Positions 1 to 64,000 of a stretch of 64,000 nucleotides of DNA are shown in pieces. The stretch is from positions 217,558-281,557 of the IMG/VR virus record IMGVR_UViG_3300020473_000011. The stretch is one strand, 5' to 3'. The notes under the pieces are model-generated. The model worked only from the letters and a program-made list of their open reading frames with translations, ran no database searches and was not told where the DNA came from. The position numbers and the translations under genes are program-made. Positions within the stretch are counted from its first letter, which is position 1. The number at the start of each line of letters is the position of its first letter.

Positions 1-298
1 TACGACCGTTGACGTTTTCAAGTGTGACACGGTCTAGTTTTTTCCCTTTTTCCATAGCGCCATCAAGCGCTGTAATCGTGACCTCATCGTACATAAAATC
101 CCACTCAAGTAGGAATTTACCGTCGGCCGTGTAAACATCTTCCGTCGCGGTTCGCTCACCATTTTTAAGCTCAGCCACTTCGCTAAGCTTAGTATAGGGC
201 TTGATTAGAATTGTTGTGCTCTTCATCGGGTCGCGACGTGCTTCTGTTAACGCGTCATAATTACCCTGACATTCATGAAGTCTCTTAAATGCACTCAT
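1..298 (-). CDS. Partial (runs off left edge) member of the IANGQF paralog family
   Basis: Manual translation from ATG at 298: MSAFKRLHECQGNYDAL...VYTADGKFLLEW...GAMEKGKKLDRVTL. This matches the YS/TxDGK and AMxxGK motifs of the next four ORFs. Not in the ORF track. Confidence 0.8.
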   Translation of the reverse strand, partial: MSAFKRLHECQGNYDALTEARRDPMKSTTILIKPYTKLSEVAELKNGERTATEDVYTADGKFLLEWDFMYDEVTITALDGAMEKGKKLDRVTLENVNGR

Positions 299-314
299 TG
301 ATTTGTTCCTTCTG

Positions 315-1013
315 TTATCTTAGGCCGAGGTCTACTTGCAGGCGGCGTGTGGTGTAGCGTAATAATCCCGCTGTGCGGCTAGACGCCTCAAACTTCATGC
401 GGTCGATAAAACGGCCTTTTTCAAACAGGCTCTCTAACTCACTTAACACATCGGAGATACGATCCTTTCTGAGATTTGCAAAGTAGCTGAACTGGCCATT
501 GGCAAGTATGCGCATGACGTCTCGATGGCTCCAAGTAGTCGGGATCTTTGTTAATCGTGGTAGATTGGCCATGGCCATAGGGCTGAACGTTTTTGATGCC
601 TCGACCTCGTAGACTCTGATTTCAAAGTCATCAAAGTTCTCGTCTTTCACGCGTTCAATAAAGTCATCGAGTGTTCCAAATTCTGCATCGAGGTCAGCGA
701 TAGCCGCTGCCATGTCGTCACCCTCATACTCCACTAAGATGTCCCGTAGCCTCTTATCAGCGTCAGGGTCATCGTACAGCTCTGTCACATAGAGTGATTC
801 TGAATGCCAGTTTACGCGGTAATTACCATCTTCGGAGTAGATGTCGACACCGTCGTCGTAGTCTTTAAGTGCCATAAGGTCAGTTAAGGTCTCGAATTTC
901 TCGAAACGTAGTGCCGTTGGCTGTTTTAGTAGGTCGAAGCGCTCATCTAGGCTTCTGTGTGCCATGGCTTCATAGCGCGCGTGGCATTCGTGTAATTCAT
1001 TAAATGCTGTCAT
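315..1013 (-). CDS. Paralog-family protein (232 aa), putative virion internal protein
   Basis: YSEDGNY, FGTLDDF, FSP...LPRLTKIPTTWS, ILANGQF shared with neighbours. Confidence 0.8.
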   Translation of the reverse strand: MTAFNELHECHARYEAMAHRSLDERFDLLKQPTALRFEKFETLTDLMALKDYDDGVDIYSEDGNYRVNWHSESLYVTELYDDPDADKRLRDILVEYEGDDMAAAIADLDAEFGTLDDFIERVKDENFDDFEIRVYEVEASKTFSPMAMANLPRLTKIPTTWSHRDVMRILANGQFSYFANLRKDRISDVLSELESLFEKGRFIDRMKFEASSRTAGLLRYTTRRLQVDLGLR

Positions 1014-1021
1014 GACTACCC

Positions 1022-1753
1022 CTAACCTAGCCCTAGGTTTACTTCACAGATACGGCGTCTATTGTGCTGGTTATAGTACTCAACCATCGCGCGTGTGGTG
1101 TCTTTGTTGTCTGCCATGATGATAGAGCCATCACCTTGCACAAGACCCTGTACCTCTGCTAAGAAGTCGGTAACGCGCTTTTGATTGCCTGTCGCCAGTG
1201 ACTTAAATTGGCCGTTTGCAATCACGCGAGCAAGTATATCGACGCTCCAACGGTTAGGGAGCCGCGCCACGCGCTTTAGCTTTGAAGCAGTGACAGGGTT
1301 GAAGATGTTCTTACCTTTTTGGATGCGTACAGCAAGGTCAAAATCGTCAATACGCGCGTCATCCGTAAGCGAGTTCATGAACGCTTCAATAGTTCCATGT
1401 TCCTCGGCCATACGACCCAAATAGATGATAATAGAGTCAAGGCTCTCGTAGCCGTTTTGGTCAAGCTCAACGTACTTAACCGATTTACCTGCCTGCATTG
1501 CATCTGTAATGTCTGTGATTGCGAGACCCCATGGATCCCACTTCACCATGTACTTACCATCAGCACTGTAGACATTAAAGTTGTAATTTTTGAATTTAAG
1601 TAGGTCTTCAACACGCTTGAAGTCTTCAATGTGGATGTTTGTTTTGCTCTTCATTAAAGCGAGGCGACGTTCGTTAAGCTCTGCGCTTTCATCAAAGTCC
1701 AAGCCCGTGATGAAGTCTTCTGTGCTCTCTAGTAGGGTAGCAATTACGGTCAT
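1022..1753 (-). CDS. Paralog-family protein (243 aa)
   Basis: DESAELNERR, YSADGKY, HGTIEAF, KLKRVARLPNRW, VIANGQF. Confidence 0.8.
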   Translation of the reverse strand: MTVIATLLESTEDFITGLDFDESAELNERRLALMKSKTNIHIEDFKRVEDLLKFKNYNFNVYSADGKYMVKWDPWGLAITDITDAMQAGKSVKYVELDQNGYESLDSIIIYLGRMAEEHGTIEAFMNSLTDDARIDDFDLAVRIQKGKNIFNPVTASKLKRVARLPNRWSVDILARVIANGQFKSLATGNQKRVTDFLAEVQGLVQGDGSIIMADNKDTTRAMVEYYNQHNRRRICEVNLGLG

Positions 1754-1820
1754 TGTATTCTCACGCTCAAAAGGAAAGATTAGGGCTGCCTTATTTGCAG
1801 CCCTATACGGTTACTTGGTC

Positions 1821-2600
1821 TTAATTTTGTAGGTTAACGATACACGTGCGTGAGTCGTTTGAGTGTGCACGGTAACGTACACGAACTTCATGCGAGTCTT
1901 CGATTTCTTCGTGATAGCGGCTAACTTCAACATCTTTATTCACGATGTCTTTAAGCTCGCCTAGCGGGCTAAGACGCGCATTTCGAAGGTCTTCACGGTC
2001 TGTCGGCTCGTCGTAGCCCATGTAGAAGTTCTGCTTTAGAACCGAGAACTGGCCATTAGCGATGACCTTAGCTAACGCGTCTAACGTCCACTTATTAGGA
2101 AGCTTTGTAAGGCGCTTTAACTTAGCAGCTGCAAATGGGCTAAATGTACTTTTCGCCTTGTCTTCAACTACTGTAATAGTTACTTGGTCAACGTCAGCAC
2201 GCTCTGTTGTTGCGTCCATGAACTTCTCAATGGTGCCATGCTCTTCTTCGATGGCCACCAAGAAATTATGGATAGCTGCTGCACCACCTTGCCATGAGTC
2301 AAGCGTCACGGTCTTGCACGTCTTGCCTACGCGCATTGCGTTTTTAATTTCAGTGATGCTGATCTGCATACCTGAACCACGGTAAATTTTAATGCTGAAC
2401 TTCTCGTCTTTTGTGAAGTAGTCATAGCCCGATGTTTGGTTGATGAAATCCGTTGGCTTAGTCCAGTTTTCGAACTTCATGCTGTGCGGTAGGTTCTCTT
2501 TCAGTAGATTGAATCGACGCTCGTAAAGCTCTGCTGATTCGCAGAAATCGTCTGTCATTACTGTGTCTAGTGCTTCTAAAGCATTATTAATACGTGTCAT
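1821..2600 (-). CDS. Paralog-family protein (259 aa)
   Basis: DFCESAELYERRF, HGTIEKF, KLKRLTKLPNKW, VIANGQFSVLKQNFYMGYDEPT. Confidence 0.8.
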   Translation of the reverse strand: MTRINNALEALDTVMTDDFCESAELYERRFNLLKENLPHSMKFENWTKPTDFINQTSGYDYFTKDEKFSIKIYRGSGMQISITEIKNAMRVGKTCKTVTLDSWQGGAAAIHNFLVAIEEEHGTIEKFMDATTERADVDQVTITVVEDKAKSTFSPFAAAKLKRLTKLPNKWTLDALAKVIANGQFSVLKQNFYMGYDEPTDREDLRNARLSPLGELKDIVNKDVEVSRYHEEIEDSHEVRVRYRAHSNDSRTCIVNLQN

Positions 2601-2659
2601 TGCAATACCCTTAAAATGGAAAAGAGGGTTAGCCCCTCTTATAATTTTGAAAAAATGGA

Positions 2660-3439
2660 TTAACGGCCACCAGCCATGTTAAACACCATGCTACGTGAAT
2701 CGTTTGAGTGCGCGCCGTAGTTGATCACAACACGGCCATCATCAAGCTCTTTGGTGTAGTCGACTTTCAGGCGCTTCTCTGCAAACCCTTTGATTTCTTC
2801 CATCGGGTCAAGGCGCATGTCCGTCTTGTTCGGATCGTTCGTCGGCTCGTCGTAGCCCATGTAGTAATCTTGCTTTAGAACAGAGAACTGGCCGTTAGCA
2901 ATAGCCTTCATCATTGCATCTGCATTCCAACGCTTAGGAAGCTTAACAAGACGCTTTAGTTTTGCTGCGTTAAATGGGTTAAAGACTTCTTTAGACTTCT
3001 GCTCGTAGACATGAATATCAACGCGGCCGCTCTCGGTCTCGACGCTGCTTGTTTCAATGTGGTTTACGAAGTCTTCTAATGAACGGTATTCACCACTTGT
3101 CGCCAGCTTGTGAAGGTATTCTGATGTAGGCTCATAGCTGCGAGGAACCGCTGATAGTGAGATTTTCTTACAGGTTTTACCTGCTTTCATACCGTGTTCG
3201 ATGTCCATGATTTCGATTGAACCCATGTACGCGTGAATACGATGCTTACCGTCTTTTGTGTAGATAGTTTGACCGACGCTGATGTCATCAATCTCAGTCA
3301 ATTCTACGTCTTTGATAATAAGCTTTGAGCTTTGCTTTAGAAGGTCAAAACGGCGTTCATTTAGTTCTGCTGATTCGCAGAAATCATGAGCTTCTAACTG
3401 TTCGGTGACAGCTAGAACCTGTGCGATTCTTGTGGTCAT
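2660..3439 (-). CDS. Paralog-family protein (259 aa)
   Basis: DFCESAELNERRF, KLKRLVKLPKRW, AIANGQFSVLKQDYYMGYDEPT. Confidence 0.8.
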   Translation of the reverse strand: MTTRIAQVLAVTEQLEAHDFCESAELNERRFDLLKQSSKLIIKDVELTEIDDISVGQTIYTKDGKHRIHAYMGSIEIMDIEHGMKAGKTCKKISLSAVPRSYEPTSEYLHKLATSGEYRSLEDFVNHIETSSVETESGRVDIHVYEQKSKEVFNPFNAAKLKRLVKLPKRWNADAMMKAIANGQFSVLKQDYYMGYDEPTNDPNKTDMRLDPMEEIKGFAEKRLKVDYTKELDDGRVVINYGAHSNDSRSMVFNMAGGR

Positions 3440-3518
3440 ATCTCAGTCCCAATTGTTTAAGTTTATGACGGTAGGAGTCCCAGCCCGTCGGCTAAACTCA
3501 TTGTACAACGATGCACCT

Positions 3519-3546
3519 GTGACAGCAACGACCAATGGAGTATAAT
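3519..3546 (+). promoter_or_regulatory. Candidate sigma70 promoter for arfA
   Basis: GTGACA-16 nt-TATAAT ending 35 nt upstream of the ATG. Confidence 0.5.
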
Positions 3547-3581
3547 GGTGCATTATGTAACGAAAAATTGGAGTAATACAC

Positions 3582-3812
3582 ATGTCGAAAAGTAAGAAAA
3601 TGTCGGTCGATGCTGGCCGTGGGACTATTAATGACTGCGCCTTGGCAGCCCTTGTAACCAGTAAGGTTTTCCGTACTCAAGTTGTAAAAGCGAAGAAAGG
3701 GAAAGGCTCGTACAAGCGTAACGGAAAGCATAAGCTAAAAGCTTATCCAGTAGCTTCTTTAATTAAGAAGTTAGCGGATAGCCTTTTAGCGCGTATTTCA
3801 TTACTGCGATAA
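3582..3812 (+). CDS. arfA: Alternative ribosome-rescue factor A
   Basis: GTINDCALAALVTSKVFRTQVVKAKKGKGSYKRNGKH matches the ArfA signature (E. coli [37 protein letters not shown]). Confidence 0.88.
   Translation: MSKSKKMSVDAGRGTINDCALAALVTSKVFRTQVVKAKKGKGSYKRNGKHKLKAYPVASLIKKLADSLLARISLLR
3734..3790 (+). promoter_or_regulatory. Long in-frame hairpin in the arfA 3' end (candidate RNase III or termination site)
   Basis: GCTAAAAG..TATCC..TAGCTTCTT pairs with AAGAAGTTA..GGATA..CTTTTAGC; located just after the KGKGS...GKH codons. Confidence 0.7.
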
Positions 3813-3861
3813 CTGTTGTACAATGATTTTCGATTAATTGAGACACTTTTGAGGAAAACTA

Positions 3862-4398
3862 ATGACGACCCCTTCTCGCGCAAGCGCCGTACTAGCAAAG
3901 TACGAAGGCATGAAAGCCCCTAAGAAAATTGAAACAATCACGAACAAAAACGGCGACGAGGTTATTCTCGTTAAAGCGGGTGAGTGGGATTACCACCGCA
4001 AAGCTCCAAATGCTGACAACTCTCCAATTAAGCTTGTTTCTATGGTTGGTGGCCGTAACGGTGCAGACTATGAAATCGTTTACCGTGACCATTCGTCTCA
4101 GCTGTTCAAGTTTGAGGAAGGTCTTACCGTGGACGAAGCACTGTCAGACCGCGACTTTGCTATCCGTGAGGTGGCTATCGAGACACCGTCTAAGAGTTTC
4201 ATGGATATTCCTAACGGTGATGATGTTGCCGATGAGTTGCTTAAAATTGATGGCGTGAGCGACGTTCAGCACTATGCGTCGTTTGTTGTGACATGCAGCC
4301 CTGACGGTGTTAGTGACCGTAACGTTATTCGTGACTTGCAACGCATCCGCGCTGAAATCTTCCATGTACTAAAAGCACATGACGCGCTTGAGTCGTAA
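3862..4398 (+). CDS. Hypothetical protein (178 aa)
   Basis: GAGGA RBS, clean ORF, followed by a terminator. Confidence 0.7.
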   Translation: MTTPSRASAVLAKYEGMKAPKKIETITNKNGDEVILVKAGEWDYHRKAPNADNSPIKLVSMVGGRNGADYEIVYRDHSSQLFKFEEGLTVDEALSDRDFAIREVAIETPSKSFMDIPNGDDVADELLKIDGVSDVQHYASFVVTCSPDGVSDRNVIRDLQRIRAEIFHVLKAHDALES

Positions 4399-4415
4399 GA
4401 CCAACGCAGCTAAAG

Positions 4416-4441
4416 AAAAGGCGTCGTATGACGCCTTTTTT
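4416..4441. terminator. Bidirectional rho-independent terminator
   Basis: AAAAGGCGTC-gtat-GACGCCTTTTTT between convergent genes. Confidence 0.8.
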
Positions 4442-4461
4442 GTTGAGTCCAGTTTAGAGTG

Positions 4462-5028
4462 CTACTCGAAAAGCAGTGCGTTGTACCAACGCACAGTTAT
4501 CTTCTCTACGTAATCAATCGTCTCTTTGCTATGACGGCCTGTTACATCAGGTAAACACTTTATGATCTCGTCGTATAAGACGGCCATACCACACTTTTTC
4601 TGTGCTTTAGTGATATTGCCTGCGCCTGCATTATAGCTCGCGAGTGCAAGCTTGTAGCGGTCTTCTTGTGGCCTTTCCGACAACCAGTAGTTGTTAAGCT
4701 GGCGCATATAAAGCGCTCCCGCGTTAATCGACACGGCTGGTAACCAGAAGTCATCAAGATGGTCGTACTTGCTTTGCATATCCTTCGCTGTTGCAGGCAT
4801 GAACTGCATAACACCTCGTGCACCTACGGGAGACACTGCAAACGGGTCAAATCTTGACTCTTGCCATGCCTGAGCTTTCAAGTAGCGCCAGTCCGTGCCG
4901 AACGGCAGTAGCAGGGCGTACTCTTTAAACTCTTTGTCGTAAGTGCTTGGGATAATGCTAGCCGAGTGCGCAACCGATAATGACAGAAATTGCCAAAAAA
5001 CGACCAGCATAATAAATAGCCTTTGCAT
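4462..5028 (-). CDS. Lytic transglycosylase (SLT family), putative endolysin with N-terminal signal peptide
   Basis: AQAWQESRF (catalytic E), GARGVMQFMPATA, ALASYNAGAG. Likely start MQRLFIML at 5028. Confidence 0.88.
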   Translation of the reverse strand: MQRLFIMLVVFWQFLSLSVAHSASIIPSTYDKEFKEYALLLPFGTDWRYLKAQAWQESRFDPFAVSPVGARGVMQFMPATAKDMQSKYDHLDDFWLPAVSINAGALYMRQLNNYWLSERPQEDRYKLALASYNAGAGNITKAQKKCGMAVLYDEIIKCLPDVTGRHSKETIDYVEKITVRWYNALLFE

Positions 5029-5179
5029 TGTCACCCGCCTGTTTAATCCAGTTTGAAAAAGTGGTTTCTCGCTTCTCAATCAGGTTGTCCATCCAAAACA
5101 GTGCCAGTCGGCCAAAGCCAATGCCAACGAGTGCCAGACAGATTTTAAACAGCCCTTGGGCAATTGCAGTCTCTAACAT
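4958..5179 (-). CDS. Small two-TM membrane protein, holin-like
   Basis: MLETAIAQGLFKICLALVGIGFG... and AIYYAGRFLAISVIIGCALG hydrophobic segments, directly upstream of the SLT. Confidence 0.6.
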   Translation of the reverse strand: MLETAIAQGLFKICLALVGIGFGRLALFWMDNLIEKRETTFSNWIKQAGDNAKAIYYAGRFLAISVIIGCALG

Positions 5180-5234
5180 AATAAAGCCTCTTAGATTCGT
5201 GTTAACGTATCGCGGCTCAAGTCTCAACGATTGG

Positions 5235-5264
5235 ATTATATCACTAGAAGTATTCGGGTAGCAA
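5235..5264 (-). promoter_or_regulatory. Candidate sigma70 promoter of the lysis cassette
   Basis: Minus strand TTGCTA-18 nt-TATAAT. Confidence 0.5.
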
Positions 5265-5287
5265 AAAGGCGTCACATGGACGCCTTT
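5263..5287 (-). terminator. Rho-independent terminator
   Basis: AAAAAGGCGTC-acatg-GACGCCTTT. Confidence 0.7.
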
Positions 5288-5306
5288 GGCAGGATAGGGC
5301 ACAAGC

Positions 5307-5615
5307 CTAAATAAGGTTGCCCAAGTCGTCGACCATGTCGACAAAAGCTTCTAGCGGCTCTTCTGAGCGGTCTACAAAGGCTTTAAGATAAGCGTGATGC
5401 TTCTCTAGGCGCTCAACCTCATCTTTCGTCAGTTCTTGCTGGTTGTTTAGGTGATTACCTACACGGTCAAGCTCAGCTTTTACATCACGCATTAGGTTCG
5501 ACACCTCACGGTAATGCTTAAAGTGTTTGCGTTGGATGTCTTTTAGCTCATCCTTGCCAATGTTTGTTTGTACTGTGATTTTTGCTTCGTTTAATAGGCC
5601 AGCTGCGCGTGACAT
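5307..5615 (-). CDS. Hypothetical helical protein
   Basis: Likely start MSRAAGLLNEAK with GAGGA RBS. Confidence 0.65.
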   Translation of the reverse strand: MSRAAGLLNEAKITVQTNIGKDELKDIQRKHFKHYREVSNLMRDVKAELDRVGNHLNNQQELTKDEVERLEKHHAYLKAFVDRSEEPLEAFVDMVDDLGNLI

Positions 5616-5660
5616 GACGTTTTCCTCAATAGTTCGATTAGTTAACAGCCTAAAGAATAG

Positions 5661-5678
5661 CATCGTTGTACAATGATG
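5661..5678. promoter_or_regulatory. Palindromic operator-like site (example of ~29 copies)
   Basis: CATCGTTGTACAATGATG. Confidence 0.7.
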
Positions 5679-5873
5679 TTAAGGCACAAAAGCAACGTCG
5701 GCAGTTTTATCTTCATCGTCGACCAGTGGGACATCGTCTTTCAGGCAAAAACCGTAGTTGCCGTGATTCATAGTCAGGTGATAATCACCTTTCCCCTCAG
5801 CGCTTATTTCCTGCAACATCGCGATAGCTTCGTCCACCGTCATTATTTCTTCGTTTTTGTGAAGATAGGGCAT
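5679..5873 (-). CDS. Small acidic hypothetical protein
   Basis: 64-aa ORF with RBS, flanked by TTGTACAA sites. Confidence 0.55.
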   Translation of the reverse strand: MPYLHKNEEIMTVDEAIAMLQEISAEGKGDYHLTMNHGNYGFCLKDDVPLVDDEDKTADVAFVP

Positions 5874-6002
5874 TTGTTGTTTCCTTTAGGGTCTCGTCAT
5901 TATCACCGTTAGTGTTGCCCGCCAGTTTAGTTGGGATAAACCAGCTAGGCAACACTAATCGTTGTACAATGACTAGAGCGCGCCCCATCAGTGTTGACAG
6001 TT

Positions 6003-6112
6003 TTCTATGGGAATAAATATGGAAACCCTATTGTAATGGGCTTTATCGGGCGTTTTAGGCGTTTTCCATAGGTTTCCATAGAAATGTGTGGTTTTCGTCA
6101 GGATTTTCCATA
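6003..6112. repeat. TTTCCATA repeat cluster (inverted arrangement) downstream of the recombinase operon
   Basis: Minus-strand copies at 6003-6012 (variant) and 6018-6025; plus-strand copies at 6063, 6073, 6105. Confidence 0.75.
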
Positions 6113-6137
6113 AAAAAGCCAGTCGTTGTGACTGGCT
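6112..6137 (-). terminator. Terminator of the recombinase operon
   Basis: AAAAAAGCCAGTC-gttgt-GACTGGCT. Confidence 0.7.
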
Positions 6138-6322
6138 CGTTTACTATTGCTTTTTGGGCTGAGCTAACTTAACGGCTCGTTGTACAATCAAATCGGCTCT
6201 CGATGGGGTCACACCATTGGCTTCCTTTGGCTCTACGCCTTTTATGTGTGAATGACTATCTACCTCCAAGCTGATACCTGTTAGACTGTCTGTCACGTCG
6301 TAAATGCCCTTACTCATACTCT

Positions 6323-6754
6323 CTACCTCAAGGCTACTACATTAGCATGTCTCATCTGTGACTCTAGGTCTGACACCTGACGGCGGCTTACCCATAGCTG
6401 ATAGACTAGGTTAGCCTCGCGTGTCACTGACTTATCCAGTTCGGCTTTGTACTCGTCGCGCTCTTCGCGGTAGCGTTCCTTAGCGCCTTCCTGTTCCTTA
6501 ATATTACTACGATACTTCTCCTTTTGGGTAGGTGTGGCTTGCCCTGCTTTTTGTTTCGCAGCGTTCTTCAAGTCTTTTATACGCTGAATGACGCTAGGGT
6601 AGTGGTAAGCTGTACTTAGGCCAACGCCTGCTTCCTCTTCCACTGCCTTAGCCGATAGCTTCCGTTTAGCTTCCACGCGAATAGGCGTACCGCTCTGTAT
6701 GCGCGTAATCGCGTCAAATAGTTCTCTTTCAGTAGATTCACTCATCTTTACCAC
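6323..6754 (-). CDS. GinD/TnpC-like small HTH + coiled-coil protein
   Basis: LSAKAVEEEAGVGLSTAYHYP helix-turn-helix, then a charged coiled coil; last gene of the recombinase operon. Confidence 0.65.
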   Translation of the reverse strand: MVKMSESTERELFDAITRIQSGTPIRVEAKRKLSAKAVEEEAGVGLSTAYHYPSVIQRIKDLKNAAKQKAGQATPTQKEKYRSNIKEQEGAKERYREERDEYKAELDKSVTREANLVYQLWVSRRQVSDLESQMRHANVVALR

Positions 6755-6758
6755 CTAA

Positions 6759-8834
6759 TTAGTTCGTGAAAGGTTCAAAAGCTACGTTGGCTTTCTGTAG
6801 CATGTGTTCAATCATTTTGATCTGCATCGTGCCTGAGTACATGATCAAGTTACCGCCTGCAAAGTCTTCGGCATTCTTTTGGTCGTCACATAGCTCTTTA
6901 TGAAGGTCTAGTAACAGTTCGAAGCTTTCGTCAGTATAAATCTGGCTGTCGCAATCCATACAAAGAGCAGGGTTGCTCTCATTGTCCATGTTGCACTTGT
7001 AGCCGCTTGAGCAGTAGCCTGCACCTGCCGCATGAATGCTTATCTCGCCTTTCTTGATAAGCTTTTTCAGACCTTCCACTGACTGGTACATTTTGGGCAT
7101 TTTATCACGTGAAGCTACGATGGACTCGCCTTTTTTGCCGTACAAGGGCTTGTCTGTATTATACAAGTTGTCTGCAATTTTAGCCTGCATGTTCAAGCGT
7201 TCATCTAGGATTTGACTAATAAGCTCTAACTGCGACTTACTATCCTTATTCGCGTCAAAGAAACCCGCGAAGGCTGCGTGGTTTGCATAGTGACGCGACA
7301 TGTCTGCACAAAGATGTTTGAACTGTTGCTTTATGGCAGACACCGACGCTAAGTCATGGCGAACTGCAAATACAGCTAAGCTACGGCGCAGTTGATGTAG
7401 CGATAATTGCCATACACTACCAACGAGAATTGGGTCTGATGCCAAAGTTGGATTCAAACGCTTGTACTCTTCTACGTCATCAGCTGTAACGCGGTAGCCG
7501 CACGCGTCGCTCACTGCTTGTGTATACTGGCTATTGTGCGCAGGCAACTCTGTAGGCGGCACACCTGCCCGTTGATTCGCTACCCATAAATGGTCGCGTA
7601 GCGTTTCAATCTCCGCAGCTTTAGGGTGACCTTCATCAATGAATTTTTGGCAACGGCCTTGAATGGGCTTTGCTAAGATAGCCGCAGTTTCTATGGCCTT
7701 TTTAGTGATAGGCGCTGTCACCCAAACATCAGGCGTACCCTGATGTGAGTTAGACATCTTATGTGTTACCGACTTAATCAAAGGGACGTTTGTGTTGTTG
7801 TAATTTGCGATGTAGTAGCTGTCTGGTTTAATCTCATAGGCGTCACTACTGCGCATACCCGTATACGCCACACAGGCCACAAAACAAGTTACTTGCGCTC
7901 TGTTGTAAAGTACTGTGTAAGCACGGAATAACGCATTAGGTGCATTTATCGGTGCTGCAATAGCTTTTAGCTCTTCGTAAAGCTTTGTGCCTTTTAGACC
8001 GTCCTCAATGATAGCGCGTGATTCACGGGGTGTACGACTGTTAATTGCACGCGCCTTAACCTCGACCCCTTTTTCAATACAAGCAGTTACGCCCGCATCA
8101 TAATTCTGGTACAGTTCCGCTTGAACACGTGCTAGCACTGAGGCTTCTGCCCAGTAGCGTTCGATTGAATCGTCTAAGTGATTCAAAAGACTTGCGTAAA
8201 CGTTCGTAGGCAAGGCAGGGTACTGCCTAATTAGCTGCTTATCGTCTGCGCCAATTGCCTTGGCGCTCAACGGGTTTACACCTAGTGTTGGAACGCGAAA
8301 CGGTAATAAGCTCTCTAGGTTCTCTAGGTGCGATAACAGTGCGTTATAGCCACTTATTGATTGGGCTGATAAGTTCTTACTGGCCAAGTGTACTGCTAGG
8401 TTATCAAACACCTGCGTATTGCAAAGGGCTGCAAACGACGAGTGCTGTTCCTTGTCTAAGAAGGATGCCATGCTTTTAGCGTTAGAAAGCAGCCCTGAGA
8501 TAGAACCCGCTTTAAGCAGGCGCGTCGATCCCGCTGGTGCTCGAAGAAACGTGTAGATGATTGACTTAACTTCGGCTCTAAGTGCTGGGTTCTTAATCTT
8601 CTCAAAGCGAAAGATCAGCTTATTTCCATTTTTCAGCGATTTCTGCTGATTCAAGTCCCATATATCATCTGCAAACGTAACTACTTCGCCATTGGGGAAA
8701 GCGGCTACGGTGATGCTCTTTTGCTTGTCGTCACTCAGTGGGCTTTTTAGCTCACCAAGGTTGATAAAATCAACCTTGCCCTCAAAGACTACATTTGCGT
8801 CATCTGTGACGTGAAGCTGTGTGGCTGCACCCAT
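6759..8834 (-). CDS. Large tyrosine recombinase (GinC-like) with C-terminal Cys cluster
   Basis: YTGMRSSD, LHQLRRSLA, QFKHLCADMSRHYA; C-terminal YCSSGYKC...CMDC. Confidence 0.8.
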   Translation of the reverse strand: MGAATQLHVTDDANVVFEGKVDFINLGELKSPLSDDKQKSITVAAFPNGEVVTFADDIWDLNQQKSLKNGNKLIFRFEKIKNPALRAEVKSIIYTFLRAPAGSTRLLKAGSISGLLSNAKSMASFLDKEQHSSFAALCNTQVFDNLAVHLASKNLSAQSISGYNALLSHLENLESLLPFRVPTLGVNPLSAKAIGADDKQLIRQYPALPTNVYASLLNHLDDSIERYWAEASVLARVQAELYQNYDAGVTACIEKGVEVKARAINSRTPRESRAIIEDGLKGTKLYEELKAIAAPINAPNALFRAYTVLYNRAQVTCFVACVAYTGMRSSDAYEIKPDSYYIANYNNTNVPLIKSVTHKMSNSHQGTPDVWVTAPITKKAIETAAILAKPIQGRCQKFIDEGHPKAAEIETLRDHLWVANQRAGVPPTELPAHNSQYTQAVSDACGYRVTADDVEEYKRLNPTLASDPILVGSVWQLSLHQLRRSLAVFAVRHDLASVSAIKQQFKHLCADMSRHYANHAAFAGFFDANKDSKSQLELISQILDERLNMQAKIADNLYNTDKPLYGKKGESIVASRDKMPKMYQSVEGLKKLIKKGEISIHAAGAGYCSSGYKCNMDNESNPALCMDCDSQIYTDESFELLLDLHKELCDDQKNAEDFAGGNLIMYSGTMQIKMIEHMLQKANVAFEPFTN

Positions 8835-8835
8835 C

Positions 8836-10584
8836 CTATACCTCCAAACTTAGTGTAGATTTCGCGTAGGAACGCCAAAATTTGTGGATTCCTTCGCTGA
8901 ACAGCTTAGATTCTGCGGCTTTTACGTTATCTTTAACGAACAAAGCAAGCAGGCTCTCAATTCTTGCCAACAACTTACCCTTTGATTTCTCGAAGTGGTC
9001 GGCATCCTTGTACTTACTTGAAGACGCAAGAACGACTTCTTTGTAAGACAACAATTGGTAGGCATCGTCGATAGTGTCAACTAGCGCATAGTTGCTGCAC
9101 GTTAGGCAGCTATCAAACATCGTACACGGCATTTCCTCAGCACTGGCTAGACCAAGCTTCTCAAGGATAGGCGCATGTTTGCGTTGTGATTTAGTTGGGT
9201 TTGCACCCTCATACGGGTTAGAACAACGACCGCCCGATGGTACAGCCTCATTCTTTTTGTACTTCTGGTTTATGGCATCCAGCGGTAGTAGCTCAATACC
9301 AAGCTCGTCAGCAAGTTCTTGCTTGGCCTCGTCGACCGTCAAACCCTTACCGAGTTTACTTAATACTGTGATGGCTGCGTGTGACTGCTCGTAGTTCTCC
9401 GCTTCGTTACCACTGCCGAGGTAGTGCTCAACTGCGACGCCTGTTGAGTGCCCAGCGTCTTTTGCAGCGGCTACGATACCTGCTGCTCTGGTAGCTGTTT
9501 GGAAACGGTTTTTACGGAAGCGCTCGGCACTAAGCATTAGCTTGGAACCATCGTCAGCCTGTACCTTAAAATGTCTGAATAACATATCAGACACAGCGGT
9601 GATGAAGTTCATCACAGGCTGAACAATCTTGCCGTTGACTTGTAAGAAACTAAATAACTTCCCATCAGCTGCGGGATTATGCTTTGTATTCTCTAACAGT
9701 AGCTCTACCAGTGCTATCTCACGAGGTGTAGACATTAAGCGCGAAACATCATGGTTCGCACGTGCTTTATGCGCATTGATCTCATAGACTGTGCTCGACT
9801 TAGATTTTTTGCGCGTGATACAGTCAATTGTTAGGCTCTGCAATACAGCCGTATTTAGACCTGTGTATAGCGATAAGCGGAACATGCCTAGGGTACTTAA
9901 TAGCCACCAAGCTGTCCCTTTAGCCTCTGGTACGTTATAAGAAAAATTGCGGTCATTAGCCCTCAAACTAAACGTGCTACCGTTAGGGTTGGCTTTCAAT
10001 TGCTTAGACAGCTGGTCGTGCAAGTCACAAACCGCTTTCTTTAGGCAGCGTTGCTCGGTCTGAGAGTAAGCGCGGCGTACCTCACGACCACCACGTTTAA
10101 CAAAAGGCGGCGTGGCTCCTATGATCGGCTTAGGGTCAATACCCGCGACCACCAGTAGCTTCTTGTAAGCTGACCAGTCCCCCCATGCGGTTGATTGCTT
10201 GTAGCGTACCCGAGGGTCACGTACTTTTTGAGTCCAGTACTCAATGACCGCGTTACCACCTTCTGGTGAATCTAGGCTTACTTCTAATTCGTCACTTAGG
10301 GCTGTGAGTTTGCACCAGCGCTTATACGTTGACTTAATAGTGCTTGCGCTATTTGTCGCTGTCGTAACCCATTCCCATAATGCGTTAACGATGTGCTGGC
10401 GTGCTGGCACAAGCTCAGCATGCACGTCGCAATTTAGATGGTAAAGATGTGATACAGCCACTTCGTAATTTTCCCCGCTTGGAAGCGTTACCTTACGCGA
10501 TTGTGCGTGCATTGGTAAAGCCAGCGCTGTAGGCTTACTCGGGGCTTTTAAACTTGATGCACGTGATCGACTAATTCTTCGCAT
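8836..10584 (-). CDS. Degenerate tyrosine-recombinase-fold protein (GinB-like)
   Basis: YTGLNTAVL (catalytic R replaced by N), ERFRKN, AGHSTGVAVEHYL; C-terminal GGRC...CTMFDSCLTC. Confidence 0.7.
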   Translation of the reverse strand: MRRISRSRASSLKAPSKPTALALPMHAQSRKVTLPSGENYEVAVSHLYHLNCDVHAELVPARQHIVNALWEWVTTATNSASTIKSTYKRWCKLTALSDELEVSLDSPEGGNAVIEYWTQKVRDPRVRYKQSTAWGDWSAYKKLLVVAGIDPKPIIGATPPFVKRGGREVRRAYSQTEQRCLKKAVCDLHDQLSKQLKANPNGSTFSLRANDRNFSYNVPEAKGTAWWLLSTLGMFRLSLYTGLNTAVLQSLTIDCITRKKSKSSTVYEINAHKARANHDVSRLMSTPREIALVELLLENTKHNPAADGKLFSFLQVNGKIVQPVMNFITAVSDMLFRHFKVQADDGSKLMLSAERFRKNRFQTATRAAGIVAAAKDAGHSTGVAVEHYLGSGNEAENYEQSHAAITVLSKLGKGLTVDEAKQELADELGIELLPLDAINQKYKKNEAVPSGGRCSNPYEGANPTKSQRKHAPILEKLGLASAEEMPCTMFDSCLTCSNYALVDTIDDAYQLLSYKEVVLASSSKYKDADHFEKSKGKLLARIESLLALFVKDNVKAAESKLFSEGIHKFWRSYAKSTLSLEV

Positions 10585-11842
10585 GACCTTCCCCTAGTAA
10601 AGCTATTTCAAGTTCACGGTCACGAGCCTCAGCGATGTATCGTGCTGCGTCGTTACCATTTACGAAGTCTAGGTAGTCCATTAAGGTTTTAACGTCCTCG
10701 TGACCCATCCAGCGCTGTAGAACACTAAGCGCACTGCCACTGTTCATTGTTTCCAATAGCTCAGATAGGCGGTGTGTTGCATACGTCGAGCGTAAATCGT
10801 GGAATGAATACTCGAATGGGTTTGAGGTTTCGGCGCGTATCAGGTCAACCACGCGACGAAAGCCTTTGTACGCAGCTGACTGACCGAAGCCTAGACCTTT
10901 CTGAGTAATGAATAATGGTATGTTACCGCCGTCAAACGCGTCGCTTGCTTCAAATAGCGCACGGCGCTTCTTGTGTTTCTCTGATGAGCGGTAATCTAAA
11001 AGTTTGTTGTTTAACCAGTCAGGCATTTCGATTGGGCGGTCTTTGTTGCCCTTAGTTTCGTTACCACCTGTACTTAAACCAATCCAGACTTCGTTACCAC
11101 CTGATAGCTTAGCGTCGACTAATTTCTCTGTGTACGTAGCAACTTCGGTAATACGCATGCCTGTAAACAACGACAGCTGAACCATCAATTGAGTTTCTTC
11201 GTTTGCACGTACTAGGTAATCCCCCAATAAGCGTAGGTCTGACAAGGTTAAAGGACGTAGCACACGACCCCCTTGTTTCTTACCACCGACAATACGTAGG
11301 TCAGTACTATCAACCACAATTTTCTTAGTGGCCATCGTATCGCTTTTAAGGTTGTGGGTGAGTGATTCACAGCGGAATGGGGCGCGGCGTTGGTCATATT
11401 CGAATACGCCCTCATACAGCGCCCATTTGTAAAAACTCACGACAACATTCATGTAGCTTTTAGCTGTAGACGCAGCTAACGTACCGCCATCAACGGCAGC
11501 TTGCAGCGTATCTCTGAAAACGTAAGTAGGGCGCGTAGACGGCGTCGTACCAAACGTAAACCAATCAAAGTTGTTAATCTCTAAGAATCGGCAGTAGAAG
11601 AGTAAAGCTGTAGCTGTACTAGATAAACTCTTTAGGTTCTTACGCAGCTTACGGTCGAAGAAGTACATCACCGCCTCTTGAACGATTTCACCTTCTCCAT
11701 TGAATAAAACTGGGAACCTATCAATCGTACGTGATACCTCATCGCTGAACACGGCCAACAGTTCGCCAGCGTCTTCTGTGATCTCAACCGATTTATGCAA
11801 CGGCATATCGGTAATCCAATGTAGGTAAGCTTCTTGTGTCAT
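10571..11842 (-). CDS. Tyrosine recombinase/integrase (GinA-like)
   Basis: FTGMRITEV, TKGNKDR, FHDLRSTYA, WMGHEDVKTLMDYL: complete R-K-H-R-H-Y set. Confidence 0.92.
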   Translation of the reverse strand: MTQEAYLHWITDMPLHKSVEITEDAGELLAVFSDEVSRTIDRFPVLFNGEGEIVQEAVMYFFDRKLRKNLKSLSSTATALLFYCRFLEINNFDWFTFGTTPSTRPTYVFRDTLQAAVDGGTLAASTAKSYMNVVVSFYKWALYEGVFEYDQRRAPFRCESLTHNLKSDTMATKKIVVDSTDLRIVGGKKQGGRVLRPLTLSDLRLLGDYLVRANEETQLMVQLSLFTGMRITEVATYTEKLVDAKLSGGNEVWIGLSTGGNETKGNKDRPIEMPDWLNNKLLDYRSSEKHKKRRALFEASDAFDGGNIPLFITQKGLGFGQSAAYKGFRRVVDLIRAETSNPFEYSFHDLRSTYATHRLSELLETMNSGSALSVLQRWMGHEDVKTLMDYLDFVNGNDAARYIAEARDRELEIALLGEGHAKN

Positions 11843-12966
11843 ACTACTGCTGCCTTTTTAAAGTCGTCTAGTGTCCAAGTATCAAAGTAGCCTTCGTTAC
11901 CGTCACCCTCACAGGCCGCATAGGCCATCTGGCCGTAGCCATAACAGTTGAACTCACAATTAACGAGGTCGGCACTATCGGCAAGGTCAGTGTGTGTTTT
12001 ACGGTCGTATTCTTCCATGCCCATTGCTTGGATGGGGCACTCTTCGTCACAGCCTTCTGGCGTTATTAAATGGTTATCTTTTACGTAGGTTTCCATGACG
12101 CGTTGCGTGGCGTCGCCGAAGACTCCCGCTACGAACTCTTCGCGCGTTTCAGTACGCATACCGCTGCCTGATTCAAAGGTTGGAACGTCTAAGCCTGTGT
12201 TAGATTCGAAGAACTCAAGGTACGTCGTTATGTTGTCTTTTAGCGGCTCACCTGTACGCTTGGCGTAAGTCGATTTGTCGTAACCTGTGTCACGAAAGTC
12301 GCTCTCTACGTACTCAGCGCCTGACCATTCTTTAATAACGGCGAGTATAAATTTTTGACGGAAGCCGTCTTTGTTTTCGGGATCGACGTACTTAGTAAGG
12401 ATTGCGTGCAGCTCGTCGAAATGGTCTGCCGTGACTTCAATAGGCTGCTCACTTGCTGCTTGAAAGTCGTTGAATGTCCAGTCTTGAAAGTCAGCATTCT
12501 CAACAAAGCTATCCCGTAGGGCAGTGCCTAGTTGCGTGTAGCCCACAAAAATTGACTCTAACGCTAATTCTTCGGCATCTGTTTCAGCTTCGGCTCCCAT
12601 AATGTACTTGTGAGCTTCTTCGTGATTTAAAGGACGCTTTTTGTCGTATGACATGCCCAAAAAGTTTTTACGCACATAGTGCTGAACAAAGCTACTCGTT
12701 AGTGAATGTAGGAACTGGTAGACCGCCTCGTCGTAGCGTAGGTACTGACGGCATAGGTCTGTGAGATATACGTCGGGACGTACGTCACTTTCCATTAAGC
12801 ATAGTTCTTTGAATGTCGTAGCATCGTCGGCATCTGGCCATACTTCTGTAACGTAGCTAACAAACTTTTGGAATGCGAAGCCTTTCTTACCTGTTTCGTA
12901 AAACTTAGCTAGTCCAGCTTCTATCTTTTCTAAATCTTCTAACGTAACGACTCTTAACGTGGTCAT
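11839..12966 (-). CDS. Acidic hypothetical protein (375 aa) coupled to the integrase
   Basis: ATGA overlap with the integrase start; AGGA-free but clean long ORF. Confidence 0.7.
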   Translation of the reverse strand: MTTLRVVTLEDLEKIEAGLAKFYETGKKGFAFQKFVSYVTEVWPDADDATTFKELCLMESDVRPDVYLTDLCRQYLRYDEAVYQFLHSLTSSFVQHYVRKNFLGMSYDKKRPLNHEEAHKYIMGAEAETDAEELALESIFVGYTQLGTALRDSFVENADFQDWTFNDFQAASEQPIEVTADHFDELHAILTKYVDPENKDGFRQKFILAVIKEWSGAEYVESDFRDTGYDKSTYAKRTGEPLKDNITTYLEFFESNTGLDVPTFESGSGMRTETREEFVAGVFGDATQRVMETYVKDNHLITPEGCDEECPIQAMGMEEYDRKTHTDLADSADLVNCEFNCYGYGQMAYAACEGDGNEGYFDTWTLDDFKKAAVV

Positions 12967-13002
12967 AGGAATACTCTAAAGCTACATCAATAACTTTATT
13001 AT

Positions 13003-13051
13003 ATTCCATACTTTCCATAATTACAATAAGGCTACATTACTTTCCATAGAA
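13003..13051 (+). repeat. TTTCCATA repeat cluster upstream of the recombinase operon
   Basis: ATTCCATA 13003, TTTCCATA 13012, ATTACAATA 13020, TTTCCATAGAA 13041. Confidence 0.7.
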
Positions 13052-16000
13052 TTAGGCTAGGTTACCCCATATAACGTACCCGTATTCGGTATCTCCCAGC
13101 GTATAACGGCGATATAGCCAGCTACCGTCATCAGGGTCTCTGTACAGGATAGGCTCAACCACACCGTTTCGTATTGCCTCGATCATAGCTGCACGTGGTG
13201 AGTAAGTTCCTCGTGCTGTTCCGTTTTGCACTTTCTCGATCAACTCTTCACGGTACTTAGTACGCAAGTCACGTAACCACTGCATCAGGTCAATCTGAAC
13301 GATACCTGCCTTATAGCGTCGGAAGTCCTCACTTCGGAACTTAATAGGCAAGTTAACATCAACCCTGTCATGGAACGGCAATGGCTTCATAAGTGAGTAG
13401 TCGATGCTATCAAGCACAGTGGCCATATCAACAGCATACTCTACAAACAGGTCATCAGACTTAGCCACGGCCGCTTGCTTATAGCGGTCAATAATATCGA
13501 ACGTTGGAAGAATATTACCGACTAGCTTCGCGTAGTCAGCCGTGTCCATCGGCTTCATCATACGGTAGTGCATGTTCGCAACAGGGTCACTGAGCAGGTA
13601 CTGCTCGTAAGCTTGGCCAACGGCATTCACCATATCTTGGTAACTCGCGTACTTAGAGTGCAGCACGCCACCTGCTTCGGCACCTGTTGCCTGTGCGTAC
13701 GCTTCATCAATACGCGCGTCACTCAAGCCCATTGCCTTCAATGAACTGTAGAGCGAAGCAAGACCTTGCTCGTACTGCTCGTACAGACGGTCTAAGCGTT
13801 TTGCACTCACAGACTCTTGGTCATACTCGTCGTACAACGCAGTGTCACCTAGGTTAGACTGATCGAACTTATTGTAGCTCTCCGTGTCGCCTAGCCCTGC
13901 TTGTGCTACATCGGCGAATAGCTCGCCTTGCCCTAGCTGATACTGTTTCAGGCGCATGTAGTGTGCCTTTGACACCTCTTTTGCTTGTGCAAAGAACATA
14001 TCAGCTTGTGTAACGCTTAACCCAGCTTGCAGTAGTGCATTGTAGATTTCAGGCGCAACCAAGTCAGACTGTACTAGCTTGTTGTAAATAGCGCTGTCGC
14101 TTTCCAGTGATTGCTTGTAGCTCTGGTATGAGTCTGTTGTCTCTGCCAGCGCTTGACGCATAGCATGGTAGAACTCCGTCATACTCTCAGGCTTTTGTGC
14201 ATACCACTGATTACCAAACCAGTTCTCGCGCATGACCTTAACGACCTCGTCGTGCTCTTTCTCAGACAAGGCGACCTTTTGTTGTTTGAAGTCCCAGTGG
14301 TCGATAGCCACTTCGGTCAAGTTTGCGACCCACTTCTGGTATAGCTGACTTTCGCTCGGCGCAGCAAGTCTCTCAAAATCAAGACTATCAGCCAGCTTTG
14401 TGATCGTCTTGCGTAGCACAATCTCAATCTTCTTCGCGATACTCGACACATTCTGTGGATTAATACGCTTCATATCTGTAATGCGTATATCCGACGATGA
14501 TACCTTGTCCCGCAACCCGATTGGTCGGTCGTTCAACAGACTGTAGCCACGGCCATCACGTCGCATCGCTATCCAAAAGTCGGTCGACACTATATCGCGT
14601 ATTGGTACATACGCCTTGTTGGCTGCATGACCCAGTGGCACACCCACTGGGAGTGATAAGCTATAGGCCGTTGACGTTGGACGTACATGCGGTGTAAAGC
14701 GCTTTTTAATGTCCGTCTTTGTCGCCATTTCTGACGTCAGTGTTTGATAGAACTTAGTGTGTGTTGCGTAACGGCTTTCACTTAGCTGGTGGTAGCCCGT
14801 ACCACTAAATACTTCGCTGTAGTTGTCCAGCTGTTCAAAATGGATCGCGTTAGAGAATACGTCGAACGGTGACCACTTCGTGTAGGTCACATCAGCATTA
14901 ACATACTCTGACTCTATGCGGATAAAATCTTTATTCACGTAGTCATGCGCTTGTGCATTACGCAAGCGTATTACATCGGTAATTTTCACGTCTGGACGCG
15001 TCCGTACATCTTGGTCATACCGACGGTTCACGTCGACAGCTGAGACCTCAAGCTGCACCGAGTGGATAATACGACTTAACGTATGTTGGTCGTAGCGCTG
15101 TGTCCATTTTGGTAAACGGTAGTTCTCCACAAATGTTCGGGTAGGGATGACCCAGCGGTCAGTCTCAACCGTAACAGGTATACGTTGACCCATCGCACTT
15201 TGTTTGTACAGTACGGATGAACCCACGCCTTTTATTTGGTCGAGCATCTTAACCCACGCACTACCTACAATGCTGATTGATGGCGCTGTCGGCATCATAA
15301 CTTGATGGTAGCGTGCGCCCTGCATCATTGGTGCCGCATGCTGCTGAGGTTTGACCCATTGCTCACCCGTCATACGCACAGCTGTGCTGGTGGTCGGATT
15401 AACCTGCTTAGTCAGAATATCTTGTGACAAACTCAATGAGTCCGTTTTCTTCTTGATAAGCTCAAGCTCTTGGGTTCCCATTATCTGGTCTGTACTTGCA
15501 CGGTACGGCGACTGTATATGACTGCGCCCTAAGCTCTGCGAGATATGACCGTAGTCTTGCAACCAGTTCGGCAGCCCATAAGGGAACGTATGGCGGAATT
15601 TAGGGAACCAGTACTCAGCCTTTTGAGACAGCGTACTTCTAAAGCCCGTCAGTGAATCGAACTTAACTTCTTGTAGGTTAAGACTCGCCTTAGCAACTTT
15701 CATTTCAATACTTTTCAGACGCATAGAGTCTGCTTGCGACCACGGGGTCAGCTCTATTCGCTGAGTTACATAGCGCGTCAGTGCCTTTCGGCCATTGATG
15801 AGCTGTAGTGACCCCGATACATGGAAATCACTCTTAGTCATCGTCAGTGCAAACGGCTGGAACTTCGACATGTATGTCGTGCTCATGAATTTACCGTCAC
15901 GTGGCTTATAACCCTTCACGGTCTTAACGCGCATGTGTCGCCCAAGTGCATCAGTCACACTCGGGATCTTCATGTGCTTGTAATGCTCCGTCGTTGCTTT

Positions 16001-19000
16001 CTCCATCTGAGCACCTGCCATCGCTAAGTGGAAGTCCGTTGCTTTTGCAAGGTCAACCGCTGCAAACTTTGGATTAAACCCACGCAGTACTTCAAGTGCT
16101 ACATCAGTCAGGACAGGATTCTCGGCATAGCCTTCCTTCACGGCCATCGTTTCGTGCAAGTTGATCAGGGGCTGCATTACTTTTGAGTGTGCGTCGGCTA
16201 AGCGTATCGTCGTTCCAAACACTTCACTTGTCGTGTCAATTTTTGGCACGTTGTCCATCGTGATCTTAATCAATTCGACGGCAGTCTCCATCGTGTTGAT
16301 TTGCAGCTTAGTGCCCGTAACATCAGCTAAATACTTAGCCCAGCGCATAACAACCGACTCGACATGCTTCATTGCAAGGCTGTGCGGTTCCATCACAAGC
16401 ATAGCAACGTCGTTCATGATGGCATTGTATGAGGTTTCCGATTGCATTAGCACATCATTCATCGCCTTGATTTGACTACCTGCAATATTAAAGTTAGCCA
16501 CTTCTGGTAACTGCTCTACAAAGTTGTCCATCAGCCTCATGTGAGTTGTTTGAAGTCCTGCTATCTCCATTGAAGACTCTTTACTCAGCGTCACCTTATT
16601 TTGCAGCGCACGTTGTGCAAGTCTATTTAGTAATACAGCCTGTTCAAGTATAGTAAGAGCATCTTGGTTTTGGTAGTTAACGCCAATTTCTTTCGTGAGC
16701 TGACGGTCGCGAACAAGCAGCAAGCGCTCGCCTAAGTGTGCTGCATAGCTCGTTAGGCTCGCCAGCGACACATTGTTTAGCTCTGTACGAATGTGACCAC
16801 CACGCGTTAGTTTTGCACTGCCCTGTAGCTCAGTTGTTTTGACTGTGCTTAACGGCAAACCATCCTCATAATGCGTCTGGCCACCTGCAACGCGTGTGTA
16901 CAACAAGCCATCGGCCGTCGTGTCTTGTGACATTACGACGGTAGACGCGACGCCGTGCTCAATCGCTTGTCGTAGCGTCTGGTACTCGACAGTTGTCTCG
17001 ACTAAATTTGACGCATAGTCAGTGCCTGCCACGACTGAGGCATCGCTACTTAGGCGCGACGTACGCTGAACGGCCGAAGTTTCAATACGGTCTACCCAAT
17101 AGCGCACCGATGGCTCTGACGTTAGTGTGACCGCCTTAACGTGTTTACGGTTAAGGTCATGACCTTGACGGTGATAGATGTCCTGCTGTGTGCTACTAAG
17201 TTTAGACGTAACCAGCTGTGTACCAACTTGCACATTAGTCCATGATGCTTTCGTAAATGGCAGCTCTTCGCGGTGTGCTGATATTGAATCGGCCGTAACC
17301 AGCTTAATTAGCTCATCAATCGTAATACCGACTTTATCTAGCTTGAAGTTAACTAAGTCAGAGAGCACGCGGCTATTCTTGTCGACCTTAGTGAAGACAC
17401 CTTTTGGTATGGCTTTCAGTTGGCTAAACGCCCAATCGACTAGATTAGACTTTACAGCTTTAAGCCAGTCATTCGTATTGTAGGCGACTGCCTCAGCCTC
17501 AATATTGCTAACAGCATCGCGGCCAATCAGCACCGCATTTATCTGTGTTGAGGTATTTGATTTAGTCTCAAAATCAACACCATTCAATACACGCGTAATC
17601 CCTGAGTCTATGGCTAGTTGGGCACTGTCCATTAAAGTTGTGGATGCGTGCAGGGCAGTGTCTAGTGTCTGTGTGTTCTTTGGCGAAATTGCTTGCGAGC
17701 GTATCAGTTTCACAAGGTCTTGGTAGTACGTTGACCCCGAAATCACGTCCATACCCACAGGTTGTGGGAACATCGGCACGCCAGCTCTTTGAACATCAAA
17801 GTTACTTGCTGTTAGTGAATAGTTCTCGACCTCTATGATACGCAGGTCTACCTTGTTCTCTACGCGGGTGAATGGCTGTAGCGTGAACGCCTGACCCTTA
17901 ACAAGTTCAGCACCTGTCTTAGCGCCACGCGCCACAAGCGTTGACGACTTACTCGTGCCTAGGAAGCCCTGCACGCGCAGTGGTACCGTGCTAAAGCGGT
18001 TAATGGAAGTCTGCGCCATGTAGTATTCTAGAACGCTCTCAGCCTCACTACGGGCTTCGGTAAGGCGCAGAGGAACCACATTAAGTGACACCTTCGTTTC
18101 ACCCATAGCAAAAGGTACTGCGTCCATAAAGCCACTACGGCTCTTTTCAACAGTGAACGTTAAGCGGTCAGTCCTTGTGCTCATACCACTGACTTTATGC
18201 AGTTGCAGCGTATTCTCTTTGGTTGACGCTTTGTGCTTCCCGAATGGGATCAGGCGTGCTTCACTTGAGAACAGATAGCCCATCTTATTTAGGTCTATCG
18301 TTGTGGCGAACTTCTTAATCGTGTGGTTAACGTAACCTAGCCCTTTTGCTTGCGCTAAGGTTGAGCGGTGTACACGGCTGGGTATTTTTAACCCATCGCT
18401 ATAATTCCACGCCGATCCTGATTGCATTTCAAAGGGTACAACCTGTGCTTGTGCTACACGATTGCCCGTGCCCACATCAAACGCTGCGCGCTGCCACTTG
18501 TAGGCTGCATCACGGAAAAGTCGCAGGGCGACTGTCGAGATAAAACCGCTTTGACTGTTCAGTGTAAAGGTGACATCGTCGTCAGCGACTGACGACCGAG
18601 CTAACGCATTGTATAACAGCTCAATTGTGCTTGAGAATGCGTTACTCTCGCGTGCATCATAGCTTACCGTTTCAGGTAGACTGCTTGTAAGGTACGCTGC
18701 CGTTAAAAACTTGACTAGTTCCGCCGCAGGGACATCCTGATCGTCTCTAACGAGATTGATTATGTCTGTCCCAGCGGTGCTCAAGCGTGACATTAAGTAG
18801 CTCACGTCCTCGGCACTATCAGACGACAACAATGCCCGTGTGAAGCGTACTTTATCGACCCCCGAGTCAATTGACCAATTGCTCAGTACTTCGTAAAAAA
18901 GCTCAGCTACGTCACTTGTTCCTTTTGCTTGAGAAAAGACCAGCTTTTGTGCAGCTGGCATATTGCCGCCATTATCCAGACGGGTATTAATCCCCACCAC

Positions 19001-22000
19001 ATCATTTGAGGTGCCCACAGGCTTAGGCACTAGCGGATCAGTCGGTGCTGATGTTCGTGGTGCATTACGGCCATTCATAGGGTCGGCCGCCGCAGAGGTC
19101 GGAAACCCTCTGTTAGCCAGTATCGCATCGGCCATCGACGCTGTTGTGCTGCCTACTAAGTTGAAATTGAAGGATAGCGGGGCTTCCATCATGATGCGGT
19201 CAAGCGCATAACGTATAGCATACTTTAGCTCTTGTAATGCGTTTTGATTCGTCACTATATAGCGTAGTGTGTCGGCTATATGCGATTTAGTAGCACTTAC
19301 CTTGAAGAGCTGAACCAAGTGGTTTGACGCATGAAGCGACAAGGCACTTGTTGGCGCATAGCCAAGTGCGTCGGGTGCCGTGAAAGTATAGAGCTGCACA
19401 GGGTACGCCAGCATAGGCTCCGCGTATTGCATGCCACGACCTGTCACCGTCATGTTAACGTGCTTAGCGTCTCTCATGCGGTTAGCCGTCACTTGTAGGG
19501 CACTCATCGGCGCGCCTACCTTTGAGGTTAGGTGGCTTAGCTCTGCCATGGTCAGCTTTGTCGAGGCAAATGCGCGGTTGCTTTCTACGTACGAAGCTAA
19601 CCAGCGGTCTATTTTATCTTTCCCAGACCAGACACTACGTGTGGCATACGTACTATCAAAACCAGCTAGCGGTGCTTTAACACGCCATGATTTAATAACT
19701 TGTGAAAGTCCCAGTCTGTTCGTCTTAGTGAATGCCGAGCGTAGAGCCTCTAGCACGGTTTCCCCATGCGAAGAGGCTGACGAGGTGCCCTTTGTATCAC
19801 CTTGAAAGTCTGAACTACGGTGGAGTGATGCAAGCACTGTGTCATACCCCATCGCGATATGACGGCGAGCATGCGTGTAGTACTGCTGGTCGTAACCTAA
19901 TACCTCTTTTCGCTGGTATTGGCCAGCCACAAAAAGGCCATCAAAGGCTTGAAAGGGTACCTGATAGCGAATACCCCTCATATCTTCGTCAGCAATAGAG
20001 ATTGCACGCTTATCGCCTGTGAATAAAGCTGCTTGAGTCATGCTCTTTCGTGACGGGTAGGCCGCGCCGTATGACGCATTAGCACCCTCGTGGATAGACC
20101 TCGATACAAACGTAAAAGTCCATGTCTTGTAGGCAAGTCTACCCGCCAGCGTATTCAGTCCAATAAAGTACTGAACATCCGAATACGTCATCACGTTATG
20201 ATAAGTACGTGATGCAATTGTTCGATTGGTTTCACCGTTAGACAGTGCGCGACTGTAGTCAATATCTTGTGAAAAGCTGGTGCCTCGTTGCATTCCCTCA
20301 GAGTTAAGTAACTGGCGCTGAGCCGAGCGACTGTAGAGCATCATCATGCGCATGAACGGATCAGCCGTTGCTGCTTGCGTACCATGTATACCTGTTTTTG
20401 TGCTGTAACCCGAACGTGAAGTAAATTGACGCGCTAGGTAGGCGTGAGCCGTGTTTGCCCAGTTCCGAATGCTTGTCTGCTGGATCTCAAACTTAAAGTT
20501 ACCCACGGACAAGTCAACGTTCGACCTTAATAGCTTGTAGGACGCATCCATCGTGCGCACTGTTACGGTACTACCCAAGGCGTAGTTATGTTTGTTCGCA
20601 TGGTGTGCTGAACTACTTTGCATTACACGTGCTGAGTTATCATTTGTTTCATGGGATGTCTGGTAAAGGCCAACCATTGCATTTGTGTTCGTACTCGCAC
20701 GCGTAGACGGGGCGGAGATACCCACACGTTGAGGCTTAGCCTTGTAGTTGTCCCAAAAACCAGTCGTTAGCCTGACGTGGCGAACTTGGTCAACAGCGAA
20801 GCTTGGGATCTCAGGCGTCTTGTTCAAATCAGACGTCGACAGGTAGCATCGTATTTGATAACCCGTAAGTGTTCCATCTGCTGGTAACTGCTGTGGCTCG
20901 TTAGAGTATTCGGTGTACTTAGTTGTTAAAGACGATTGGTCACGATACTGTAGGCGGAACTCCGTAAGTACCGAGGTGCCCGTCGGTATGACTGAATACA
21001 ACGACGGTTCAACGCTCTGAATAACACGAAGAGACTCTACCTTAATGACATCAGATTCAAAGCTACCCACCCAGAAGCCACTCGCTTCCACAGGGTCTGA
21101 TAGAAATAGGCGCTTTTGGCCATCGCTATCATACTGGAAGTCTGTGCCTTTCATTTCACCGTGAATGTCATCATGTAACGCTACTTCATCAACAGGCTCG
21201 TAGACTTCGACTCGGCTCCTGAAATGAAGGCCATCCATCACGTTGTACTGACGCTCAAGTCGCAATTCTTCATCAGTTACCCATGCAACCTGCGTGCTTG
21301 ACTCCGTACCTTCGCTATCGGTAACAACCAATGTGCTGCCGTCACTAACAACCAATAATGGGTCACCGTCATGCCCTAGTGAAAAAGATTGGCTCTCGTA
21401 GTGCTCGCCCACAAGGCAATCACTAACACTCGGTAGATTAAAATAATCCGCCTTTTCTTCAAATAATATAACGGTCTCTGGTTGCTCACTATTAACTGCA
21501 CCGTTAGTCTTCTCAATAGACTGGATGACCGTTGAGACCTCTGCACCATCAGGCTCGCTGATGGCGACCATCGTCACGACATAATTACCATGCCATGTGC
21601 TGTAGTAACCTTTGCGCTGCACGACGATTGGGTCTTCGTTTAGGGTCTCTGATTCTACGCTGTATAAATCAACAAGTAGCGAGCTGGCAAGGTCTAAGCA
21701 GTAAACTTCACCCGTAACCCGTGCCGAGAAAACAACTAAAGAATTGTGAGCGTAAGCATGACCCACCTCGAAAGGAAGGGGCACCTCTTCAACGGTAAAC
21801 TCGTCAAATGAAATAAAGTAAACAGCCGTCGTTGATACCGCAACAATGCTACGAGAATAACCAAGCCACATTACGTGGTTTATATCGGCAACACCCTCTA
21901 CGTAACGAAATGGCGCAAAGACAAGGCAGCCATCAGGATCTTGCTGTACATAGAATACATCAATATGATTGCGAGTATTTCCTACCACCCACAACAGGTC

Positions 22001-22378
22001 TTCTGCCCACACGACATCGGTTGCAGGGTCGGAGAGGGTGATCGTTTGTTGATGCTCAAGGGTTGGAGAGAAGACCTCAATGGTTCCTCGGTCGGTCAGG
22101 ACTAAGACAACCTCTTTGCCTTCAATTGTACCGCTTATGGCACGCTTAGGGGCGTCGACCTCGACCACATAAACAATGTCATGGCCAAGCGGTGTTACGG
22201 CAACCACGTAGTTCTCAGCATGGTTATGCAGATACACGAGTCCTCTGTTATCGGGTATAACAGGCGCAACAAGCTGGTCTTTTTTATTAGACCACCATGA
22301 CCACTTACGGTCTAAATCGTCTACAAACGCTCTTAATTGAAGCGCGTCAATGCTTTCTCTTACACTCAAACTCGTCAC
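13052..22378 (-). CDS. Giant 3108-aa protein, putative virion structural or fibre protein
   Basis: 9.3-kb uninterrupted ORF; beta-rich N-terminal ~550 aa, then long Ser/Thr/Ala-rich quasi-periodic region and a 14-aa repeat tract. Function inferred from position only. Confidence 0.75.
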   Translation of the reverse strand: MTSLSVRESIDALQLRAFVDDLDRKWSWWSNKKDQLVAPVIPDNRGLVYLHNHAENYVVAVTPLGHDIVYVVEVDAPKRAISGTIEGKEVVLVLTDRGTIEVFSPTLEHQQTITLSDPATDVVWAEDLLWVVGNTRNHIDVFYVQQDPDGCLVFAPFRYVEGVADINHVMWLGYSRSIVAVSTTAVYFISFDEFTVEEVPLPFEVGHAYAHNSLVVFSARVTGEVYCLDLASSLLVDLYSVESETLNEDPIVVQRKGYYSTWHGNYVVTMVAISEPDGAEVSTVIQSIEKTNGAVNSEQPETVILFEEKADYFNLPSVSDCLVGEHYESQSFSLGHDGDPLLVVSDGSTLVVTDSEGTESSTQVAWVTDEELRLERQYNVMDGLHFRSRVEVYEPVDEVALHDDIHGEMKGTDFQYDSDGQKRLFLSDPVEASGFWVGSFESDVIKVESLRVIQSVEPSLYSVIPTGTSVLTEFRLQYRDQSSLTTKYTEYSNEPQQLPADGTLTGYQIRCYLSTSDLNKTPEIPSFAVDQVRHVRLTTGFWDNYKAKPQRVGISAPSTRASTNTNAMVGLYQTSHETNDNSARVMQSSSAHHANKHNYALGSTVTVRTMDASYKLLRSNVDLSVGNFKFEIQQTSIRNWANTAHAYLARQFTSRSGYSTKTGIHGTQAATADPFMRMMMLYSRSAQRQLLNSEGMQRGTSFSQDIDYSRALSNGETNRTIASRTYHNVMTYSDVQYFIGLNTLAGRLAYKTWTFTFVSRSIHEGANASYGAAYPSRKSMTQAALFTGDKRAISIADEDMRGIRYQVPFQAFDGLFVAGQYQRKEVLGYDQQYYTHARRHIAMGYDTVLASLHRSSDFQGDTKGTSSASSHGETVLEALRSAFTKTNRLGLSQVIKSWRVKAPLAGFDSTYATRSVWSGKDKIDRWLASYVESNRAFASTKLTMAELSHLTSKVGAPMSALQVTANRMRDAKHVNMTVTGRGMQYAEPMLAYPVQLYTFTAPDALGYAPTSALSLHASNHLVQLFKVSATKSHIADTLRYIVTNQNALQELKYAIRYALDRIMMEAPLSFNFNLVGSTTASMADAILANRGFPTSAAADPMNGRNAPRTSAPTDPLVPKPVGTSNDVVGINTRLDNGGNMPAAQKLVFSQAKGTSDVAELFYEVLSNWSIDSGVDKVRFTRALLSSDSAEDVSYLMSRLSTAGTDIINLVRDDQDVPAAELVKFLTAAYLTSSLPETVSYDARESNAFSSTIELLYNALARSSVADDDVTFTLNSQSGFISTVALRLFRDAAYKWQRAAFDVGTGNRVAQAQVVPFEMQSGSAWNYSDGLKIPSRVHRSTLAQAKGLGYVNHTIKKFATTIDLNKMGYLFSSEARLIPFGKHKASTKENTLQLHKVSGMSTRTDRLTFTVEKSRSGFMDAVPFAMGETKVSLNVVPLRLTEARSEAESVLEYYMAQTSINRFSTVPLRVQGFLGTSKSSTLVARGAKTGAELVKGQAFTLQPFTRVENKVDLRIIEVENYSLTASNFDVQRAGVPMFPQPVGMDVISGSTYYQDLVKLIRSQAISPKNTQTLDTALHASTTLMDSAQLAIDSGITRVLNGVDFETKSNTSTQINAVLIGRDAVSNIEAEAVAYNTNDWLKAVKSNLVDWAFSQLKAIPKGVFTKVDKNSRVLSDLVNFKLDKVGITIDELIKLVTADSISAHREELPFTKASWTNVQVGTQLVTSKLSSTQQDIYHRQGHDLNRKHVKAVTLTSEPSVRYWVDRIETSAVQRTSRLSSDASVVAGTDYASNLVETTVEYQTLRQAIEHGVASTVVMSQDTTADGLLYTRVAGGQTHYEDGLPLSTVKTTELQGSAKLTRGGHIRTELNNVSLASLTSYAAHLGERLLLVRDRQLTKEIGVNYQNQDALTILEQAVLLNRLAQRALQNKVTLSKESSMEIAGLQTTHMRLMDNFVEQLPEVANFNIAGSQIKAMNDVLMQSETSYNAIMNDVAMLVMEPHSLAMKHVESVVMRWAKYLADVTGTKLQINTMETAVELIKITMDNVPKIDTTSEVFGTTIRLADAHSKVMQPLINLHETMAVKEGYAENPVLTDVALEVLRGFNPKFAAVDLAKATDFHLAMAGAQMEKATTEHYKHMKIPSVTDALGRHMRVKTVKGYKPRDGKFMSTTYMSKFQPFALTMTKSDFHVSGSLQLINGRKALTRYVTQRIELTPWSQADSMRLKSIEMKVAKASLNLQEVKFDSLTGFRSTLSQKAEYWFPKFRHTFPYGLPNWLQDYGHISQSLGRSHIQSPYRASTDQIMGTQELELIKKKTDSLSLSQDILTKQVNPTTSTAVRMTGEQWVKPQQHAAPMMQGARYHQVMMPTAPSISIVGSAWVKMLDQIKGVGSSVLYKQSAMGQRIPVTVETDRWVIPTRTFVENYRLPKWTQRYDQHTLSRIIHSVQLEVSAVDVNRRYDQDVRTRPDVKITDVIRLRNAQAHDYVNKDFIRIESEYVNADVTYTKWSPFDVFSNAIHFEQLDNYSEVFSGTGYHQLSESRYATHTKFYQTLTSEMATKTDIKKRFTPHVRPTSTAYSLSLPVGVPLGHAANKAYVPIRDIVSTDFWIAMRRDGRGYSLLNDRPIGLRDKVSSSDIRITDMKRINPQNVSSIAKKIEIVLRKTITKLADSLDFERLAAPSESQLYQKWVANLTEVAIDHWDFKQQKVALSEKEHDEVVKVMRENWFGNQWYAQKPESMTEFYHAMRQALAETTDSYQSYKQSLESDSAIYNKLVQSDLVAPEIYNALLQAGLSVTQADMFFAQAKEVSKAHYMRLKQYQLGQGELFADVAQAGLGDTESYNKFDQSNLGDTALYDEYDQESVSAKRLDRLYEQYEQGLASLYSSLKAMGLSDARIDEAYAQATGAEAGGVLHSKYASYQDMVNAVGQAYEQYLLSDPVANMHYRMMKPMDTADYAKLVGNILPTFDIIDRYKQAAVAKSDDLFVEYAVDMATVLDSIDYSLMKPLPFHDRVDVNLPIKFRSEDFRRYKAGIVQIDLMQWLRDLRTKYREELIEKVQNGTARGTYSPRAAMIEAIRNGVVEPILYRDPDDGSWLYRRYTLGDTEYGYVIWGNLA

Positions 22379-22556
22379 CGTCTCAATAGAACCTGCTTAG
22401 TTAGCTTGCAGGCTGTCAGCTCAAATCTTGTCTCACATATATTCACTATTGTACAGTGCATCGCCAGTTGTAGCCAGTATTGTACAATGATTTGAAGGTC
22501 TGAGGGCTTCGCAGGTAGCGTGGGGCAGGCTAGACGATGGGCAGGTAATGCTGCAC

Positions 22557-22584
22557 AAAAAAGCCCGCGCGGGGCGGGCTTTTT
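22557..22584. terminator. Rho-independent terminator
   Basis: AAAAAAGCCCGC-gcggg-GCGGGCTTTTT. Confidence 0.8.
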
Positions 22585-22596
22585 AACGAGCTGCGT

Positions 22597-23817
22597 CTAC
22601 TTCTTCTTTTTAACTTCTGACTCTGGAATACCAGCGTCAACAAGATGAAGCATAATCAACTGCGTGTTGTATGGACCTGTCGGTTGGATGGCCACATAAC
22701 GACGGTACAGCTTCTCGCCAGAATCTGGGTCAGTCTCACCATACACGTGTACGTTAACTGGTAAGCCTGAGCTGATCACGTCTGCTGAGGTGAACGCAAC
22801 CATATCCATTTCTGATTTGAAGCGGAAACGTGCCGTGTTCAAGCGTGATGGGAATAAGATGGCGTAACGAGAACCCGCTTTTTCCACACTTGCAACACCG
22901 ATGTCACGCATTTCGATACGTGCTTGTTGTTGACGTAAGTTAACCACGGCGTTCGAGTCGCGGCTATTACGCCATGCGTCAGCTTGACGTGAAGGTGCAT
23001 TTACATCCTTCTCGCGTACAACAAAGCGCTTAACACAGATCGCACCGTTCTTAGTTGCGCCACTAATAGGCACATTATGCTGCTCAGCATACTCTTCGAA
23101 GAATTGCTGGTGGGCAGGCGTACGCTGGTTAGCCTCGTTAGAGATACCATACAACGCAAAGATCGGGTTACGACTACCAACAGGGTCAGCATCGCGAAGA
23201 GGCTCACCTGATGACTGGTCAACAGGGCGCTGAATAACGAACCAGCTTTGTGTCGGTGGATCACGCTGCTCGTCACCTTCTAACCACATACATAAGAAGA
23301 TACCGTAGTCTGTCACCGAGCCACGCCATGAAACAGGGTGTGCACGAAGGCGGCCTTTAACCACTGACGTATCGAAAAACGCACCTTGGCCGTTTTCAGA
23401 ACGCTTAGTTTCAACGGTATCAATATATGAGTACTCGTCGGCATGGCCTAGGTTACCCGATGGAATACCACGTGCATCCTGAATTACACCACCGTTACCT
23501 AAATCGCACTGTAGTAAGGTCGTTACCTGTGTCGAAATAGTTTGGTAGTTAAAGCTTGAATCAGCATGACCAGACTGGAACTGATTATTGCTGCTCATCT
23601 TGAGTGCAATCGGCTCATCTTCAAATAGATTTGTGCTATCACCAAGCGGCATGGCTAGGAAAGAGTAATCACTGTTATCAGTGAACTTCTCAAGCGAGTT
23701 CGGGAACTCATGTTTAATTTCCCAGCCCACAGTTTCCAACCAGCGCGCGATGTCGAATAACATCACGCGTAGGTCGCTGTAGCCGTATTTTACTGTACTG
23801 TCTACAGAAATTGACAT
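22597..23817 (-). CDS. QRPVD-family putative structural protein, A-type (406 aa)
   Basis: PTQSWFVIQRPVD, GSRNPIFALYGI, FVVREKDV, FPSRLNTARFRF, AFTSADVIS. Confidence 0.75.
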   Translation of the reverse strand: MSISVDSTVKYGYSDLRVMLFDIARWLETVGWEIKHEFPNSLEKFTDNSDYSFLAMPLGDSTNLFEDEPIALKMSSNNQFQSGHADSSFNYQTISTQVTTLLQCDLGNGGVIQDARGIPSGNLGHADEYSYIDTVETKRSENGQGAFFDTSVVKGRLRAHPVSWRGSVTDYGIFLCMWLEGDEQRDPPTQSWFVIQRPVDQSSGEPLRDADPVGSRNPIFALYGISNEANQRTPAHQQFFEEYAEQHNVPISGATKNGAICVKRFVVREKDVNAPSRQADAWRNSRDSNAVVNLRQQQARIEMRDIGVASVEKAGSRYAILFPSRLNTARFRFKSEMDMVAFTSADVISSGLPVNVHVYGETDPDSGEKLYRRYVAIQPTGPYNTQLIMLHLVDAGIPESEVKKKK

Positions 23818-23831
23818 TGTCTCACCTCAAC

Positions 23832-25748
23832 TTAAATTTGGTTATCTTTAATGGTACCTAGACGACCACCGTACCAACGCATTAGCATACGCATGCCTGT
23901 GTTGTACTTACCCGTCGAAGGTAGACCTTTATAAAGACGCGTCGTGCTTTCCCACTCACCGCCGTTTGCTTCACACGAAGCTTGGTCGGCATGGCCTGTC
24001 ACTGAACACACGCCTTCGTCGTACATAGCAAACTCAGAAAGTGCACCATTACTGATAACGTCCGCTGAGGTGTAGCCAATTAAGTCGGCTTCTTCTAGGT
24101 ACAGGTAGCGCTGCGTTGTTAAGCCTGACGGTACCGTGATTACGTACTCGTAATCTTCTGATACAGCAACTTGCTCAAACGTATTCAGCACCGCATTTGA
24201 ATCTGGCGCGTCTTCACCTGCGTTCAGCTCTTCACTTGGACGGTGGATGTCCGATTCACGTACCACGAAGTACATCGACTTCTGGAATTTCTCGTGATAA
24301 ACACCATACATACAGAAAAGTGGGCAGAATGACTTATTCTGGTCAACGAGTGGTGCACCTGTGTCCTTATCAACTAGACGTTGGATATTCAGCCAGCTAA
24401 AGCGGTGACCTTCATTCGTTTCGTATTGGTCAACAGCCTGATCCCATACTGCTAGAACAATACCGTGGTCAGACACAGTTAATGCGTAAGACATCGGAAC
24501 GTTTAGCGCGCCTTCCCGTGGATCACGTGCTTCACCATCGGTATCAAATGAGTTTTGCGCCATAGGGATCAACTCATAACGGCTGTTGTCATAAACTTCA
24601 ACACCGATGTTAGCTGTATCATCAATCGTCGTTAGATCCGTGATGGCGTGCTCTGTTAGCGTCCATACAGCATCACGCGCAGAGTCGTTAGCGAATTTAA
24701 CGCGCCAATCGAAGCTAAAGGCTGTGCCCGCATTCTTAACATCAATGCGCCAACCTTTTAGCTCTGAGTAGCTACCCTTCACAGTGAAGGCCACCTGCTG
24801 TGCTAGACCGTTTTCGTCACGTTCAGTACCTACTATAGCATCGGCGTCGATTGACGGTGGTAGGTCGCCCACTACTTTATAAGTAATGTAGCGCTGACCA
24901 TCTAGGTCTGCTAGGGTCTGGCTACCGTACTCTTTAAAGTAAAGCGTACACTTTCTTGGCTCGTATACAGGTTTCTTTAAGAGGTGGCCATAATCCGCGT
25001 CAGAAGGTGGCGTACGTTGTGAGTAACGACCTGATTCAGGGAAAGTCGCATTTAAGTCAACTTCCGATGCGTTCGTCATTTCGAACCATTCGATGTCAAG
25101 CTCGTACGTCACGCGACCCGATGTATCAAGACCCGCGACAGGTTCGATACGACGGCTGCCCCATACTTCTTGTGGTAGGCCACCACCTGATAACGGCTTT
25201 AAGTACCATTTAAGATTACCGTATGGGTCAGTTGATTGAACTTGAGTAACACGCGTATGATAAACCGCACGGTTAATAAAGCCATTTTCTTTATAGGCTT
25301 CATCAGTCATACGTAGACCGACAAAACCTAGCGTGCCCATCGTTGAGACTTGGTCAGCAAGATATTCTGTGTTCGGTGGAATATACGGAATTGCTGGTGC
25401 TTTTTTCTTGCCCCAGTCAATTTGCAGTGGTGTGGTTACGTTAATGTGACCCATACCATGGCCAATGCTATGTTGTGTATCAAAGCGGATAACCCAAGGT
25501 TGCTTCGCTTCAACACCATCCACACAAGCGTCGATATGCGGTGTAGCCTGAATAATGATCACGTCATTCGCAGGGCTGTTTGGATTTGTAAAGTCTAAGT
25601 CACTAATATCGGTAGGATAAGTGATCTCAAATGCGTTGTTATCTGCGCCATCGTAGAACTCTGTCAGGTCTTTTACAACAGACGTGAATAGCTCTCTTGG
25701 CGTCGCAAAACCGCCACGTGTGACGGAATACGGCTCAAATGCTGCCAT
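23832..25748 (-). CDS. QRPVD-family putative structural protein, B-type with large insertion (638 aa)
   Basis: PYSVTRGGF, PMSYALTVSDHG, QRLVDKDTGAPL, FVVRESDIHRPSE. Confidence 0.75.
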   Translation of the reverse strand: MAAFEPYSVTRGGFATPRELFTSVVKDLTEFYDGADNNAFEITYPTDISDLDFTNPNSPANDVIIIQATPHIDACVDGVEAKQPWVIRFDTQHSIGHGMGHINVTTPLQIDWGKKKAPAIPYIPPNTEYLADQVSTMGTLGFVGLRMTDEAYKENGFINRAVYHTRVTQVQSTDPYGNLKWYLKPLSGGGLPQEVWGSRRIEPVAGLDTSGRVTYELDIEWFEMTNASEVDLNATFPESGRYSQRTPPSDADYGHLLKKPVYEPRKCTLYFKEYGSQTLADLDGQRYITYKVVGDLPPSIDADAIVGTERDENGLAQQVAFTVKGSYSELKGWRIDVKNAGTAFSFDWRVKFANDSARDAVWTLTEHAITDLTTIDDTANIGVEVYDNSRYELIPMAQNSFDTDGEARDPREGALNVPMSYALTVSDHGIVLAVWDQAVDQYETNEGHRFSWLNIQRLVDKDTGAPLVDQNKSFCPLFCMYGVYHEKFQKSMYFVVRESDIHRPSEELNAGEDAPDSNAVLNTFEQVAVSEDYEYVITVPSGLTTQRYLYLEEADLIGYTSADVISNGALSEFAMYDEGVCSVTGHADQASCEANGGEWESTTRLYKGLPSTGKYNTGMRMLMRWYGGRLGTIKDNQI

Positions 25749-25936
25749 TGCTCATTTCCTCGTTACTTTAGTCTCAGCACCATTGATACGGCGATACTGC
25801 AATCTCAGGTGTAGTTATGATTGTACAACGGATGTGCAGGCGTTGTACAACGGAGACTATAAAAAACTTACAAGAAGCAACCTAGGGAAAAACTGCACAC
25901 TAGGCCACTTCGTCAATTAATACCTTAAAACGTTCT

Positions 25937-27283
25937 TTAGTTTTGAGGCGGTGCGTCAGCGTCGATCTCAGTCAGCATTAGAACCGTCATATTCGTGTTG
26001 TACGAGTTATTCGGTGTTAACGCTGTGTACTTACGATAGCGCGCTTGGTTCTCAAGTACCTTACCGTCGGCATCTTTCGCACCTTCGTTGTAAACATTTA
26101 CACGAATAGTAAGCTGTGGCGCGATAACGTCACTACTTGTATACGCGATCATGTCAAGGTCATGCTGATAGCGGAAGCGCTTAGTGTTTAAGCGGTTAGG
26201 GTACAAGATAACGTACTTTGCACCCGCCAAAATAAAGCTACCTTGGTTGGTGGTCTCTGAGCTAGCTCGGAACTCAACACGCGTCTGCTGTTGCACTTCG
26301 TTTAACCACGCATTCGAGTCACGCGTATTACGAGTGGCATCTTCTGGGTAAGTTGGTTTAAGTACGTCTTTTTCGCGCACAGTAAATTTCTGTACGATAC
26401 CCGATAGCGGACGTAACGACACAGGTGTTGCCATACCGATTGGCACTTGGCCATTCATATCGTAGGTGTACGTCGTGCGGTCGTCAGTAAAGCCATACGT
26501 ATCATAGATGTGTTTGTTGTAGATACCGTACATACAGAACACAGGGTTACGACTGCCTAGTGGATCAGGGTCTTGTAGGGCGTTACCTGTCTTTTGGTCA
26601 ACAGGACGCTGCACACAAACCCAAGATTGCGTAGGTGAGTCACCCGCTGATTGGTCGTCAGACTCAATCCAATAAGCGAACACAAAGCCACGGTTTGATA
26701 CTGATAAACGGAAGCTCATTGGGTAAGCTCGTAGCATTCCGTTGAACTCACGCACGTCGATGAAGTTCAACGTTTGGATATTGAAGCCATGCGCAGGGAT
26801 CGGGTCGTTCTTGATTGAGTTCACTGCTGATGACGCGCCCATCACAACCACATCGCGGTAGTTGTGTGGTACTGTATGCGGTGATTCACCTACGTGGCCA
26901 CACACATAGCCGCGAAGGTTAGGGATAGCCTCATCATAGTCATCACCTAATTGAAGTGGGGTTGCCACTTGGATCTGACAGGTGTACTGGCTATCGGCCG
27001 TCACACGAATACGCCAAGGTTCTTCATCGTGAAGCATGTTAACTGCATCAGTCGTTTCAAGCACGGCTTCGATGTTTTGTGGATTAGCTGGATCGAATGT
27101 GATTGGCGTACGTGTGATTAACGTAAAGCCATTCGCAATCATGAGTTGCAGCCAATCCGAGACCATTTCACGTACGTCGGTAAAACCGTCACGCGTCACA
27201 GTCGTTACAAATTGCGTATCACCACTTGTTAGTGGTGCTGCTAGGGTTGACGTGTAAACGTCACCGTTGATGTTTAGTGCCAT
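25937..27283 (-). CDS. QRPVD-family putative structural protein, A-type (448 aa)
   Basis: PTQSWVCVQRPVD, GSRNPVFCMYGI, YPNRLNTKRFRY, AYTSSDVIA. Confidence 0.75.
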   Translation of the reverse strand: MALNINGDVYTSTLAAPLTSGDTQFVTTVTRDGFTDVREMVSDWLQLMIANGFTLITRTPITFDPANPQNIEAVLETTDAVNMLHDEEPWRIRVTADSQYTCQIQVATPLQLGDDYDEAIPNLRGYVCGHVGESPHTVPHNYRDVVVMGASSAVNSIKNDPIPAHGFNIQTLNFIDVREFNGMLRAYPMSFRLSVSNRGFVFAYWIESDDQSAGDSPTQSWVCVQRPVDQKTGNALQDPDPLGSRNPVFCMYGIYNKHIYDTYGFTDDRTTYTYDMNGQVPIGMATPVSLRPLSGIVQKFTVREKDVLKPTYPEDATRNTRDSNAWLNEVQQQTRVEFRASSETTNQGSFILAGAKYVILYPNRLNTKRFRYQHDLDMIAYTSSDVIAPQLTIRVNVYNEGAKDADGKVLENQARYRKYTALTPNNSYNTNMTVLMLTEIDADAPPQN

Positions 27284-27297
27284 TAGTCAGCCCCTTC

Positions 27298-28638
27298 TTA
27301 ATTTCCGCCCGCAGGAATGATGCCCGACACGCCAATGTTGTCTTGCGTCATAATCGCGTTGTTATACCAGCGCATTAAGATGCGTAAGCCCGTATTGTAC
27401 TCACCCGTTGCACGTAAGCCTTTGTAGCGCTTCTTCGTACCGTCTTCGTACATAGATAGCTCGGCGATGCCGTCTTGTGAAATGATGTCTGCTGAGCAGT
27501 AGCCCATCAAATCCATTTCCTCTAAGTACATGTAACGTTGCGTGTTCAAACCAGACGGGATAGTTACAACGTACTCGTAGTTCTCCGTCACGCTGATCTG
27601 TTCAAGCGGGTTGATTAGGGCAACACTATCTCGCGTGTTGATTGTCGCGTCTAAGTCTTCACTTGGACGATGCACGTCTGATTCACGCACTACGAAGTAG
27701 CGTGTCTCATTCAGTGTTTGGTTTTGAATGCCGTACATACAAACAAGCGGCGCGTGGCTCTCTGCTTGGTTGATTAGTGGTGCACCTGAGTCTTTGTCGA
27801 CTAGACGTTGTGCTGCGAACCAGCTGTGACGACAACCTGTATGGTCGTACTGGTCGGTTGCTTCTTCCCAGATAGCTAACATAATACCGTGGTCTGATAC
27901 AGTTAATGCGTAAGACATTGGAATGTTAGGCGTACCCGCAACGGCAACCTGTGCTGTATCAGGGAACTTGTCTTCGAACTCACGCTTTGCATCATATAGT
28001 GGACGACGGCAGAAAAAGCCTTTGTCTTCAATTTCTAGACGTAGCTGGTCGTTAGGGTCACACCACGAAACTTGCTTGTCGATAACGGGAATACGTCGAC
28101 CTAAGAAACCCAGTGTACCTTCAACAACAGGGTCGTCATTCTTGCCGCCTTTGTTCGGTGGCGTGTAGTCATAGAGCTGCCAGTCACCTTGTGCAGGTTT
28201 AAATAACTGTAACGGCGTCGATACGTTAATGTGAAGGTTACCAATCTCTGGTGCCTTATCATTACGGTCTTCACGACGGTTATTATGACTCGGGTGACAT
28301 TGCTTACCTACACCTGAATCAAAGCGAATGATCCATGGTTGCGGTACGACTGATACACCGTGAGTCGCGCGCTCAGGGTCTGCACCTGCTAGGTGGTCTA
28401 CGAAGCCAGTAGCTTCGATAACGAACACCGATGAATCAAACGACAATGGGTCGCTCAGATCAGGGTTGTCCGATGGGTATAAAAGTTTGAAAGCATTCTC
28501 TGATGCCGTAGGGTCATCAGGGTGCTCATAATAATCTGTTAAATCACGGACAACCGACGTAACCAGCGCTTTAAGCGTAGTGAAACCACCACGTTCAATG
28601 CTGTACGGTTGGAAATCCGCTCTCATTTCAAATGCCAT
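27298..28638 (-). CDS. QRPVD-family putative structural protein, B-type (446 aa)
   Basis: PYSIERGGF, PMSYALTVSDHG, QRLVDKDSGAPL, FVVRESDVHRPSE. Confidence 0.75.
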   Translation of the reverse strand: MAFEMRADFQPYSIERGGFTTLKALVTSVVRDLTDYYEHPDDPTASENAFKLLYPSDNPDLSDPLSFDSSVFVIEATGFVDHLAGADPERATHGVSVVPQPWIIRFDSGVGKQCHPSHNNRREDRNDKAPEIGNLHINVSTPLQLFKPAQGDWQLYDYTPPNKGGKNDDPVVEGTLGFLGRRIPVIDKQVSWCDPNDQLRLEIEDKGFFCRRPLYDAKREFEDKFPDTAQVAVAGTPNIPMSYALTVSDHGIMLAIWEEATDQYDHTGCRHSWFAAQRLVDKDSGAPLINQAESHAPLVCMYGIQNQTLNETRYFVVRESDVHRPSEDLDATINTRDSVALINPLEQISVTENYEYVVTIPSGLNTQRYMYLEEMDLMGYCSADIISQDGIAELSMYEDGTKKRYKGLRATGEYNTGLRILMRWYNNAIMTQDNIGVSGIIPAGGN

Positions 28639-28720
28639 AAGTTGTTAACTCCGTCACATCGGCAGCCATTGCTGCGATTAAAAGCCCAGTTACATGTCCG
28701 CGACGAGCGCGGTCTAGCAC

Positions 28721-28732
28721 CATTGTACAATG
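28721..28732. promoter_or_regulatory. Palindromic operator-like site
   Basis: Perfect CATTGTACAATG, paired with a second core at 28757. Confidence 0.7.
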
Positions 28733-28776
28733 AATGTGCAGAGTATTACAGTTTCATTGTACAACCATTGATGCCG

Positions 28777-29673
28777 TTATGCTGTGCGAAACATCACACT
28801 GATCCCCGCGTTGTCTGCCTCAGTACTAACCATACTGTGGTAGATGCGCTGGGAGTTGAAAACTTCCATGTTCAAATTGGCGTTAGCCGATACGAGGTCA
28901 GTATTAGCAAAGCCAATAATGTCGAATACACCCTCGTAGCTAAAGCGCTCCGTAGAGAAATTGTTCGGAAACTGGATTATGTAATCACGGTTCTCCGCAA
29001 TCTCCTTCAACTTAACAGTGTGCATGACACTGTTTCGGTTGTAGACGTAATCAATTGCGGTAGTGGCTGGGGCAGGGACGGGTATATCACTCTCCCGAAC
29101 CAGCAATTGCTTTATGTCAGCTGTAAAACGGTTAAACGTACCACTCAATGCCAGTACAGGGTTGTGTACCGTTGGGATAACAATACCTGTTTCCCAATCG
29201 ACAGGTTTTTGTACGCAAAGCCAACTCAGCTGACGTTCGGGGCTATCCACCACGGCATGCTCCCATATCGCGATAGCAAACCCATGGCTGTCAGCCGTGA
29301 ATAGAAGAGAGAAGGGGCGGTTATACTTGCCGTGGGTACCGAGTCGGTCTCGACGGAACCAGTACCCCAACTCATTCGGCGTGTCTGAGGTATTTAGACT
29401 TCCGACAACCCGTGCGTATAAGTCACCCGTCGTGCTTTCTACCTGCATTGGCGTCGCAATGTTCAAGCGTAAGCGCTGTTCGTCACTCGATAGCTCGAAG
29501 CGAACTACCCACTCTTGGTCGTACGAGTTTACGTCCAAGGCGATTCGAGGCTTCATAAGCAAGACACGACCGTCTTGCTTCTCTATGATCTCAAAATGGT
29601 AGTTGGCCTTCTCTTTGAGAGCTTCAAAAACTTCCCTCAAGTCGACAAGGCCATGTCGGAAAAAGCTAAACAT
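28777..29673 (-). CDS. QRPVD-family putative structural protein, short form (298 aa)
   Basis: NIATPMQ, SWLCVQKPVDWETG, LLVRESDIPVP, FPNNFSTERFSY. Confidence 0.7.
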   Translation of the reverse strand: MFSFFRHGLVDLREVFEALKEKANYHFEIIEKQDGRVLLMKPRIALDVNSYDQEWVVRFELSSDEQRLRLNIATPMQVESTTGDLYARVVGSLNTSDTPNELGYWFRRDRLGTHGKYNRPFSLLFTADSHGFAIAIWEHAVVDSPERQLSWLCVQKPVDWETGIVIPTVHNPVLALSGTFNRFTADIKQLLVRESDIPVPAPATTAIDYVYNRNSVMHTVKLKEIAENRDYIIQFPNNFSTERFSYEGVFDIIGFANTDLVSANANLNMEVFNSQRIYHSMVSTEADNAGISVMFRTA

Positions 29674-29681
29674 GCTCTGCC

Positions 29682-30338
29682 TTACACGCCTGTGAAACCG
29701 TTACCGATTGCGTTCATATCTAGGTTACTCGTGTCGTCTAACGAAAAGGTACTTGAGACTGTTTCCATGCCATCACTGACCATACCAACTGATTCACTTT
29801 CTAGGCCATCAGTGCCACTTGCTTTCTTACCTAGCGACTCAGTCTGCTTCACGGTTGTGAAACCTGCGTCTTTAAGCCCGCTAAGTTGTACTGTAGCCGT
29901 CGCGAAGTCGATGTCGCCTTCACCGTCTTCTTGTGGGAATGACTTGCGCTCAAGCTCGGCGGTAACGCTAAAAGCATCGCTTTCGAACTCAGCGTCAACA
30001 GCTGGGATCAACGTTTCTTCTGCCCACGTTACAAACTCACCTACGAACTCGTCACCGTTAGACTCGCTATTTACTGTCACTTCCCACTCAAGGTCGTCAC
30101 TGTTTAATTGACGTAGTGACGGTGTCAGTGTTGGCCAGTCCCACTTCATCATCGCGTTAAAGCCTTTGATAGTATCAGTTAGAAAGCCCTGAACACGCGA
30201 TACGGTCTCTGTGCCTGCGTCGGTCAGTGTTAGGTTTTCGAGTTCTTCGCCAATATTCGATGAACCGCCACCAATACTTGATGAACCACCACCTACAAGG
30301 GCTTCATAACGTTCTAGGATTGTATTTGCTCGTGTCAT
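29682..30338 (-). CDS. Acidic hypothetical protein
   Basis: Start MTRANTILERYEA, Gly/Ser linker, very D/E-rich. Confidence 0.65.
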   Translation of the reverse strand: MTRANTILERYEALVGGGSSSIGGGSSNIGEELENLTLTDAGTETVSRVQGFLTDTIKGFNAMMKWDWPTLTPSLRQLNSDDLEWEVTVNSESNGDEFVGEFVTWAEETLIPAVDAEFESDAFSVTAELERKSFPQEDGEGDIDFATATVQLSGLKDAGFTTVKQTESLGKKASGTDGLESESVGMVSDGMETVSSTFSLDDTSNLDMNAIGNGFTGV

Positions 30339-30370
30339 TATCACAGTCTCACTTTAGTTGTTGTTTAAGG

Positions 30371-31450
30371 CTACGACATCATTGCCGTTAGCCAGTTACT
30401 TGATTCGTCTTGTACACTACGAACGTGTTCGCGTATCTCTGAACCGTTGATCATGATAAACATGATCGTCCCTGATGTTTCTTGTGCATGGTTGATAACC
30501 GATTTGTACTTACGGGCTATCTGCTCACGAAACACCTTAGAAAATTCTATGTTTTGCATGCTGCCAAACAGACGGGCTTCACTGAATGCGACTAAGTCCA
30601 TTACATGCCTGTAACGGTATCGCCGAGTGTTGAGGTTGTGCGGGAAAAAGACCTTGGCCGTGTTTTCTTCGGTGTAGTAATTCACCTCTGCATCCCAGTG
30701 CGGCATGATGGCATTTTCCATGCGCTTAAACTGCCACGCGGGTTGTGACTTAGTCGGCACCACCACGTCAGATTCACGAACAACAAACTTATTGCGCTTA
30801 TGGCCAAAACCATTTTTTATCTCATAGGCTGCAAAGACAGGTGACATTTCGCTAACTAGTGGCTCACCTGATTCGGGGTCAACTGGGCGCTGTACGCACA
30901 GCCAGCTAAACCATGAACCATCATGCCACACGCTGGCATCATCGAACGTCTCTTCATACGTAAAGAACACAAAGCCTCTGTCGGTAAGCGTTAATACGTA
31001 GCCCATCGGATAAGCAGGCGCTGCTTTGCTTAGGTACGTTCGGTCAATAAATGGAATACCCACATTACCAATGTCACTGCCAATAACACCAACATGATCC
31101 CAGCCGAGCAGCTGTTCGTATTCCCCAAGCACTTCTGTTAAGAACCCCGTATCAGGTAGCTGTAAGTCAGGTGCGACATAGACGCGCGCCTGATCCCATT
31201 CAACCTTAAACATGATACGGTACGAGTACTGCTTACCTGCCAGCATTGCGTTACCCTCGGGCAACACTTCGAGCAGACAAGAGAAGGGGATGTCATCTTC
31301 GAGCAGCTTCGGATGTAGTAGGAAGTCGTTCTCGCCTTGTTGAATAGTTACCGACGTAAATGAGCCAGCCTCGACCATGTCGATGACTAGTTCTTTCATC
31401 ATTGTAACGTGGCTTTTAAAACCGCTACGGTGGAACGAGTAACCTGCCAT
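30371..31450 (-). CDS. QRPVD-family putative structural protein (359 aa)
   Basis: YSFHRSGF, SWLCVQRPVDPESGEPL, FVVRESDVVVP, FPHNLNTRRYRY. Confidence 0.75.
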   Translation of the reverse strand: MAGYSFHRSGFKSHVTMMKELVIDMVEAGSFTSVTIQQGENDFLLHPKLLEDDIPFSCLLEVLPEGNAMLAGKQYSYRIMFKVEWDQARVYVAPDLQLPDTGFLTEVLGEYEQLLGWDHVGVIGSDIGNVGIPFIDRTYLSKAAPAYPMGYVLTLTDRGFVFFTYEETFDDASVWHDGSWFSWLCVQRPVDPESGEPLVSEMSPVFAAYEIKNGFGHKRNKFVVRESDVVVPTKSQPAWQFKRMENAIMPHWDAEVNYYTEENTAKVFFPHNLNTRRYRYRHVMDLVAFSEARLFGSMQNIEFSKVFREQIARKYKSVINHAQETSGTIMFIMINGSEIREHVRSVQDESSNWLTAMMS

Positions 31451-31456
31451 TGGTGC

Positions 31457-31696
31457 CTACTCCTGCTCAAGACTGAGCGGGGATTCAAAGTCTATTCTGG
31501 CTGCACGTGAGTTAACCCACTTGATAGTCGTCAAACGTAGAGCTTCATGACCAATGTTACTCGCAGCCGCAAGTGCACTCATGAATAACAGTGATTGTTC
31601 GGCGGGTGTTAGCGTGCTTCGTCCATTCGTTGCGCGTGTGGCCATGCTTTTTACATAGCGCGCAAGCGTAGAGTCAGCTGCAAATGTTAATGCCAT
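31457..31696 (-). CDS. Small hypothetical protein
   Basis: GGAGG RBS, operonic spacing. Confidence 0.55.
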   Translation of the reverse strand: MALTFAADSTLARYVKSMATRATNGRSTLTPAEQSLLFMSALAAASNIGHEALRLTTIKWVNSRAARIDFESPLSLEQE

Positions 31697-31804
31697 TTAA
31701 TTGCCTCCCAGTCAGGCGGTCTCAACTCAGTATCAATGCTACAATTATAAACCATTGTACAAGAGTTTCATACTACCCGAAAGTGAGGCTAATTGGCACC
31801 TAAT

Positions 31805-32014
31805 TTAACGTTGGGGGTCTTGTTTGTTTTGTCGCTTAAAGCGCTGCATTTTGTTCCACAGGCGATACGAGTCACCGTCATTCACCTTGGCCATTCGTAT
31901 ACAGGCGTCATTCATCGCATCAAGGTCTTTGCTTTCCAGCGCTTTGTTAAAGTCGCGCTCTATGTAGCGTTTTAAGTCGCTCCCTTTCATAACAACGACG
32001 TCGGTTTGTCTCAT
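31805..32014 (-). CDS. Small hypothetical protein
   Basis: RBS and operonic position. Confidence 0.55.
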   Translation of the reverse strand: MRQTDVVVMKGSDLKRYIERDFNKALESKDLDAMNDACIRMAKVNDGDSYRLWNKMQRFKRQNKQDPQR

Positions 32015-32029
32015 AGTTCTACCTATTTT

Positions 32030-32476
32030 TTAGCGTGCAGCTATACGACCACCCGTATAGGCGACGTATACTTCTAAGTTGTGGTGCTTGGCACGTGCAA
32101 TCATGTCCCGCGTTCCAGCGGAGTGTCCGTCCCAAAGGGCGATTAAGCCACCTCGTGACTGCGCCGCATAGCAAGCCATGTCTTCGTTTCGTAAGAAGCC
32201 CGCTTCTAAGTTCGGGTCTTCTGAGTCACCCCAGTCAGGCTCAAAGTCTTCCACATGGATGCCGTGTGCTTTGGCATATTTAACACCGAGTGCATCGCCC
32301 CCTAAAGCCGTTCCGTTTACGACCTCCGTGATGTCCCAGCCGAACTTGGTAACAGCCTTAGCGACTGCGCGTTCAAGCAGCGGGTAGTCCCGCATCGTTA
32401 GATGACGTGAGCCTGCTATTATCAAACGAGTAGTCTTTATCTTTCGTGTAGGGGGAGTCTTAGTGAAAAGCGCCAT
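32030..32476 (-). CDS. SLOG-superfamily (DUF2493/YspA-like) protein
   Basis: IIAGSR, VVNGTALGGDALG, RNEDMA, WDGHSAGTRDMI. Confidence 0.75.
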   Translation of the reverse strand: MALFTKTPPTRKIKTTRLIIAGSRHLTMRDYPLLERAVAKAVTKFGWDITEVVNGTALGGDALGVKYAKAHGIHVEDFEPDWGDSEDPNLEAGFLRNEDMACYAAQSRGGLIALWDGHSAGTRDMIARAKHHNLEVYVAYTGGRIAAR

Positions 32477-32652
32477 TAGCCCTCAGTGAGAACTCTAATG
32501 TTCTGGATAAGTTCACGGTCTTGGTTCTTACGGGCAGTGTGCTGCATACAGACACTGACAGGCTCATAGCGAAACATGTAGCAGTGGCCTTCTTCTTGGC
32601 CAGCGTGCATCTGCTTGTGATCACAGGTTTCGCAACGGTTAGGGTTGCTCAT
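32476..32652 (-). CDS. 58-aa Cys/His micro-protein (not in the ORF track)
   Basis: MSNPNRCETCDHKQMHAGQEEGHCYMFRYEPVSVCMQHTARK...; its TAA overlaps the next ATG. Confidence 0.6.
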   Translation of the reverse strand: MSNPNRCETCDHKQMHAGQEEGHCYMFRYEPVSVCMQHTARKNQDRELIQNIRVLTEG

Positions 32653-32742
32653 AACGGGTCTCGGTTATCTTGTTGTACAATGTTCGCCGAGCATGGTACC
32701 AGCATAGCCTGTACGAAACAAGCTATGCTGTAGGGGGATTCG

Positions 32743-33240
32743 TTAGCGGCGGACTACACCTGAGTCCCGTAATCTTTCTGTTAGGGCGATAAGGTGTTTG
32801 CACATACCTGCCTGATGCGCTTTGTTACGCTCGGGCATGTCTTTTGTCTTGCGTTCGTAAGGCGGGAACTTCTTGCCAAATAAAGCATCGCTCTTATTAT
32901 TGAACCACGCCCATGTATGCGTGTAGTCAGTGCATCCACACCGTACACGAACGTCATGGCCTGATGCTTTCGGCTTTTCTACGTATACGGTTCGGCCACC
33001 TACGTTAAAGGGGAGTGTGTACCGCCCCTGCTTCTTGTCGGATGATTCGATGCCTTGGAAGACTACCACAGCACTGTAGCGCGCATTAGCCTTAGACTCA
33101 CTATCAATCGTGGCGCTGACCATGAGCGTCTTGGTACCCGCAGCATAGCGCGAGTTCTCTATATTAACGTAGCCGTTAGCTGCCTCAGCACGGTCTCTTA
33201 CGGCCTCTGTGCCGCGAACTAATTGAACAAGTGTCGTCAT
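32743..33240 (-). CDS. SWIM-type zinc-finger protein
   Basis: VRCGCTDY...GMCKHLIAL (CxC...CxH); likely start MTTLVQ. Confidence 0.7.
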   Translation of the reverse strand: MTTLVQLVRGTEAVRDRAEAANGYVNIENSRYAAGTKTLMVSATIDSESKANARYSAVVVFQGIESSDKKQGRYTLPFNVGGRTVYVEKPKASGHDVRVRCGCTDYTHTWAWFNNKSDALFGKKFPPYERKTKDMPERNKAHQAGMCKHLIALTERLRDSGVVRR

Positions 33241-33299
33241 GTCTATCTCAGTCTCGTTTATAAATAAAAAGTGAGGGCACGTAACCCTCACAGTAAACA

Positions 33300-33998
33300 T
33301 TACTCGCCAAGCGCTAGGTACCAGCTTGATTGCTCGGTCAAACGTTCTTTGGCTTCGTTAACTTTCGTTTCCCCTTCACTAACTAAATCACTTGCGTCCA
33401 TGGTGACGGGCAGGTCGTTTAGTGTGAATGCTCGGCGTGATCGGCCAAGAGACATTAGGAAAAATCCGACAAGGATGTCGAAGAAGATGTCGTCCGAGTA
33501 GTCGATACTTGGGATCTCTGCTGAGGTCACAAGATTGCTCGCGTCTTTCTCTACATCTTCAAGCGTATGGTGTCTGTGCATGGTGATGTCATACATACCG
33601 CTTGAACCCGCCACTGATAGCGTTGGTTTGTTGTACTCCCATGGGATCTGACGCGGTCGACCAGTCGCATAGTATGGGTCAGAAAGACCACCTGCATTAC
33701 CATAGATAAACGCGGCTGCGCCTTGGCCTGAGCCACCGTTACTACTTGAATCGCTGACAGGGATTACTCGGGAAATCCAAGCTGGTGTTGAACCACCACT
33801 AATATCTGTCAGGTCAATTGAAGCGTCTACAGCTAACGTCTGTCGGTCAGTTAGCGGTCGGTATTTGCTGTAAATAGCAAGAGCACGCTTTACAATCAAA
33901 TGGAAACGGTGTCGATTGATCTGCGTGGTTTCTAGTTCACCGACTATGAACTCACCGCTTTCGGTCATTACGTAGTCGATTAATTCGTCTAATGTCAT
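33300..33998 (-). CDS. T4 gp13-like neck/head-completion protein
   Basis: HLIVKRALAIYSKY and C-terminal PVTMDASDLVSEGETKVNEAKERL resemble the gp13 N- and C-terminal helices. Confidence 0.55.
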   Translation of the reverse strand: MTLDELIDYVMTESGEFIVGELETTQINRHRFHLIVKRALAIYSKYRPLTDRQTLAVDASIDLTDISGGSTPAWISRVIPVSDSSSNGGSGQGAAAFIYGNAGGLSDPYYATGRPRQIPWEYNKPTLSVAGSSGMYDITMHRHHTLEDVEKDASNLVTSAEIPSIDYSDDIFFDILVGFFLMSLGRSRRAFTLNDLPVTMDASDLVSEGETKVNEAKERLTEQSSWYLALGE

Positions 33999-34070
33999 CT
34001 GTTAGGCTCCGTACGAAAAGGGACGCTCTAGCGCCCCTTATCAACATATTTACCCGAAGCTCTTTAGGGG

Positions 34071-34634
34071 TTACTTGCTGCTTGTTTTACGACCTAGCGT
34101 AGAACGGCGGCGTTTGTTACCTGTTTGAGACTTCGGTGTTGAAGTTGCTTTAGTCTCAGTCTCAGGTTTAGTCGCAGTCTTCTTAGCTGGTGCGCTTTTC
34201 GCAGGTGCGGCCTTCGCAGGTGCACTCTTAGCAGCTTCCTTTGGAGCGTCTTCCGCTACCGTGGCAGCTTCCGCCTTCTTAGCTGCGGCTGCGTCTTGCA
34301 CTGCTTTATTTTTAGCTGCTGCGTCTTTCACGGCTTGAGCTTTTGCAGCTGCGTCAGCGTTTGCTTTCTCTTCGCGTGCTTTTGCCTTAGCTGCACCCGA
34401 GTTTGCTTTAGGGTCTGAAACAACAGTGTTTTCGCTGTGCTTACGTACAACTGAACCATGCTGAGCCACAAAGCCTTTGGTTGATAGCCCAAATGCGCGG
34501 ATGAATGGTACAAGCTCATTATGTAGCTTGTCGCTGATCTCTTCTGAGGTTTCACCCTTCGCTAAAGTAATTGTGCGATTTTGGCTTTTTACAGGGATTG
34601 TTACCTGTGCATTTGTATTGTTAATTAGGTACAT
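34071..34634 (-). CDS. Protein with Ala/Lys-rich histone-like tail
   Basis: Short globular N-terminus, then AKAKA, KSAPAKAAPAKSAPAKK and a basic C-terminus. Confidence 0.7.
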   Translation of the reverse strand: MYLINNTNAQVTIPVKSQNRTITLAKGETSEEISDKLHNELVPFIRAFGLSTKGFVAQHGSVVRKHSENTVVSDPKANSGAAKAKAREEKANADAAAKAQAVKDAAAKNKAVQDAAAAKKAEAATVAEDAPKEAAKSAPAKAAPAKSAPAKKTATKPETETKATSTPKSQTGNKRRRSTLGRKTSSK

Positions 34635-34744
34635 ACTTTCTCATCTCGTCTCAATTAAAATTGTACTACCCACAGCGGGTAGTACGCACCATTGTACAAC
34701 ACTTTTTTGCGGCGTGATAGTGTTGTACAAAATCTAGCAACGGC

Positions 34745-36367
34745 TTAGTTTTTGGCTAAGCCCTTGTCATACAGGCGTGCCGAACGGAACTGCACTGCAA
34801 GGTCATCCAGCGCTCGCCCTAACGCTAAACTTAGATTCATTAACAGTTCTTGCATCTGGTCTCGTTGAGGCTCTTCAAGCGCTGCTAGAAGCTTACGCGC
34901 CTTAATGTCATCGACAGCGTTAGCCAGCGCTAGTACAACTTTGCTGAAACAATCTATAAAGCCTTTACCACCTTCTTTCGCTAGCGCTGCCATTAGGTTG
35001 TCTAACGCATCGTCAAAATCAATATCCGCCAGAATGTCTCTTGTTTTAGATGGCACTGAGCGTGACACGACACCTGCTGGTGGAGCATCCCAAAGTCCCA
35101 TATCACCTAAAGGGTCTTTTGTGGAGCTAAGTAAAATACCTTCAATGTCGCGTGATGCCTTTGCCATCTTACCCGCAAGTCCGCGTAGCAGCTTAGAGCT
35201 TACGTTCTCTTTGAAGTTGTGGTCGTCACTGTTAATAAGCTGGTCGGATGCGTAATCCAATAGACCAAAGTAGGTTAGCAGTGCGCTTCCCCAGATCATT
35301 CCACTTTCATTAGTAAGCAACCAATTTACGGCAGCATCAACATCACCCTGTGGTGTGTCCATACCAATAGCCCCGTTCGCAGACTCGGTCACCTTAATTA
35401 GGTCAGCTATACTTACACCATCTTGGTCTTTAATTAGGGTTGCCCAGTTCATAAGCGAATCTAAGACCGAGCCTTCCTTACTTGACTCAAATTTTAGCGT
35501 GAGGTCTTGGCTCGCTGGTTTTTCAAGGTTAGATTCTTTCGCGCTATAGGCTGCACTAAAACTCATTTCGAAGTCGAGGCTTGAAGCCTCTGGGATGGTG
35601 ATTGACTCACCGCTTATATTTGGATGCAATACGCCGCCAAGTGCGACGGGTTCTTCAAACGTTACATTCGCAGATAGGTCTGTAGCTTCTAACGATTCGG
35701 CCACGGTACCCTCTGTGGTATCTATAGGCGTCTGTGTTACTTCGATTGTGTTGTCAATGGTTGGCTTTGCTACGACTACTTCGGGGACACTCTTAGTTAG
35801 AGCACGCAGAACAGAGGTGGCCGTCACAACCTCATCAAAGTAGAGACGTAACGCCTTATCTACATCACTCGTCAAAGCATCGTCTATGGCAGACTGCACA
35901 CTGGCTGCCCATAGCGTCAGTAAATCTAGAAGTTTATTCAGGTAGCTACGACCTTTTACTGATTGTTGGAAAGCACTGTGTAGGCTCGCAGCTGCTACAC
36001 TGCTTGGGTGTAGCGTTTCGTCTTCTTTAAGGTCGAGTAAGCTAATACCCGACATGCTTAGTGATGTTGAAAGCTTGTCTTGCGCCTGTGACAAAGCGCG
36101 GTGTAGTGCAATGAAGCCATCTTGGTTTGCTGCATCAACAGGGTAGTCTCGGCGTCTTAGTACATAAGCAGCGGCGGTTGTCATTAGCTGTGCGATAGCC
36201 ATAACACGCAGGACGTTACCCTGATAGTAGGCATGTGTGCCAATCGTACGCATAAGCGATGGGTCTTTATGGAAAGTCATGTCTAGCAGTGGCGCTTGGA
36301 TAAAACCCCCGCCTAATTGCTTAGTCAGTCCCTCAAACAAGGTACCGACGTGGTCTGGTGTGCGCAT
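34745..36367 (-). CDS. Hypothetical helical protein (~540 aa)
   Basis: Long ORF; likely start MRTPDH after GGAG. Confidence 0.7.
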   Translation of the reverse strand: MRTPDHVGTLFEGLTKQLGGGFIQAPLLDMTFHKDPSLMRTIGTHAYYQGNVLRVMAIAQLMTTAAAYVLRRRDYPVDAANQDGFIALHRALSQAQDKLSTSLSMSGISLLDLKEDETLHPSSVAAASLHSAFQQSVKGRSYLNKLLDLLTLWAASVQSAIDDALTSDVDKALRLYFDEVVTATSVLRALTKSVPEVVVAKPTIDNTIEVTQTPIDTTEGTVAESLEATDLSANVTFEEPVALGGVLHPNISGESITIPEASSLDFEMSFSAAYSAKESNLEKPASQDLTLKFESSKEGSVLDSLMNWATLIKDQDGVSIADLIKVTESANGAIGMDTPQGDVDAAVNWLLTNESGMIWGSALLTYFGLLDYASDQLINSDDHNFKENVSSKLLRGLAGKMAKASRDIEGILLSSTKDPLGDMGLWDAPPAGVVSRSVPSKTRDILADIDFDDALDNLMAALAKEGGKGFIDCFSKVVLALANAVDDIKARKLLAALEEPQRDQMQELLMNLSLALGRALDDLAVQFRSARLYDKGLAKN

Positions 36368-36576
36368 ACTGGCTCCGTATCTCTGTCTCAATTAAATGTG
36401 ATTATTCGATAATCATTGTACAAGGATATTATAGCCATAATCACTATTACTTTTCAGCAAAACAATCTAATTAATTTAGCTAGCGACGCACCATTGGAAG
36501 GTGCTATTATGCAGCCGAGTCCAACGGACTCATTAACTGATACTTATGAAAAATTGAATAACGAGGGAAGAACCCT

Positions 36577-37506
36577 ATGAACCATATTGCAGGTGGTATG
36601 GCCGAGAAGATGACAGACACGTTATTGACTGGTCTAACCAAGCATGTACGAATTGGACTATCAGGCGCTCAGCGCACAGGTAAGTCAACGTTGGCCGAGC
36701 ACTACAGTAATCTGACTGGATTACCTTTTGTCGTATCGTCAGTCTCATCCATTATGGCTGAAATTGGCTTTGACTCGACGGCCTCGTACGATAAAGACTT
36801 TAAAACGCGCCTTAAAGCTCAGTTCCACTTACTAAAACGCCTTGATGAGGAATGGAGTAAACACGAGGGTGGTTTTATCACCGACCGCACACCGATGTGC
36901 ATGGCCATGTACACACTAGCCGATATTGTGGGTACGACAGAACTTGATGATGACGATGTTTCAGCGTTATATGACTACATTGACCAGTGCAAGCTGCTTA
37001 CTTTGAAGCACTTTAATGTGCTCGTTAATGTAGCCTACAATCCGCGCATTGAACTTATTAATAAGGCTGGGTCAGCTCCCGCTAAAAAACACCACATCTT
37101 ACATTTGGAGACGTTGCTTAAAAGCCTGATCTTTGAAATCAAGGTACCTACAGGGTCAGACCCTAGAACATTACATGACCTCTGTGGTGAAGACGACGAG
37201 CGCTCACTGTTACGTCGCTTTGACAAACCGAAGAGTGCGCCTACTGCTACCTGCTTGGGTCGTATCGAGAATCTAGTACGCCTGAGCTTAGCTGACATTC
37301 AACAATCAAAGCTAATCGTCGCGGATTTACCTTTTGAAGCTGGTAGCGTTGAAGAGCGCGTACAGTGGTTACACAGCATCGTCATTAGAGAGGCGTTTGA
37401 TTGGGTTTCTTGTGGTCTAGCAGAACTTGGTGATAGTCCGCTCATTAACGATGAGACAGCCAAGTTGTATAAAACGATTGATATTGAGCACATAAAGTAC
37501 GCTTAA
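36577..37506 (+). CDS. P-loop nucleoside monophosphate kinase-like protein (AAA_28 type)
   Basis: GLSGAQRTGKSTLA, FITDRTPMCMAMY. Confidence 0.75.
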   Translation: MNHIAGGMAEKMTDTLLTGLTKHVRIGLSGAQRTGKSTLAEHYSNLTGLPFVVSSVSSIMAEIGFDSTASYDKDFKTRLKAQFHLLKRLDEEWSKHEGGFITDRTPMCMAMYTLADIVGTTELDDDDVSALYDYIDQCKLLTLKHFNVLVNVAYNPRIELINKAGSAPAKKHHILHLETLLKSLIFEIKVPTGSDPRTLHDLCGEDDERSLLRRFDKPKSAPTATCLGRIENLVRLSLADIQQSKLIVADLPFEAGSVEERVQWLHSIVIREAFDWVSCGLAELGDSPLINDETAKLYKTIDIEHIKYA

Positions 37507-37791
37507 AGTACTACCCCTCTAAATAGCGCTTTTGATGTAAGTCAAAAGTACCATTTAAAAGTATTAGGATGCTCATTCGTTGGGCATCTTCATAAAACCG
37601 CAATTAAACTGCATAATAACCTGCAAATATTATTTTAAACTGATTACTTATTCATTGTATACTACTGTAGCACAGGGGTTTATAAGACTTTTGTTCGTCA
37701 TTTTTCTTGATAAGATTATTTACTTAGACTAAAGTGATCTTACTTATTTCATATCGCGTAAACTCTCTTATAGCGTGTAGTGGAGTAGCCT

Positions 37792-38634
37792 ATGAATAAT
37801 GAGAGAAGAACCCTACCTGCTGTTGGTGATACGCACTTTAAAGCTGACCCCAATAACAAAAACCTAGTACTTGTCACGGCTCGTGGCCGCTTTGACGTCA
37901 GTTCCGTTGAGTCATTGCGACAGAACCTTACGCGTAGCCCGCTGTTCCTTAATCCTGAACGGCGAGTGCTTGTCGAGATACTAGAAAATTGTGAAGGCAC
38001 AAATGCCTACTATGAAGCGTTAAGCTGTCAGCTGCATCGCATGCAGTCTATGGGTTTCTCTGCTGAAAAGGTTGCCTTTGCCATTGATCCAAACGTCGTA
38101 GGGCGCGACGAGGGTATCAAAAATTATCGGTTCATTTACACCGCTAATAAGTTTATGGTTGAGTTCTTCGAAAATGCTGACGACGCGAAAGCGTGGCTTT
38201 TAGGCAACTCTACTAAACCAAACAGATCAACGGAGCGCCTACCTTCTACATTTAGGACTGATAGTGTGTACGAACACCTTGTAAGGATTGACTGTCACTC
38301 GCCATTTGACGCTGAATTTTGTGCGAGTTCTATTGCGACACAGGCGTCGAATATACAATTTTTAAACCCGCACCGCGTAGAGCTTATTAGCTTTATTGGC
38401 GACTGCTCAACAGCTACAGACGACTTTTATGAAATGTTTGGAGAACATATCGCACGTGAGGTCAAGATGGGCTTTGCACCAGTCAGCACGGCTATTATGA
38501 TCCCAAATGGGTCTGATGGACGCGAGTTGCTAGTGGAGCGACTAACAGCCGTATTCGCCAAACATGCTACGTACGACGTTAGATGCTTTTCTGATGAGAA
38601 AGATGCAGAAGCTTGGTTATTGCGTGATAGCTGA
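37792..38634 (+). CDS. Tandem SpoIIAA/STAS-like domain protein
   Basis: Two ~130-aa halves ending FENADDAKAWL and FSDEKDAEAWL. Confidence 0.6.
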   Translation: MNNERRTLPAVGDTHFKADPNNKNLVLVTARGRFDVSSVESLRQNLTRSPLFLNPERRVLVEILENCEGTNAYYEALSCQLHRMQSMGFSAEKVAFAIDPNVVGRDEGIKNYRFIYTANKFMVEFFENADDAKAWLLGNSTKPNRSTERLPSTFRTDSVYEHLVRIDCHSPFDAEFCASSIATQASNIQFLNPHRVELISFIGDCSTATDDFYEMFGEHIAREVKMGFAPVSTAIMIPNGSDGRELLVERLTAVFAKHATYDVRCFSDEKDAEAWLLRDS

Positions 38635-38691
38635 GCCTGACTAAGAAGTACCTAGGCGATAGCTAGGTACTCATACGCAAACCTTTATTCG

Positions 38692-39336
38692 TTACGCGCC
38701 ATCATCAACCGTTTCTAACTGTAGGCGGCCTAGTGTCGCAAGCTTATCAGCAATATCATTACCAATGGCCGTGAAGCGATCCCAGCTACGTGCAGGGAAG
38801 TCGTTCTTATTACGGTGACCTCGACAGTGATGCCACGTAGGGCGCAAGCCCTTTGATGCCATCAAGAATTGTTGCCAGTACGGTACATTCTTAACGTCTT
38901 CAAAGTTTCGCGCTTTCCAGCCTGCCATCCACTCCGTAGCGCCTTTAACTACATACTGTGAATCAGAGATTATATGTGCACGTGTCTGGTTAGTACGTAT
39001 ATCCTCGATGTCGTTAATTTCAAGTAGTGATGAAATAACCGCTTGTAGCTCCATCTTGTTATTGGTTGTTAAAGGGTGCCCTCCTGACATATAGGTCAGC
39101 ATCGGTGGCTCTCCCTCTTCAATAAGCAATAAGGCGACACCCCAACCACCTTTACCCTCAGACTGTGTTTTCTTTGTTGCTTTACAGCGGCTATAAACCA
39201 CGCCGCCGTCACAGAAAAGGTAAAGCGCTGGTACTGAATAGGCACGAGGAAGTGCATAGGCCAGCTCGTCGGCCAATGCTTGGTTATTCTTTAAAAACGC
39301 CTTGAGTGAACTAAGCGTAGGCTTTTTACCTGCCAT
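38692..39336 (-). CDS. rnhA: Ribonuclease HI
   Basis: LFCDGG, TTNNKMELQAV, SDSQYVVKG, WHHCRGH, GNDIADKLA. Confidence 0.9.
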   Translation of the reverse strand: MAGKKPTLSSLKAFLKNNQALADELAYALPRAYSVPALYLFCDGGVVYSRCKATKKTQSEGKGGWGVALLLIEEGEPPMLTYMSGGHPLTTNNKMELQAVISSLLEINDIEDIRTNQTRAHIISDSQYVVKGATEWMAGWKARNFEDVKNVPYWQQFLMASKGLRPTWHHCRGHRNKNDFPARSWDRFTAIGNDIADKLATLGRLQLETVDDGA

Positions 39337-39338
39337 GC

Positions 39339-40217
39339 TTACTTCCTCTTACGGGCTTTACTAGCTGCTTTTTTATTTGCGCGTTGTGCTGGCGTACGCT
39401 TCTTTCGGGTTAACCCTGACATTTGGCGTGCATTTTTGGCGGCTTGCATTGAACGGCGGTATTCACCCACGCGTTGGCTTAGCTCGGTCGGTGCCACATC
39501 TTGGAAAGGCTCTGATAAGTGGTACTTTGTCTTGTACTCGCCATCTGAGATAACACCTACGCCCTTTGAAAGTTCAGTGTCATTTTCGGCTGTCGCGACA
39601 AACATAGAGTAGTACTTAAACGCTACAACAAAGCCACCGTCAATGCCATCTAGTGCTGCGTGGCAGTACTCTGCGTCAATACGTTCGTCGTAAGGTACTG
39701 GGTCTGTTCCACTGAAATCAATCCATGAACGCAAGCCGTCGGCATGCCTGATGTACGCATAGAATGAAAAACGACTTGTGCTCTGCGATAGGTCATCCAG
39801 TGCACCCGTCACGATGTCTTCATCGGGCAACATCGCTTCACCCGCGTGATTAAGGCGCTGAAATGCTAGGTACACGCGCTGGTCTTTAGTGTTGACACTG
39901 ATACCAACGCAAAACTGGTCAAAGAAAGCACTCGCACGCGCTAGGTGATGTAAATGCTTAGCTTGATCATCGGATGCCTGCCCAGTCATTAATAGATGTG
40001 ACATGCCCATGTGCCATGATTCAATTTCGCTGTTTAAGACGTCGTGAACCTTACTTAGGTGCATCGCCGTAACTAACTGCGCATTTGTGACAACGGGTTG
40101 TTGTGGTTGACTTGTTGGGATGATCTTGTTCATCGGTGCTTTTTTCACAAAGCGGCCGATAGGTTTACTTGCCATTGCACGCTGTACAACAGCTACCTGT
40201 GCGGAAGAAAGTGCCAT
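39339..40217 (-). CDS. Hypothetical protein with basic C-terminal tail
   Basis: 292-aa ORF, operonic with rnhA. Confidence 0.65.
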   Translation of the reverse strand: MALSSAQVAVVQRAMASKPIGRFVKKAPMNKIIPTSQPQQPVVTNAQLVTAMHLSKVHDVLNSEIESWHMGMSHLLMTGQASDDQAKHLHHLARASAFFDQFCVGISVNTKDQRVYLAFQRLNHAGEAMLPDEDIVTGALDDLSQSTSRFSFYAYIRHADGLRSWIDFSGTDPVPYDERIDAEYCHAALDGIDGGFVVAFKYYSMFVATAENDTELSKGVGVISDGEYKTKYHLSEPFQDVAPTELSQRVGEYRRSMQAAKNARQMSGLTRKKRTPAQRANKKAASKARKRK

Positions 40218-40288
40218 AATGCTCTCTTAAATTTATCAGTCTCAATTATTGTAATTAAATCCCATTAGGATTGCAGGCACTATATTGC

Positions 40289-40313
40289 AAAAAGGGCTGC
40301 AACGCAACCCTTT
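40289..40313 (-). terminator. Rho-independent terminator
   Basis: AAAAAGGGCTGC-aac-GCAACCCTTT. Confidence 0.6.
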
Positions 40314-40318
40314 AGACT

Positions 40319-40642
40319 CTAAATCTCAGTGATGATCTTAGGCGTGTTATCTGCTTCGGCCTTTGCTACGCCTTCTAAAACGCCTTGTACCATAGCGTTG
40401 AAGTCGTACTCTTCACCATCGGCAGGCCGCCTTAATTTCACCATACTATCACGTAACCTACCGTGATTAATCATCATGAGTATGGCATGACGGGCAACTT
40501 CGATATAAGTGTCGTCATTAGGGACGAAGACAATACAGCTTAGCCCTTGCTTTACGTAGTCTGTAGGGTAAGGCAGCTTGTCGCAGAAGATGACGTCACC
40601 TACCCGCTCAGCCTTTGGTGCACTTGGTACGTTTATCGTCAT
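40319..40642 (-). CDS. Hypothetical protein
   Basis: ORF track, operonic spacing. Confidence 0.6.
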   Translation of the reverse strand: MTINVPSAPKAERVGDVIFCDKLPYPTDYVKQGLSCIVFVPNDDTYIEVARHAILMMINHGRLRDSMVKLRRPADGEEYDFNAMVQGVLEGVAKAEADNTPKIITEI

Positions 40643-40647
40643 AAAGC

Positions 40648-41028
40648 TTACCCTATTACACTGTCTAGCGCGTCGACTAATGAATCCACAAAGATGTCAT
40701 TTACTTCGGCTTTTGTTTTAACGTTAACCCCACGGATTGTAAGCAGCTTGATGTCATATAGGTCGCGTCCATTTAGTGTGATTTGAACCATACCACCCAC
40801 CTTGACCTTAGTACCACGTACGCGGAACTGAATACCGCTATCAATCGCGATAAAGTCACGAGCTGCCCAGCTTCCGAGCGCCCACTTATCAAGGGTTCTT
40901 AGCTGCTTTAGGATGGTCTCAGCAATGGCCTTATTACGGCTACTGTCCAGTTCATTCAAGGCTGACTCTCTGATAGAAAACAGGGAGCCGTCCAGCGCGT
41001 GCAATGCACGACTTACGGCGTTGTTCAT
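40648..41028 (-). CDS. Hypothetical phage protein
   Basis: Likely start MNNAVS, which overlaps a CATTGTACAATG palindrome. Confidence 0.6.
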   Translation of the reverse strand: MNNAVSRALHALDGSLFSIRESALNELDSSRNKAIAETILKQLRTLDKWALGSWAARDFIAIDSGIQFRVRGTKVKVGGMVQITLNGRDLYDIKLLTIRGVNVKTKAEVNDIFVDSLVDALDSVIG

Positions 41029-41090
41029 TGTACAATGTCTCAATCGTTACTGAAAAATTCATTGTACAACATATTGAGGGGAATTTAACT

Positions 41091-41699
41091 ATGTCTAGTG
41101 GGGAAACCACCGTATACCACGAAATGGCCAAGTTACTCGGCGACGAGCTTGCCGCAGACCCGACACTCGTTGCGAGTGTTACGCTGAGCGCCGAAAAGCT
41201 AGGTGATACGGCGACGATTGAGCGCCTGCGACTTCTCAGTGACCTACGTGAACCACTGGGAGCCACTACACAGGCTTATGCTGTTGGTCTCTTGATGCAG
41301 CTACCTAAGTGTGATGGAAACTGGCGAGAGACCCTTGAGGAACGCGAACTCAGTACGCTAATAAAAGACCTTGAGTACGTGAAACCTGCTGTCGTTGAAG
41401 AAAAGTCATTTCGACCCGCGAAAGACCTGTGGAAAGAAGAAGTTGACCGACTCGCGCTCGCGCCTGACTATGTTAAGCTAATCTACATGGCCAGCCTTGT
41501 AACGCGTATCTTAAAGCGTGACTGGCATAACTTCTTGCAACAGCAACAGCTCATAGACCGTGCGAAGCTGGCGGCTGTCGTACTGGGTGAATACTCCGAC
41601 GAGATCGCGCCATGGGTGAGGTTGTTAGACTCTGCCAGTAAGGGGAGTTATAAGGGGAAGGTGCCTAAACAGGGGGCGCTCTCGTATAGCCTCAGTTAG
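41091..41699 (+). CDS. Hypothetical helical protein
   Basis: GAGGGG RBS before MSSGETT; terminator follows. Confidence 0.65.
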   Translation: MSSGETTVYHEMAKLLGDELAADPTLVASVTLSAEKLGDTATIERLRLLSDLREPLGATTQAYAVGLLMQLPKCDGNWRETLEERELSTLIKDLEYVKPAVVEEKSFRPAKDLWKEEVDRLALAPDYVKLIYMASLVTRILKRDWHNFLQQQQLIDRAKLAAVVLGEYSDEIAPWVRLLDSASKGSYKGKVPKQGALSYSLS

Positions 41700-41710
41700 C
41701 TTCTATCAAT

Positions 41711-41739
41711 AAAAAAGCCGAGTGTTATCTCGGCTTTTT
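41711..41739. terminator. Bidirectional terminator
   Basis: AAAAAAGCCGAG-tgttat-CTCGGCTTTTT. Confidence 0.8.
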
Positions 41740-41755
41740 CTTATAAATAAATTGC

Positions 41756-43084
41756 TTACGCTGAGCGTTGGTTGAAATCGACAAAGAATCTTTCGAACGC
41801 TGCATGACCTACATACGTTAAGCGTGTCTTGCCCGTACTCACGCCATTATCGTCTAAGTCATCCGATACGTAGAAGACACCCTCCGCGAACTTAATGAAG
41901 GATGGTACGTTATAGCCTCGAATATTTGATGGTGACGTCACCATGTAATACACGCGCTTTTGGTCATCCGTCGTTAGATCAATCGTGATATACAGACCTT
42001 TACCGCGCTCCTGTAAAGCGGCTGCTTCATAGAGTGCCGTGCGCAGTTTGAGACGTAGTGCATCACACTCGGACTCTAGGCTTTTGACATTATCAAGAGC
42101 TGCCTGCTTTAACAGGTTGGAGTAAACCGTACCGATGTCTTGAATGTCGCCATCAGACATTTGCTCTAGGATCTCTTCGCGCTCCGCAGGTGTTAGTTGA
42201 GCAACTTTGGCTGCGGCATCTTCTAAGATTTGCTGGTCAATACCGCCGCCTTTCAGGATCACCTGATCAACGAAGTTGTGTAACCACGGGATTTGAACGC
42301 CTGTCGCAAGCTTGGTTGGTGCTGAAACACCTACGGGGTTGCCATCACCTGTTTTATACAGGTAGCGTACTTGAATGTCATAGTAAACATAACGGTCAAA
42401 AATACCGCCTGCAACGTCGGCTACTTCAAAGTAGCTCGGTGTCGTAGGGTCGTACACATCGCGGTCAACAATAACCTCACGAGCTGACGCCTGTGTAAGA
42501 AGCTTATTCACCACCTCAAAGCGTGGCACTAGCTTATCTGAGACACCCGCCATATCATGCGTAAGGATATTGTACTTGAGCATGTAATGGTCTGTCGGCT
42601 CAACGATTGTCATGTTTGCTAGGTCGGGGGCTGGCACAGCTGAACCGCCTGTCGTGAACGCACCCTCAGTGAAACCAAGTTGCTCGATACCATCTACAAA
42701 CAGTTTTACACCGTAGTAATAGTCCTTACCTGATAGAAGACCATCTACGTACAACGTTTTGTAGTTGTACTTGTCTCCTTCGTCAAACGTGGCCTTATGT
42801 ACGAGCACATTACCCGCAAACTTGTACGGTTGAAGTGTCTTAGCATAGGTTTCATCAAACGAGGTGCCCGCTGCATCCAGCTCATCTTTTGGCGCTACAT
42901 AGATTGCCAAGTATGTTTCAGGTAGTAGGGCTTGGTCTTTTAGGACTTCTCGCAGGGCTTGCTGGCCTTCAAAGCCGATCAGCGTAACACCATGGCGCAT
43001 TAGACCATCGTGCTGAGGCTGTGGGTCAGCCACGGTGGCAACAGGGTTAGATGCGTTTAAGAACGCATTTAAGTCAAAAATCAT
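41756..43084 (-). CDS. FN3/Ig-like + helical protein, paralog 1
   Basis: YLAIYVAP, VDGLLSGKDY, YVYYDIQVRY, IPWLHNFVDQ. Confidence 0.6.
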   Translation of the reverse strand: MIFDLNAFLNASNPVATVADPQPQHDGLMRHGVTLIGFEGQQALREVLKDQALLPETYLAIYVAPKDELDAAGTSFDETYAKTLQPYKFAGNVLVHKATFDEGDKYNYKTLYVDGLLSGKDYYYGVKLFVDGIEQLGFTEGAFTTGGSAVPAPDLANMTIVEPTDHYMLKYNILTHDMAGVSDKLVPRFEVVNKLLTQASAREVIVDRDVYDPTTPSYFEVADVAGGIFDRYVYYDIQVRYLYKTGDGNPVGVSAPTKLATGVQIPWLHNFVDQVILKGGGIDQQILEDAAAKVAQLTPAEREEILEQMSDGDIQDIGTVYSNLLKQAALDNVKSLESECDALRLKLRTALYEAAALQERGKGLYITIDLTTDDQKRVYYMVTSPSNIRGYNVPSFIKFAEGVFYVSDDLDDNGVSTGKTRLTYVGHAAFERFFVDFNQRSA

Positions 43085-43149
43085 TATCCTGTCCTTATCA
43101 AAAAGGGCTGAGCACTATTACCCAGCCACTTAGCAGAATGAGCGTGCGA

Positions 43150-44463
43150 TTACGAGAATACGATTTCCGCACGGTCACGGTACACAGAACCACGCACAGT
43201 TACGTAGAACTTGTCATCCGCGATTTCACTACCTTCAACGACCGCGCCAAGGTGGAACGCTTTGTCTAACCACGAGTAGTAGCTAGTCGGAACGTCTTCG
43301 CGGTAGCCTTGTTTAGTTACAAACGTGAAAGCTTCTTTCAGCTCTGCGTCAGTTAAGTCCAGTAGCTCACCGTAGGTACTATCGATCTCGTTATACAACG
43401 CGATACGACGAAGCTGCTCACGTACTTGCGAGAACTTAATCGCCATTGTCTGGAACTCTTCAACGGCGACATCACGGGTCATGTCGTACATCAGTGTGGC
43501 TACTGATGAGAACGAGCCTGAGTTAAGCGCTTTACGAAGCTCTTCACGAACATCTGCGTCGTCCAGCAAGTTTTGGGCGATGTCGCTTACAAGCGTATCT
43601 TCAACCTGTCGGCCTTGAATAACCGTTTGGTTTACGAAGTCTGCCAACCATGGAAGCATGAACGGTTGAGCGGTTGCCACTACGAAGTCACTTGCTGCGT
43701 CAGGCTTACCAGCTTCTACCTTACGTGCACGGATGCGAATATCGTAGTTCACATACTTACGCATGCCTTCTGTCGTCGGAGAGAACGTGAAAACAGGCTT
43801 ATTCTCTGCGTCAAAGGTAAAGTTTGATGTGATAATAACGGATTCATCGTACGTGTACTCAGGCATTGCTACCTTCGTTGCATCCACAACTTCTAAGACA
43901 AAAGCACTCGTTGAGCTGGTGTCCGCAGTGTCGATAGTAACTTTCATCGAGCTGCCAACTTCTTCCATCTTTAGTGTCACTGTTGGTGGTGCTTCTGTTG
44001 TACCTTCTAACGTGATCGTGTTTGAGGTAGCTAACCAATCAGGTTGAGCTACCTTGTTAAGCACTAGCTCAAAAGCGGCCTTGTATTGATAGCCTGCTGG
44101 TAAGCCCGCTACACTGAACGAGTTATACAAGGCACTGCCGTCTTGTGATTGGATTAAGTCAGTAAGTGGTACGCGGCGATAGACTGCGTTGTCGCTATTG
44201 GTTGCTGTCGTTTTATCGAGGGCACCTACGCCCACCTCTAATGCAGGTACTAGGTACACGCTTAAATACGAGTTGTGAAGGTCTTCTTTAAGCTTCAAGC
44301 CTTCGGTGGCCGCGTACTTGCGGACAGCTTGTAAAAGGAAGTCGCCTGTTGTCGTTGCATTCTCTAGCGTAAACGTAAGGGTGTGCATACCGTGAGCGTT
44401 GACTGACGATGTTGTTGCGTTTACGAAAGTTTCCGCGAAAATTGGGGTCATGGAAAATGCCAT
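43150..44463 (-). CDS. FN3/Ig-like + helical protein, paralog 2
   Basis: YLSVYLVP, VAGLPAGYQY, YVNYDIRIRA, LPWLADFVNQ. Confidence 0.6.
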   Translation of the reverse strand: MAFSMTPIFAETFVNATTSSVNAHGMHTLTFTLENATTTGDFLLQAVRKYAATEGLKLKEDLHNSYLSVYLVPALEVGVGALDKTTATNSDNAVYRRVPLTDLIQSQDGSALYNSFSVAGLPAGYQYKAAFELVLNKVAQPDWLATSNTITLEGTTEAPPTVTLKMEEVGSSMKVTIDTADTSSTSAFVLEVVDATKVAMPEYTYDESVIITSNFTFDAENKPVFTFSPTTEGMRKYVNYDIRIRARKVEAGKPDAASDFVVATAQPFMLPWLADFVNQTVIQGRQVEDTLVSDIAQNLLDDADVREELRKALNSGSFSSVATLMYDMTRDVAVEEFQTMAIKFSQVREQLRRIALYNEIDSTYGELLDLTDAELKEAFTFVTKQGYREDVPTSYYSWLDKAFHLGAVVEGSEIADDKFYVTVRGSVYRDRAEIVFS

Positions 44464-44865
44464 GCTAATAACTCCTAGGATTAAGTTAGGTTATTCGCTG
44501 TCTCATAGCCTTTCACACGACTGGCCTATAGAACCTGCCGTGGGCATTCTCATGTCTCGTTTGAGAAGGTGGGACTTCTCGGGATCGTCTAAAGTTTAAT
44601 TCTACAACGAATTATAACGTTGTACAAAGCTTAGCTGTGGCTCAACGATGTTAAAGGCTGTACCACAGACACACGACCCGATGCACTACGCCTGCGAAGT
44701 ATCACAGGCATTGAAGGACGCTTAGGGGTGCCTTTCTTAGCAGTTAACGCTAAGGTTGCTGCCAGTGGCGTTGCCGTGGCAACACTCACAGGCATGAAGC
44801 TAACGAAGGTACCTATTAGGCCAAACAGTAAGCTTGTCACTGCGGCCTTAATGCGTGATATGCGA

Positions 44866-45039
44866 TTAATCGTCATCAGCACAACCACATGTATTGTTGC
44901 AAACACACACGTCGCCACATGGCTCGACATCTGGCTTAGTGGCGGTTTTACGTTGACGACTAGCTAGTACCTTATCATCAATTACTTTGTCTAAGTCAGC
45001 TAGTACTGTTGCAATACGTGTCATCGCTGGTTGATTCAT
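44866..45039 (-). CDS. Micro-protein with Cys-rich tail
   Basis: GAGGA RBS; ends CGDVCVCNNTCGCADDD. Confidence 0.5.
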   Translation of the reverse strand: MNQPAMTRIATVLADLDKVIDDKVLASRQRKTATKPDVEPCGDVCVCNNTCGCADDD

Positions 45040-45093
45040 CGCGCAATCCTCGTTAAATTGGTTGTACAATGATTATAACTTAATCACTTGCTA

Positions 45094-45408
45094 TTACGCT
45101 AGACCTTCGTACACTTCCAAATTAAATGTCACGTCGGTTACATGCTTAGCATCTTTCCAAGCTGACACTGTTGCCAACTGCGCCTTAACATCGTCGCTAG
45201 CTGCATCGGCTAACATTAGCAGCTCTTTATCGCCCATGATCAAGTCATGTGCGCGTCCTGTTACATCACGGTTAGTTAGACCTGAAATCAAGCTTAGTAC
45301 TTCATTTAGGTGTTCTTCTGGTGGGTAGGTTTTATCAATTACTGATGTAATAGCTGGTACACTAAACGGTACGATCACTTTATTCTCAGGGAATATTGAT
45401 GCTGTCAT
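45094..45408 (-). CDS. Hypothetical protein
   Basis: ORF track, leader motif upstream. Confidence 0.6.
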   Translation of the reverse strand: MTASIFPENKVIVPFSVPAITSVIDKTYPPEEHLNEVLSLISGLTNRDVTGRAHDLIMGDKELLMLADAASDDVKAQLATVSAWKDAKHVTDVTFNLEVYEGLA

Positions 45409-45528
45409 TATTATCTCACTTTTTCATTGTCTCAATTAAGGGCGCTGCCAATAAAAAAGAGGCAGCCCGCACCATTGAGTATACAATGGTTAGGGCTGCC
45501 TAGACAGTCTAAAGATACGATTAATCGC

Positions 45529-46068
45529 CTAGCACAGTAAGTTTATTAAAGCTGACCGTTCGTGCTCTGAAAGCACGGTGCTAGGTGTATCTCGCAGAGG
45601 CAAGCTCTCGAAAAGAGCTGTACTCTCGTCATCAATGAACCAGCAAAAGTTGCCGACCTCAGATTCGACGATGACCGCAAAGTCCCCCATGTACTCACAA
45701 CGATACGCCTTGTCTTCAAAGCGTTTAATAAACTCTAACAGTAAACTGTCTCGGTCACGTACAAGCAAGGTGACGGCTTGTCGTAACTGTAGGATCGTGT
45801 GATTAGCACGGGTGCGTAACTCTTCACTCCGCTGTAGCGAGGCTTCTACCTCGGGCAAACTAGCGGCTTCTAATACGCGTTGCATGATTGAATAATCGCG
45901 ACTAGCGGGTGACCAGTCGAAACCCAGCTTATCCAATGCGGCCTTTAGTGCTTCTTTCGCATAACTCGCCTCATCCCGTAACATTCCATTTGTGTATTCA
46001 AGACGTTTAACCTCATTAAAGAGATTGGCTGCGTTGGACAGTCCGACGTTTGAAGGATGTTGAGCCAT
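45529..46068 (-). CDS. Hypothetical coiled-coil protein
   Basis: GGAGG RBS. Confidence 0.6.
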   Translation of the reverse strand: MAQHPSNVGLSNAANLFNEVKRLEYTNGMLRDEASYAKEALKAALDKLGFDWSPASRDYSIMQRVLEAASLPEVEASLQRSEELRTRANHTILQLRQAVTLLVRDRDSLLLEFIKRFEDKAYRCEYMGDFAVIVESEVGNFCWFIDDESTALFESLPLRDTPSTVLSEHERSALINLLC

Positions 46069-46229
46069 GTGACCTCCGTTATATGTGAACTTCTCGCATT
46101 CACATCACGCAGTAACGCACTGTCTCAGTCAGTTAGTAAGTCGTATGGCGACAGCCTGCGCACTCGTTAACAAAGACTGATTCCCTTTGTTTTTCGCAAT
46201 TTCACACAGACTCAAATTCGTAAGAAAAG

Positions 46230-46256
46230 TATGCCGACTCAGAAACAGTCGGCATA
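46230..46256 (-). terminator. Terminator after the hfq-like operon
   Basis: TATGCCGACT-cagaaac-AGTCGGCATA with T-tract on the minus strand. Confidence 0.7.
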
Positions 46257-46277
46257 TAACATTGAAAGTGTAACATA

Positions 46278-46664
46278 CTATTCCAATGCCAAGATAGCTA
46301 TTAAGTTAGACGGGTCAGTTTTATTGGCATCAAGGATTGCATTGCGCTCACGTGACCACGGCATGCAGCACCCTTTGCTAATTTGACAGGCAGCCTTTGT
46401 GGCCTCTTGGTGGGCGATCTCACAGCTATAAAGTTGGTGACCACTCTGGATTTTTGTATGTTCAGCTAAATGACGGCACTGGGTGCCCTCATCATTTAAC
46501 TCGCCCACTGGGCATAAGTTTGATCGACAACACCCGCCACTTCGGATGCACTTGAAGTAGTAAGTGTCGCCGACGACATTAAGCAGACCATGGTTGGCCT
46601 GCCAGTCTAGTTCGTCCTTCGAGGGTGACCACAGCTCTGAGGTAATGTTACCTGACTGTGTCAT
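46278..46664 (-). CDS. Cys-rich metal-cluster protein (YkgJ-like)
   Basis: CIRSGGCC...CP...CRHL...CEI...C...GCC. Confidence 0.5.
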   Translation of the reverse strand: MTQSGNITSELWSPSKDELDWQANHGLLNVVGDTYYFKCIRSGGCCRSNLCPVGELNDEGTQCRHLAEHTKIQSGHQLYSCEIAHQEATKAACQISKGCCMPWSRERNAILDANKTDPSNLIAILALE

Positions 46665-46893
46665 TTGTTTTACCTAGGTATGCTTCACTGCAAATACTTA
46701 GGATCTTATTGCGGTCGATTAGTGTACACGCGTTATTCTGGCCATGTAAGTCTAACATTAGTGATTGGTCATCAAACTCATTGATGTAGCCCGTAAGGCT
46801 AATGTTATTGTCTAGATACACGCGCAGTAGCTTACGTGAATCTTTCCAGTCTTTTAAAGCACGCTTTCTTAAATTTGAATTGTCGGTAAACAT
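46648..46893 (-). CDS. hfq: Divergent Hfq/LSm-fold RNA chaperone
   Basis: LRVYLDNNISLTGYINEFD aligns to Sm1 VSIYLVNGIKLQGQIESFD; TLIDRNKILSI aligns to Sm2 QMVYKHAISTV. Confidence 0.72.
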   Translation of the reverse strand: MFTDNSNLRKRALKDWKDSRKLLRVYLDNNISLTGYINEFDDQSLMLDLHGQNNACTLIDRNKILSICSEAYLGKTNDTVR

Positions 46894-46903
46894 TACTCTT
46901 CAC

Positions 46904-47425
46904 TCATTGGATTTTATTAAATACATTTTTAACCGCAGCTTTCAGCCCACTGAATAGCCCTAGGTTTTCTGGATGTTCGTTTATGGCCAGCCCTGACTCA
47001 CCGTTCCACACAAGCTTGCTATCACTCTCTGATAGCACATCATTCTCGTACATGACTATGTGCGTAGGCACTTCTAGCTCACCTGCCAAAAAGTGAATGG
47101 CACGCTCCGTTAGCTGGTAATGGCCAATGCCCTTATCTGAGCGCTTGATCAAACCCCAAAAACGCAACTTGGTTGCATCGCCACGGATCGCCGAATTACA
47201 GTCGGCTAGCTTGAGCACATTTTCAAGATGAAATGCTGTGTGAACTGACCCACTCGTATACTCGTGTAACAAGCGTAAAGCTTGGATCATCGACGGGTTC
47301 AGTGCACGCTTATAGGCGCGCTTCGTTGTGTAACAACAAGGACAGGTCGTTTTTAAATCAGCATCAAACTCTGAATACATTTTCGATTGAGCATCAGCTA
47401 CTGTCATTTCAGTTTCGGTGGTCAT
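46904..47425 (-). CDS. Hypothetical protein with CPCC motif, possible winged-helix
   Basis: AGGAG RBS before MTTETE; TCPCC; LRFWGLI..YQLTERA. Confidence 0.6.
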   Translation of the reverse strand: MTTETEMTVADAQSKMYSEFDADLKTTCPCCYTTKRAYKRALNPSMIQALRLLHEYTSGSVHTAFHLENVLKLADCNSAIRGDATKLRFWGLIKRSDKGIGHYQLTERAIHFLAGELEVPTHIVMYENDVLSESDSKLVWNGESGLAINEHPENLGLFSGLKAAVKNVFNKIQ

Positions 47426-47435
47426 CAATACGCTC

Positions 47436-47888
47436 CTAAATCTCGCCGCTACACCACGACTTTTTCTTTCCGCCGTAGTACTCATAGGCTAACCCTGCGT
47501 CAATTAACGCATTTGATAGCAGCACACCATCGACTTTTACGTCCGCTAAAATACGGAAATACTTATCGCGTTGAAGGTTGTGAAGGGTGATCTGGCCACG
47601 CTGTACGAACTGCTGAGTAAACGCTTTAGCTTCATCGCCTAGCGTATCTTCTCTCGCACACTCGTAGCCACGGATCTCAGGGGTATCAACACCGTTAACA
47701 CGGATATTAATTTCATGACCGATAATAGCTGGCCAGCCCTTGATATTTAGTTTGATGGTGTCCCCGTCGTAAACGGAAACTAGCTCAATCACACCAACCG
47801 ATTGCTCGTAGGTTTTTGCGTGCGCCGCAGGGGCTAGGCTAATTGATGCCGTTGCAAATAGGGCAGTCGCTAGGTGGCGTAAACTCAT
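47436..47888 (-). CDS. Thermonuclease (SNase) family protein with signal peptide
   Basis: VYDGDTI, IRVNGVDTPE, DKYFRILADV, LIDAGLA. Confidence 0.88.
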   Translation of the reverse strand: MSLRHLATALFATASISLAPAAHAKTYEQSVGVIELVSVYDGDTIKLNIKGWPAIIGHEINIRVNGVDTPEIRGYECAREDTLGDEAKAFTQQFVQRGQITLHNLQRDKYFRILADVKVDGVLLSNALIDAGLAYEYYGGKKKSWCSGEI

Positions 47889-48023
47889 CGTCTCTATCTC
47901 ACTATCTCACAGTCTCAAACGCGCAATGGTGCGCACTCAGCATTGTACAATACATTTTAGTGCCTTGTACAATGTTTTGTACTATACTGCGGTTCTGAGA
48001 TTTTGAGAATTTTAGGGGCAAAT

Positions 48024-48566
48024 ATGTACGCTGTCATACATGACACCTACTACCGTGACACACCTGAGCGTATACAGCTAAGTGGCATGGTTTCACTTAA
48101 AGATGATTGCAGATTCATGATCACAGCTGATTACAAAGCTGGGCATGCGCCTGATGAAGCTGGCGATTCACGCAGGCCGCCAATGAGTGCCACTATTGTA
48201 TTTAGTGGTGAAGAACTTAAAGACCTGTTGTTAAATAAGCGCTATACGGAAGCTGTGCCATTAAAACCCGATGATATTCGCGAAACCCTATTGAAGTGTG
48301 CCCACGTATCAACCACGGGCAAGCGATGGGATAACCTGCACCTTACAATTGGCGAAATAACGCGTAGTAGCGTTATGCTGGTGTTGCGCGCAAATGTGTT
48401 GTCTAACGAAGTTATGACACTCGCGCTACCACTAGGTGTGCTCGATGAGCTACTTAGCTCAACTATCTACTTAGAGAAAAATCAGCGTGTTCGTGAACTG
48501 GTACTCACGTGGCCAACGGTTAACTACCGTAACTTACTCAAGGCAACGGCTACGACTCTCGGCTAA
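48024..48566 (+). CDS. Hypothetical protein
   Basis: AGGGG RBS before MYAVIH. Confidence 0.6.
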   Translation: MYAVIHDTYYRDTPERIQLSGMVSLKDDCRFMITADYKAGHAPDEAGDSRRPPMSATIVFSGEELKDLLLNKRYTEAVPLKPDDIRETLLKCAHVSTTGKRWDNLHLTIGEITRSSVMLVLRANVLSNEVMTLALPLGVLDELLSSTIYLEKNQRVRELVLTWPTVNYRNLLKATATTLG

Positions 48567-48864
48567 ACAATCCACCTCGCTTTAGCTTTCGTCCGCGTTC
48601 GACAATTAGTTCGATAAGCTCGATCAAGACGTCAACATGACAAGCCTGATGCTTCTTACAAAAGCAGCCTAGTCGTTTACCTTGCAGGCGATGCAGCTGC
48701 TTTACTAGGTGTGGTTGGCTGAGTATGTGGTCGCGATAGAGTTTTAGTACCTGCTGTCGCGTCAGGCCATTCTTTATTCGAAAGGGATTGCCCCATTTAC
48801 TGGGGCGGTGAACAGGTATGTCACACTGCTCTGTGAGTACGTTAACGCGTGTGGTTTTATTCAT
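48550..48864 (-). CDS. DUF4326-family protein
   Basis: RPSKWGNPF, LQGKRLGCFC..ACHVDVL. Confidence 0.8.
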   Translation of the reverse strand: MNKTTRVNVLTEQCDIPVHRPSKWGNPFRIKNGLTRQQVLKLYRDHILSQPHLVKQLHRLQGKRLGCFCKKHQACHVDVLIELIELIVERGRKLKRGGLFSRES

Positions 48865-49259
48865 TACCTTAGTTTTAGTATCTCAGGATTTGCAAGCTTG
48901 TCACGCGCTATCGTTAGGTCGTTCCCACCGTCTGCATTTGATGACGTTGGCAAGTCCCAGTAACAAAGCCCTTTGCGTACCAGTGCATTCGCTGTATTAA
49001 TGGTTGCGCGGCGTGACCAGCCCATAGAAAACGAAAGATGGTCGCTGTTTTCGCTATCTTTTTGCAGTATAACAAAGAGCAACATTAGTTGGTTTTCATT
49101 CAGTGATGAAAAGGTTTCCATTGTGTAAGCCGTAGGGAACGCATCAAGATAGCGGGCACTCCGCTCATCGAGGTTTTCTTTCTTGTCCCCGAAACATAGT
49201 TTCTCAAGGATTATTTCTTCTATGCGCTCAGCGCTATTAATTTTCATGATTATCTCCAT
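48864..49259 (-). CDS. Hypothetical protein
   Basis: Operonic 1-nt overlap. Confidence 0.55.
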   Translation of the reverse strand: MEIIMKINSAERIEEIILEKLCFGDKKENLDERSARYLDAFPTAYTMETFSSLNENQLMLLFVILQKDSENSDHLSFSMGWSRRATINTANALVRKGLCYWDLPTSSNADGGNDLTIARDKLANPEILKLR

Positions 49260-49422
49260 CTAGACTTTCGTCCCAAATCATAACGTCGCTGCCGCAACAG
49301 GACGTCTCCCAACCTTCGTCAGTACCGACGGGCTGCGTTTTACCGCAACCGCCGACACATTGAAAGTTTTGCCCCTTGGCTAAAAGGGGCAGTGGCGCTA
49401 GCTCTGCCAGTTCTGATGACAT
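49237..49422 (-). CDS. Small Cys-containing protein
   Basis: CVGGCG...SCCG. Confidence 0.45.
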   Translation of the reverse strand: MSSELAELAPLPLLAKGQNFQCVGGCGKTQPVGTDEGWETSCCGSDVMIWDESLDGDNHEN

Positions 49423-50462
49423 GTTAGTACCCATTCTTTTACTTGGTCGTCAGACAACGACGCGACATATTCGCTCACTGGCATACCTACGGTGCTTTGT
49501 GCGACTTCGCGCATATAACCCATAAACACGCCAAGGCTTTTGCCTGCTGTGCCAGTCCACTCCCTTACCTTCTCAGCACTGTAGCGAGCTTTAACGCGCT
49601 TACGTTCGGCATCACGTACTTCCCGCATAGCGGCATGATCTGCCAGTAGGCGCTTATAGCGCTCGCCAAACTCAGGGAACACCTTAAAAGCACGTGTTAA
49701 CTGTTCTTGTGGTGTCGGAAGTGAATCGACATCAACTTGGACGCCTTTCTCTACCAATGTCTTCCACATCTGCTTGTAACTATCACGCTTGTTATCGCGA
49801 GACCGTGCACGATGGTTACGATTCTCTGTGTTAAAGAAGTTAGGCTGTAAATACGGTGTAGACATCGCATAGTCGATAACTTCTTCAAGCGTGTCGAAGC
49901 CTTTTGCAAAGCGCTCGTAGTCAAAGCCCAAAAACTCTAGCACTGCCTTTGTGTCTGAGCTGACAACCATCTTTTCGATACGCACGGCACTGTTATCAGG
50001 ATCCATCAAGGTATACGTTAAGCCTTTATGGCCATAAGCAAAGCCCATGCTATCCGCAGTACGACCAACGAAGTTACCAAGGTCGTTATAGCTGTAGTAG
50101 CTCAGTGCTGAATCAAAGTGCTCAGACGGCATGAAGATCAAGTCAACTTGAAGTTCACCGAAACCACCTAGTGACCACGTCTGTGTCTCTGGGTTGAAGT
50201 TCTCAGACTTTGACTTAGGGCGAACTAACTCGGTGACACCTAACTGGTCAAGGTTATTTAATACGCGCTCTAGGGCGTTGTTATCTTCTACAAGCAAGTC
50301 TAAGTCGCCAAAGCTTTCCTTGTTACGGTAGTATGGTACGACCTCGATACGGCAATCAGGAAGCACCTGTGCTAATTTGCTCTTAACGTCAGCTGCTAAT
50401 GCCACAAACTCAGCTGCAAGATAGCGACGTGTCTTTGTTTCTAATAATGCCTTACCACCCAT
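49398..50462 (-). CDS. Pol-beta-superfamily nucleotidyltransferase-like protein
   Basis: KESFGDLDLLV (G-D-h-D) and LQVDLIF third acidic residue. Confidence 0.6.
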   Translation of the reverse strand: MGGKALLETKTRRYLAAEFVALAADVKSKLAQVLPDCRIEVVPYYRNKESFGDLDLLVEDNNALERVLNNLDQLGVTELVRPKSKSENFNPETQTWSLGGFGELQVDLIFMPSEHFDSALSYYSYNDLGNFVGRTADSMGFAYGHKGLTYTLMDPDNSAVRIEKMVVSSDTKAVLEFLGFDYERFAKGFDTLEEVIDYAMSTPYLQPNFFNTENRNHRARSRDNKRDSYKQMWKTLVEKGVQVDVDSLPTPQEQLTRAFKVFPEFGERYKRLLADHAAMREVRDAERKRVKARYSAEKVREWTGTAGKSLGVFMGYMREVAQSTVGMPVSEYVASLSDDQVKEWVLTCHQNWQS

Positions 50463-50475
50463 TACGGACTCCTAT

Positions 50476-51828
50476 TTATCGGGTAAAGTTTTGGTCTAAA
50501 AGCGTTGTTTTTAGTAGTGCGCAACGCCAGTTCTTTTGTGCCCTTTTGATAGCCACTCGACGTCGTTTCTTGATTTCTAGGCCAACTTCGATCCCTTTAA
50601 GACCGAGAGAACCTACGTCATCAATCACTGTGTAAGTGGCTGCCTCATGCACCGCCGCCATTATGTCAGCCTGATAGTAGTACACGCGCTCAAAGGTCGG
50701 GCGACCCTGTGCGTCGGCCTCACAGACTAGTAACATTTGTTTGAAGCGCTTTGGTTTCGCTAGCGCCTTGGTTTCTTCCAATAGTTTCAATAGCGCTTTG
50801 TCATTCATCGCGCTGCAAGTGTGAATTTGCGTGTGATGCTTAGCTGTCATCATCGCAAGGTCACGGTATTCATTCGGTATACGTAGTCGTGCTGCCATAT
50901 CTTTAATGATATAGGCACCACGTGGCTCATGCTTTGTATGTCCCTGCATCGGGTTTGTATAAACCGTCGGGACTCTCAAGCGCTGAGCAAGCTCCTGTAA
51001 GTGCTCAGGTAACTCATAGAGGTAAGGGCGTGTTCTGGCCTTACCTAGGTCATGGCAAAGTGCTGCAAAGCGTACGACAGGGTCTGACGTTAATTCACAG
51101 CATCTTTCAAGTACCAAAAGTGTGTGTATGCCCGAGTCAATCTCAGGGTGAAAGTCTGCACGCTGTGGCATACCAAAGAGTGCATCAATCTCAGGCAGTA
51201 CGATAGCTAAGGCTCCGCACTGGCGTAAGACTTCAAAGTAGACCGTTGGCGTCTCTGTCGCAAGGGCTTTCTGTGTCTCTTTCCATACGCGTTCTGGTGT
51301 TAAATGTTCGAGGTCACCGTTCTCGGCCATAAGCGTCATGACGTTCATTGTCTCGTCAGCAACGGTAAAGCCTAGGTGTGCAAAGCGTGCTGCAAAGCGT
51401 GCCGTGCGTAATACCCGTAGAGGATCGTCAAAGTATGCCGAAGATGTGTGACGAAGCACCTTATCTCTGATGTCGCGCATAGCATCTAGCGGGTCAATAA
51501 CTTCATCGTTGACTGCATCGTAAGCCATCGCGTTGATGGTTAGGTCACGTCTACATAAGTCTGACTCTAAACCTACATCAGGGGAGAAGTCGACTTTAAA
51601 GCCCTTATGGCCTGCGGCCACCTTGTATTCAGTACGCGCGAGGGCAAACTCTTCGCCATTTTCGGGATGAAGAAAGACAGGGAAATCTTTGCCGACTTGC
51701 TTAAAGCCATGTTCAAGCATTTGCTCTGGTGTAGCACCGACGACAACCCAATCTCTATCAGAGACAGGTAATCCCAGTAATTTGTCACGGACAGCACCGC
51801 CGACTAAATAGGCTTCCATTGTACTCAC
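50476..51828 (-). CDS. cca: Multifunctional CCA tRNA nucleotidyltransferase with HD phosphatase domain
   Basis: YLVGGAVRD, DRDWVV, VGKDFPVFLHP, ALARTE, RRDLTINAMA, DPLRVLR, HPEIDSGIHT, LCHDLGK. Confidence 0.95.
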   Translation of the reverse strand: MSTMEAYLVGGAVRDKLLGLPVSDRDWVVVGATPEQMLEHGFKQVGKDFPVFLHPENGEEFALARTEYKVAAGHKGFKVDFSPDVGLESDLCRRDLTINAMAYDAVNDEVIDPLDAMRDIRDKVLRHTSSAYFDDPLRVLRTARFAARFAHLGFTVADETMNVMTLMAENGDLEHLTPERVWKETQKALATETPTVYFEVLRQCGALAIVLPEIDALFGMPQRADFHPEIDSGIHTLLVLERCCELTSDPVVRFAALCHDLGKARTRPYLYELPEHLQELAQRLRVPTVYTNPMQGHTKHEPRGAYIIKDMAARLRIPNEYRDLAMMTAKHHTQIHTCSAMNDKALLKLLEETKALAKPKRFKQMLLVCEADAQGRPTFERVYYYQADIMAAVHEAATYTVIDDVGSLGLKGIEVGLEIKKRRRVAIKRAQKNWRCALLKTTLLDQNFTR

Positions 51829-51852
51829 TTCTCAATCTCTCAGGTCTCAAAC

Positions 51853-51879
51853 AAAAAACCACTGCAATGCAGCGGTTTT
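51853..51879 (-). terminator. Rho-independent terminator
   Basis: AAAAAACCACTGC-aat-GCAGCGGTTTT. Confidence 0.7.
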
Positions 51880-51912
51880 CCCATTATGCCTAAGTAAATA
51901 AGCTTGTCAACA

Positions 51913-51936
51913 AATAATCGTTGTACAATGATTATT
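51913..51936. promoter_or_regulatory. Palindromic operator-like site, longest example
   Basis: AATAATCGTTGTACAATGATTATT. Confidence 0.7.
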
Positions 51937-52339
51937 TGTCATCTTTTTTACTTTCGGGGGCATCATCTTGTTTTTCAATGACAACAGGTCGATTACTTCG
52001 ACGGTGCATTGTGAACTTCTCAAAGCCTCGGTAACCAAAACTTGCGCCAATCGACAGCATGAGCATGTTCTGGTACCAGTCGGGCATACTCGCTAGGGCA
52101 GCAAAGCCCGCCTTAATATGTACAACCATGCTGGGGAAGAAGCATAGGATCATAGGGATGGATAAGATTATCGTCCAGTACTCGTCTTTCCAAGATGACA
52201 TAGACCCTTCGGCCATACGGTCTTCCCATCGTTGAATACGTTCGATTTTACCTTCGACTTTCTTTTGTGTGATTTTCTGGCGGCCTTGGAAGTACGTGGC
52301 AACCCAGCCACCAATGGCTGTAAGGGCAGTAAGTGACAT
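51932..52339 (-). CDS. Holin-like membrane protein (3TM family-like)
   Basis: SWKDEYWTIILSIPMILCFFP...MPDWYQ...IGASFGYR. Confidence 0.6.
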   Translation of the reverse strand: MSLTALTAIGGWVATYFQGRQKITQKKVEGKIERIQRWEDRMAEGSMSSWKDEYWTIILSIPMILCFFPSMVVHIKAGFAALASMPDWYQNMLMLSIGASFGYRGFEKFTMHRRSNRPVVIEKQDDAPESKKDDK

Positions 52340-52428
52340 AAACATGCTCCAATAAAAACTTAAAGTCACATATCTCAATTGCTCACTCACTGCACAATTA
52401 TACAACGATTTGGTGGTGGTAAACAGAA

Positions 52429-53049
52429 TTAGTTTGTTAGCATTTCAGCTATCTTAGGGTCGCCCGCAAAGAGGTCAGTTGCTTTTGAAACGGCTTTCTC
52501 CCAGTTCCAACCCATACGAAATAGGGTAGGCAAGTGGTAGACAAAGTAGGCTGCGGCTTCTACAACATTAGCGGGCATTTGAGAGCCTGTTCGTATCTTG
52601 TGCACGACTTCGGGCGTGCCCTCAATACGGAACAGTGGGATGTCATTCGCTTCGGCTTTGCCCCCAAGTGGTATCACTTGGTAGAGTCCATGGGTCACAC
52701 CCCGTGTCACGGTGCAGTAGCTGTAGTGGCCGAGTGACTGGCCATGTGTGCGTGCTAGATTAATGGCAGCTTGTTGGCAGCAATGTTCGAAATCACGGCC
52801 TGCAAGTTCTGTATTGCCCACGACCTGCACAGCTTGACTACCAAGTTGTATTCTGGGGTCGTTTAGGCTCAGTGCTTGACGGTCGGCCTCAATTTTATTG
52901 GTCGCTTTTAAAAACTTCTCTTCGAGGCTTACCTTACGTGCCTCATAGACGAGTCTTAGCTCTTCGAGCTTTTTCTCAAAGCTTTCGTCCAGTTTAGTGC
53001 GCTGTTCGCTAACGTCTTCTTGGGTTACAAGGGCTTCATTAAACTTCAT
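52429..53049 (-). CDS. Hypothetical protein with N-terminal coiled coil
   Basis: ORF track. Confidence 0.6.
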   Translation of the reverse strand: MKFNEALVTQEDVSEQRTKLDESFEKKLEELRLVYEARKVSLEEKFLKATNKIEADRQALSLNDPRIQLGSQAVQVVGNTELAGRDFEHCCQQAAINLARTHGQSLGHYSYCTVTRGVTHGLYQVIPLGGKAEANDIPLFRIEGTPEVVHKIRTGSQMPANVVEAAAYFVYHLPTLFRMGWNWEKAVSKATDLFAGDPKIAEMLTN

Positions 53050-53053
53050 CAGG

Positions 53054-53623
53054 TCACCATGCTGTGACTAGGCAGCTGTTAAGGTTTGCACCTGCGGTGA
53101 CTTCAACTATTTCGCGAGCTTCACGGTTATCGTAGCGACCAAACATCGTAGCGCGTAGGTATTTAAGGGTCTTTGCAATAACTTGGCTTTCGGAGAGTTC
53201 TGGGTTGTTGACGATCAGGTCATCAATGTAGGCTGTTATGATCCCTTCAAGCTTTTCAGCGCCAATTTTTATGGGAAGTACAATGGTCATCACGGCAAGT
53301 TCGTCTTCAAGACGTGCTAGGCGTTGCCCCTTTGATTCACCTTGGCCACGGCCTTGATGATTGTTCAGTGCAATGACACGACCACTTTTAATTTCGTTCT
53401 CAACCATGAGGCCGAATCGGAGCTGGTCACGGTGGGAAGCAGTTGAAGGGTCAGCATATTGTGGCTCCCCGTCATCCGAGAATCCCTTGAGGGTAATTTT
53501 TCCGCGCTGTAGTGCGCCTTCAAGTCGCTTTAATATACTCTTAACTGGTGCTTCGTATACGGTGTTCTTATCACGTAGAGCTTCCAACTGTTCTATTAAA
53601 GAGACCGAGTCATCTGTGCTCAT
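53054..53623 (-). CDS. Hypothetical protein
   Basis: Likely start MSTDDSV immediately after a TTGTACAA site. Confidence 0.55.
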   Translation of the reverse strand: MSTDDSVSLIEQLEALRDKNTVYEAPVKSILKRLEGALQRGKITLKGFSDDGEPQYADPSTASHRDQLRFGLMVENEIKSGRVIALNNHQGRGQGESKGQRLARLEDELAVMTIVLPIKIGAEKLEGIITAYIDDLIVNNPELSESQVIAKTLKYLRATMFGRYDNREAREIVEVTAGANLNSCLVTAW

Positions 53624-53831
53624 CGTTGTACAAGTCTCATTCTTTGAAAGTCGTACTATGAACGATAATTGATGATAGTGCAATGGTGTGTCACCAAAAT
53701 GTTGTACAATGATATTCGCACCGTATGACGGTAACCTCTTAAAAGTAAACCTCTTCTATTGCAACAGAGGGGATTTCAACGTAACATCCACGGCGGCAGG
53801 CTTGTACTAAGAAACTTACACTATCTGCCGC

Positions 53832-54161
53832 ATGATACTAGGGAGACACTACATGACTTCAAAATGGCCATCGAATAGCTTTGTTGCCACCGAAGAAACT
53901 ACAACTTTCCTTCATGAGGGAAAGGACATGTATGAACTTTGGACGGTACTCGCTACAGAGACAGGCAACATCATGCCTGACCTGCTGGGTAATCAGCTTG
54001 GTTCTTCATTTGAGGATGCCGTTGAAAACTGGGTTGATCTGATGGGTGAACTTCATCTATTCGACCCGCTTGCAATGACATACAACGGTTTACCCGTTGT
54101 TGCATCAAGAATGGAAGCCATGGCAATTGGTCAGCAATACACACAGGGCGCGCTCTTATAG
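53832..54161 (+). CDS. Hypothetical protein
   Basis: GGGAG RBS before MTSKW. Confidence 0.55.
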   Translation: MILGRHYMTSKWPSNSFVATEETTTFLHEGKDMYELWTVLATETGNIMPDLLGNQLGSSFEDAVENWVDLMGELHLFDPLAMTYNGLPVVASRMEAMAIGQQYTQGALL

Positions 54162-54200
54162 GTTTGCGCCTTTTATTAATAATTAATTGAGACTTGAGAT

Positions 54201-55040
54201 ATGACACAGTTTGAGAAGCTGAACCACCGTATTTTAACGGAAGGTGTATGGCAACATATTGAGCGCACGGGCAATGCGTGCCTAACCGTCATTGGTGAGA
54301 CATTCGTGTACGATTGTTCAACTGATGAGCACGAAATGGTAACGACGCGTAAAGCGCCTTTTAAGCTAGGTATTGCTGAATTATTAGCGTACTTACGTGG
54401 GGCAACGTCAGCGGCGACTTTCCGTGAGCTAGGTACTAAGTCGTGGGACGCTAATGCCAATGAAAACAAAGCATGGCTAGCCAACCCGAACCGTAAAGGC
54501 GAAGACGACCTCGGTAAAATCTACGGCGCGGTTGCACGTGACTTTGGTGGCTTAGACCTTATCCAAAAGACGTACGATAACTTGAAGTCGGGTAAAGACG
54601 ACCGTGGTGAGGTCATCACGTTTTGGAAGCCTGATGATTTCAAAAAAGGCTGCTTACGTCCATGTATGCACACCCATAACTTTGCACTCCTAGACGGTAC
54701 CCTACACCTTGAAAGCTACCAGCGCAGCTGCGATGTAGCATTAGGACTTGCAGGTGCCAATATGACACAGGTGCAAGTACTGCTTCGCTTAATGGCTCAA
54801 ATCACGGGTCACAAAGCTGGCCGTGCTCGTCACCATATTACGAATGCGCACCTGTACGATGACCAAGTTGAGCTAATGCGTGACGTGCAGCTTACGCGTG
54901 AGCCAATGGCGAATCCTAAAATCTGGATCAACCCAGAAATCAAAACACTTGAAGACGTTCAAACGTGGGTTACTACTGATGACTTTAAGTTGATTGACTA
55001 CAAGTCTCACGACTCAATTTCATATCCATTTTCGGTGTAA
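54201..55040 (+). CDS. thyA: Thymidylate synthase (Vibrio-type ThyA)
   Basis: RTG, TTRK, DDRGE, GCLRPCMH, YQRSCD, NAHLY, YPFSV C-terminus. Confidence 0.95.
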   Translation: MTQFEKLNHRILTEGVWQHIERTGNACLTVIGETFVYDCSTDEHEMVTTRKAPFKLGIAELLAYLRGATSAATFRELGTKSWDANANENKAWLANPNRKGEDDLGKIYGAVARDFGGLDLIQKTYDNLKSGKDDRGEVITFWKPDDFKKGCLRPCMHTHNFALLDGTLHLESYQRSCDVALGLAGANMTQVQVLLRLMAQITGHKAGRARHHITNAHLYDDQVELMRDVQLTREPMANPKIWINPEIKTLEDVQTWVTTDDFKLIDYKSHDSISYPFSV

Positions 55041-55042
55041 CT

Positions 55043-55516
55043 ATGAGCTTTCTTGTCATTGATACCGACAAGTACTCTGCTGAGGCCATTGACCGCATTC
55101 GTGCGGCAATGGCTGCTGAGGACATTGTCGAAGAACCCAAAGCCCTTGTTGTGCCTGAGCAAAATACGCTCTACGCGAGCATATTTCGTGCACTTAACCC
55201 TAAATCTGACTGTATTGACCCAAATAGTGAGTCAGCCCGCACACTTGATGATATGATGCCCGTCGGCAAGCGTATCAGTTTGAGTGTCGAGATTGTGAAC
55301 ACTGACCGTGCGCAAATGCTCTTCGGTACTATGTACGATAAGTACTCAGAGTTGTTCGGCATTCGCGTTCACAGCTGGGGCGCTTACGACATCTTAAAAG
55401 CCCAAGAAGAGCGCCTAAAAACGATGTCGAGTCTTCACGATGAGTTTTATGCAAAACTGCAAGACCTTCGTCATACCGATGACCGCGTCCTGTTGGAAAC
55501 TGAAAAGATAAACTAA
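55043..55516 (+). CDS. Hypothetical protein
   Basis: Operonic with thyA. Confidence 0.6.
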   Translation: MSFLVIDTDKYSAEAIDRIRAAMAAEDIVEEPKALVVPEQNTLYASIFRALNPKSDCIDPNSESARTLDDMMPVGKRISLSVEIVNTDRAQMLFGTMYDKYSELFGIRVHSWGAYDILKAQEERLKTMSSLHDEFYAKLQDLRHTDDRVLLETEKIN

Positions 55517-55521
55517 GCTAT

Positions 55522-56799
55522 ATGAAAAAACTGGAAGGGGATTTGATGGCAACACATGTAAACTTACTCAACGGCCTGAGCTTTACAGACGCTGAGCTTA
55601 CACGATTCCAAAGTGTAACCGACCTCGTCGACCAGCGCTTTAACCGTTGGCTCGTCAGTCAAAGTATCGTGAACCCCATTAATGACTCCTTCCTTTCTCA
55701 TTTGAGCGCAGCTGAATATGAGGTTGAGCGCCGCATCCGCAATGAGAATAATACCAACCGTGAACTACTCGACGTCGAGATCGAAGGGCAAAAGCGTCGC
55801 CTTGCGAAACTCGAAGAACAAAAAGACTTACAAGAGCGTGCTAAGAAGCTCTTAAACGGTCGACTCGCTAAGACCCTAAGAGAAACACTCTCTGATACCG
55901 ATAAGCTTGCTAGAACAGGGTTGAGCCTACGTGGTCGTGATGCTGACGATATTACGCACGTACTGCGTACGCTTTATTCACCCAGCGTGACCTTTAATCG
56001 GATCTGGAACGCGATTGCTGTCATCCCCAAACTTCCCGAACAATTGGCAAAACTCGTTAATACGGCTGAGTTCTGTAAGTCCATTGGACGTGACATGCCT
56101 CAACGTAAGGTGCAGGGCAGAGAAGCCATAGGCTTTTTGGGTATTGAGGGCTGCAAGGTTGTCATACCCCTCATCATTGCAAAGAACAGGCTACGCGGTT
56201 CGTCGCGTAACTTTCCATTAAGTGGGGCTAAGCTCTGGTCATATTGCGTGACCATGGGGAATACAGCAACCCACCTTTTAAAAGAGTCAGGACACCGTGA
56301 CCCCGCCGAGGGCTTTATGCTGGCCGTTACTATGCTGTTGGCACATATTGCCGTCTATAACGTGTATGACCATTGCTATGACATGGCGCGAGAAGAGTTG
56401 ATGGGATTACTGCGTAATCGTAATGCGATGGACTTATACTTTGTCGTACCTCATGTTAACGCAAGCCCTACGATACTGGCTGACACGCTAACAGAGTTCG
56501 CGCCCGCGACGGCACTTGAGTTGCTTGAGCTGTTCGACTGGGAGAACCTAAAGCGTATTAAAAAGGGCGTTACCGAAGAGCTTACCCGTGTTCCTACGCA
56601 TAAGCGCTCAATGCACGGTCAAGCGCTAAAACAGGCCAAACACTACGCAAAATTCATAATGCTTCGTGAAAGTAAGACCTTTGTGAAAGACCATTTACGT
56701 CCGTTCCTTGCCTGCGCGTTTCTGAGCGATGAGCAGATCCGTAACCTAATACGTGCCAACCTCAAACACCTTGACCTAAAGGGCTTCATCGAAGCCTGA
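55522..56799 (+). CDS. HDOD-domain protein (HD-related, likely catalytically inactive)
   Basis: LAKLVNTAEF, REAIGFLGIEG, KLWSYCVTMG, EGFMLAV..LAHIAVY follow the HDOD pattern. Confidence 0.6.
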   Translation: MKKLEGDLMATHVNLLNGLSFTDAELTRFQSVTDLVDQRFNRWLVSQSIVNPINDSFLSHLSAAEYEVERRIRNENNTNRELLDVEIEGQKRRLAKLEEQKDLQERAKKLLNGRLAKTLRETLSDTDKLARTGLSLRGRDADDITHVLRTLYSPSVTFNRIWNAIAVIPKLPEQLAKLVNTAEFCKSIGRDMPQRKVQGREAIGFLGIEGCKVVIPLIIAKNRLRGSSRNFPLSGAKLWSYCVTMGNTATHLLKESGHRDPAEGFMLAVTMLLAHIAVYNVYDHCYDMAREELMGLLRNRNAMDLYFVVPHVNASPTILADTLTEFAPATALELLELFDWENLKRIKKGVTEELTRVPTHKRSMHGQALKQAKHYAKFIMLRESKTFVKDHLRPFLACAFLSDEQIRNLIRANLKHLDLKGFIEA

Positions 56800-56827
56800 T
56801 ACAGTATGCACCATTCGCACTAGGCAC

Positions 56828-56854
56828 AAAAAAGGCTTTCACTTGGAAAGCCTT
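56828..56854. terminator. Terminator between convergent genes
   Basis: AAAAAAGGCTTTC-acttg-GAAAGCCTT. Confidence 0.7.
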
Positions 56855-56858
56855 ATCG

Positions 56859-57371
56859 TTAATCCTGTTTTTCTTTGGCGACAAACAGTCGCTTAGCACA
56901 GTATCGGTAGTTATGATCCTCATGGTTAACACGCGTGTCATTGACAGCGATACTGTAGTAGTTCGGGTCGAGTTCTGTCATAAAGGTTTGGCGCTCAATG
57001 ATAACAGGTAGCAAGTCGTCAAACGGCATGACTTGGCCAAGCGAGACTAGACCGCTATACGCGAACTTACCCGACGGCTTAAAAACATCAACGTCGACCT
57101 GCCAGCCCGCATTCATGAGGCTTTTTAATTCAAGTACTTCTGGCTCAACGATATTGCCCACATGCTCAAGCTGACGCATCATTGTGACAGACTGTAACTC
57201 GTCGCCCAATCCATACTCTGACAGGGTGCCTGCATCTTCGGCCTTGTCGATAGCGTCGAATAGGGTGCTTATCGCTATGTGGTCAACGCCGTGTTTTTCA
57301 CAGTACTTTGTCGCGGTTTCGATCACAGAAAAAGGGATCAAGCCTTTCTCTAATGCTTCATGTAATGTCAC
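56859..57371 (-). CDS. Hypothetical protein
   Basis: ORF track, operonic. Confidence 0.6.
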   Translation of the reverse strand: MTLHEALEKGLIPFSVIETATKYCEKHGVDHIAISTLFDAIDKAEDAGTLSEYGLGDELQSVTMMRQLEHVGNIVEPEVLELKSLMNAGWQVDVDVFKPSGKFAYSGLVSLGQVMPFDDLLPVIIERQTFMTELDPNYYSIAVNDTRVNHEDHNYRYCAKRLFVAKEKQD

Positions 57372-57373
57372 GT

Positions 57374-57652
57374 CTATTCCTTAATATTTGTCCAACTGTA
57401 ACCATTAATCGTAGTGTTAAAAAGCTTCACATGTCGCAATAACTCTTGTGCTTTTGGTCTCAGCTCATCAGGTACCACGTTTAAGAAAATCTGCACATCT
57501 ACGATGAACTTTCGGAATTTAGCCTTGTTCTTGACCTTCGGCACACGGAGTTTGTGAGAGTGAGCAAAGGTACTGTGATTCGTTTGGCACCCCGTACAAA
57601 AATCACGTGACAAATTGCCTTGATAACAGTTTAAGCAGAAGTACTTCGACAT
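57374..57652 (-). CDS. Zn-ribbon protein
   Basis: CLNC...CTGC. Confidence 0.55.
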   Translation of the reverse strand: MSKYFCLNCYQGNLSRDFCTGCQTNHSTFAHSHKLRVPKVKNKAKFRKFIVDVQIFLNVVPDELRPKAQELLRHVKLFNTTINGYSWTNIKE

Positions 57653-58053
57653 TAGCCCCTCCCTGTAACATGGTCTACGTAATCTATTGTGGCCACCCCT
57701 AAGAAATTGGCCAGCTCTTTCTTGTGAAGAGCCTTACCTTCTTCCTCTGACACATCGGCACAGTAAGCACAAATGTTCAAGAACTGTTCGGCATCATCAC
57801 GGTTTTTGATGAACTCAGGGAGTTCCCATAGGTCGCCGTCTTCGTCCATCAAGAAGCTGCGCTCAACTTTGTTTTGGTCGGCTACGCGGGCAAAAGTGTA
57901 GTACTCATCCCGTGCATAGGGTGACCCACGCTTTGGCCTGACTTGGTCGTCGACACGTTCTTTGTTTCGGCCTTGCTGATTGTCGTCAATGGCCTCATAA
58001 ATTCGCTGAGACAGTTTGCTTGCGCCCATGCCTCTTAGTTTTGTCATTCTCAT
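57652..58053 (-). CDS. Hypothetical protein
   Basis: Operonic overlap. Confidence 0.55.
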   Translation of the reverse strand: MRMTKLRGMGASKLSQRIYEAIDDNQQGRNKERVDDQVRPKRGSPYARDEYYTFARVADQNKVERSFLMDEDGDLWELPEFIKNRDDAEQFLNICAYCADVSEEEGKALHKKELANFLGVATIDYVDHVTGRG

Positions 58054-58078
58054 TCAGTCGTCCTTAGTTGGTAAGCCG

Positions 58079-59242
58079 TTAGCTTACCAATCGTCCAAAA
58101 AATGCGTCATCTAGACTATCAAAAGCCGTTTCTGGCTCGTGCCCGATAATACGGTCGACGCCGTGTAGCTTTTGTGCGGTCATCACTAATTCGTTTGCAA
58201 ATACTTGCAAGGTGTTTGTGCTCGCGCCTTTAACTGATGGTAAATGTGCGTCGGTTTCCAGCACGCAGCCCCAAAGGTCAAAAAGCGTCAAGTGGCTTTG
58301 TAGTGCCCCCTTCATGCGAGCCTCTTGGAACACATGTGGCATATAGTAGGCTCCCAAGTGGAACTTACAGTCTAATGCGGCCATTAGTTCTTTTGCGCGT
58401 TGGTATGCTGGGTCACGAAGGCTCATTGACTTTGTGCGCTTTACAATATGGTCATGTGCACGGTTCACTAGTTCAACTGAGGCACGTGTGTCTTGCATGA
58501 TGGCAAAGCGTTTTTGTAAGTGCTTGTGCACATCATCACGGAAGCGCTGACTCGCAATGTCGAGGTGATGTTCCCATTCATTCACAATTTGAAAGCGCTG
58601 TACTAAGCCCTCTGTCGTTCCGATCATACCGCTTTTTGAAGCCTTACGAACAAGTCCTATCGTGAACTCGACATGCGCTTTGAACGGTGACCACACTTGA
58701 CCCACTACCGTCATAAACTCACCGTCTTCGCCAAGTGCTGGCAGGTGTAAGTCTGTTGCGTCTCTGAATGAGCTAAAGCTCACATTGGCATCAAGTAGGT
58801 GCTCGCGGATCCCTGTTTTCTTGGTTACTGCTTTAAGCAGCGGGAACTCATCGGGTTGTAGCGATTTTCGCCCCCACTGTGTAACCATATTCAGGTTTTC
58901 GCCTGAAAAGCGTACGCCAACCTCTTCAAGCATGGTTGTTATCGCCTCGTCGGTGTGCACAAACTGCTTCTTTTTCGTAACACCGCGAAAGTCTACGATC
59001 TGGCCGTTTGCTATAAAGAAATCACCCCCGTTAACGCGGTCACTTACACGCGTTTCACTTTGCAGTGATAAAGCCTTACTTAGCGAGTGCGCCGACGGCA
59101 TTAAATGACTGTAGGTCTGGCCGTCGTCATCCTCAACTATAAGCATCGCTTGTACAAGCTCATTAAAGCCATGGTAACCTACAACACAGCGCTCAACGCG
59201 GGCGGTACCCTTTCTAATCATTTTCCAATCAAAAGTAGCCAT
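58079..59242 (-). CDS. Hypothetical protein, possibly DUF932-like
   Basis: GLVRKASKSGM loosely resembles the DUF932 RxxCxNGM motif; weak. Confidence 0.45.
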   Translation of the reverse strand: MATFDWKMIRKGTARVERCVVGYHGFNELVQAMLIVEDDDGQTYSHLMPSAHSLSKALSLQSETRVSDRVNGGDFFIANGQIVDFRGVTKKKQFVHTDEAITTMLEEVGVRFSGENLNMVTQWGRKSLQPDEFPLLKAVTKKTGIREHLLDANVSFSSFRDATDLHLPALGEDGEFMTVVGQVWSPFKAHVEFTIGLVRKASKSGMIGTTEGLVQRFQIVNEWEHHLDIASQRFRDDVHKHLQKRFAIMQDTRASVELVNRAHDHIVKRTKSMSLRDPAYQRAKELMAALDCKFHLGAYYMPHVFQEARMKGALQSHLTLFDLWGCVLETDAHLPSVKGASTNTLQVFANELVMTAQKLHGVDRIIGHEPETAFDSLDDAFFGRLVS

Positions 59243-59245
59243 TGT

Positions 59246-59470
59246 TTATTTATCCTTCCCGCTTGGTAGCCATGACGTCGGCATACGTCCTTCATCGACT
59301 GCCACCGTGTCTTCAAGTGTGTGCAGTGTGCCACAGTTATTACAGCGTATTACGACAGCGGGTAGTAATTCGCCGTCTATATCGTTTAGTTCTTCGTCCA
59401 CGTGGTGGGACATATCAGAGGCGGGTGCCCCACAGTTACCACAAATTACATGAAGCCTTGCCATAACCAT
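59246..59470 (-). CDS. Zn-ribbon protein
   Basis: ICGNCG...RCNNCG. Confidence 0.6.
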   Translation of the reverse strand: MVMARLHVICGNCGAPASDMSHHVDEELNDIDGELLPAVVIRCNNCGTLHTLEDTVAVDEGRMPTSWLPSGKDK

Positions 59471-60810
59471 TATGCTGCCCCCTCATAACTACGGTTAACC
59501 GTGTTACGTCGACCGCGTCGCTTACGACGGCTGCTTGATTGTGCTTCTAGGCGCTCTTTATGCGCTTTTTCAGCGGCTTCCTGTTGCTTCTTGCGCTTCT
59601 CATTGTAGGCACTTCTACGTTGATTTCGGCCTGTCTCTCGACGGCTAATATGCTTTAATGCTGAGTCACGCGCGCTCTTAACGCTCAGTAGTGGTATTTC
59701 TTCATTCTGCGTATTCTTCTTACGCACTTGTACACGGTTTACGCTTACGCATGATCGGCGCATAAACAGGTCTGTATACAAGGTTCTAAAGTCCAAGCAT
59801 TGCATTGTTGTCTCACAGACTTTAGAGCGCCCCATCAGCCACGCAAGGGCACAAGAAAATGTCATTGAAATAGGCGTTAAGTCGCGCTCAGCTGGGTGCA
59901 AGTTGCTCAGGTTTACCGTCTGTAGTGCCAGCATAATCTTAGGTAGTTCTAGTGCATCTACGGCACCTGCACCACACCACCGACCAACAATCCGTGCGGC
60001 ATCCAATGCAAAATTAAGCGTCAGTGTCAGCTCTTTATCAATTTTGTCTATACCGTCTCGGCCAGTTGTCAGCTCAAGTGTGTTATCTAGGCTCATCGCA
60101 GAGATAGCGGGCGTGTGCCACCACAGGCTAGGGTTTGACTTTGGTACGTAGATAAACACCGTGCAATTATGCTTAGGCACAAGGCCAACCCAGTCAGCTG
60201 CTGCTGTCATGGGCACGGCGGCAACCTTTAAGCTCCAAACTGTTCCCTCTTCATTCACAGGACGTGCATTCGCACCCAGTAGAGTGTCTGTATTTAATGC
60301 GGCGTCACGTGGCCAAGGTAATCGGTAAAGGGAGCGCCCATCAAAGTAGATTTGTTCTTCCCGTTCGTCATAGCAGTTTTCAATGCCTAGGGCAGTCTCG
60401 ACTTCACCGTTTTGTAGCTTTTCCATCATTATCGTCTGGTCACCGACCCACAACACGTGCAGCTTTTGCACGGGGTCATGGAACGTACGGCATGGTTCAA
60501 CGTCAATGACCATTTCTTGGTCAATAAATTGCGTACCAAGACGGCCTTGCCTCGTGTCTTTTACAGGTGTCGTAAATGTCATGTAACTACAACGGATCGG
60601 GTCTGTAAGGTCAGGTGAATCGTACGCCTGTTTAATTCGACGTGCCTCTGACGCATGCACAGAGTGCCACTGCCAAGAACTTGAGTCCTCCGCAGGTGCG
60701 CTAAGCTTATTCGCGCTTTGTGAGAGCTGAAAACCAAGGGCAGGCTTTATCGCGGCTAACCAACCATCAAAGGCTGTGAATTGTTCTAGGCTGTGAACTG
60801 GTATTGTCAT
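59470..60810 (-). CDS. Hypothetical protein with basic C-terminus
   Basis: 446-aa ORF, operonic. Confidence 0.65.
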   Translation of the reverse strand: MTIPVHSLEQFTAFDGWLAAIKPALGFQLSQSANKLSAPAEDSSSWQWHSVHASEARRIKQAYDSPDLTDPIRCSYMTFTTPVKDTRQGRLGTQFIDQEMVIDVEPCRTFHDPVQKLHVLWVGDQTIMMEKLQNGEVETALGIENCYDEREEQIYFDGRSLYRLPWPRDAALNTDTLLGANARPVNEEGTVWSLKVAAVPMTAAADWVGLVPKHNCTVFIYVPKSNPSLWWHTPAISAMSLDNTLELTTGRDGIDKIDKELTLTLNFALDAARIVGRWCGAGAVDALELPKIMLALQTVNLSNLHPAERDLTPISMTFSCALAWLMGRSKVCETTMQCLDFRTLYTDLFMRRSCVSVNRVQVRKKNTQNEEIPLLSVKSARDSALKHISRRETGRNQRRSAYNEKRKKQQEAAEKAHKERLEAQSSSRRKRRGRRNTVNRSYEGAA

Positions 60811-60811
60811 G

Positions 60812-61966
60812 CTAGGCCACCTCGCTATTCATTGATTTTGCACTCGACATTTTGTCGACTTGCCACTTGCCCGCACGGATGTAGTACAGGTAGTGATCGA
60901 CATCTTTACCAACAACTGAGCACGCATCGAGGTTATCTTTAAGCGGGTCGACGAATTGCCAAATATTACAATCCATGATGTCTATACGCGCGCTACGGCC
61001 GATGATCTGGTTCAGTAAGCCTTCAACGCCGACACCACGTGCGATCATGACACCGCGAACGCCCTTAATATCGGCACCCTCATCAAGCATTTGGCAATTG
61101 ACTATAAAATCAAGCTCACCCTGTTTAAATTGGGCGCTTACGTCATCAACGTACTCTTTCGGGCAGTCAACGAGGGCAACAGAGTTATAACCTTTTAGCT
61201 GTAGCATTTTGTTCACTTCGTAAACCTGCTCTTTGGTTTTCATGTAAACGATAGTACCGCTCATCAAGTGTCCATATTCGCTAACAAGATCCTCAACAAG
61301 TGTCGTTTTATTGAGCATGCCCATATCAACAACCGAGTGAACCGTCGCAGGTGCTATAAAGCCACGTCTTACGGCTTCTTCGCGGGTAATCGCTGTGATC
61401 ACCTTATCGAACTTCAAGCTAAATTTATCGCCACGTGATGGGGTTGCTGTTAAGCCAAGCATCGGTCTATCGGTGATAAATTCAAGCTTCTTTTGGAAGC
61501 TCATCATCGGTTCGTGGTGTGCCTCATCATGCACAGAGAAGTGCCAGCCTTGTTCTAGAACCTCTGGCGGGATTTCTGAGAAGATAGACTGAGTAATTAA
61601 TTCAACGCCATCAAGACACCCGATCTCGACTGCACCCTGAGTTAGCAAGTTATGCTTATGTGCAAAGTACATCACACGCATGTTTTCGCCCTCTGGTACG
61701 CCTAAGTACTCACGTAGTCTTTTATTAGACAATATGAGGGCAGTCATGTGGTTTTTACCTGTGCCCGTCGGTGAGATAAGTAAGGTACGTCGAAAGCCCC
61801 CAATAATGGCATCCACCACATTGATTTCGGCTTTATCTTGATAGTCGCGGTGTTGGTATACGCGACCGTCTTCGGTTTTTACTCGATCATCAGCGGTGCC
61901 TTCAACATAACCATGTATATCGGTGGTTTGATCTTGTGGCTCAGCTAAGATTAAATCATCAGTCAT
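60812..61966 (-). CDS. Compact superfamily 2 helicase (ResIII/Hel-C type)
   Basis: SPTGTGK, HDEAHH, GLTATP, MLDEGAD, QIIGRSAR. Confidence 0.88.
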   Translation of the reverse strand: MTDDLILAEPQDQTTDIHGYVEGTADDRVKTEDGRVYQHRDYQDKAEINVVDAIIGGFRRTLLISPTGTGKNHMTALILSNKRLREYLGVPEGENMRVMYFAHKHNLLTQGAVEIGCLDGVELITQSIFSEIPPEVLEQGWHFSVHDEAHHEPMMSFQKKLEFITDRPMLGLTATPSRGDKFSLKFDKVITAITREEAVRRGFIAPATVHSVVDMGMLNKTTLVEDLVSEYGHLMSGTIVYMKTKEQVYEVNKMLQLKGYNSVALVDCPKEYVDDVSAQFKQGELDFIVNCQMLDEGADIKGVRGVMIARGVGVEGLLNQIIGRSARIDIMDCNIWQFVDPLKDNLDACSVVGKDVDHYLYYIRAGKWQVDKMSSAKSMNSEVA

Positions 61967-62245
61967 TCTTAAACCTTAGTTATCGGTGTATCGTTGCGCC
62001 TGCACTGTCCAATGCGGCGTGGCCTGTATTCTGGCCTTAATTTATAAGCCAACTTTAGCGCGAAAACCCCTGCGGCGCAACTGTTTTTTATTGTACAACG
62101 TTATTTATCTTTCAAAGTATTCGCTGTTCACACATGACAAGCATTGTACAATGAGGCACAATAACGCCCGTAAGCCTGAGACGCCGTTAAGCCAATGGTG
62201 CGTAGTGGCTAACAGCTATTTGAGACTGAGATAAAGTGAGACAAA

Positions 62246-62764
62246 ATGAGTCATAAAAATAAAGTTGAAATGATCGCGGTTGTAACACGCACAACCAAGA
62301 AAAAAGAGTTAGAAATCGTAGCGTTTGCCGACGGTAAGTACCCTGCGGGCACGCGTAAAATCACCTTGGTGAAGCTTGAAGACACTATCTGCTTTAGCCG
62401 TACTATGAAGATGATGGAAAACATCATGCTTGCTGCGTGGTTTAATCAGTATGACCCTAAGATCCCATTAGGTCAGCAAGCCCTTGTTGTTCTGATCTCG
62501 GCAGATTCTTTAAGCCTTAAAGGGCACTTCGAAGTAGAGCCTCTGGGTCATGCACAGATGACGAACCTTGAAGGCAAACCGCTTCACTTACCGACAGCCA
62601 CACTCTCTACGCGTAAAAAGCTCTTTGCGATGCACTGGGATCAAATGCGTGGTCTTGTTCGTCAGTGGGAAGATTTTCATGCTGACAAGCAGGCCGACAG
62701 CTCTGAACTGGTTGACGGTGCCGTAGAGGTAATGCCAGCAACAGCCGAGCAGGGCGAAAGCTAA
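62246..62764 (+). CDS. Hypothetical protein
   Basis: ORF track, leader motifs. Confidence 0.6.
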   Translation: MSHKNKVEMIAVVTRTTKKKELEIVAFADGKYPAGTRKITLVKLEDTICFSRTMKMMENIMLAAWFNQYDPKIPLGQQALVVLISADSLSLKGHFEVEPLGHAQMTNLEGKPLHLPTATLSTRKKLFAMHWDQMRGLVRQWEDFHADKQADSSELVDGAVEVMPATAEQGES

Positions 62765-62973
62765 TGCCTGTCATCGCCCAGTACATTCTTCTAGGCTTGT
62801 GGGCGACATCCTTCGGGGTCTACGCATGGACTGAGGGAAAAGACCACAGTACGATGATTGAGGCGTGTCTCGTGGCGCTTGTTTCACCGATAGTGTACGT
62901 GTGGCGCTTCGTGTGTGCCTGCTTCCAGATCCTCGGCGAAATACTTGTTGGTATCGCGAGTTCACTGGACTAG
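62764..62973 (+). CDS. Small membrane protein
   Basis: Two hydrophobic segments, 1-nt overlap. Confidence 0.55.
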   Translation: MPVIAQYILLGLWATSFGVYAWTEGKDHSTMIEACLVALVSPIVYVWRFVCACFQILGEILVGIASSLD

Positions 62974-62989
62974 AAAAGCCCCCTTAAAC

Positions 62990-63016
62990 AAAAGCCAGCA
63001 TGACGCTGGCTTTTTT
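62990..63016. terminator. Bidirectional terminator
   Basis: AAAAGCCAGC-atgac-GCTGGCTTTTTT. Confidence 0.8.
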
Positions 63017-63023
63017 GTGTCTG

Positions 63024-63395
63024 TTAAGCAACAGAGACAACCTTTCTATCTTTCACAATGGCTTTGACCCCGTTACCTATCGGGTACTTACCATTGCCCA
63101 AGGTTTCAACCAGTGCCCGTGTTTCCTCGTTTAGAATGAGTTCTTGAAGTTGTTCAAGGTCAACACCTTGAGCACGTTCTAAAAACCGCAGCATGGCGTG
63201 TTCAGTTACGATAATCTCAGACTTTTTCTTACTCATTTCTGCGATTTGGTCGTTTACGCTCTTGAGTTGCTTCTGCACGAGGGACTGCTTTTGCTGCGCC
63301 TCACGCACAGCCTCAGTCGCTGCCTTTGCATCAGCCTCAAGCTTGTACTTTCTGCTTTGGAGTTGTTTAAGCTCGTGTGCTTTCTGGACGCTCAT
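63024..63395 (-). CDS. Coiled coil + small alpha/beta domain (VTEHAMLRFLER)
   Basis: ATGA overlap with the upstream gene. Confidence 0.6.
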   Translation of the reverse strand: MSVQKAHELKQLQSRKYKLEADAKAATEAVREAQQKQSLVQKQLKSVNDQIAEMSKKKSEIIVTEHAMLRFLERAQGVDLEQLQELILNEETRALVETLGNGKYPIGNGVKAIVKDRKVVSVA

Positions 63396-63601
63396 AGTTC
63401 CCCTTGCTTTTTGTCGACCCAATTAACGCTGCCATAAGGGCATACGTACGCTTGTTGGTCTTTAAACGTCAGTGCGACGTGACCCTGCTTAACCTCTAAT
63501 GACTCAAAGTCATCGCGTTGTACAAGTTCAGTTAATTTTCTCTTGGCTACGCGGATATACGCACCCAATCCGTTAATTATTTCTGTGTATCTAGTCATCA
63601 A
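63392..63601 (-). CDS. Small hypothetical protein
   Basis: Overlapping operon arrangement. Confidence 0.5.
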   Translation of the reverse strand: MMTRYTEIINGLGAYIRVAKRKLTELVQRDDFESLEVKQGHVALTFKDQQAYVCPYGSVNWVDKKQGEL

Positions 63602-63939
63602 GTTTCCAGTAGGTTTGAGGCAATACTAATGCCTGTCCTGCGCGCACGTTTCTCGGCCGCTTCAATTATCGGTCGTAGCTTACGTTCTGCGCCATTCAGC
63701 GTCAACTGAATACCGTACTGTTTGGGTTTTACTTGGCGCTCAACGTGTGTAATAGCGCGTAACGACGTATCATTGTACAACTCATCACGGATGTAGTTGG
63801 CTGTCTGCTCAACAGCCTGCCAGCGTGCTTTTTGTTGGTCGATAGGAAGTACTTTCGGGGAGTCACCGAGCGGCACGACTGAAATCAACGCAAAGTGTTG
63901 ATTGGTCTCTAGGGTTGTGTTGCTGTTCATTGGTTGCAT
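63598..63939 (-). CDS. Hypothetical protein
   Basis: GAGG RBS. Confidence 0.55.
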   Translation of the reverse strand: MQPMNSNTTLETNQHFALISVVPLGDSPKVLPIDQQKARWQAVEQTANYIRDELYNDTSLRAITHVERQVKPKQYGIQLTLNGAERKLRPIIEAAEKRARRTGISIASNLLET

Positions 63940-64000
63940 TGGGGTACCTCAGTTCTCATACTCAAGTTAAAAGCCATGGTGTTACTGGCTCGGGGACCAG

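What the first reader, a model, noticed from the sequence alone, without database searches (positions are those of the whole stretch)
22597..31450. Six-member QRPVD paralog family containing a duplicated promoter-B-A unit
Seen: six genes share SWxxxQ(R/K)(P/L)VD..(S/T)G.PL, (F/L)(V/T/L)VRExD(V/I)xxP and (F/Y/V)PxxL(N/T)TxR(F/Y). 27298-28638 pairs with 23832-25748 (B-type) and 25937-27283 with 22597-23817 (A-type); DNA identity persists (AGTTAATGCGTAAGACAT at 27901 and 24478). Each B gene is preceded by its own pair of TTGTACAA sites (28723/28757 and 25821/25843). Inference: two separately regulated alternative structural modules (tail, baseplate or fibre-base rings) feeding into the giant protein downstream.
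Basis: partly seen in the sequence, partly recalled or inferred. Interest (0 to 1): 0.7.

Follow-up and report, generated by a model that had tools for sequence, protein, structure and literature searches.

The report
Six paralogous phage tail-appendage proteins
A giant marine phage carries six diverged copies of one virion protein that databases wrongly call "tail sheath"; its predicted fold matches only the paired building blocks of the side arms on the baseplate of phage JBD30.

Summary
Six minus-strand genes between 22597 and 31450 form one family, with an A pair, a B pair and two singletons. A seventh ORF in the span (29682-30344) is unrelated. All six match phrog_12249, labelled "tail sheath". 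That label is wrong here: the canonical sheath, tube and a 1634-aa large protein lie about 27 kb away, outside the window.

AlphaFold models of two paralogs each give one strong structural match (Z 16.4 and 16.8; next best about 5). It is gp47 of siphophage JBD30. gp47-gp48 heterodimers stack to form that phage's lateral baseplate arms. No sequence similarity to gp47/gp48 is detectable.

The PaBG homologue is a Coomassie-visible virion protein. The adjacent B-A pair is predicted to form a pseudo-symmetric dimer through the conserved PxxLNTxR(Y/F) motif (ipSAE 0.61, best control 0.00).

All six genes keep their order in three diverged relatives and are under purifying selection. One of them carries a fast-evolving 260-aa insert.

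TTGTACAA is a genome-wide intergenic motif, not special to the B genes.

Best reading: co-assembled heteromeric tail or baseplate appendage subunits, not alternative modules. Moderately interesting; a new variant of a known kind.

The parts
30371..31450 (-). Paralog 1 (359 aa), a singleton type and first gene of the array
   Evidence: phrog_12249 at E 5e-38. AF2 model has pLDDT 88 and pTM 0.89. Its only strong PDB match is JBD30 gp47 (8rk3_c), Z 16.4 over 254 residues.
29682..30344 (-). Unrelated 220-aa acidic ORF in a variable slot between paralogs 1 and 2
   Evidence: No PHROG or Pfam hit and no similarity to the family. The slot is empty in L015/L016 and holds three other genes in L013.
28777..29673 (-). 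Paralog 2 (298 aa), the minimal and most divergent member
   Evidence: phrog_12249 at E 2e-31. It sits on a long branch in the tree. Orthologs are present in L013, L015 and L016.
28639..28776 (-). Intergenic region upstream of B1: TTGTACAA at 28723-28730 and 28757-28764, AATGGTGC at 28717-28724, and a GC hairpin CCGCG..CGCGG
   Evidence: TTGTACAA sites are kept at this position in L013 and L015.
27298..28638 (-). Paralog B1 (446 aa)
   Evidence: phrog_12249 at E 6e-58. It forms a 100/99 clade with the 638-aa gene. It is predicted to bind A1, ipSAE 0.61 against a best control of 0.00.
25937..27283 (-). Paralog A1 (448 aa)
   Evidence: phrog_12249 at E 3e-59, covering profile positions 3-365. 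It forms a 100/100 clade with the 406-aa gene. It was the partner chain in the complex prediction.
25749..25936 (-). Intergenic region upstream of B2: a possible hairpin followed by a T-run after A1, TTGTACAA at 25821-25828 and 25843-25850, and AATGGTGCTGAGAC at 25771-25784
   Evidence: AATGGTGCTGAGAC and the TTGTACAA sites are conserved upstream of the B2 orthologs in L013 and L015.
23832..25748 (-). Paralog B2 (638 aa): the family core plus an inserted domain of about 260 aa
   Evidence: phrog_12249 at E 9e-58. AF2 model has pLDDT 81. Its only strong PDB match is again JBD30 gp47, Z 16.8 over 263 residues.
24519..25301 (-). Inserted beta-rich domain of B2 (about aa 150-410), fast-evolving
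   Evidence: The insert is absent from B1. Orthologs are 24-56% identical here and 66-92% in the core. No fold match was found.
22597..23817 (-). Paralog A2 (406 aa), last gene of the array
   Evidence: phrog_12249 at E 1e-43. 35% identical to A1, E 9e-71.
13052..22378 (-). Giant 3108-aa ORF directly downstream, with its own TTGTACAA at 22480-22487; function unknown
   Evidence: No Pfam, PHROG or PDB sequence hit. The N-terminal 600 aa give only a beta-propeller lead, score 0.85. A giant gene is kept at this position in the relatives; it is split in L016.

Best explanation
The six genes encode paralogous virion proteins with the two-domain fold of JBD30 gp47/gp48. In JBD30 these are the subunits whose heterodimers stack into the lateral arms ('tail fibres') of the baseplate. 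They are not tail sheath.

**Proposed mechanism.**
- Neighbouring paralogs (B1 with A1, B2 with A2, possibly the 359-aa with the 298-aa protein) form pseudo-two-fold dimers. The contact runs through the conserved C-terminal PxxLNTxR(Y/F) strand region.
- These dimers assemble together into a peripheral tail or baseplate appendage.
- Variable insertions, above all the 260-aa insert of B2, are exposed and probably contact the host surface.

**Origin and expression.** The B-A-B-A order arose by tandem duplication of a two-gene unit in an ancestor of this Pseudoalteromonas-associated jumbo-phage lineage. All units are expressed from the same promoter class.

**Shown:** family membership, pairing, fold match, virion presence of one homologue, conservation.
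**Inferred:** the heterodimer, the location on the virion, host contact.
For: **Fold.** Two independently modelled paralogs each give JBD30 gp47 (8rk3_c) as the single outlier: Z 16.4 over 254 aa and Z 16.8 over 263 aa, with the next best about 5. Foldseek gives probabilities of 0.97-0.98 for both a 317-residue and a 305-residue JBD30 baseplate chain, the lengths expected of gp47 (318 aa) and gp48 (307 aa).

**JBD30 biology.** gp47 and gp48 are tandem paralogs next to the tape measure gene. Three heterodimers form each baseplate arm (PMC11445458).

**Virion presence.** PaBG RefSeq gp225, counted from Met5, weighs 34,777.7 Da. That equals the paper's gp261 (34,778.16 Da), band 10 of CsCl-purified virions.

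**Complex.** B1+A1 scores ipSAE 0.61 (three runs: 0.57, 0.65, 0.61) against a best control of 0.00. That mark was reached by 58 of 80 solved complexes and 2 of 110 mismatched pairs. The three runs agree in at least 79% of contacts, and the partner's pLDDT is at least 79. The interface is reciprocal and uses the conserved motif: B1 332-352 and 365-372; A1 317-340 and 364-373.

**Conservation.** The six-gene order is kept in L013, L015 and L016. dN is 0.11-0.29 with saturated dS.

**Insert.** It evolves much faster than the core. Some JBD30 gp47 homologues likewise carry PA14 or F5/8-type-C inserts.

**Tandem paralogs elsewhere.** NCTB has 5; Lu11 and Y3 have 2 each. 0305phi8-36 gp158-160 are MS-confirmed virion proteins in the baseplate module; they are matched to the BFVD hits by length only.
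Against: - No sequence or profile similarity to gp47/gp48: hhalign probability below 1%. Common descent is therefore inferred from fold alone.
- JBD30 is a siphovirus. No structure places this fold on a contractile tail.
- The cluster here is not next to the tube and 1634-aa large-protein genes as it is in JBD30, Y3 and NCTB. It lies about 27 kb from the sheath.
- The dimer prediction cannot tell a specific heterodimer from generic family self-association, because close cousins of a true partner also pass. It also used my own alignments.
- Paralogs in other lineages (Lu11, Y3, NCTB) are lineage-specific duplicates, and PaBG has a single detectable copy. An ancient obligate A/B split therefore does not exist.
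- No virion proteomics or expression data exist for this phage itself.
Confidence: 0.55

Rival explanations
1. The proteins are the 'hairs' or whiskers that line the contractile tail of the hairy-Myoviridae subgroup (Lu11, Y3, AD1, JA phages, PaBG). Stacked dimers would polymerise into long thin fibres attached along the sheath or at the neck rather than forming baseplate arms.
For: - By sequence, the family is confined to exactly this phage subgroup plus Atu_ph07 and Phosso.
- JBD30 shows that dimers of this fold can stack into a fibre-like arm.
- The PaBG homologue is abundant enough to stain with Coomassie.
Against: - The morphology of this uncultured phage is unknown.
- The only solved example sits on the baseplate.
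- Copy number (1 in PaBG, 2 in Y3, 6 here) has not been related to hairiness.
Confidence: 0.2
2. One reading: the two B-A units are alternative, separately regulated modules. Different virions or infection conditions would use one or the other, for example to vary host range.
For: - Each unit has its own upstream motif cluster.
- B2 carries a fast-evolving insert that B1 lacks.
- A tyrosine recombinase gene lies 11 kb downstream.
Against: - Both units carry the same motif class, which is also used genome-wide.
- Both units are retained intact, in the same order and under purifying selection, in three diverged relatives.
- No inverted repeats flank either unit.
- The A1-A2 and B1-B2 divergences are deep (35% and about 50% identity), as expected for subfunctionalised subunits.
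Confidence: 0.12
3. The database label is right: these are additional tail-sheath subunits, a multi-component sheath.
For: - phrog_12249 and about 30 RefSeq records call the family 'tail sheath'.
- PaBG is reported to have a two-component sheath.
Against: - PaBG's two sheath proteins are the 58-kDa gp76 and gp213, not its 35-kDa family member.
- This genome has a canonical sheath (phrog_23, E 4e-73) with a tube gene beside it.
- The six paralogs have no Pfam sheath domain.
- Of 48,161 PDB representatives compared with the two models, only two reach Z >= 5 in each search and the only strong match is JBD30 gp47, so no solved sheath chain matches either model.
Confidence: 0.03
4. They are virion-borne enzymes. 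JBD30 gp47 was described as a member of the nitrilase-superfamily hydrolases.
For: The JBD30 paper's remark on gp47, and the invariant acidic residues in the VRExD motif.
Against: - Neither the six paralogs nor JBD30 gp47/gp48 hit any Pfam family.
- The family has no conserved Cys or Lys that could make a nitrilase-type Glu-Lys-Cys triad (established knowledge); the invariant columns are G, Q, P, E and D only.
- No enzyme fold appears among the structural matches.
Confidence: 0.03

Closest known systems
JBD30 gp47/gp48 'tail-fibre-forming' virion structural proteins (PDB 8rk3/8rk5; phrog_687)
   Same: - Same two-domain fold over essentially the whole chain (Z 16.4 and 16.8).
- About 300-aa core.
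- Encoded as tandem diverged paralogs in the tail module.
- gp47-gp48 heterodimers are rotated 180 degrees relative to each other within the arm, and the dimer predicted here is pseudo-two-fold.
- Some homologues carry inserted binding domains.
   Different: - No detectable sequence or profile similarity.
- The host virus is a jumbo phage with a contractile-tail gene set, not a siphovirus.
- Six paralogs instead of two.
- The cluster is not adjacent to the tape measure or Dit genes.
- The JBD30 paper describes the dimer interface differently, and it was not compared here.
phrog_12249 family of the Lu11 / PaBG / Y3 / AD1 / NCTB jumbo phages (for example Lu11 gp246-247, Y3 gp151-152, PaBG gp261 by the paper's numbering)
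   Same: - Clear sequence homologues at 25-40% identity.
- The same conserved motifs.
- Tandem copies next to a very large ORF.
- The PaBG member has been detected in virions.
   Different: - Those phages have 1-2 copies (NCTB has 5), and their copies are lineage-specific duplicates.
- Here there are four deep types (A, B and two singletons), with a duplicated B-A unit.
- The database name 'tail sheath' is not supported.
Bacillus phage 0305phi8-36 gp158-gp160
   Same: - Three tandem paralogs of 267-293 aa.
- Confirmed as virion proteins by mass spectrometry.
- Located in the baseplate and fibre module.
- Their BFVD models match the paralog model at Foldseek probability 1.00.
   Different: - The match is weak (TM 0.43-0.58, E about 6e-4).
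- Their identity with BFVD entries A7KUT2-4 is inferred from lengths and consecutive accessions only.
- Their position on the virion is unknown.

Membership tests
phrog_12249 (labelled 'tail sheath') | Significant match to the family profile | tested here: met
   All six match at E 1e-31 to 1e-59. A1 covers profile positions 3-365 of 370.
Contractile-tail sheath proteins (T4 gp18 / P2 FI type; phrog_23) | Sequence match to sheath profiles | tested here: not met
   The six have no Pfam hit. The genome's real sheath (L018:8544-10421) matches phrog_23 at E 4e-73 and five other sheath PHROGs, and has a tube gene next to it.
Contractile-tail sheath proteins (T4 gp18 / P2 FI type; phrog_23) | Sheath fold | tested here: not met
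   In the VIA-align search of 48,161 PDB representatives, only two chains reach Z >= 5 for either model, and the only strong match is JBD30 gp47 (Z 16-17, next best about 5).
JBD30 gp47/gp48 baseplate-arm proteins (phrog_687) | Shared three-dimensional fold over the full chain | tested here: met
   Z 16.4 (254 aa, rmsd 3.8) and Z 16.8 (263 aa, rmsd 3.9) to 8rk3_c, which is gp47; the next hit is at Z about 5. Foldseek probability 0.97-0.98.
JBD30 gp47/gp48 baseplate-arm proteins (phrog_687) | Detectable sequence or profile homology | tested here: not met
   hhalign of the 99-sequence family profile against gp47, gp48 and a 48-sequence gp47/48 profile gives probabilities of 0.1-0.9%. hmmsearch does not find gp47/48.
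JBD30 gp47/gp48 baseplate-arm proteins (phrog_687) | Tandem paralogs that heterodimerise | tested here: inconclusive
   The tandem paralogs are present. B1+A1 is predicted to bind, ipSAE 0.61 against a best control of 0.00; that mark was reached by 58 of 80 solved complexes and 2 of 110 mismatched pairs. Specificity against homodimers or cross-pairs was not tested, and there are no experimental data.
JBD30 gp47/gp48 baseplate-arm proteins (phrog_687) | Gene position directly after the tape measure gene and before Dit | tested here: not met
   In JBD30 the order is gp46 (tape measure), gp47, gp48, gp49 (Dit). Here the cluster is about 27 kb from the sheath, tube and 1634-aa large-protein module. 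In Y3 and NCTB the homologues do follow the tail module.
JBD30 gp47/gp48 baseplate-arm proteins (phrog_687) | Location as lateral arms on the baseplate | not testable with these tools
   This needs cryo-EM or immuno-EM of a cultured relative.

The most novel reading that the evidence does not exclude
The six paralogs each occupy one fixed position in a hetero-hexameric appendage. It would be the subfunctionalised equivalent of the JBD30 arm, where three identical gp47-gp48 heterodimers fill six positions. Three gene pairs (359+298, B1+A1, B2+A2), each in its own transcription unit, would supply three different layers, with the B2 insert as the distal host-binding tip. The same polymerising module may be the unidentified 'hair' protein of the hairy jumbo myoviruses.
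Probability: 0.15. Interest if true: 0.7.

Novelty: new variant of a known kind. Interest (0 to 1): 0.5.

Why it matters
- **Annotation error.** The finding corrects a label that has spread widely. 'Tail sheath' is attached to phrog_12249, and about 30 of the phage records listed in the two searches here, mostly RefSeq, carry it.
- **Scope of the fold.** The building block of the JBD30 baseplate arm has been seen once, in a small siphovirus. This links it to a whole clade of jumbo phages with contractile-tail gene sets, and to about 420 metagenomic protein clusters.
- **Open question made testable.** It gives a candidate for the unassigned hairs or appendages of the hairy jumbo myoviruses.
- **Evolution.** It is a clean natural series (1, 2, 5 and 6 copies) for studying how duplication of a dimer-forming subunit builds more complex virion appendages.

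Tried and rejected
- **Near-identical DNA.** A megablast of the region against 50,697 phage records found nothing.
- **Pfam.** No hit for the six paralogs, their neighbours, the giant ORF, or JBD30 gp47/48.
- **Family profile against PDB sequences.** No hit.
- **Profile-profile against gp47/48.** No signal.
- **The B2 insert.** The Atlas search gave only a weak T4 gp8 lead at 0.68, and no structural match was found. Its fold stays unassigned.
- **The giant ORF.** No PHROG or PDB hit, and only a beta-propeller lead for its first 600 aa. BLAST found no similarity to the large ORFs beside the homologues in Y3, NCTB or Lu11.
- **Inversion or shufflon switching**, suggested by the nearby integrase-like gene. 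No convincing inverted repeats flank the units. Rejected.
- **Sigma-70 promoter and terminator scans.** Counts were at or below the shuffled expectation.
- **Homology of the two regions upstream of the B genes.** They do not align beyond the shared motifs.
- **A7KUT2-4 as the 'curly fibre' candidates of 0305phi8-36.** By length they are gp158-160, not the curly-fibre candidates orf119-121 or orf126-134.


Full report
**Setting.** The window is the last 64 kb of a 281,557-bp IMG/VR viral contig that CheckV rates 67% complete. Proteins 75-93% identical occur on a 400-kb metagenomic contig and in assemblies of Pseudoalteromonas citrea and Pseudoalteromonas sp. McH1-7. The element is therefore a jumbo phage of roughly 400 kb that is probably associated with Pseudoalteromonas. 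No cultured phage is close at the DNA level.

**Checking the observation.**
- Region 22597-31450 holds seven minus-strand ORFs. Six of them (359, 298, 446, 448, 638 and 406 aa) align over their whole length.
- Pairwise blastp E-values run from 1e-13 to 1e-78.
- The 220-aa ORF at 29682-30344 is unrelated.
- The A pair (448 and 406 aa) is 35% identical, E 9e-71. The B pair (446 and 638 aa) is 53% identical in the C-terminal part and 37% in the N-terminal part. The 638-aa protein carries an extra domain of about 260 aa.
- On a maximum-likelihood tree with 45 relatives, both pairs are clades with 100% support.
- Residual DNA identity is real: 66.5% over 448 nt, and the exact 18-mer at 27901 and 24477.
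- A profile search of every ORF on the 281-kb contig finds only these six.

**The TTGTACAA sites.**
The octamer occurs 29 times in the window against 2.1 expected. It occurs 149 times on the contig, 108 of them in the 18% that is intergenic. The extended palindrome is roughly aATCgTTGTACAAtGATt.
- Copies also precede the first paralog (31755), the giant gene (22480) and many unrelated genes.
- A second motif, cAATGGTGC(a)GAC, occurs 49 times. It lies 35-85 nt upstream of both B genes.
- Both motifs are kept at the same intergenic positions in the diverged relatives. AATGGTGCTGAGAC stands upstream of the B2 start in all three genomes (about 20 nt in L013 and L015, 23 nt here).
- The rest of the two upstream regions does not align.
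- The array is therefore probably cut into units: [359-(220)-298], [B1-A1], [B2-A2] and [giant]. All would be driven by the same class of regulatory site, which argues for co-regulation.

**What the family is not.**
- All six match phrog_12249, labelled 'tail sheath'. RefSeq copies that label in Lu11, Y3, PaBG, AD1 and many Erwinia phages.
- The canonical sheath of this genome lies outside the window at contig position 211.5-213.4 kb. It matches phrog_23 at E 4e-73.
- Next to it are a tube gene (phrog_45), a hub-like gene and a 1634-aa large protein that may be the tape measure.
- The two sheath proteins reported for PaBG are 58-kDa proteins, not its 35-kDa family member.
- None of the six has a Pfam domain. 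A structure search turns up no sheath-like match (see below).

**What the fold is.**
- An AlphaFold2 model of the 359-aa paralog, built on a 99-sequence alignment, has pLDDT 88 and pTM 0.89.
- Foldseek against the PDB ranks two chains of the JBD30 baseplate first, at probability 0.97-0.98.
- An independent VIA-align scan of 48,161 PDB representatives gives 8rk3_c at Z 16.4 (254 residues, rmsd 3.8), with the next hit at Z 5.0.
- A second model, of the 638-aa paralog (pLDDT 81), gives the same single outlier at Z 16.8 over 263 residues.
- Chain 8rk3_c is JBD30 gp47. gp48 is its 307-aa tandem paralog.
- In JBD30, three gp47-gp48 heterodimers, rotated 180 degrees relative to each other, form each of three bent lateral 'tail fibres'. 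These attach to the distal tail protein and the upper baseplate protein, and they bind the type IV pilus (PMC11445458).
- There is no sequence-level signal between the two families: hhalign probability is below 1% even profile against profile. The relationship rests on fold, domain order, size and tandem-paralog genetics.

**Evidence that the family is structural.**
- PaBG has one member, RefSeq O152_gp225. Counted from its fifth residue (Met), it weighs 34,777.7 Da.
- That matches the 34,778.16 Da listed for 'gp261, unknown', band 10 on the Coomassie gel of CsCl-purified PaBG virions.
- The neighbouring RefSeq gp229 (57,162.2 Da) matches the paper's gp257 (57,162.97 Da), which fixes the numbering offset.
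- Weaker structural matches in BFVD include annotated virion structural proteins of siphophages (FoX4, KL1) and three entries, A7KUT2-4, of 293, 270 and 267 aa. These lengths are exactly those of 0305phi8-36 gp158-160, tandem MS-confirmed virion proteins in its baseplate module. That identification is by length and accession order only.

**Assembly.**
That mark was reached by 58 of 80 solved complexes and 2 of 110 mismatched pairs.
- The runs agree in at least 79% of contacts, and the partner's pLDDT is at least 79.
- The interface is reciprocal: B1 365-372 against A1 328-340, and A1 366-373 against B1 342-352. This suggests a pseudo-two-fold dimer.
- The tool warns that close cousins of a true partner also pass. 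The result therefore supports dimerisation within the family but not pair specificity.

**Evolution.**
- The order 360-296-445-449-650-402-giant is kept in L013, L015 and L016 at 57-85% protein identity.
- dN is 0.11-0.29 while dS is saturated, so dN/dS is about 0.1 or less where it can be computed.
- The slot between paralogs 1 and 2 is variable: the 220-aa ORF here, nothing in L015/L016, and three other genes in L013.
- The B2 insert is 24-56% identical between orthologs against 66-92% for the core. That pattern is typical of exposed, host-facing surfaces.
- Some JBD30 gp47 homologues carry PA14 or F5/8-type-C inserts.
- In other lineages the copies are lineage-specific duplicates: Lu11 246/247 are sisters, Y3 151/152 are sisters, and the five NCTB copies cluster together. 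PaBG has one detectable copy. Expansion is therefore recurrent, and there is no ancient universal A/B split.

**Interpretation.**
- Most likely (about 0.55): the six are co-assembled, subfunctionalised subunits of a peripheral tail or baseplate appendage built from pseudo-symmetric dimers. The B-A-B-A order reflects one tandem duplication of a dimer-encoding gene pair.
- Where the appendage sits is open. Baseplate arms, as in JBD30, are the only solved precedent.
- The sequence family is confined to the 'hairy Myoviridae' subgroup, whose hair proteins are still unassigned (PMC6143709). I give that variant about 0.2.
Shared motifs, strict co-retention and the lack of inversion repeats count against it.
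- 'Tail sheath' and 'enzyme' get about 0.03 each.
- The relation to the 3108-aa ORF is only adjacency. It has no family hits and only a beta-propeller lead at its N-terminus.

**Verdict.** This is a real, well-delimited paralog array. It is mislabelled in public resources and is best understood as an expanded jumbo-phage version of the JBD30 gp47/gp48 arm module. It is a new variant of a known kind, of moderate interest (0.5). Cryo-EM or virion proteomics of a cultured relative would settle its location and stoichiometry.

Noticed in passing
window-wide, e.g. 3501, 5666, 22480, 34692, 47943, 62091; contig-wide: TTGTACAA, with extended palindrome about aATCgTTGTACAAtGATt, occurs 149 times on the 281-kb contig, 108 of them intergenic. 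It often comes in pairs 22-53 nt apart. Some copies sit about 17 nt upstream of a TATAGT box, like a -35 element. It is probably a phage promoter or regulator site that falls into several classes.
   Followed up: partly
window 25777-25784, 28717-28724, 34686-34693, 36488-36495, 45469-45476 (minus strand) and 44 more places on the contig: A second over-represented motif, cAATGGTGC(a)GAC, occurs 49 times against about 9 expected for a random 8-mer. It is mostly intergenic and is conserved upstream of the B2 ortholog start in the two relatives examined (about 20 nt there, 23 nt here). It may be a late promoter or a transcript 5' element.
   Followed up: partly
window 10571-11842 (-): A 423-aa tyrosine recombinase or integrase-like gene (PF00589, E 7e-11; phrog_1, E 9e-29) lies among large unknown late-region ORFs just downstream of the giant gene. 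With near-identical gene arrays in Pseudoalteromonas genome assemblies, it raises the possibility of a temperate or episomal jumbo phage.
   Followed up: partly
window 13052-22378 (-); L016:14957-21332: The 3108-aa ORF has no family hits, and its N-terminal 600 aa give only a beta-propeller-like lead. The ortholog is 3054 aa on the metagenomic relatives L013/L014 and 2837 aa in L015; in the Pseudoalteromonas assembly L016 it is split into 739-aa and 2105-aa ORFs.
   Followed up: partly
window 29682-30344 (-); L013:4807-7606; L015 between 7533 and 7585: The slot between paralogs 1 and 2 is a variable insertion point. It holds a 220-aa acidic ORF here, three unrelated ORFs (308, 309 and 273 aa) in the 400-kb relative, and nothing in the Pseudoalteromonas assemblies.
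   Followed up: partly
window 32030-32476 (-): A 148-aa protein with a YspA/cpYpsA-related SLOG domain (PF10686, E 1e-10) lies just upstream of the paralog array.
   Followed up: no
public records: Lu11 gp246-247, Y3 gp151-152, PaBG O152_gp225, many Erwinia and Dickeya phages: The 'tail sheath' product name on this family in RefSeq and PHROGs appears to be a propagated misannotation. These phages each have a separate canonical sheath of about 550 aa.
   Followed up: yes
P0241, P0247, P0259, P0272 (JBD30 gp47 homologues): Some homologues of JBD30 gp47 are about 460 aa and carry PA14 or F5/8-type-C carbohydrate-binding domains. The arm-protein fold evidently tolerates inserted binding modules, which parallels the insert in the 638-aa paralog.
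   Followed up: no
L019:17676-20200 (Bacillus phage 0305phi8-36 ORF158-160): Three tandem MS-confirmed virion proteins of 293, 270 and 267 aa match the lengths of BFVD entries A7KUT2-4, which resemble the paralog model (Foldseek probability 1.00, TM 0.43-0.58). The fold may recur as tandem paralogs in an unrelated giant myovirus.
   Followed up: partly

What the first reader, a model, noticed from the sequence alone, without database searches (positions are those of the whole stretch)
46648..46893. Phage-encoded Hfq-like protein with a rewired proximal RNA-binding face
Seen: Sm1/Sm2 hydrophobic core aligns to E. coli Hfq and keeps Y25, N28, G34, F39, D40. By my alignment Q8>R, F42>Q, Y55>D, K56>R, H57>N, G29>N, K31>S. 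Established: Q8/F42/K56/H57 form the proximal U-tail pocket, Y25/G29/K31 the distal A-rich face, and Hfq is a homohexamer. Inference: this could be a dominant-negative or specificity-switching subunit that mixes with host Hfq to blunt sRNA regulation (in vibrios Hfq sRNAs control quorum sensing), or a chaperone for phage RNAs.
Basis: partly seen in the sequence, partly recalled or inferred. Interest (0 to 1): 0.8.

Follow-up and report, generated by a model that had tools for sequence, protein, structure and literature searches.

The report
Divergent Hfq-like protein of a marine jumbo phage
A huge uncultured marine phage carries a real, conserved gene for a distant relative of the bacterial RNA chaperone Hfq. 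Its usual pocket for small-RNA tails has decayed while its opposite RNA-binding face is strictly kept, so it probably binds RNA differently from host Hfq; nothing shows that it poisons host Hfq.

Summary
Window 46648-46893 (-) is an 81-aa ORF with an Hfq-type Sm fold. Pfam Hfq gives E 8e-5, below the curated cut-off. A family profile matches solved Hfq structures at E 7e-10, and all of the 50 best-scoring (listed) Foldseek PDB matches are Hfq.

The gene is real. It has four orthologues at 61-74% identity, and synonymous sites are saturated while pN is 0.06-0.26. It keeps the same gene order in five phage lineages. Marine metatranscriptome contigs cover it.

Conservation within the family sharpens the picture. 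The positions matching E. coli F39, F42 and H57 are three of only six hypervariable core columns, so the uridine pocket has decayed rather than been rebuilt. All ten distal-face columns are invariant, and five are identical to E. coli.

My best reading is a self-assembling phage Sm ring that binds purine-rich RNA through its distal face and basic helix. That mechanism is inferred, not shown. Mixing with host Hfq is untested and looks unlikely from the replaced interface residues. The Vibrio host is unsupported; the only cultured link is Pseudoalteromonas umbrosa. I rate it a new variant of a known kind, of moderate interest.

The parts
46648..46893 (-). CDS of the 81-aa divergent Hfq-like (Sm fold) protein. 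Predicted alpha1 8-18, beta1 22-27, beta2 32-40, beta3 44-49, beta4 56-60, beta5 64-69. Conserved C-terminal AYLGK tail (71-75).
   Evidence: Purifying selection. ATG lies 10 nt after the upstream stop, with a GAAGAG Shine-Dalgarno-like spacer.
46904..47425 (-). Upstream gene p173 (the longest ORF runs to 47485, 193 aa). Phage protein of unknown function, phrog_2693, with CxCC and a winged-helix-like look. Same operon.
   Evidence: phrog_2693, E 2.7e-11. (called as 173 aa on identical contigs). (viral clusters; weak winged-HTH structural neighbours).
47436..47888 (-). First gene of the operon: staphylococcal-nuclease-like protein (150 aa) with a signal-peptide-like N-terminus.
   Evidence: PF00565, E 6.9e-11. 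(phrog_452 endonuclease). Sequence.
46278..46664 (-). Downstream gene p128. It overlaps the Hfq-like stop by 17 nt, which suggests translational coupling. Nine invariant cysteines (C-x5-CC-x4-C ... C-x5-CC). Function unknown.
   Evidence: Overlap or abutment is kept in L001, L014 and L016. YkgJ/CxxCxxCC likeness is a lead only. The AF2 model is unusable, pLDDT 44.7.
46230..46256 (-). Terminator-like hairpin with a perfect 10-bp stem and a T-rich tail, 22 nt after the p128 stop. Likely end of the operon.
48009..48037 (-). Sigma-70-like promoter match (ATGACA-17-TAAAAT) upstream of the nuclease gene. Two weaker matches lie at 48009-47981 and 47971-47942.
   Evidence: the number of matches in the region is no higher than in shuffles, so this is weak. 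RNA-library contigs of two runs both end at 47996.

Best explanation
Shown:
- The ORF is a genuine gene under purifying selection in an uncultured marine jumbo phage; identical copies sit on contigs of up to 419 kb.
- It encodes a very divergent member of the Hfq branch of the Sm superfamily.
- It is the third gene of a four-gene block: exported SNase-like nuclease, p173, Hfq-like, Cys-rich p128. This order is kept in five phage lineages, and marine metatranscriptome contigs cover the gene.
- The residues that make the canonical proximal uridine/3'-end pocket of Hfq are replaced. Q8>R and K56>R are fixed. Q41 is acidic. F39, F42 and H57 are free to vary.
- The distal-face purine pocket (Y25, L26, N28, I30, L32, T61>S) and the beta4/beta5 edge strands are invariant.

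Inferred mechanism:
- The protein assembles into its own Sm ring, probably hexameric.
- It no longer docks the U-rich 3' tails of sRNAs.
- It binds single-stranded purine/A-rich RNA through its distal face, helped by the very basic N-terminal helix (R9 K10 R11 K14 K17 R20 K21 R24).
- During infection it would act as a phage-specific RNA-binding protein on A-rich leaders or tails of phage or host transcripts. It would change their translation or stability without taking part in classical sRNA-mRNA matchmaking.
For: - Fold and homology.
- Real gene: four orthologues at 61-74% identity. pS is 0.75-1.07 (saturated) against pN 0.06-0.26.
- Synteny in the window, L001, L012, L014 and L016.
- RNA-library contigs of 1334 and 1374 nt span 46663/46623-47996 with uneven depth, while a DNA run is flat.
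- Residue mapping.
- Conservation pattern: 10 of 10 distal columns are invariant against 35 of 65 in the core (hypergeometric P about 1e-3). The F39, F42 and H57 columns are 3 of the 6 columns with four or more residue types among 70 (P about 4e-4).
- Roles of Q8, Q41, F42, K56 and H57 (proximal) and of Y25, L26, N28, I30, Q52 and T61 (distal) are as reviewed in PMC10628458.
- Operon signals.
Against: - No binding, oligomer or expression experiment exists. The RNA-library contigs cannot formally exclude DNA carry-over.
- The family has only five sequences, so the conservation statistics are thin. Beta2 (distal) columns are also structural core.
- G29>N and K31>S hit two classic distal-face positions, and Q52>T removes an adenine contact. 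A-rich binding may therefore be altered or lost as well.
- Net charge is about zero (K+R 10, D+E 10) against +4 for the E. coli core. Rim residues R17 and K47 are acidic here. Both argue for weaker general RNA affinity.
- The Sm2 alignment is less certain than Sm1.
Confidence: 0.45

Rival explanations
1. The phage subunit co-assembles with host Hfq into mixed hexamers and poisons or re-specifies them (dominant negative).
For: It has the same fold and the same beta4/beta5 edge-strand way of assembling. Loss of the proximal pocket would make any mixed ring defective for sRNA 3' ends.
Against: Identity to Hfq is only 20-26%. Interface-lining Sm2/beta5 positions are replaced by family-specific invariant residues (Y55>D60, A58>K63, S60>L65, H57 variable), and a 4-5 residue insertion precedes beta4. 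That pattern fits a co-evolved self-interface.
Confidence: 0.08
2. Competitive decoy without mixing. A homomeric phage ring keeps distal-type binding to A-rich mRNA sites or poly(A) tails but offers no sRNA dock. It would compete with host Hfq and blunt host sRNA regulation, or protect phage mRNAs from it.
For: Distal face invariant and half identical to E. coli; proximal pocket degenerate. This is a special case of the best explanation with a defined target.
Against: No evidence on targets. Distal changes G29>N, K31>S and Q52>T may change specificity. Charge is near neutral.
Confidence: 0.15
3. Protein-binding adaptor rather than RNA binder. This would resemble cyanobacterial Hfq, whose function depends on docking to a Cys-rich zinc-finger-like domain of PilB1. 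Here the partner could be the translationally coupled Cys-rich p128 or a host protein.
For: - ESM feature search puts cyanobacterial Hfq_1 clusters first (score 0.92).
- The net charge is neutral and the rim is acidic.
- The C-terminal AYLGK tail beyond beta5 is invariant.
- The overlap with a gene for a protein with nine invariant cysteines is conserved.
- Cyanobacterial Hfq-PilB1 docking is described in PMC4390875.
Against: The window protein does not hit PF21979 or NF047718. The family profile prefers canonical Hfqs in the PDB, and no cyanobacterial Hfq chain appears among the 38 listed matches (all Hfq rows are named only 'Hfq', without organism). The basic helix and conserved distal pocket still look like RNA-binding surfaces. 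The atlas score is in a range reached by chance in 4-10% of shuffles.
Confidence: 0.2
4. Chance ORF or decaying remnant with no function.
For: It scores below the curated Pfam and TIGRFAM cut-offs.
Against: Saturated synonymous change with low non-synonymous change across five lineages. Conserved synteny and coupling. A confident fold. Presence in RNA libraries.
Confidence: 0.02

Closest known systems
Bacterial RNA chaperone Hfq (Pfam PF17209, TIGR02383; e.g. E. coli, A. aeolicus 5SZD, C. crescentus 6GWK)
   Same: - Sm fold with an N-terminal helix.
- Sm1 motif residues Y25, L26, N28, I30, L32, G34 and D40.
- Size of about 80 aa.
- Distal purine-pocket residues.
- Best sequence and structure matches.
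   Different: - Below the curated family cut-offs.
- The Sm2 motif YKHA is DR[NVAD]K.
- Proximal pocket: Q8>R, Q41>D/E, F42 and H57 variable.
- Rim R17 and K47 are acidic.
- A 4-5 residue insertion in the beta3-beta4 loop.
- A short conserved AYLGK tail instead of a long disordered C-terminal domain.
- Encoded by a phage.
Cyanobacterial Hfq-related proteins (PF21979 Hfq_1 / NF047718; Synechocystis Hfq that docks on PilB1)
   Same: An Hfq fold with a non-canonical proximal site. Function depends on a protein partner with a Cys-rich domain (PMC4390875). Nearest clusters by language-model features.
   Different: The window protein gives no profile hit to these models. It comes from a different lineage. 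The partner is unknown.
Phage Sm/Hfq-like proteins (Pfam PF23874 Phage_Hfq; mycobacteriophage Tonenili and Phabba 'Hfq-like domain' proteins, Adephagia gp39, Pseudomonas phage nickie protein)
   Same: Small phage-encoded Sm-fold proteins with no tested function (PMC11373665).
   Different: Identity is only 11-18%, with Foldseek E 1e-4 to 1e-3. The window protein does not hit PF23874. By sequence it is closer to bacterial Hfq than to these.
Tandem two-Sm Hfq-like protein P0007 (152 aa, metagenomic contig L013)
   Same: The nearest relative outside the five orthologues (E 1.9e-4; 26-33% identity per domain). It is likewise degenerate at proximal positions.
   Different: Two fused Sm domains. It keeps V27, K31 and partly Y55/H57. 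It sits beside a ribosome hibernation factor gene, and its context is not known to be phage.

Membership tests
Hfq (PF17209 / TIGR02383) | Sm fold: N-terminal alpha-helix followed by five strongly bent beta-strands | tested here: met
   AF2 model with core pLDDT 92-95: H8-18, E22-27, E32-40, E44-49, E56-60, E64-69. All of the 50 best-scoring (listed) PDB matches are Hfq. An independent ESM model agrees.
Hfq (PF17209 / TIGR02383) | Score at or above the curated family cut-off | tested here: not met
   PF17209 22.6 bits against 27. TIGR02383 25.1 against 61.7. NF001602 18.3 against 95. Orthologues P0003-P0005 carry a precomputed PF17209 hit, and the best member reaches E 1e-10.
Hfq (PF17209 / TIGR02383) | Sm1 motif (Y25, N28, G34, D40 and hydrophobic core) | tested here: met
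   Y26, L27, N29, I31, L33, G35 and D41 are invariant in the family.
Hfq (PF17209 / TIGR02383) | Sm2 motif [Y/F]KHA in the beta4-beta5 turn | tested here: not met
   D60-R61-[N/V/V/A/D]62-K63. hhalign does not align this half.
Hfq (PF17209 / TIGR02383) | Proximal uridine/3'-end pocket: Q8, Q41, F42, K56, H57 | tested here: not met
   R9, D/E42, Q/T/G/A/S43, R61, N/V/V/A/D62. Columns 40, 43 and 62 are among the 6 most variable of 70.
Hfq (PF17209 / TIGR02383) | Distal purine (A-R-N) pocket: Y25, L26, N28, G29, I30, K31, L32, Q52, T61 | tested here: inconclusive
   Y, L, N, I and L are identical and T61 is S. But G29>N, K31>S, Q33>T and Q52>T. All ten columns are invariant in the family.
Hfq (PF17209 / TIGR02383) | Homohexameric ring | not testable with these tools
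   Only single-chain prediction was available. The beta4/beta5 edge strands are invariant, which is compatible with oligomerisation but no proof of it.
Hfq (PF17209 / TIGR02383) | Binds RNA and promotes sRNA-mRNA pairing | not testable with these tools
   Needs biochemistry.
Phage_Hfq (PF23874) | Profile match | tested here: not met
   No hit for the window protein at E<=10. One of seven alignment members hits at E 0.002.
Cyanobacterial Hfq_1 (PF21979 / NF047718) | Profile match | tested here: not met
   No hit for the window protein. One of seven members hits at 5e-4 / 2e-4. The likeness comes from language-model features only.

The most novel reading that the evidence does not exclude
The protein is a phage counter-measure against the host's Hfq network. 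It would be a ring that keeps the mRNA-type (distal) binding surface but has discarded the sRNA dock. It would then either out-compete host Hfq on A-rich mRNA sites or, less likely, co-assemble with it. Either way it would switch off host sRNA regulation during infection, which would make it the first viral anti-Hfq built from Hfq itself.
Probability: 0.15. Interest if true: 0.8.

Novelty: new variant of a known kind. Interest (0 to 1): 0.5.

Why it matters
Hfq is the central hub of small-RNA regulation in many bacteria. How large phages deal with that hub is almost unexplored.

Sequence-detectable Hfq homologues are very rare in sequenced phages. A tblastn search with E. coli Hfq against 50,697 phage records found only one plausible phage hit besides mislabelled bacterial contigs. 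No paper in the searched library uses the phrases 'phage Hfq', 'viral Hfq' or 'phage-encoded Hfq', and related searches turned up only Hfq-like annotations of phage proteins (Adephagia gp39), not a functional study.

This family is a natural separation-of-function variant: proximal pocket lost, distal face kept. It could show what the distal face does on its own, and whether phages use Sm rings to control RNA. A relative sits in a cultured Pseudoalteromonas umbrosa isolate assembly, so the question may be testable at the bench.

Tried and rejected
- Nearest phages: megablast of 6 kb and tblastn of the protein against 50,697 phage records found no relative. Only a chance 22-aa match to a Clostridium phage appeared.
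- PHROGs gave no meaningful family for the protein.
- P0006, a 3847-aa hit from the exhaustive search, is a spurious match to a repeated NEGDDATFTVTLSG-type unit, not an Sm domain.
- Scans of viral, genome and metagenome contigs added only identical copies and the P. umbrosa relative, so the family stays at five lineages.
- The last homologue search was swamped by enterobacterial Hfqs. It served only to deepen the AF2 alignment.
- The AF2 model of the coupled neighbour p128 was unusable at pLDDT 44.7, so no fold search was run on it.
- Pfam found nothing for p173, p128, p179 or p104.
- Rfam found no known RNA family anywhere in the window, and ARAGORN found no tRNA.
- Host assignment to Vibrio: I found nothing to support it. 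GC is 46-49% and uninformative.
- Hetero- or homo-oligomer prediction was not possible, because only unmodified single chains can be folded here.

Full report
**What is there**

Window 46648..46893 (minus strand) is an 81-aa ORF. Its ATG lies 10 nt after the TGA of the upstream gene, behind a purine-rich GTGAAGAGTA spacer. Its last 17 nt overlap the start of the next gene.

By itself the protein matches Pfam Hfq (PF17209) at E 8e-5 and 22.6 bits, under the gathering score of 27. It matches TIGR02383 at 25.1 bits against a cut-off of 61.7. phmmer against PDB sequences gives only weak Hfq hits, E 0.01-0.2. PHROGs gives nothing useful.

**Relatives**

Word-indexed and exhaustive protein searches find a very small family.
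- Four orthologues at 61-74% identity: P0002 to P0005.
- One 152-aa protein with two tandem Sm domains: P0007.
- One spurious repeat-protein hit: P0006.

P0005 is named 'RNA chaperone Hfq' by NCBI. It lies on a 202.6-kb contig of a Pseudoalteromonas umbrosa B95 assembly. Scans of viral, genome and metagenome contig collections added only identical copies.

A profile of the family against PDB sequences puts Hfq chains at the top, E 7e-10 to 1e-7, aligned over residues 4-71. hhalign of the five orthologues against canonical Hfqs gives 93.7% probability and E 1.9e-7, but aligns only columns 1-53, the Sm1 half.

**Fold**

AF2 was run with an alignment that included canonical Hfqs. It gives mean pLDDT 84 and 92-95 in the core, with alpha1 (8-18) and five strands.

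Foldseek against the PDB returns Hfq for all of its 50 best-scoring (listed) matches: TM 0.8-0.93 by target, rmsd 1.3-3.3 Å, 22-28% identity. An independent single-sequence ESM Atlas model has Hfq/Hfq_1 clusters as its structural neighbours, TM 0.83-0.88.

**Is it a real gene?**

- Across the five lineages, synonymous sites are saturated (pS 0.75-1.07) while pN is 0.06-0.26.
- The order SNase-like nuclease, p173, Hfq-like, Cys-rich p128, p179, p104 is kept in all five.
- The Hfq-like gene is about as conserved as its neighbours: 59-74% against 57-91%.
- Sigma-70-like promoter matches lie upstream of the nuclease gene, though no more of them than in shuffled sequence. A perfect 10-bp hairpin with a T-rich tail follows p128.
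- Two marine metatranscriptome runs hold contigs of 1334 and 1374 nt spanning 46663/46623-47996. That is nuclease + p173 + Hfq-like, with uneven depth along the region. A DNA run covers the region flat. This suggests transcription, although the tool warns that DNA carry-over cannot be excluded.

**Genome context**

The window is part of a very large phage.
- It has five tail-sheath paralogues and an integrase-like gene.
- It has a 3108-aa ORF whose first 1000 aa have no match in the phage collection.
- It has a CCA-adding/PolyA_pol-family enzyme, a Pol-beta-like nucleotidyltransferase, RNase H and thymidylate synthase.
- Contigs carrying the identical protein reach 419 kb, and IMG/VR lists a 281-kb viral contig.
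- The closest cultured phages are jumbo phages of Pseudomonas, Erwinia and Yersinia, at only 26-28% identity in the sheath protein.
- The sequence turns up in many marine and seawater metagenomes.

I found nothing that ties it to Vibrio. The only isolate link for the clade is Pseudoalteromonas.

**Residue mapping**

I used E. coli Hfq taken from NC_000913.3. MAFFT, the HMMER profile alignment and the predicted strands agree. E. coli residue n corresponds to phage residue n+1 up to residue 49. A 4-5 residue insertion (GQNN) then lies in the beta3-beta4 loop, and Y55-K56-H57-A58 correspond to D60-R61-N62-K63.

- Kept: Y25, N28, G34, F39, D40.
- Changed: Q8>R, G29>N, K31>S, F42>Q, Y55>D, K56>R, H57>N.

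I also found Q41>D/E, rim R17>D and K47>D/E, and Q52>T. The roles of Q8, Q41, F42, K56 and H57 (proximal) and of Y25, L26, N28, I30, Q52 and T61 (distal) are as summarised in PMC10628458.

**What family conservation adds**

Among the 70 ungapped core columns of the five orthologues, 40 are invariant and only six hold four or more residue types. Three of those six are the columns matching E. coli F39 (F/S/Y/H/H), F42 (Q/T/G/A/S) and H57 (N/V/V/A/D). The chance of that is about 4e-4.

So the uridine-stacking and 3'-end-reading positions are not re-specified. They are unconstrained. 'Rewired' is better read as 'abandoned', with a few new fixed charges around the pore (R9, D60, R61, K63).

By contrast all ten distal-face columns are invariant, P about 1e-3 against the core background. 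Five are identical to E. coli (Y25, L26, N28, I30, L32) and T61 is conservatively S. The beta4 and beta5 edge strands (TLID, LSICS) and a C-terminal AYLGK tail are invariant too.

Caveats: there are only five sequences, and beta2 is also structural core.

**Most likely mechanism (inferred)**

I propose a self-assembling phage Sm ring that has lost the sRNA 3'-tail dock. It would keep a distal-type purine-binding surface plus a very basic N-terminal helix, and so bind A/purine-rich single-stranded RNA of phage or host transcripts.

Points against this:
- G29>N, K31>S and Q52>T touch classic distal positions.
- Net charge is about zero, against +4 for the E. coli core.
- Two rim positions are acidic.

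**Rival explanations**

1. Mixed rings with host Hfq. This is untested. It looks unlikely because interface-lining Sm2/beta5 residues are replaced by family-specific invariants and identity is only about 20-26%.
2. A decoy that competes with host Hfq for A-rich sites without mixing.
3. A protein adaptor like cyanobacterial Hfq, which docks on a Cys-rich domain of PilB1 (PMC4390875). This is suggested by the language-model neighbours, the conserved tail, and the translationally coupled protein with nine invariant cysteines. The window protein does not hit the cyanobacterial models, however.
4. A functionless ORF, which contradicts.

**Comparison with what is known**

The protein belongs to the Hfq branch of the Sm superfamily by fold and Sm1 motif. 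It fails the curated cut-offs, the Sm2 motif and the proximal pocket, so I do not file it as an Hfq equivalog.

Small Sm/Hfq-like proteins are already annotated in phages: Pfam PF23874 Phage_Hfq, mycobacteriophage 'Hfq-like domain' proteins, and Adephagia gp39. They are only 11-18% identical to this one, and the window protein does not hit that model.

Canonical Hfq homologues are nearly absent from 50,697 phage records. I found no functional study of a phage Hfq in the searched library.

**Verdict**

Observation: confirmed. Interpretation: partly supported. This is a new variant of a known kind and is of moderate interest. The interest would be high if the anti-Hfq reading were shown.

Noticed in passing
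window 22597-31450 (-): Five paralogous genes all match the tail-sheath family phrog_12249: 22597-23817, 23832-25748, 25937-27283, 27298-28638 and 30371-31450. The nearest cultured phages (Pseudomonas Lu11, Erwinia pEa_SNUABM phages, Yersinia fHe-Yen9-02) are only 26-28% identical.
   Followed up: partly
window 13052-22378 (-): A 3108-aa ORF. Its first 1000 residues have no tblastn match in 50,697 phage records.
   Followed up: partly
window 10571-11842 (-): A tyrosine-integrase-like gene (phrog_1, E 9e-29) inside what looks like a 280-420 kb jumbo phage.
   Followed up: no
window 47436-47888 (-): The SNase-like nuclease that heads the operon has a signal-peptide-like N-terminus (…SLAPAAHA/KT…). 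It is probably exported, so the operon mixes exported and cytoplasmic products.
   Followed up: no
window 49398-51828 (-): A CCA-adding/PolyA_pol-family enzyme with an HD domain (50476-51828) lies next to a Pol-beta-like nucleotidyltransferase (49398-50462), about 3 kb from the Hfq-like gene. ARAGORN finds no tRNA gene in the window.
   Followed up: partly
L012 (Pseudoalteromonas umbrosa B95, NZ_JASJUU010000009.1, 202.6 kb): An isolate assembly holds a contig with the same gene block at 59-79% protein identity. A related jumbo phage seems to be carried by, or co-cultured with, a cultivable host.
   Followed up: partly
L013:361-819: P0007 is a 152-aa protein made of two tandem Hfq-like Sm domains with different, degenerate Sm2 motifs (YLH and MKS). 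It lies beside a ribosome hibernation factor (Ribosomal_S30AE) gene on a 4.5-kb metagenomic contig.
   Followed up: partly
window 46278-46664 (-): p128 has nine invariant cysteines (C-x5-CC-x4-C … C-x5-CC) across five lineages and is translationally coupled to the Hfq-like gene. Its likeness to YkgJ/CxxCxxCC is weak, and the AF2 model failed.
   Followed up: partly
window 41756-44463 (-): The adjacent 442-aa and 437-aa proteins are distant paralogues, about 22% identical. Neither has a Pfam or PHROG match.
   Followed up: no
window 44001-49900: The region is present at over 99% identity in several marine and seawater metagenomes from different studies and in two metatranscriptome runs. A 2025 run (X8) carries a variant with about 20 substitutions and a 1-nt insertion at 48014.
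   Followed up: no
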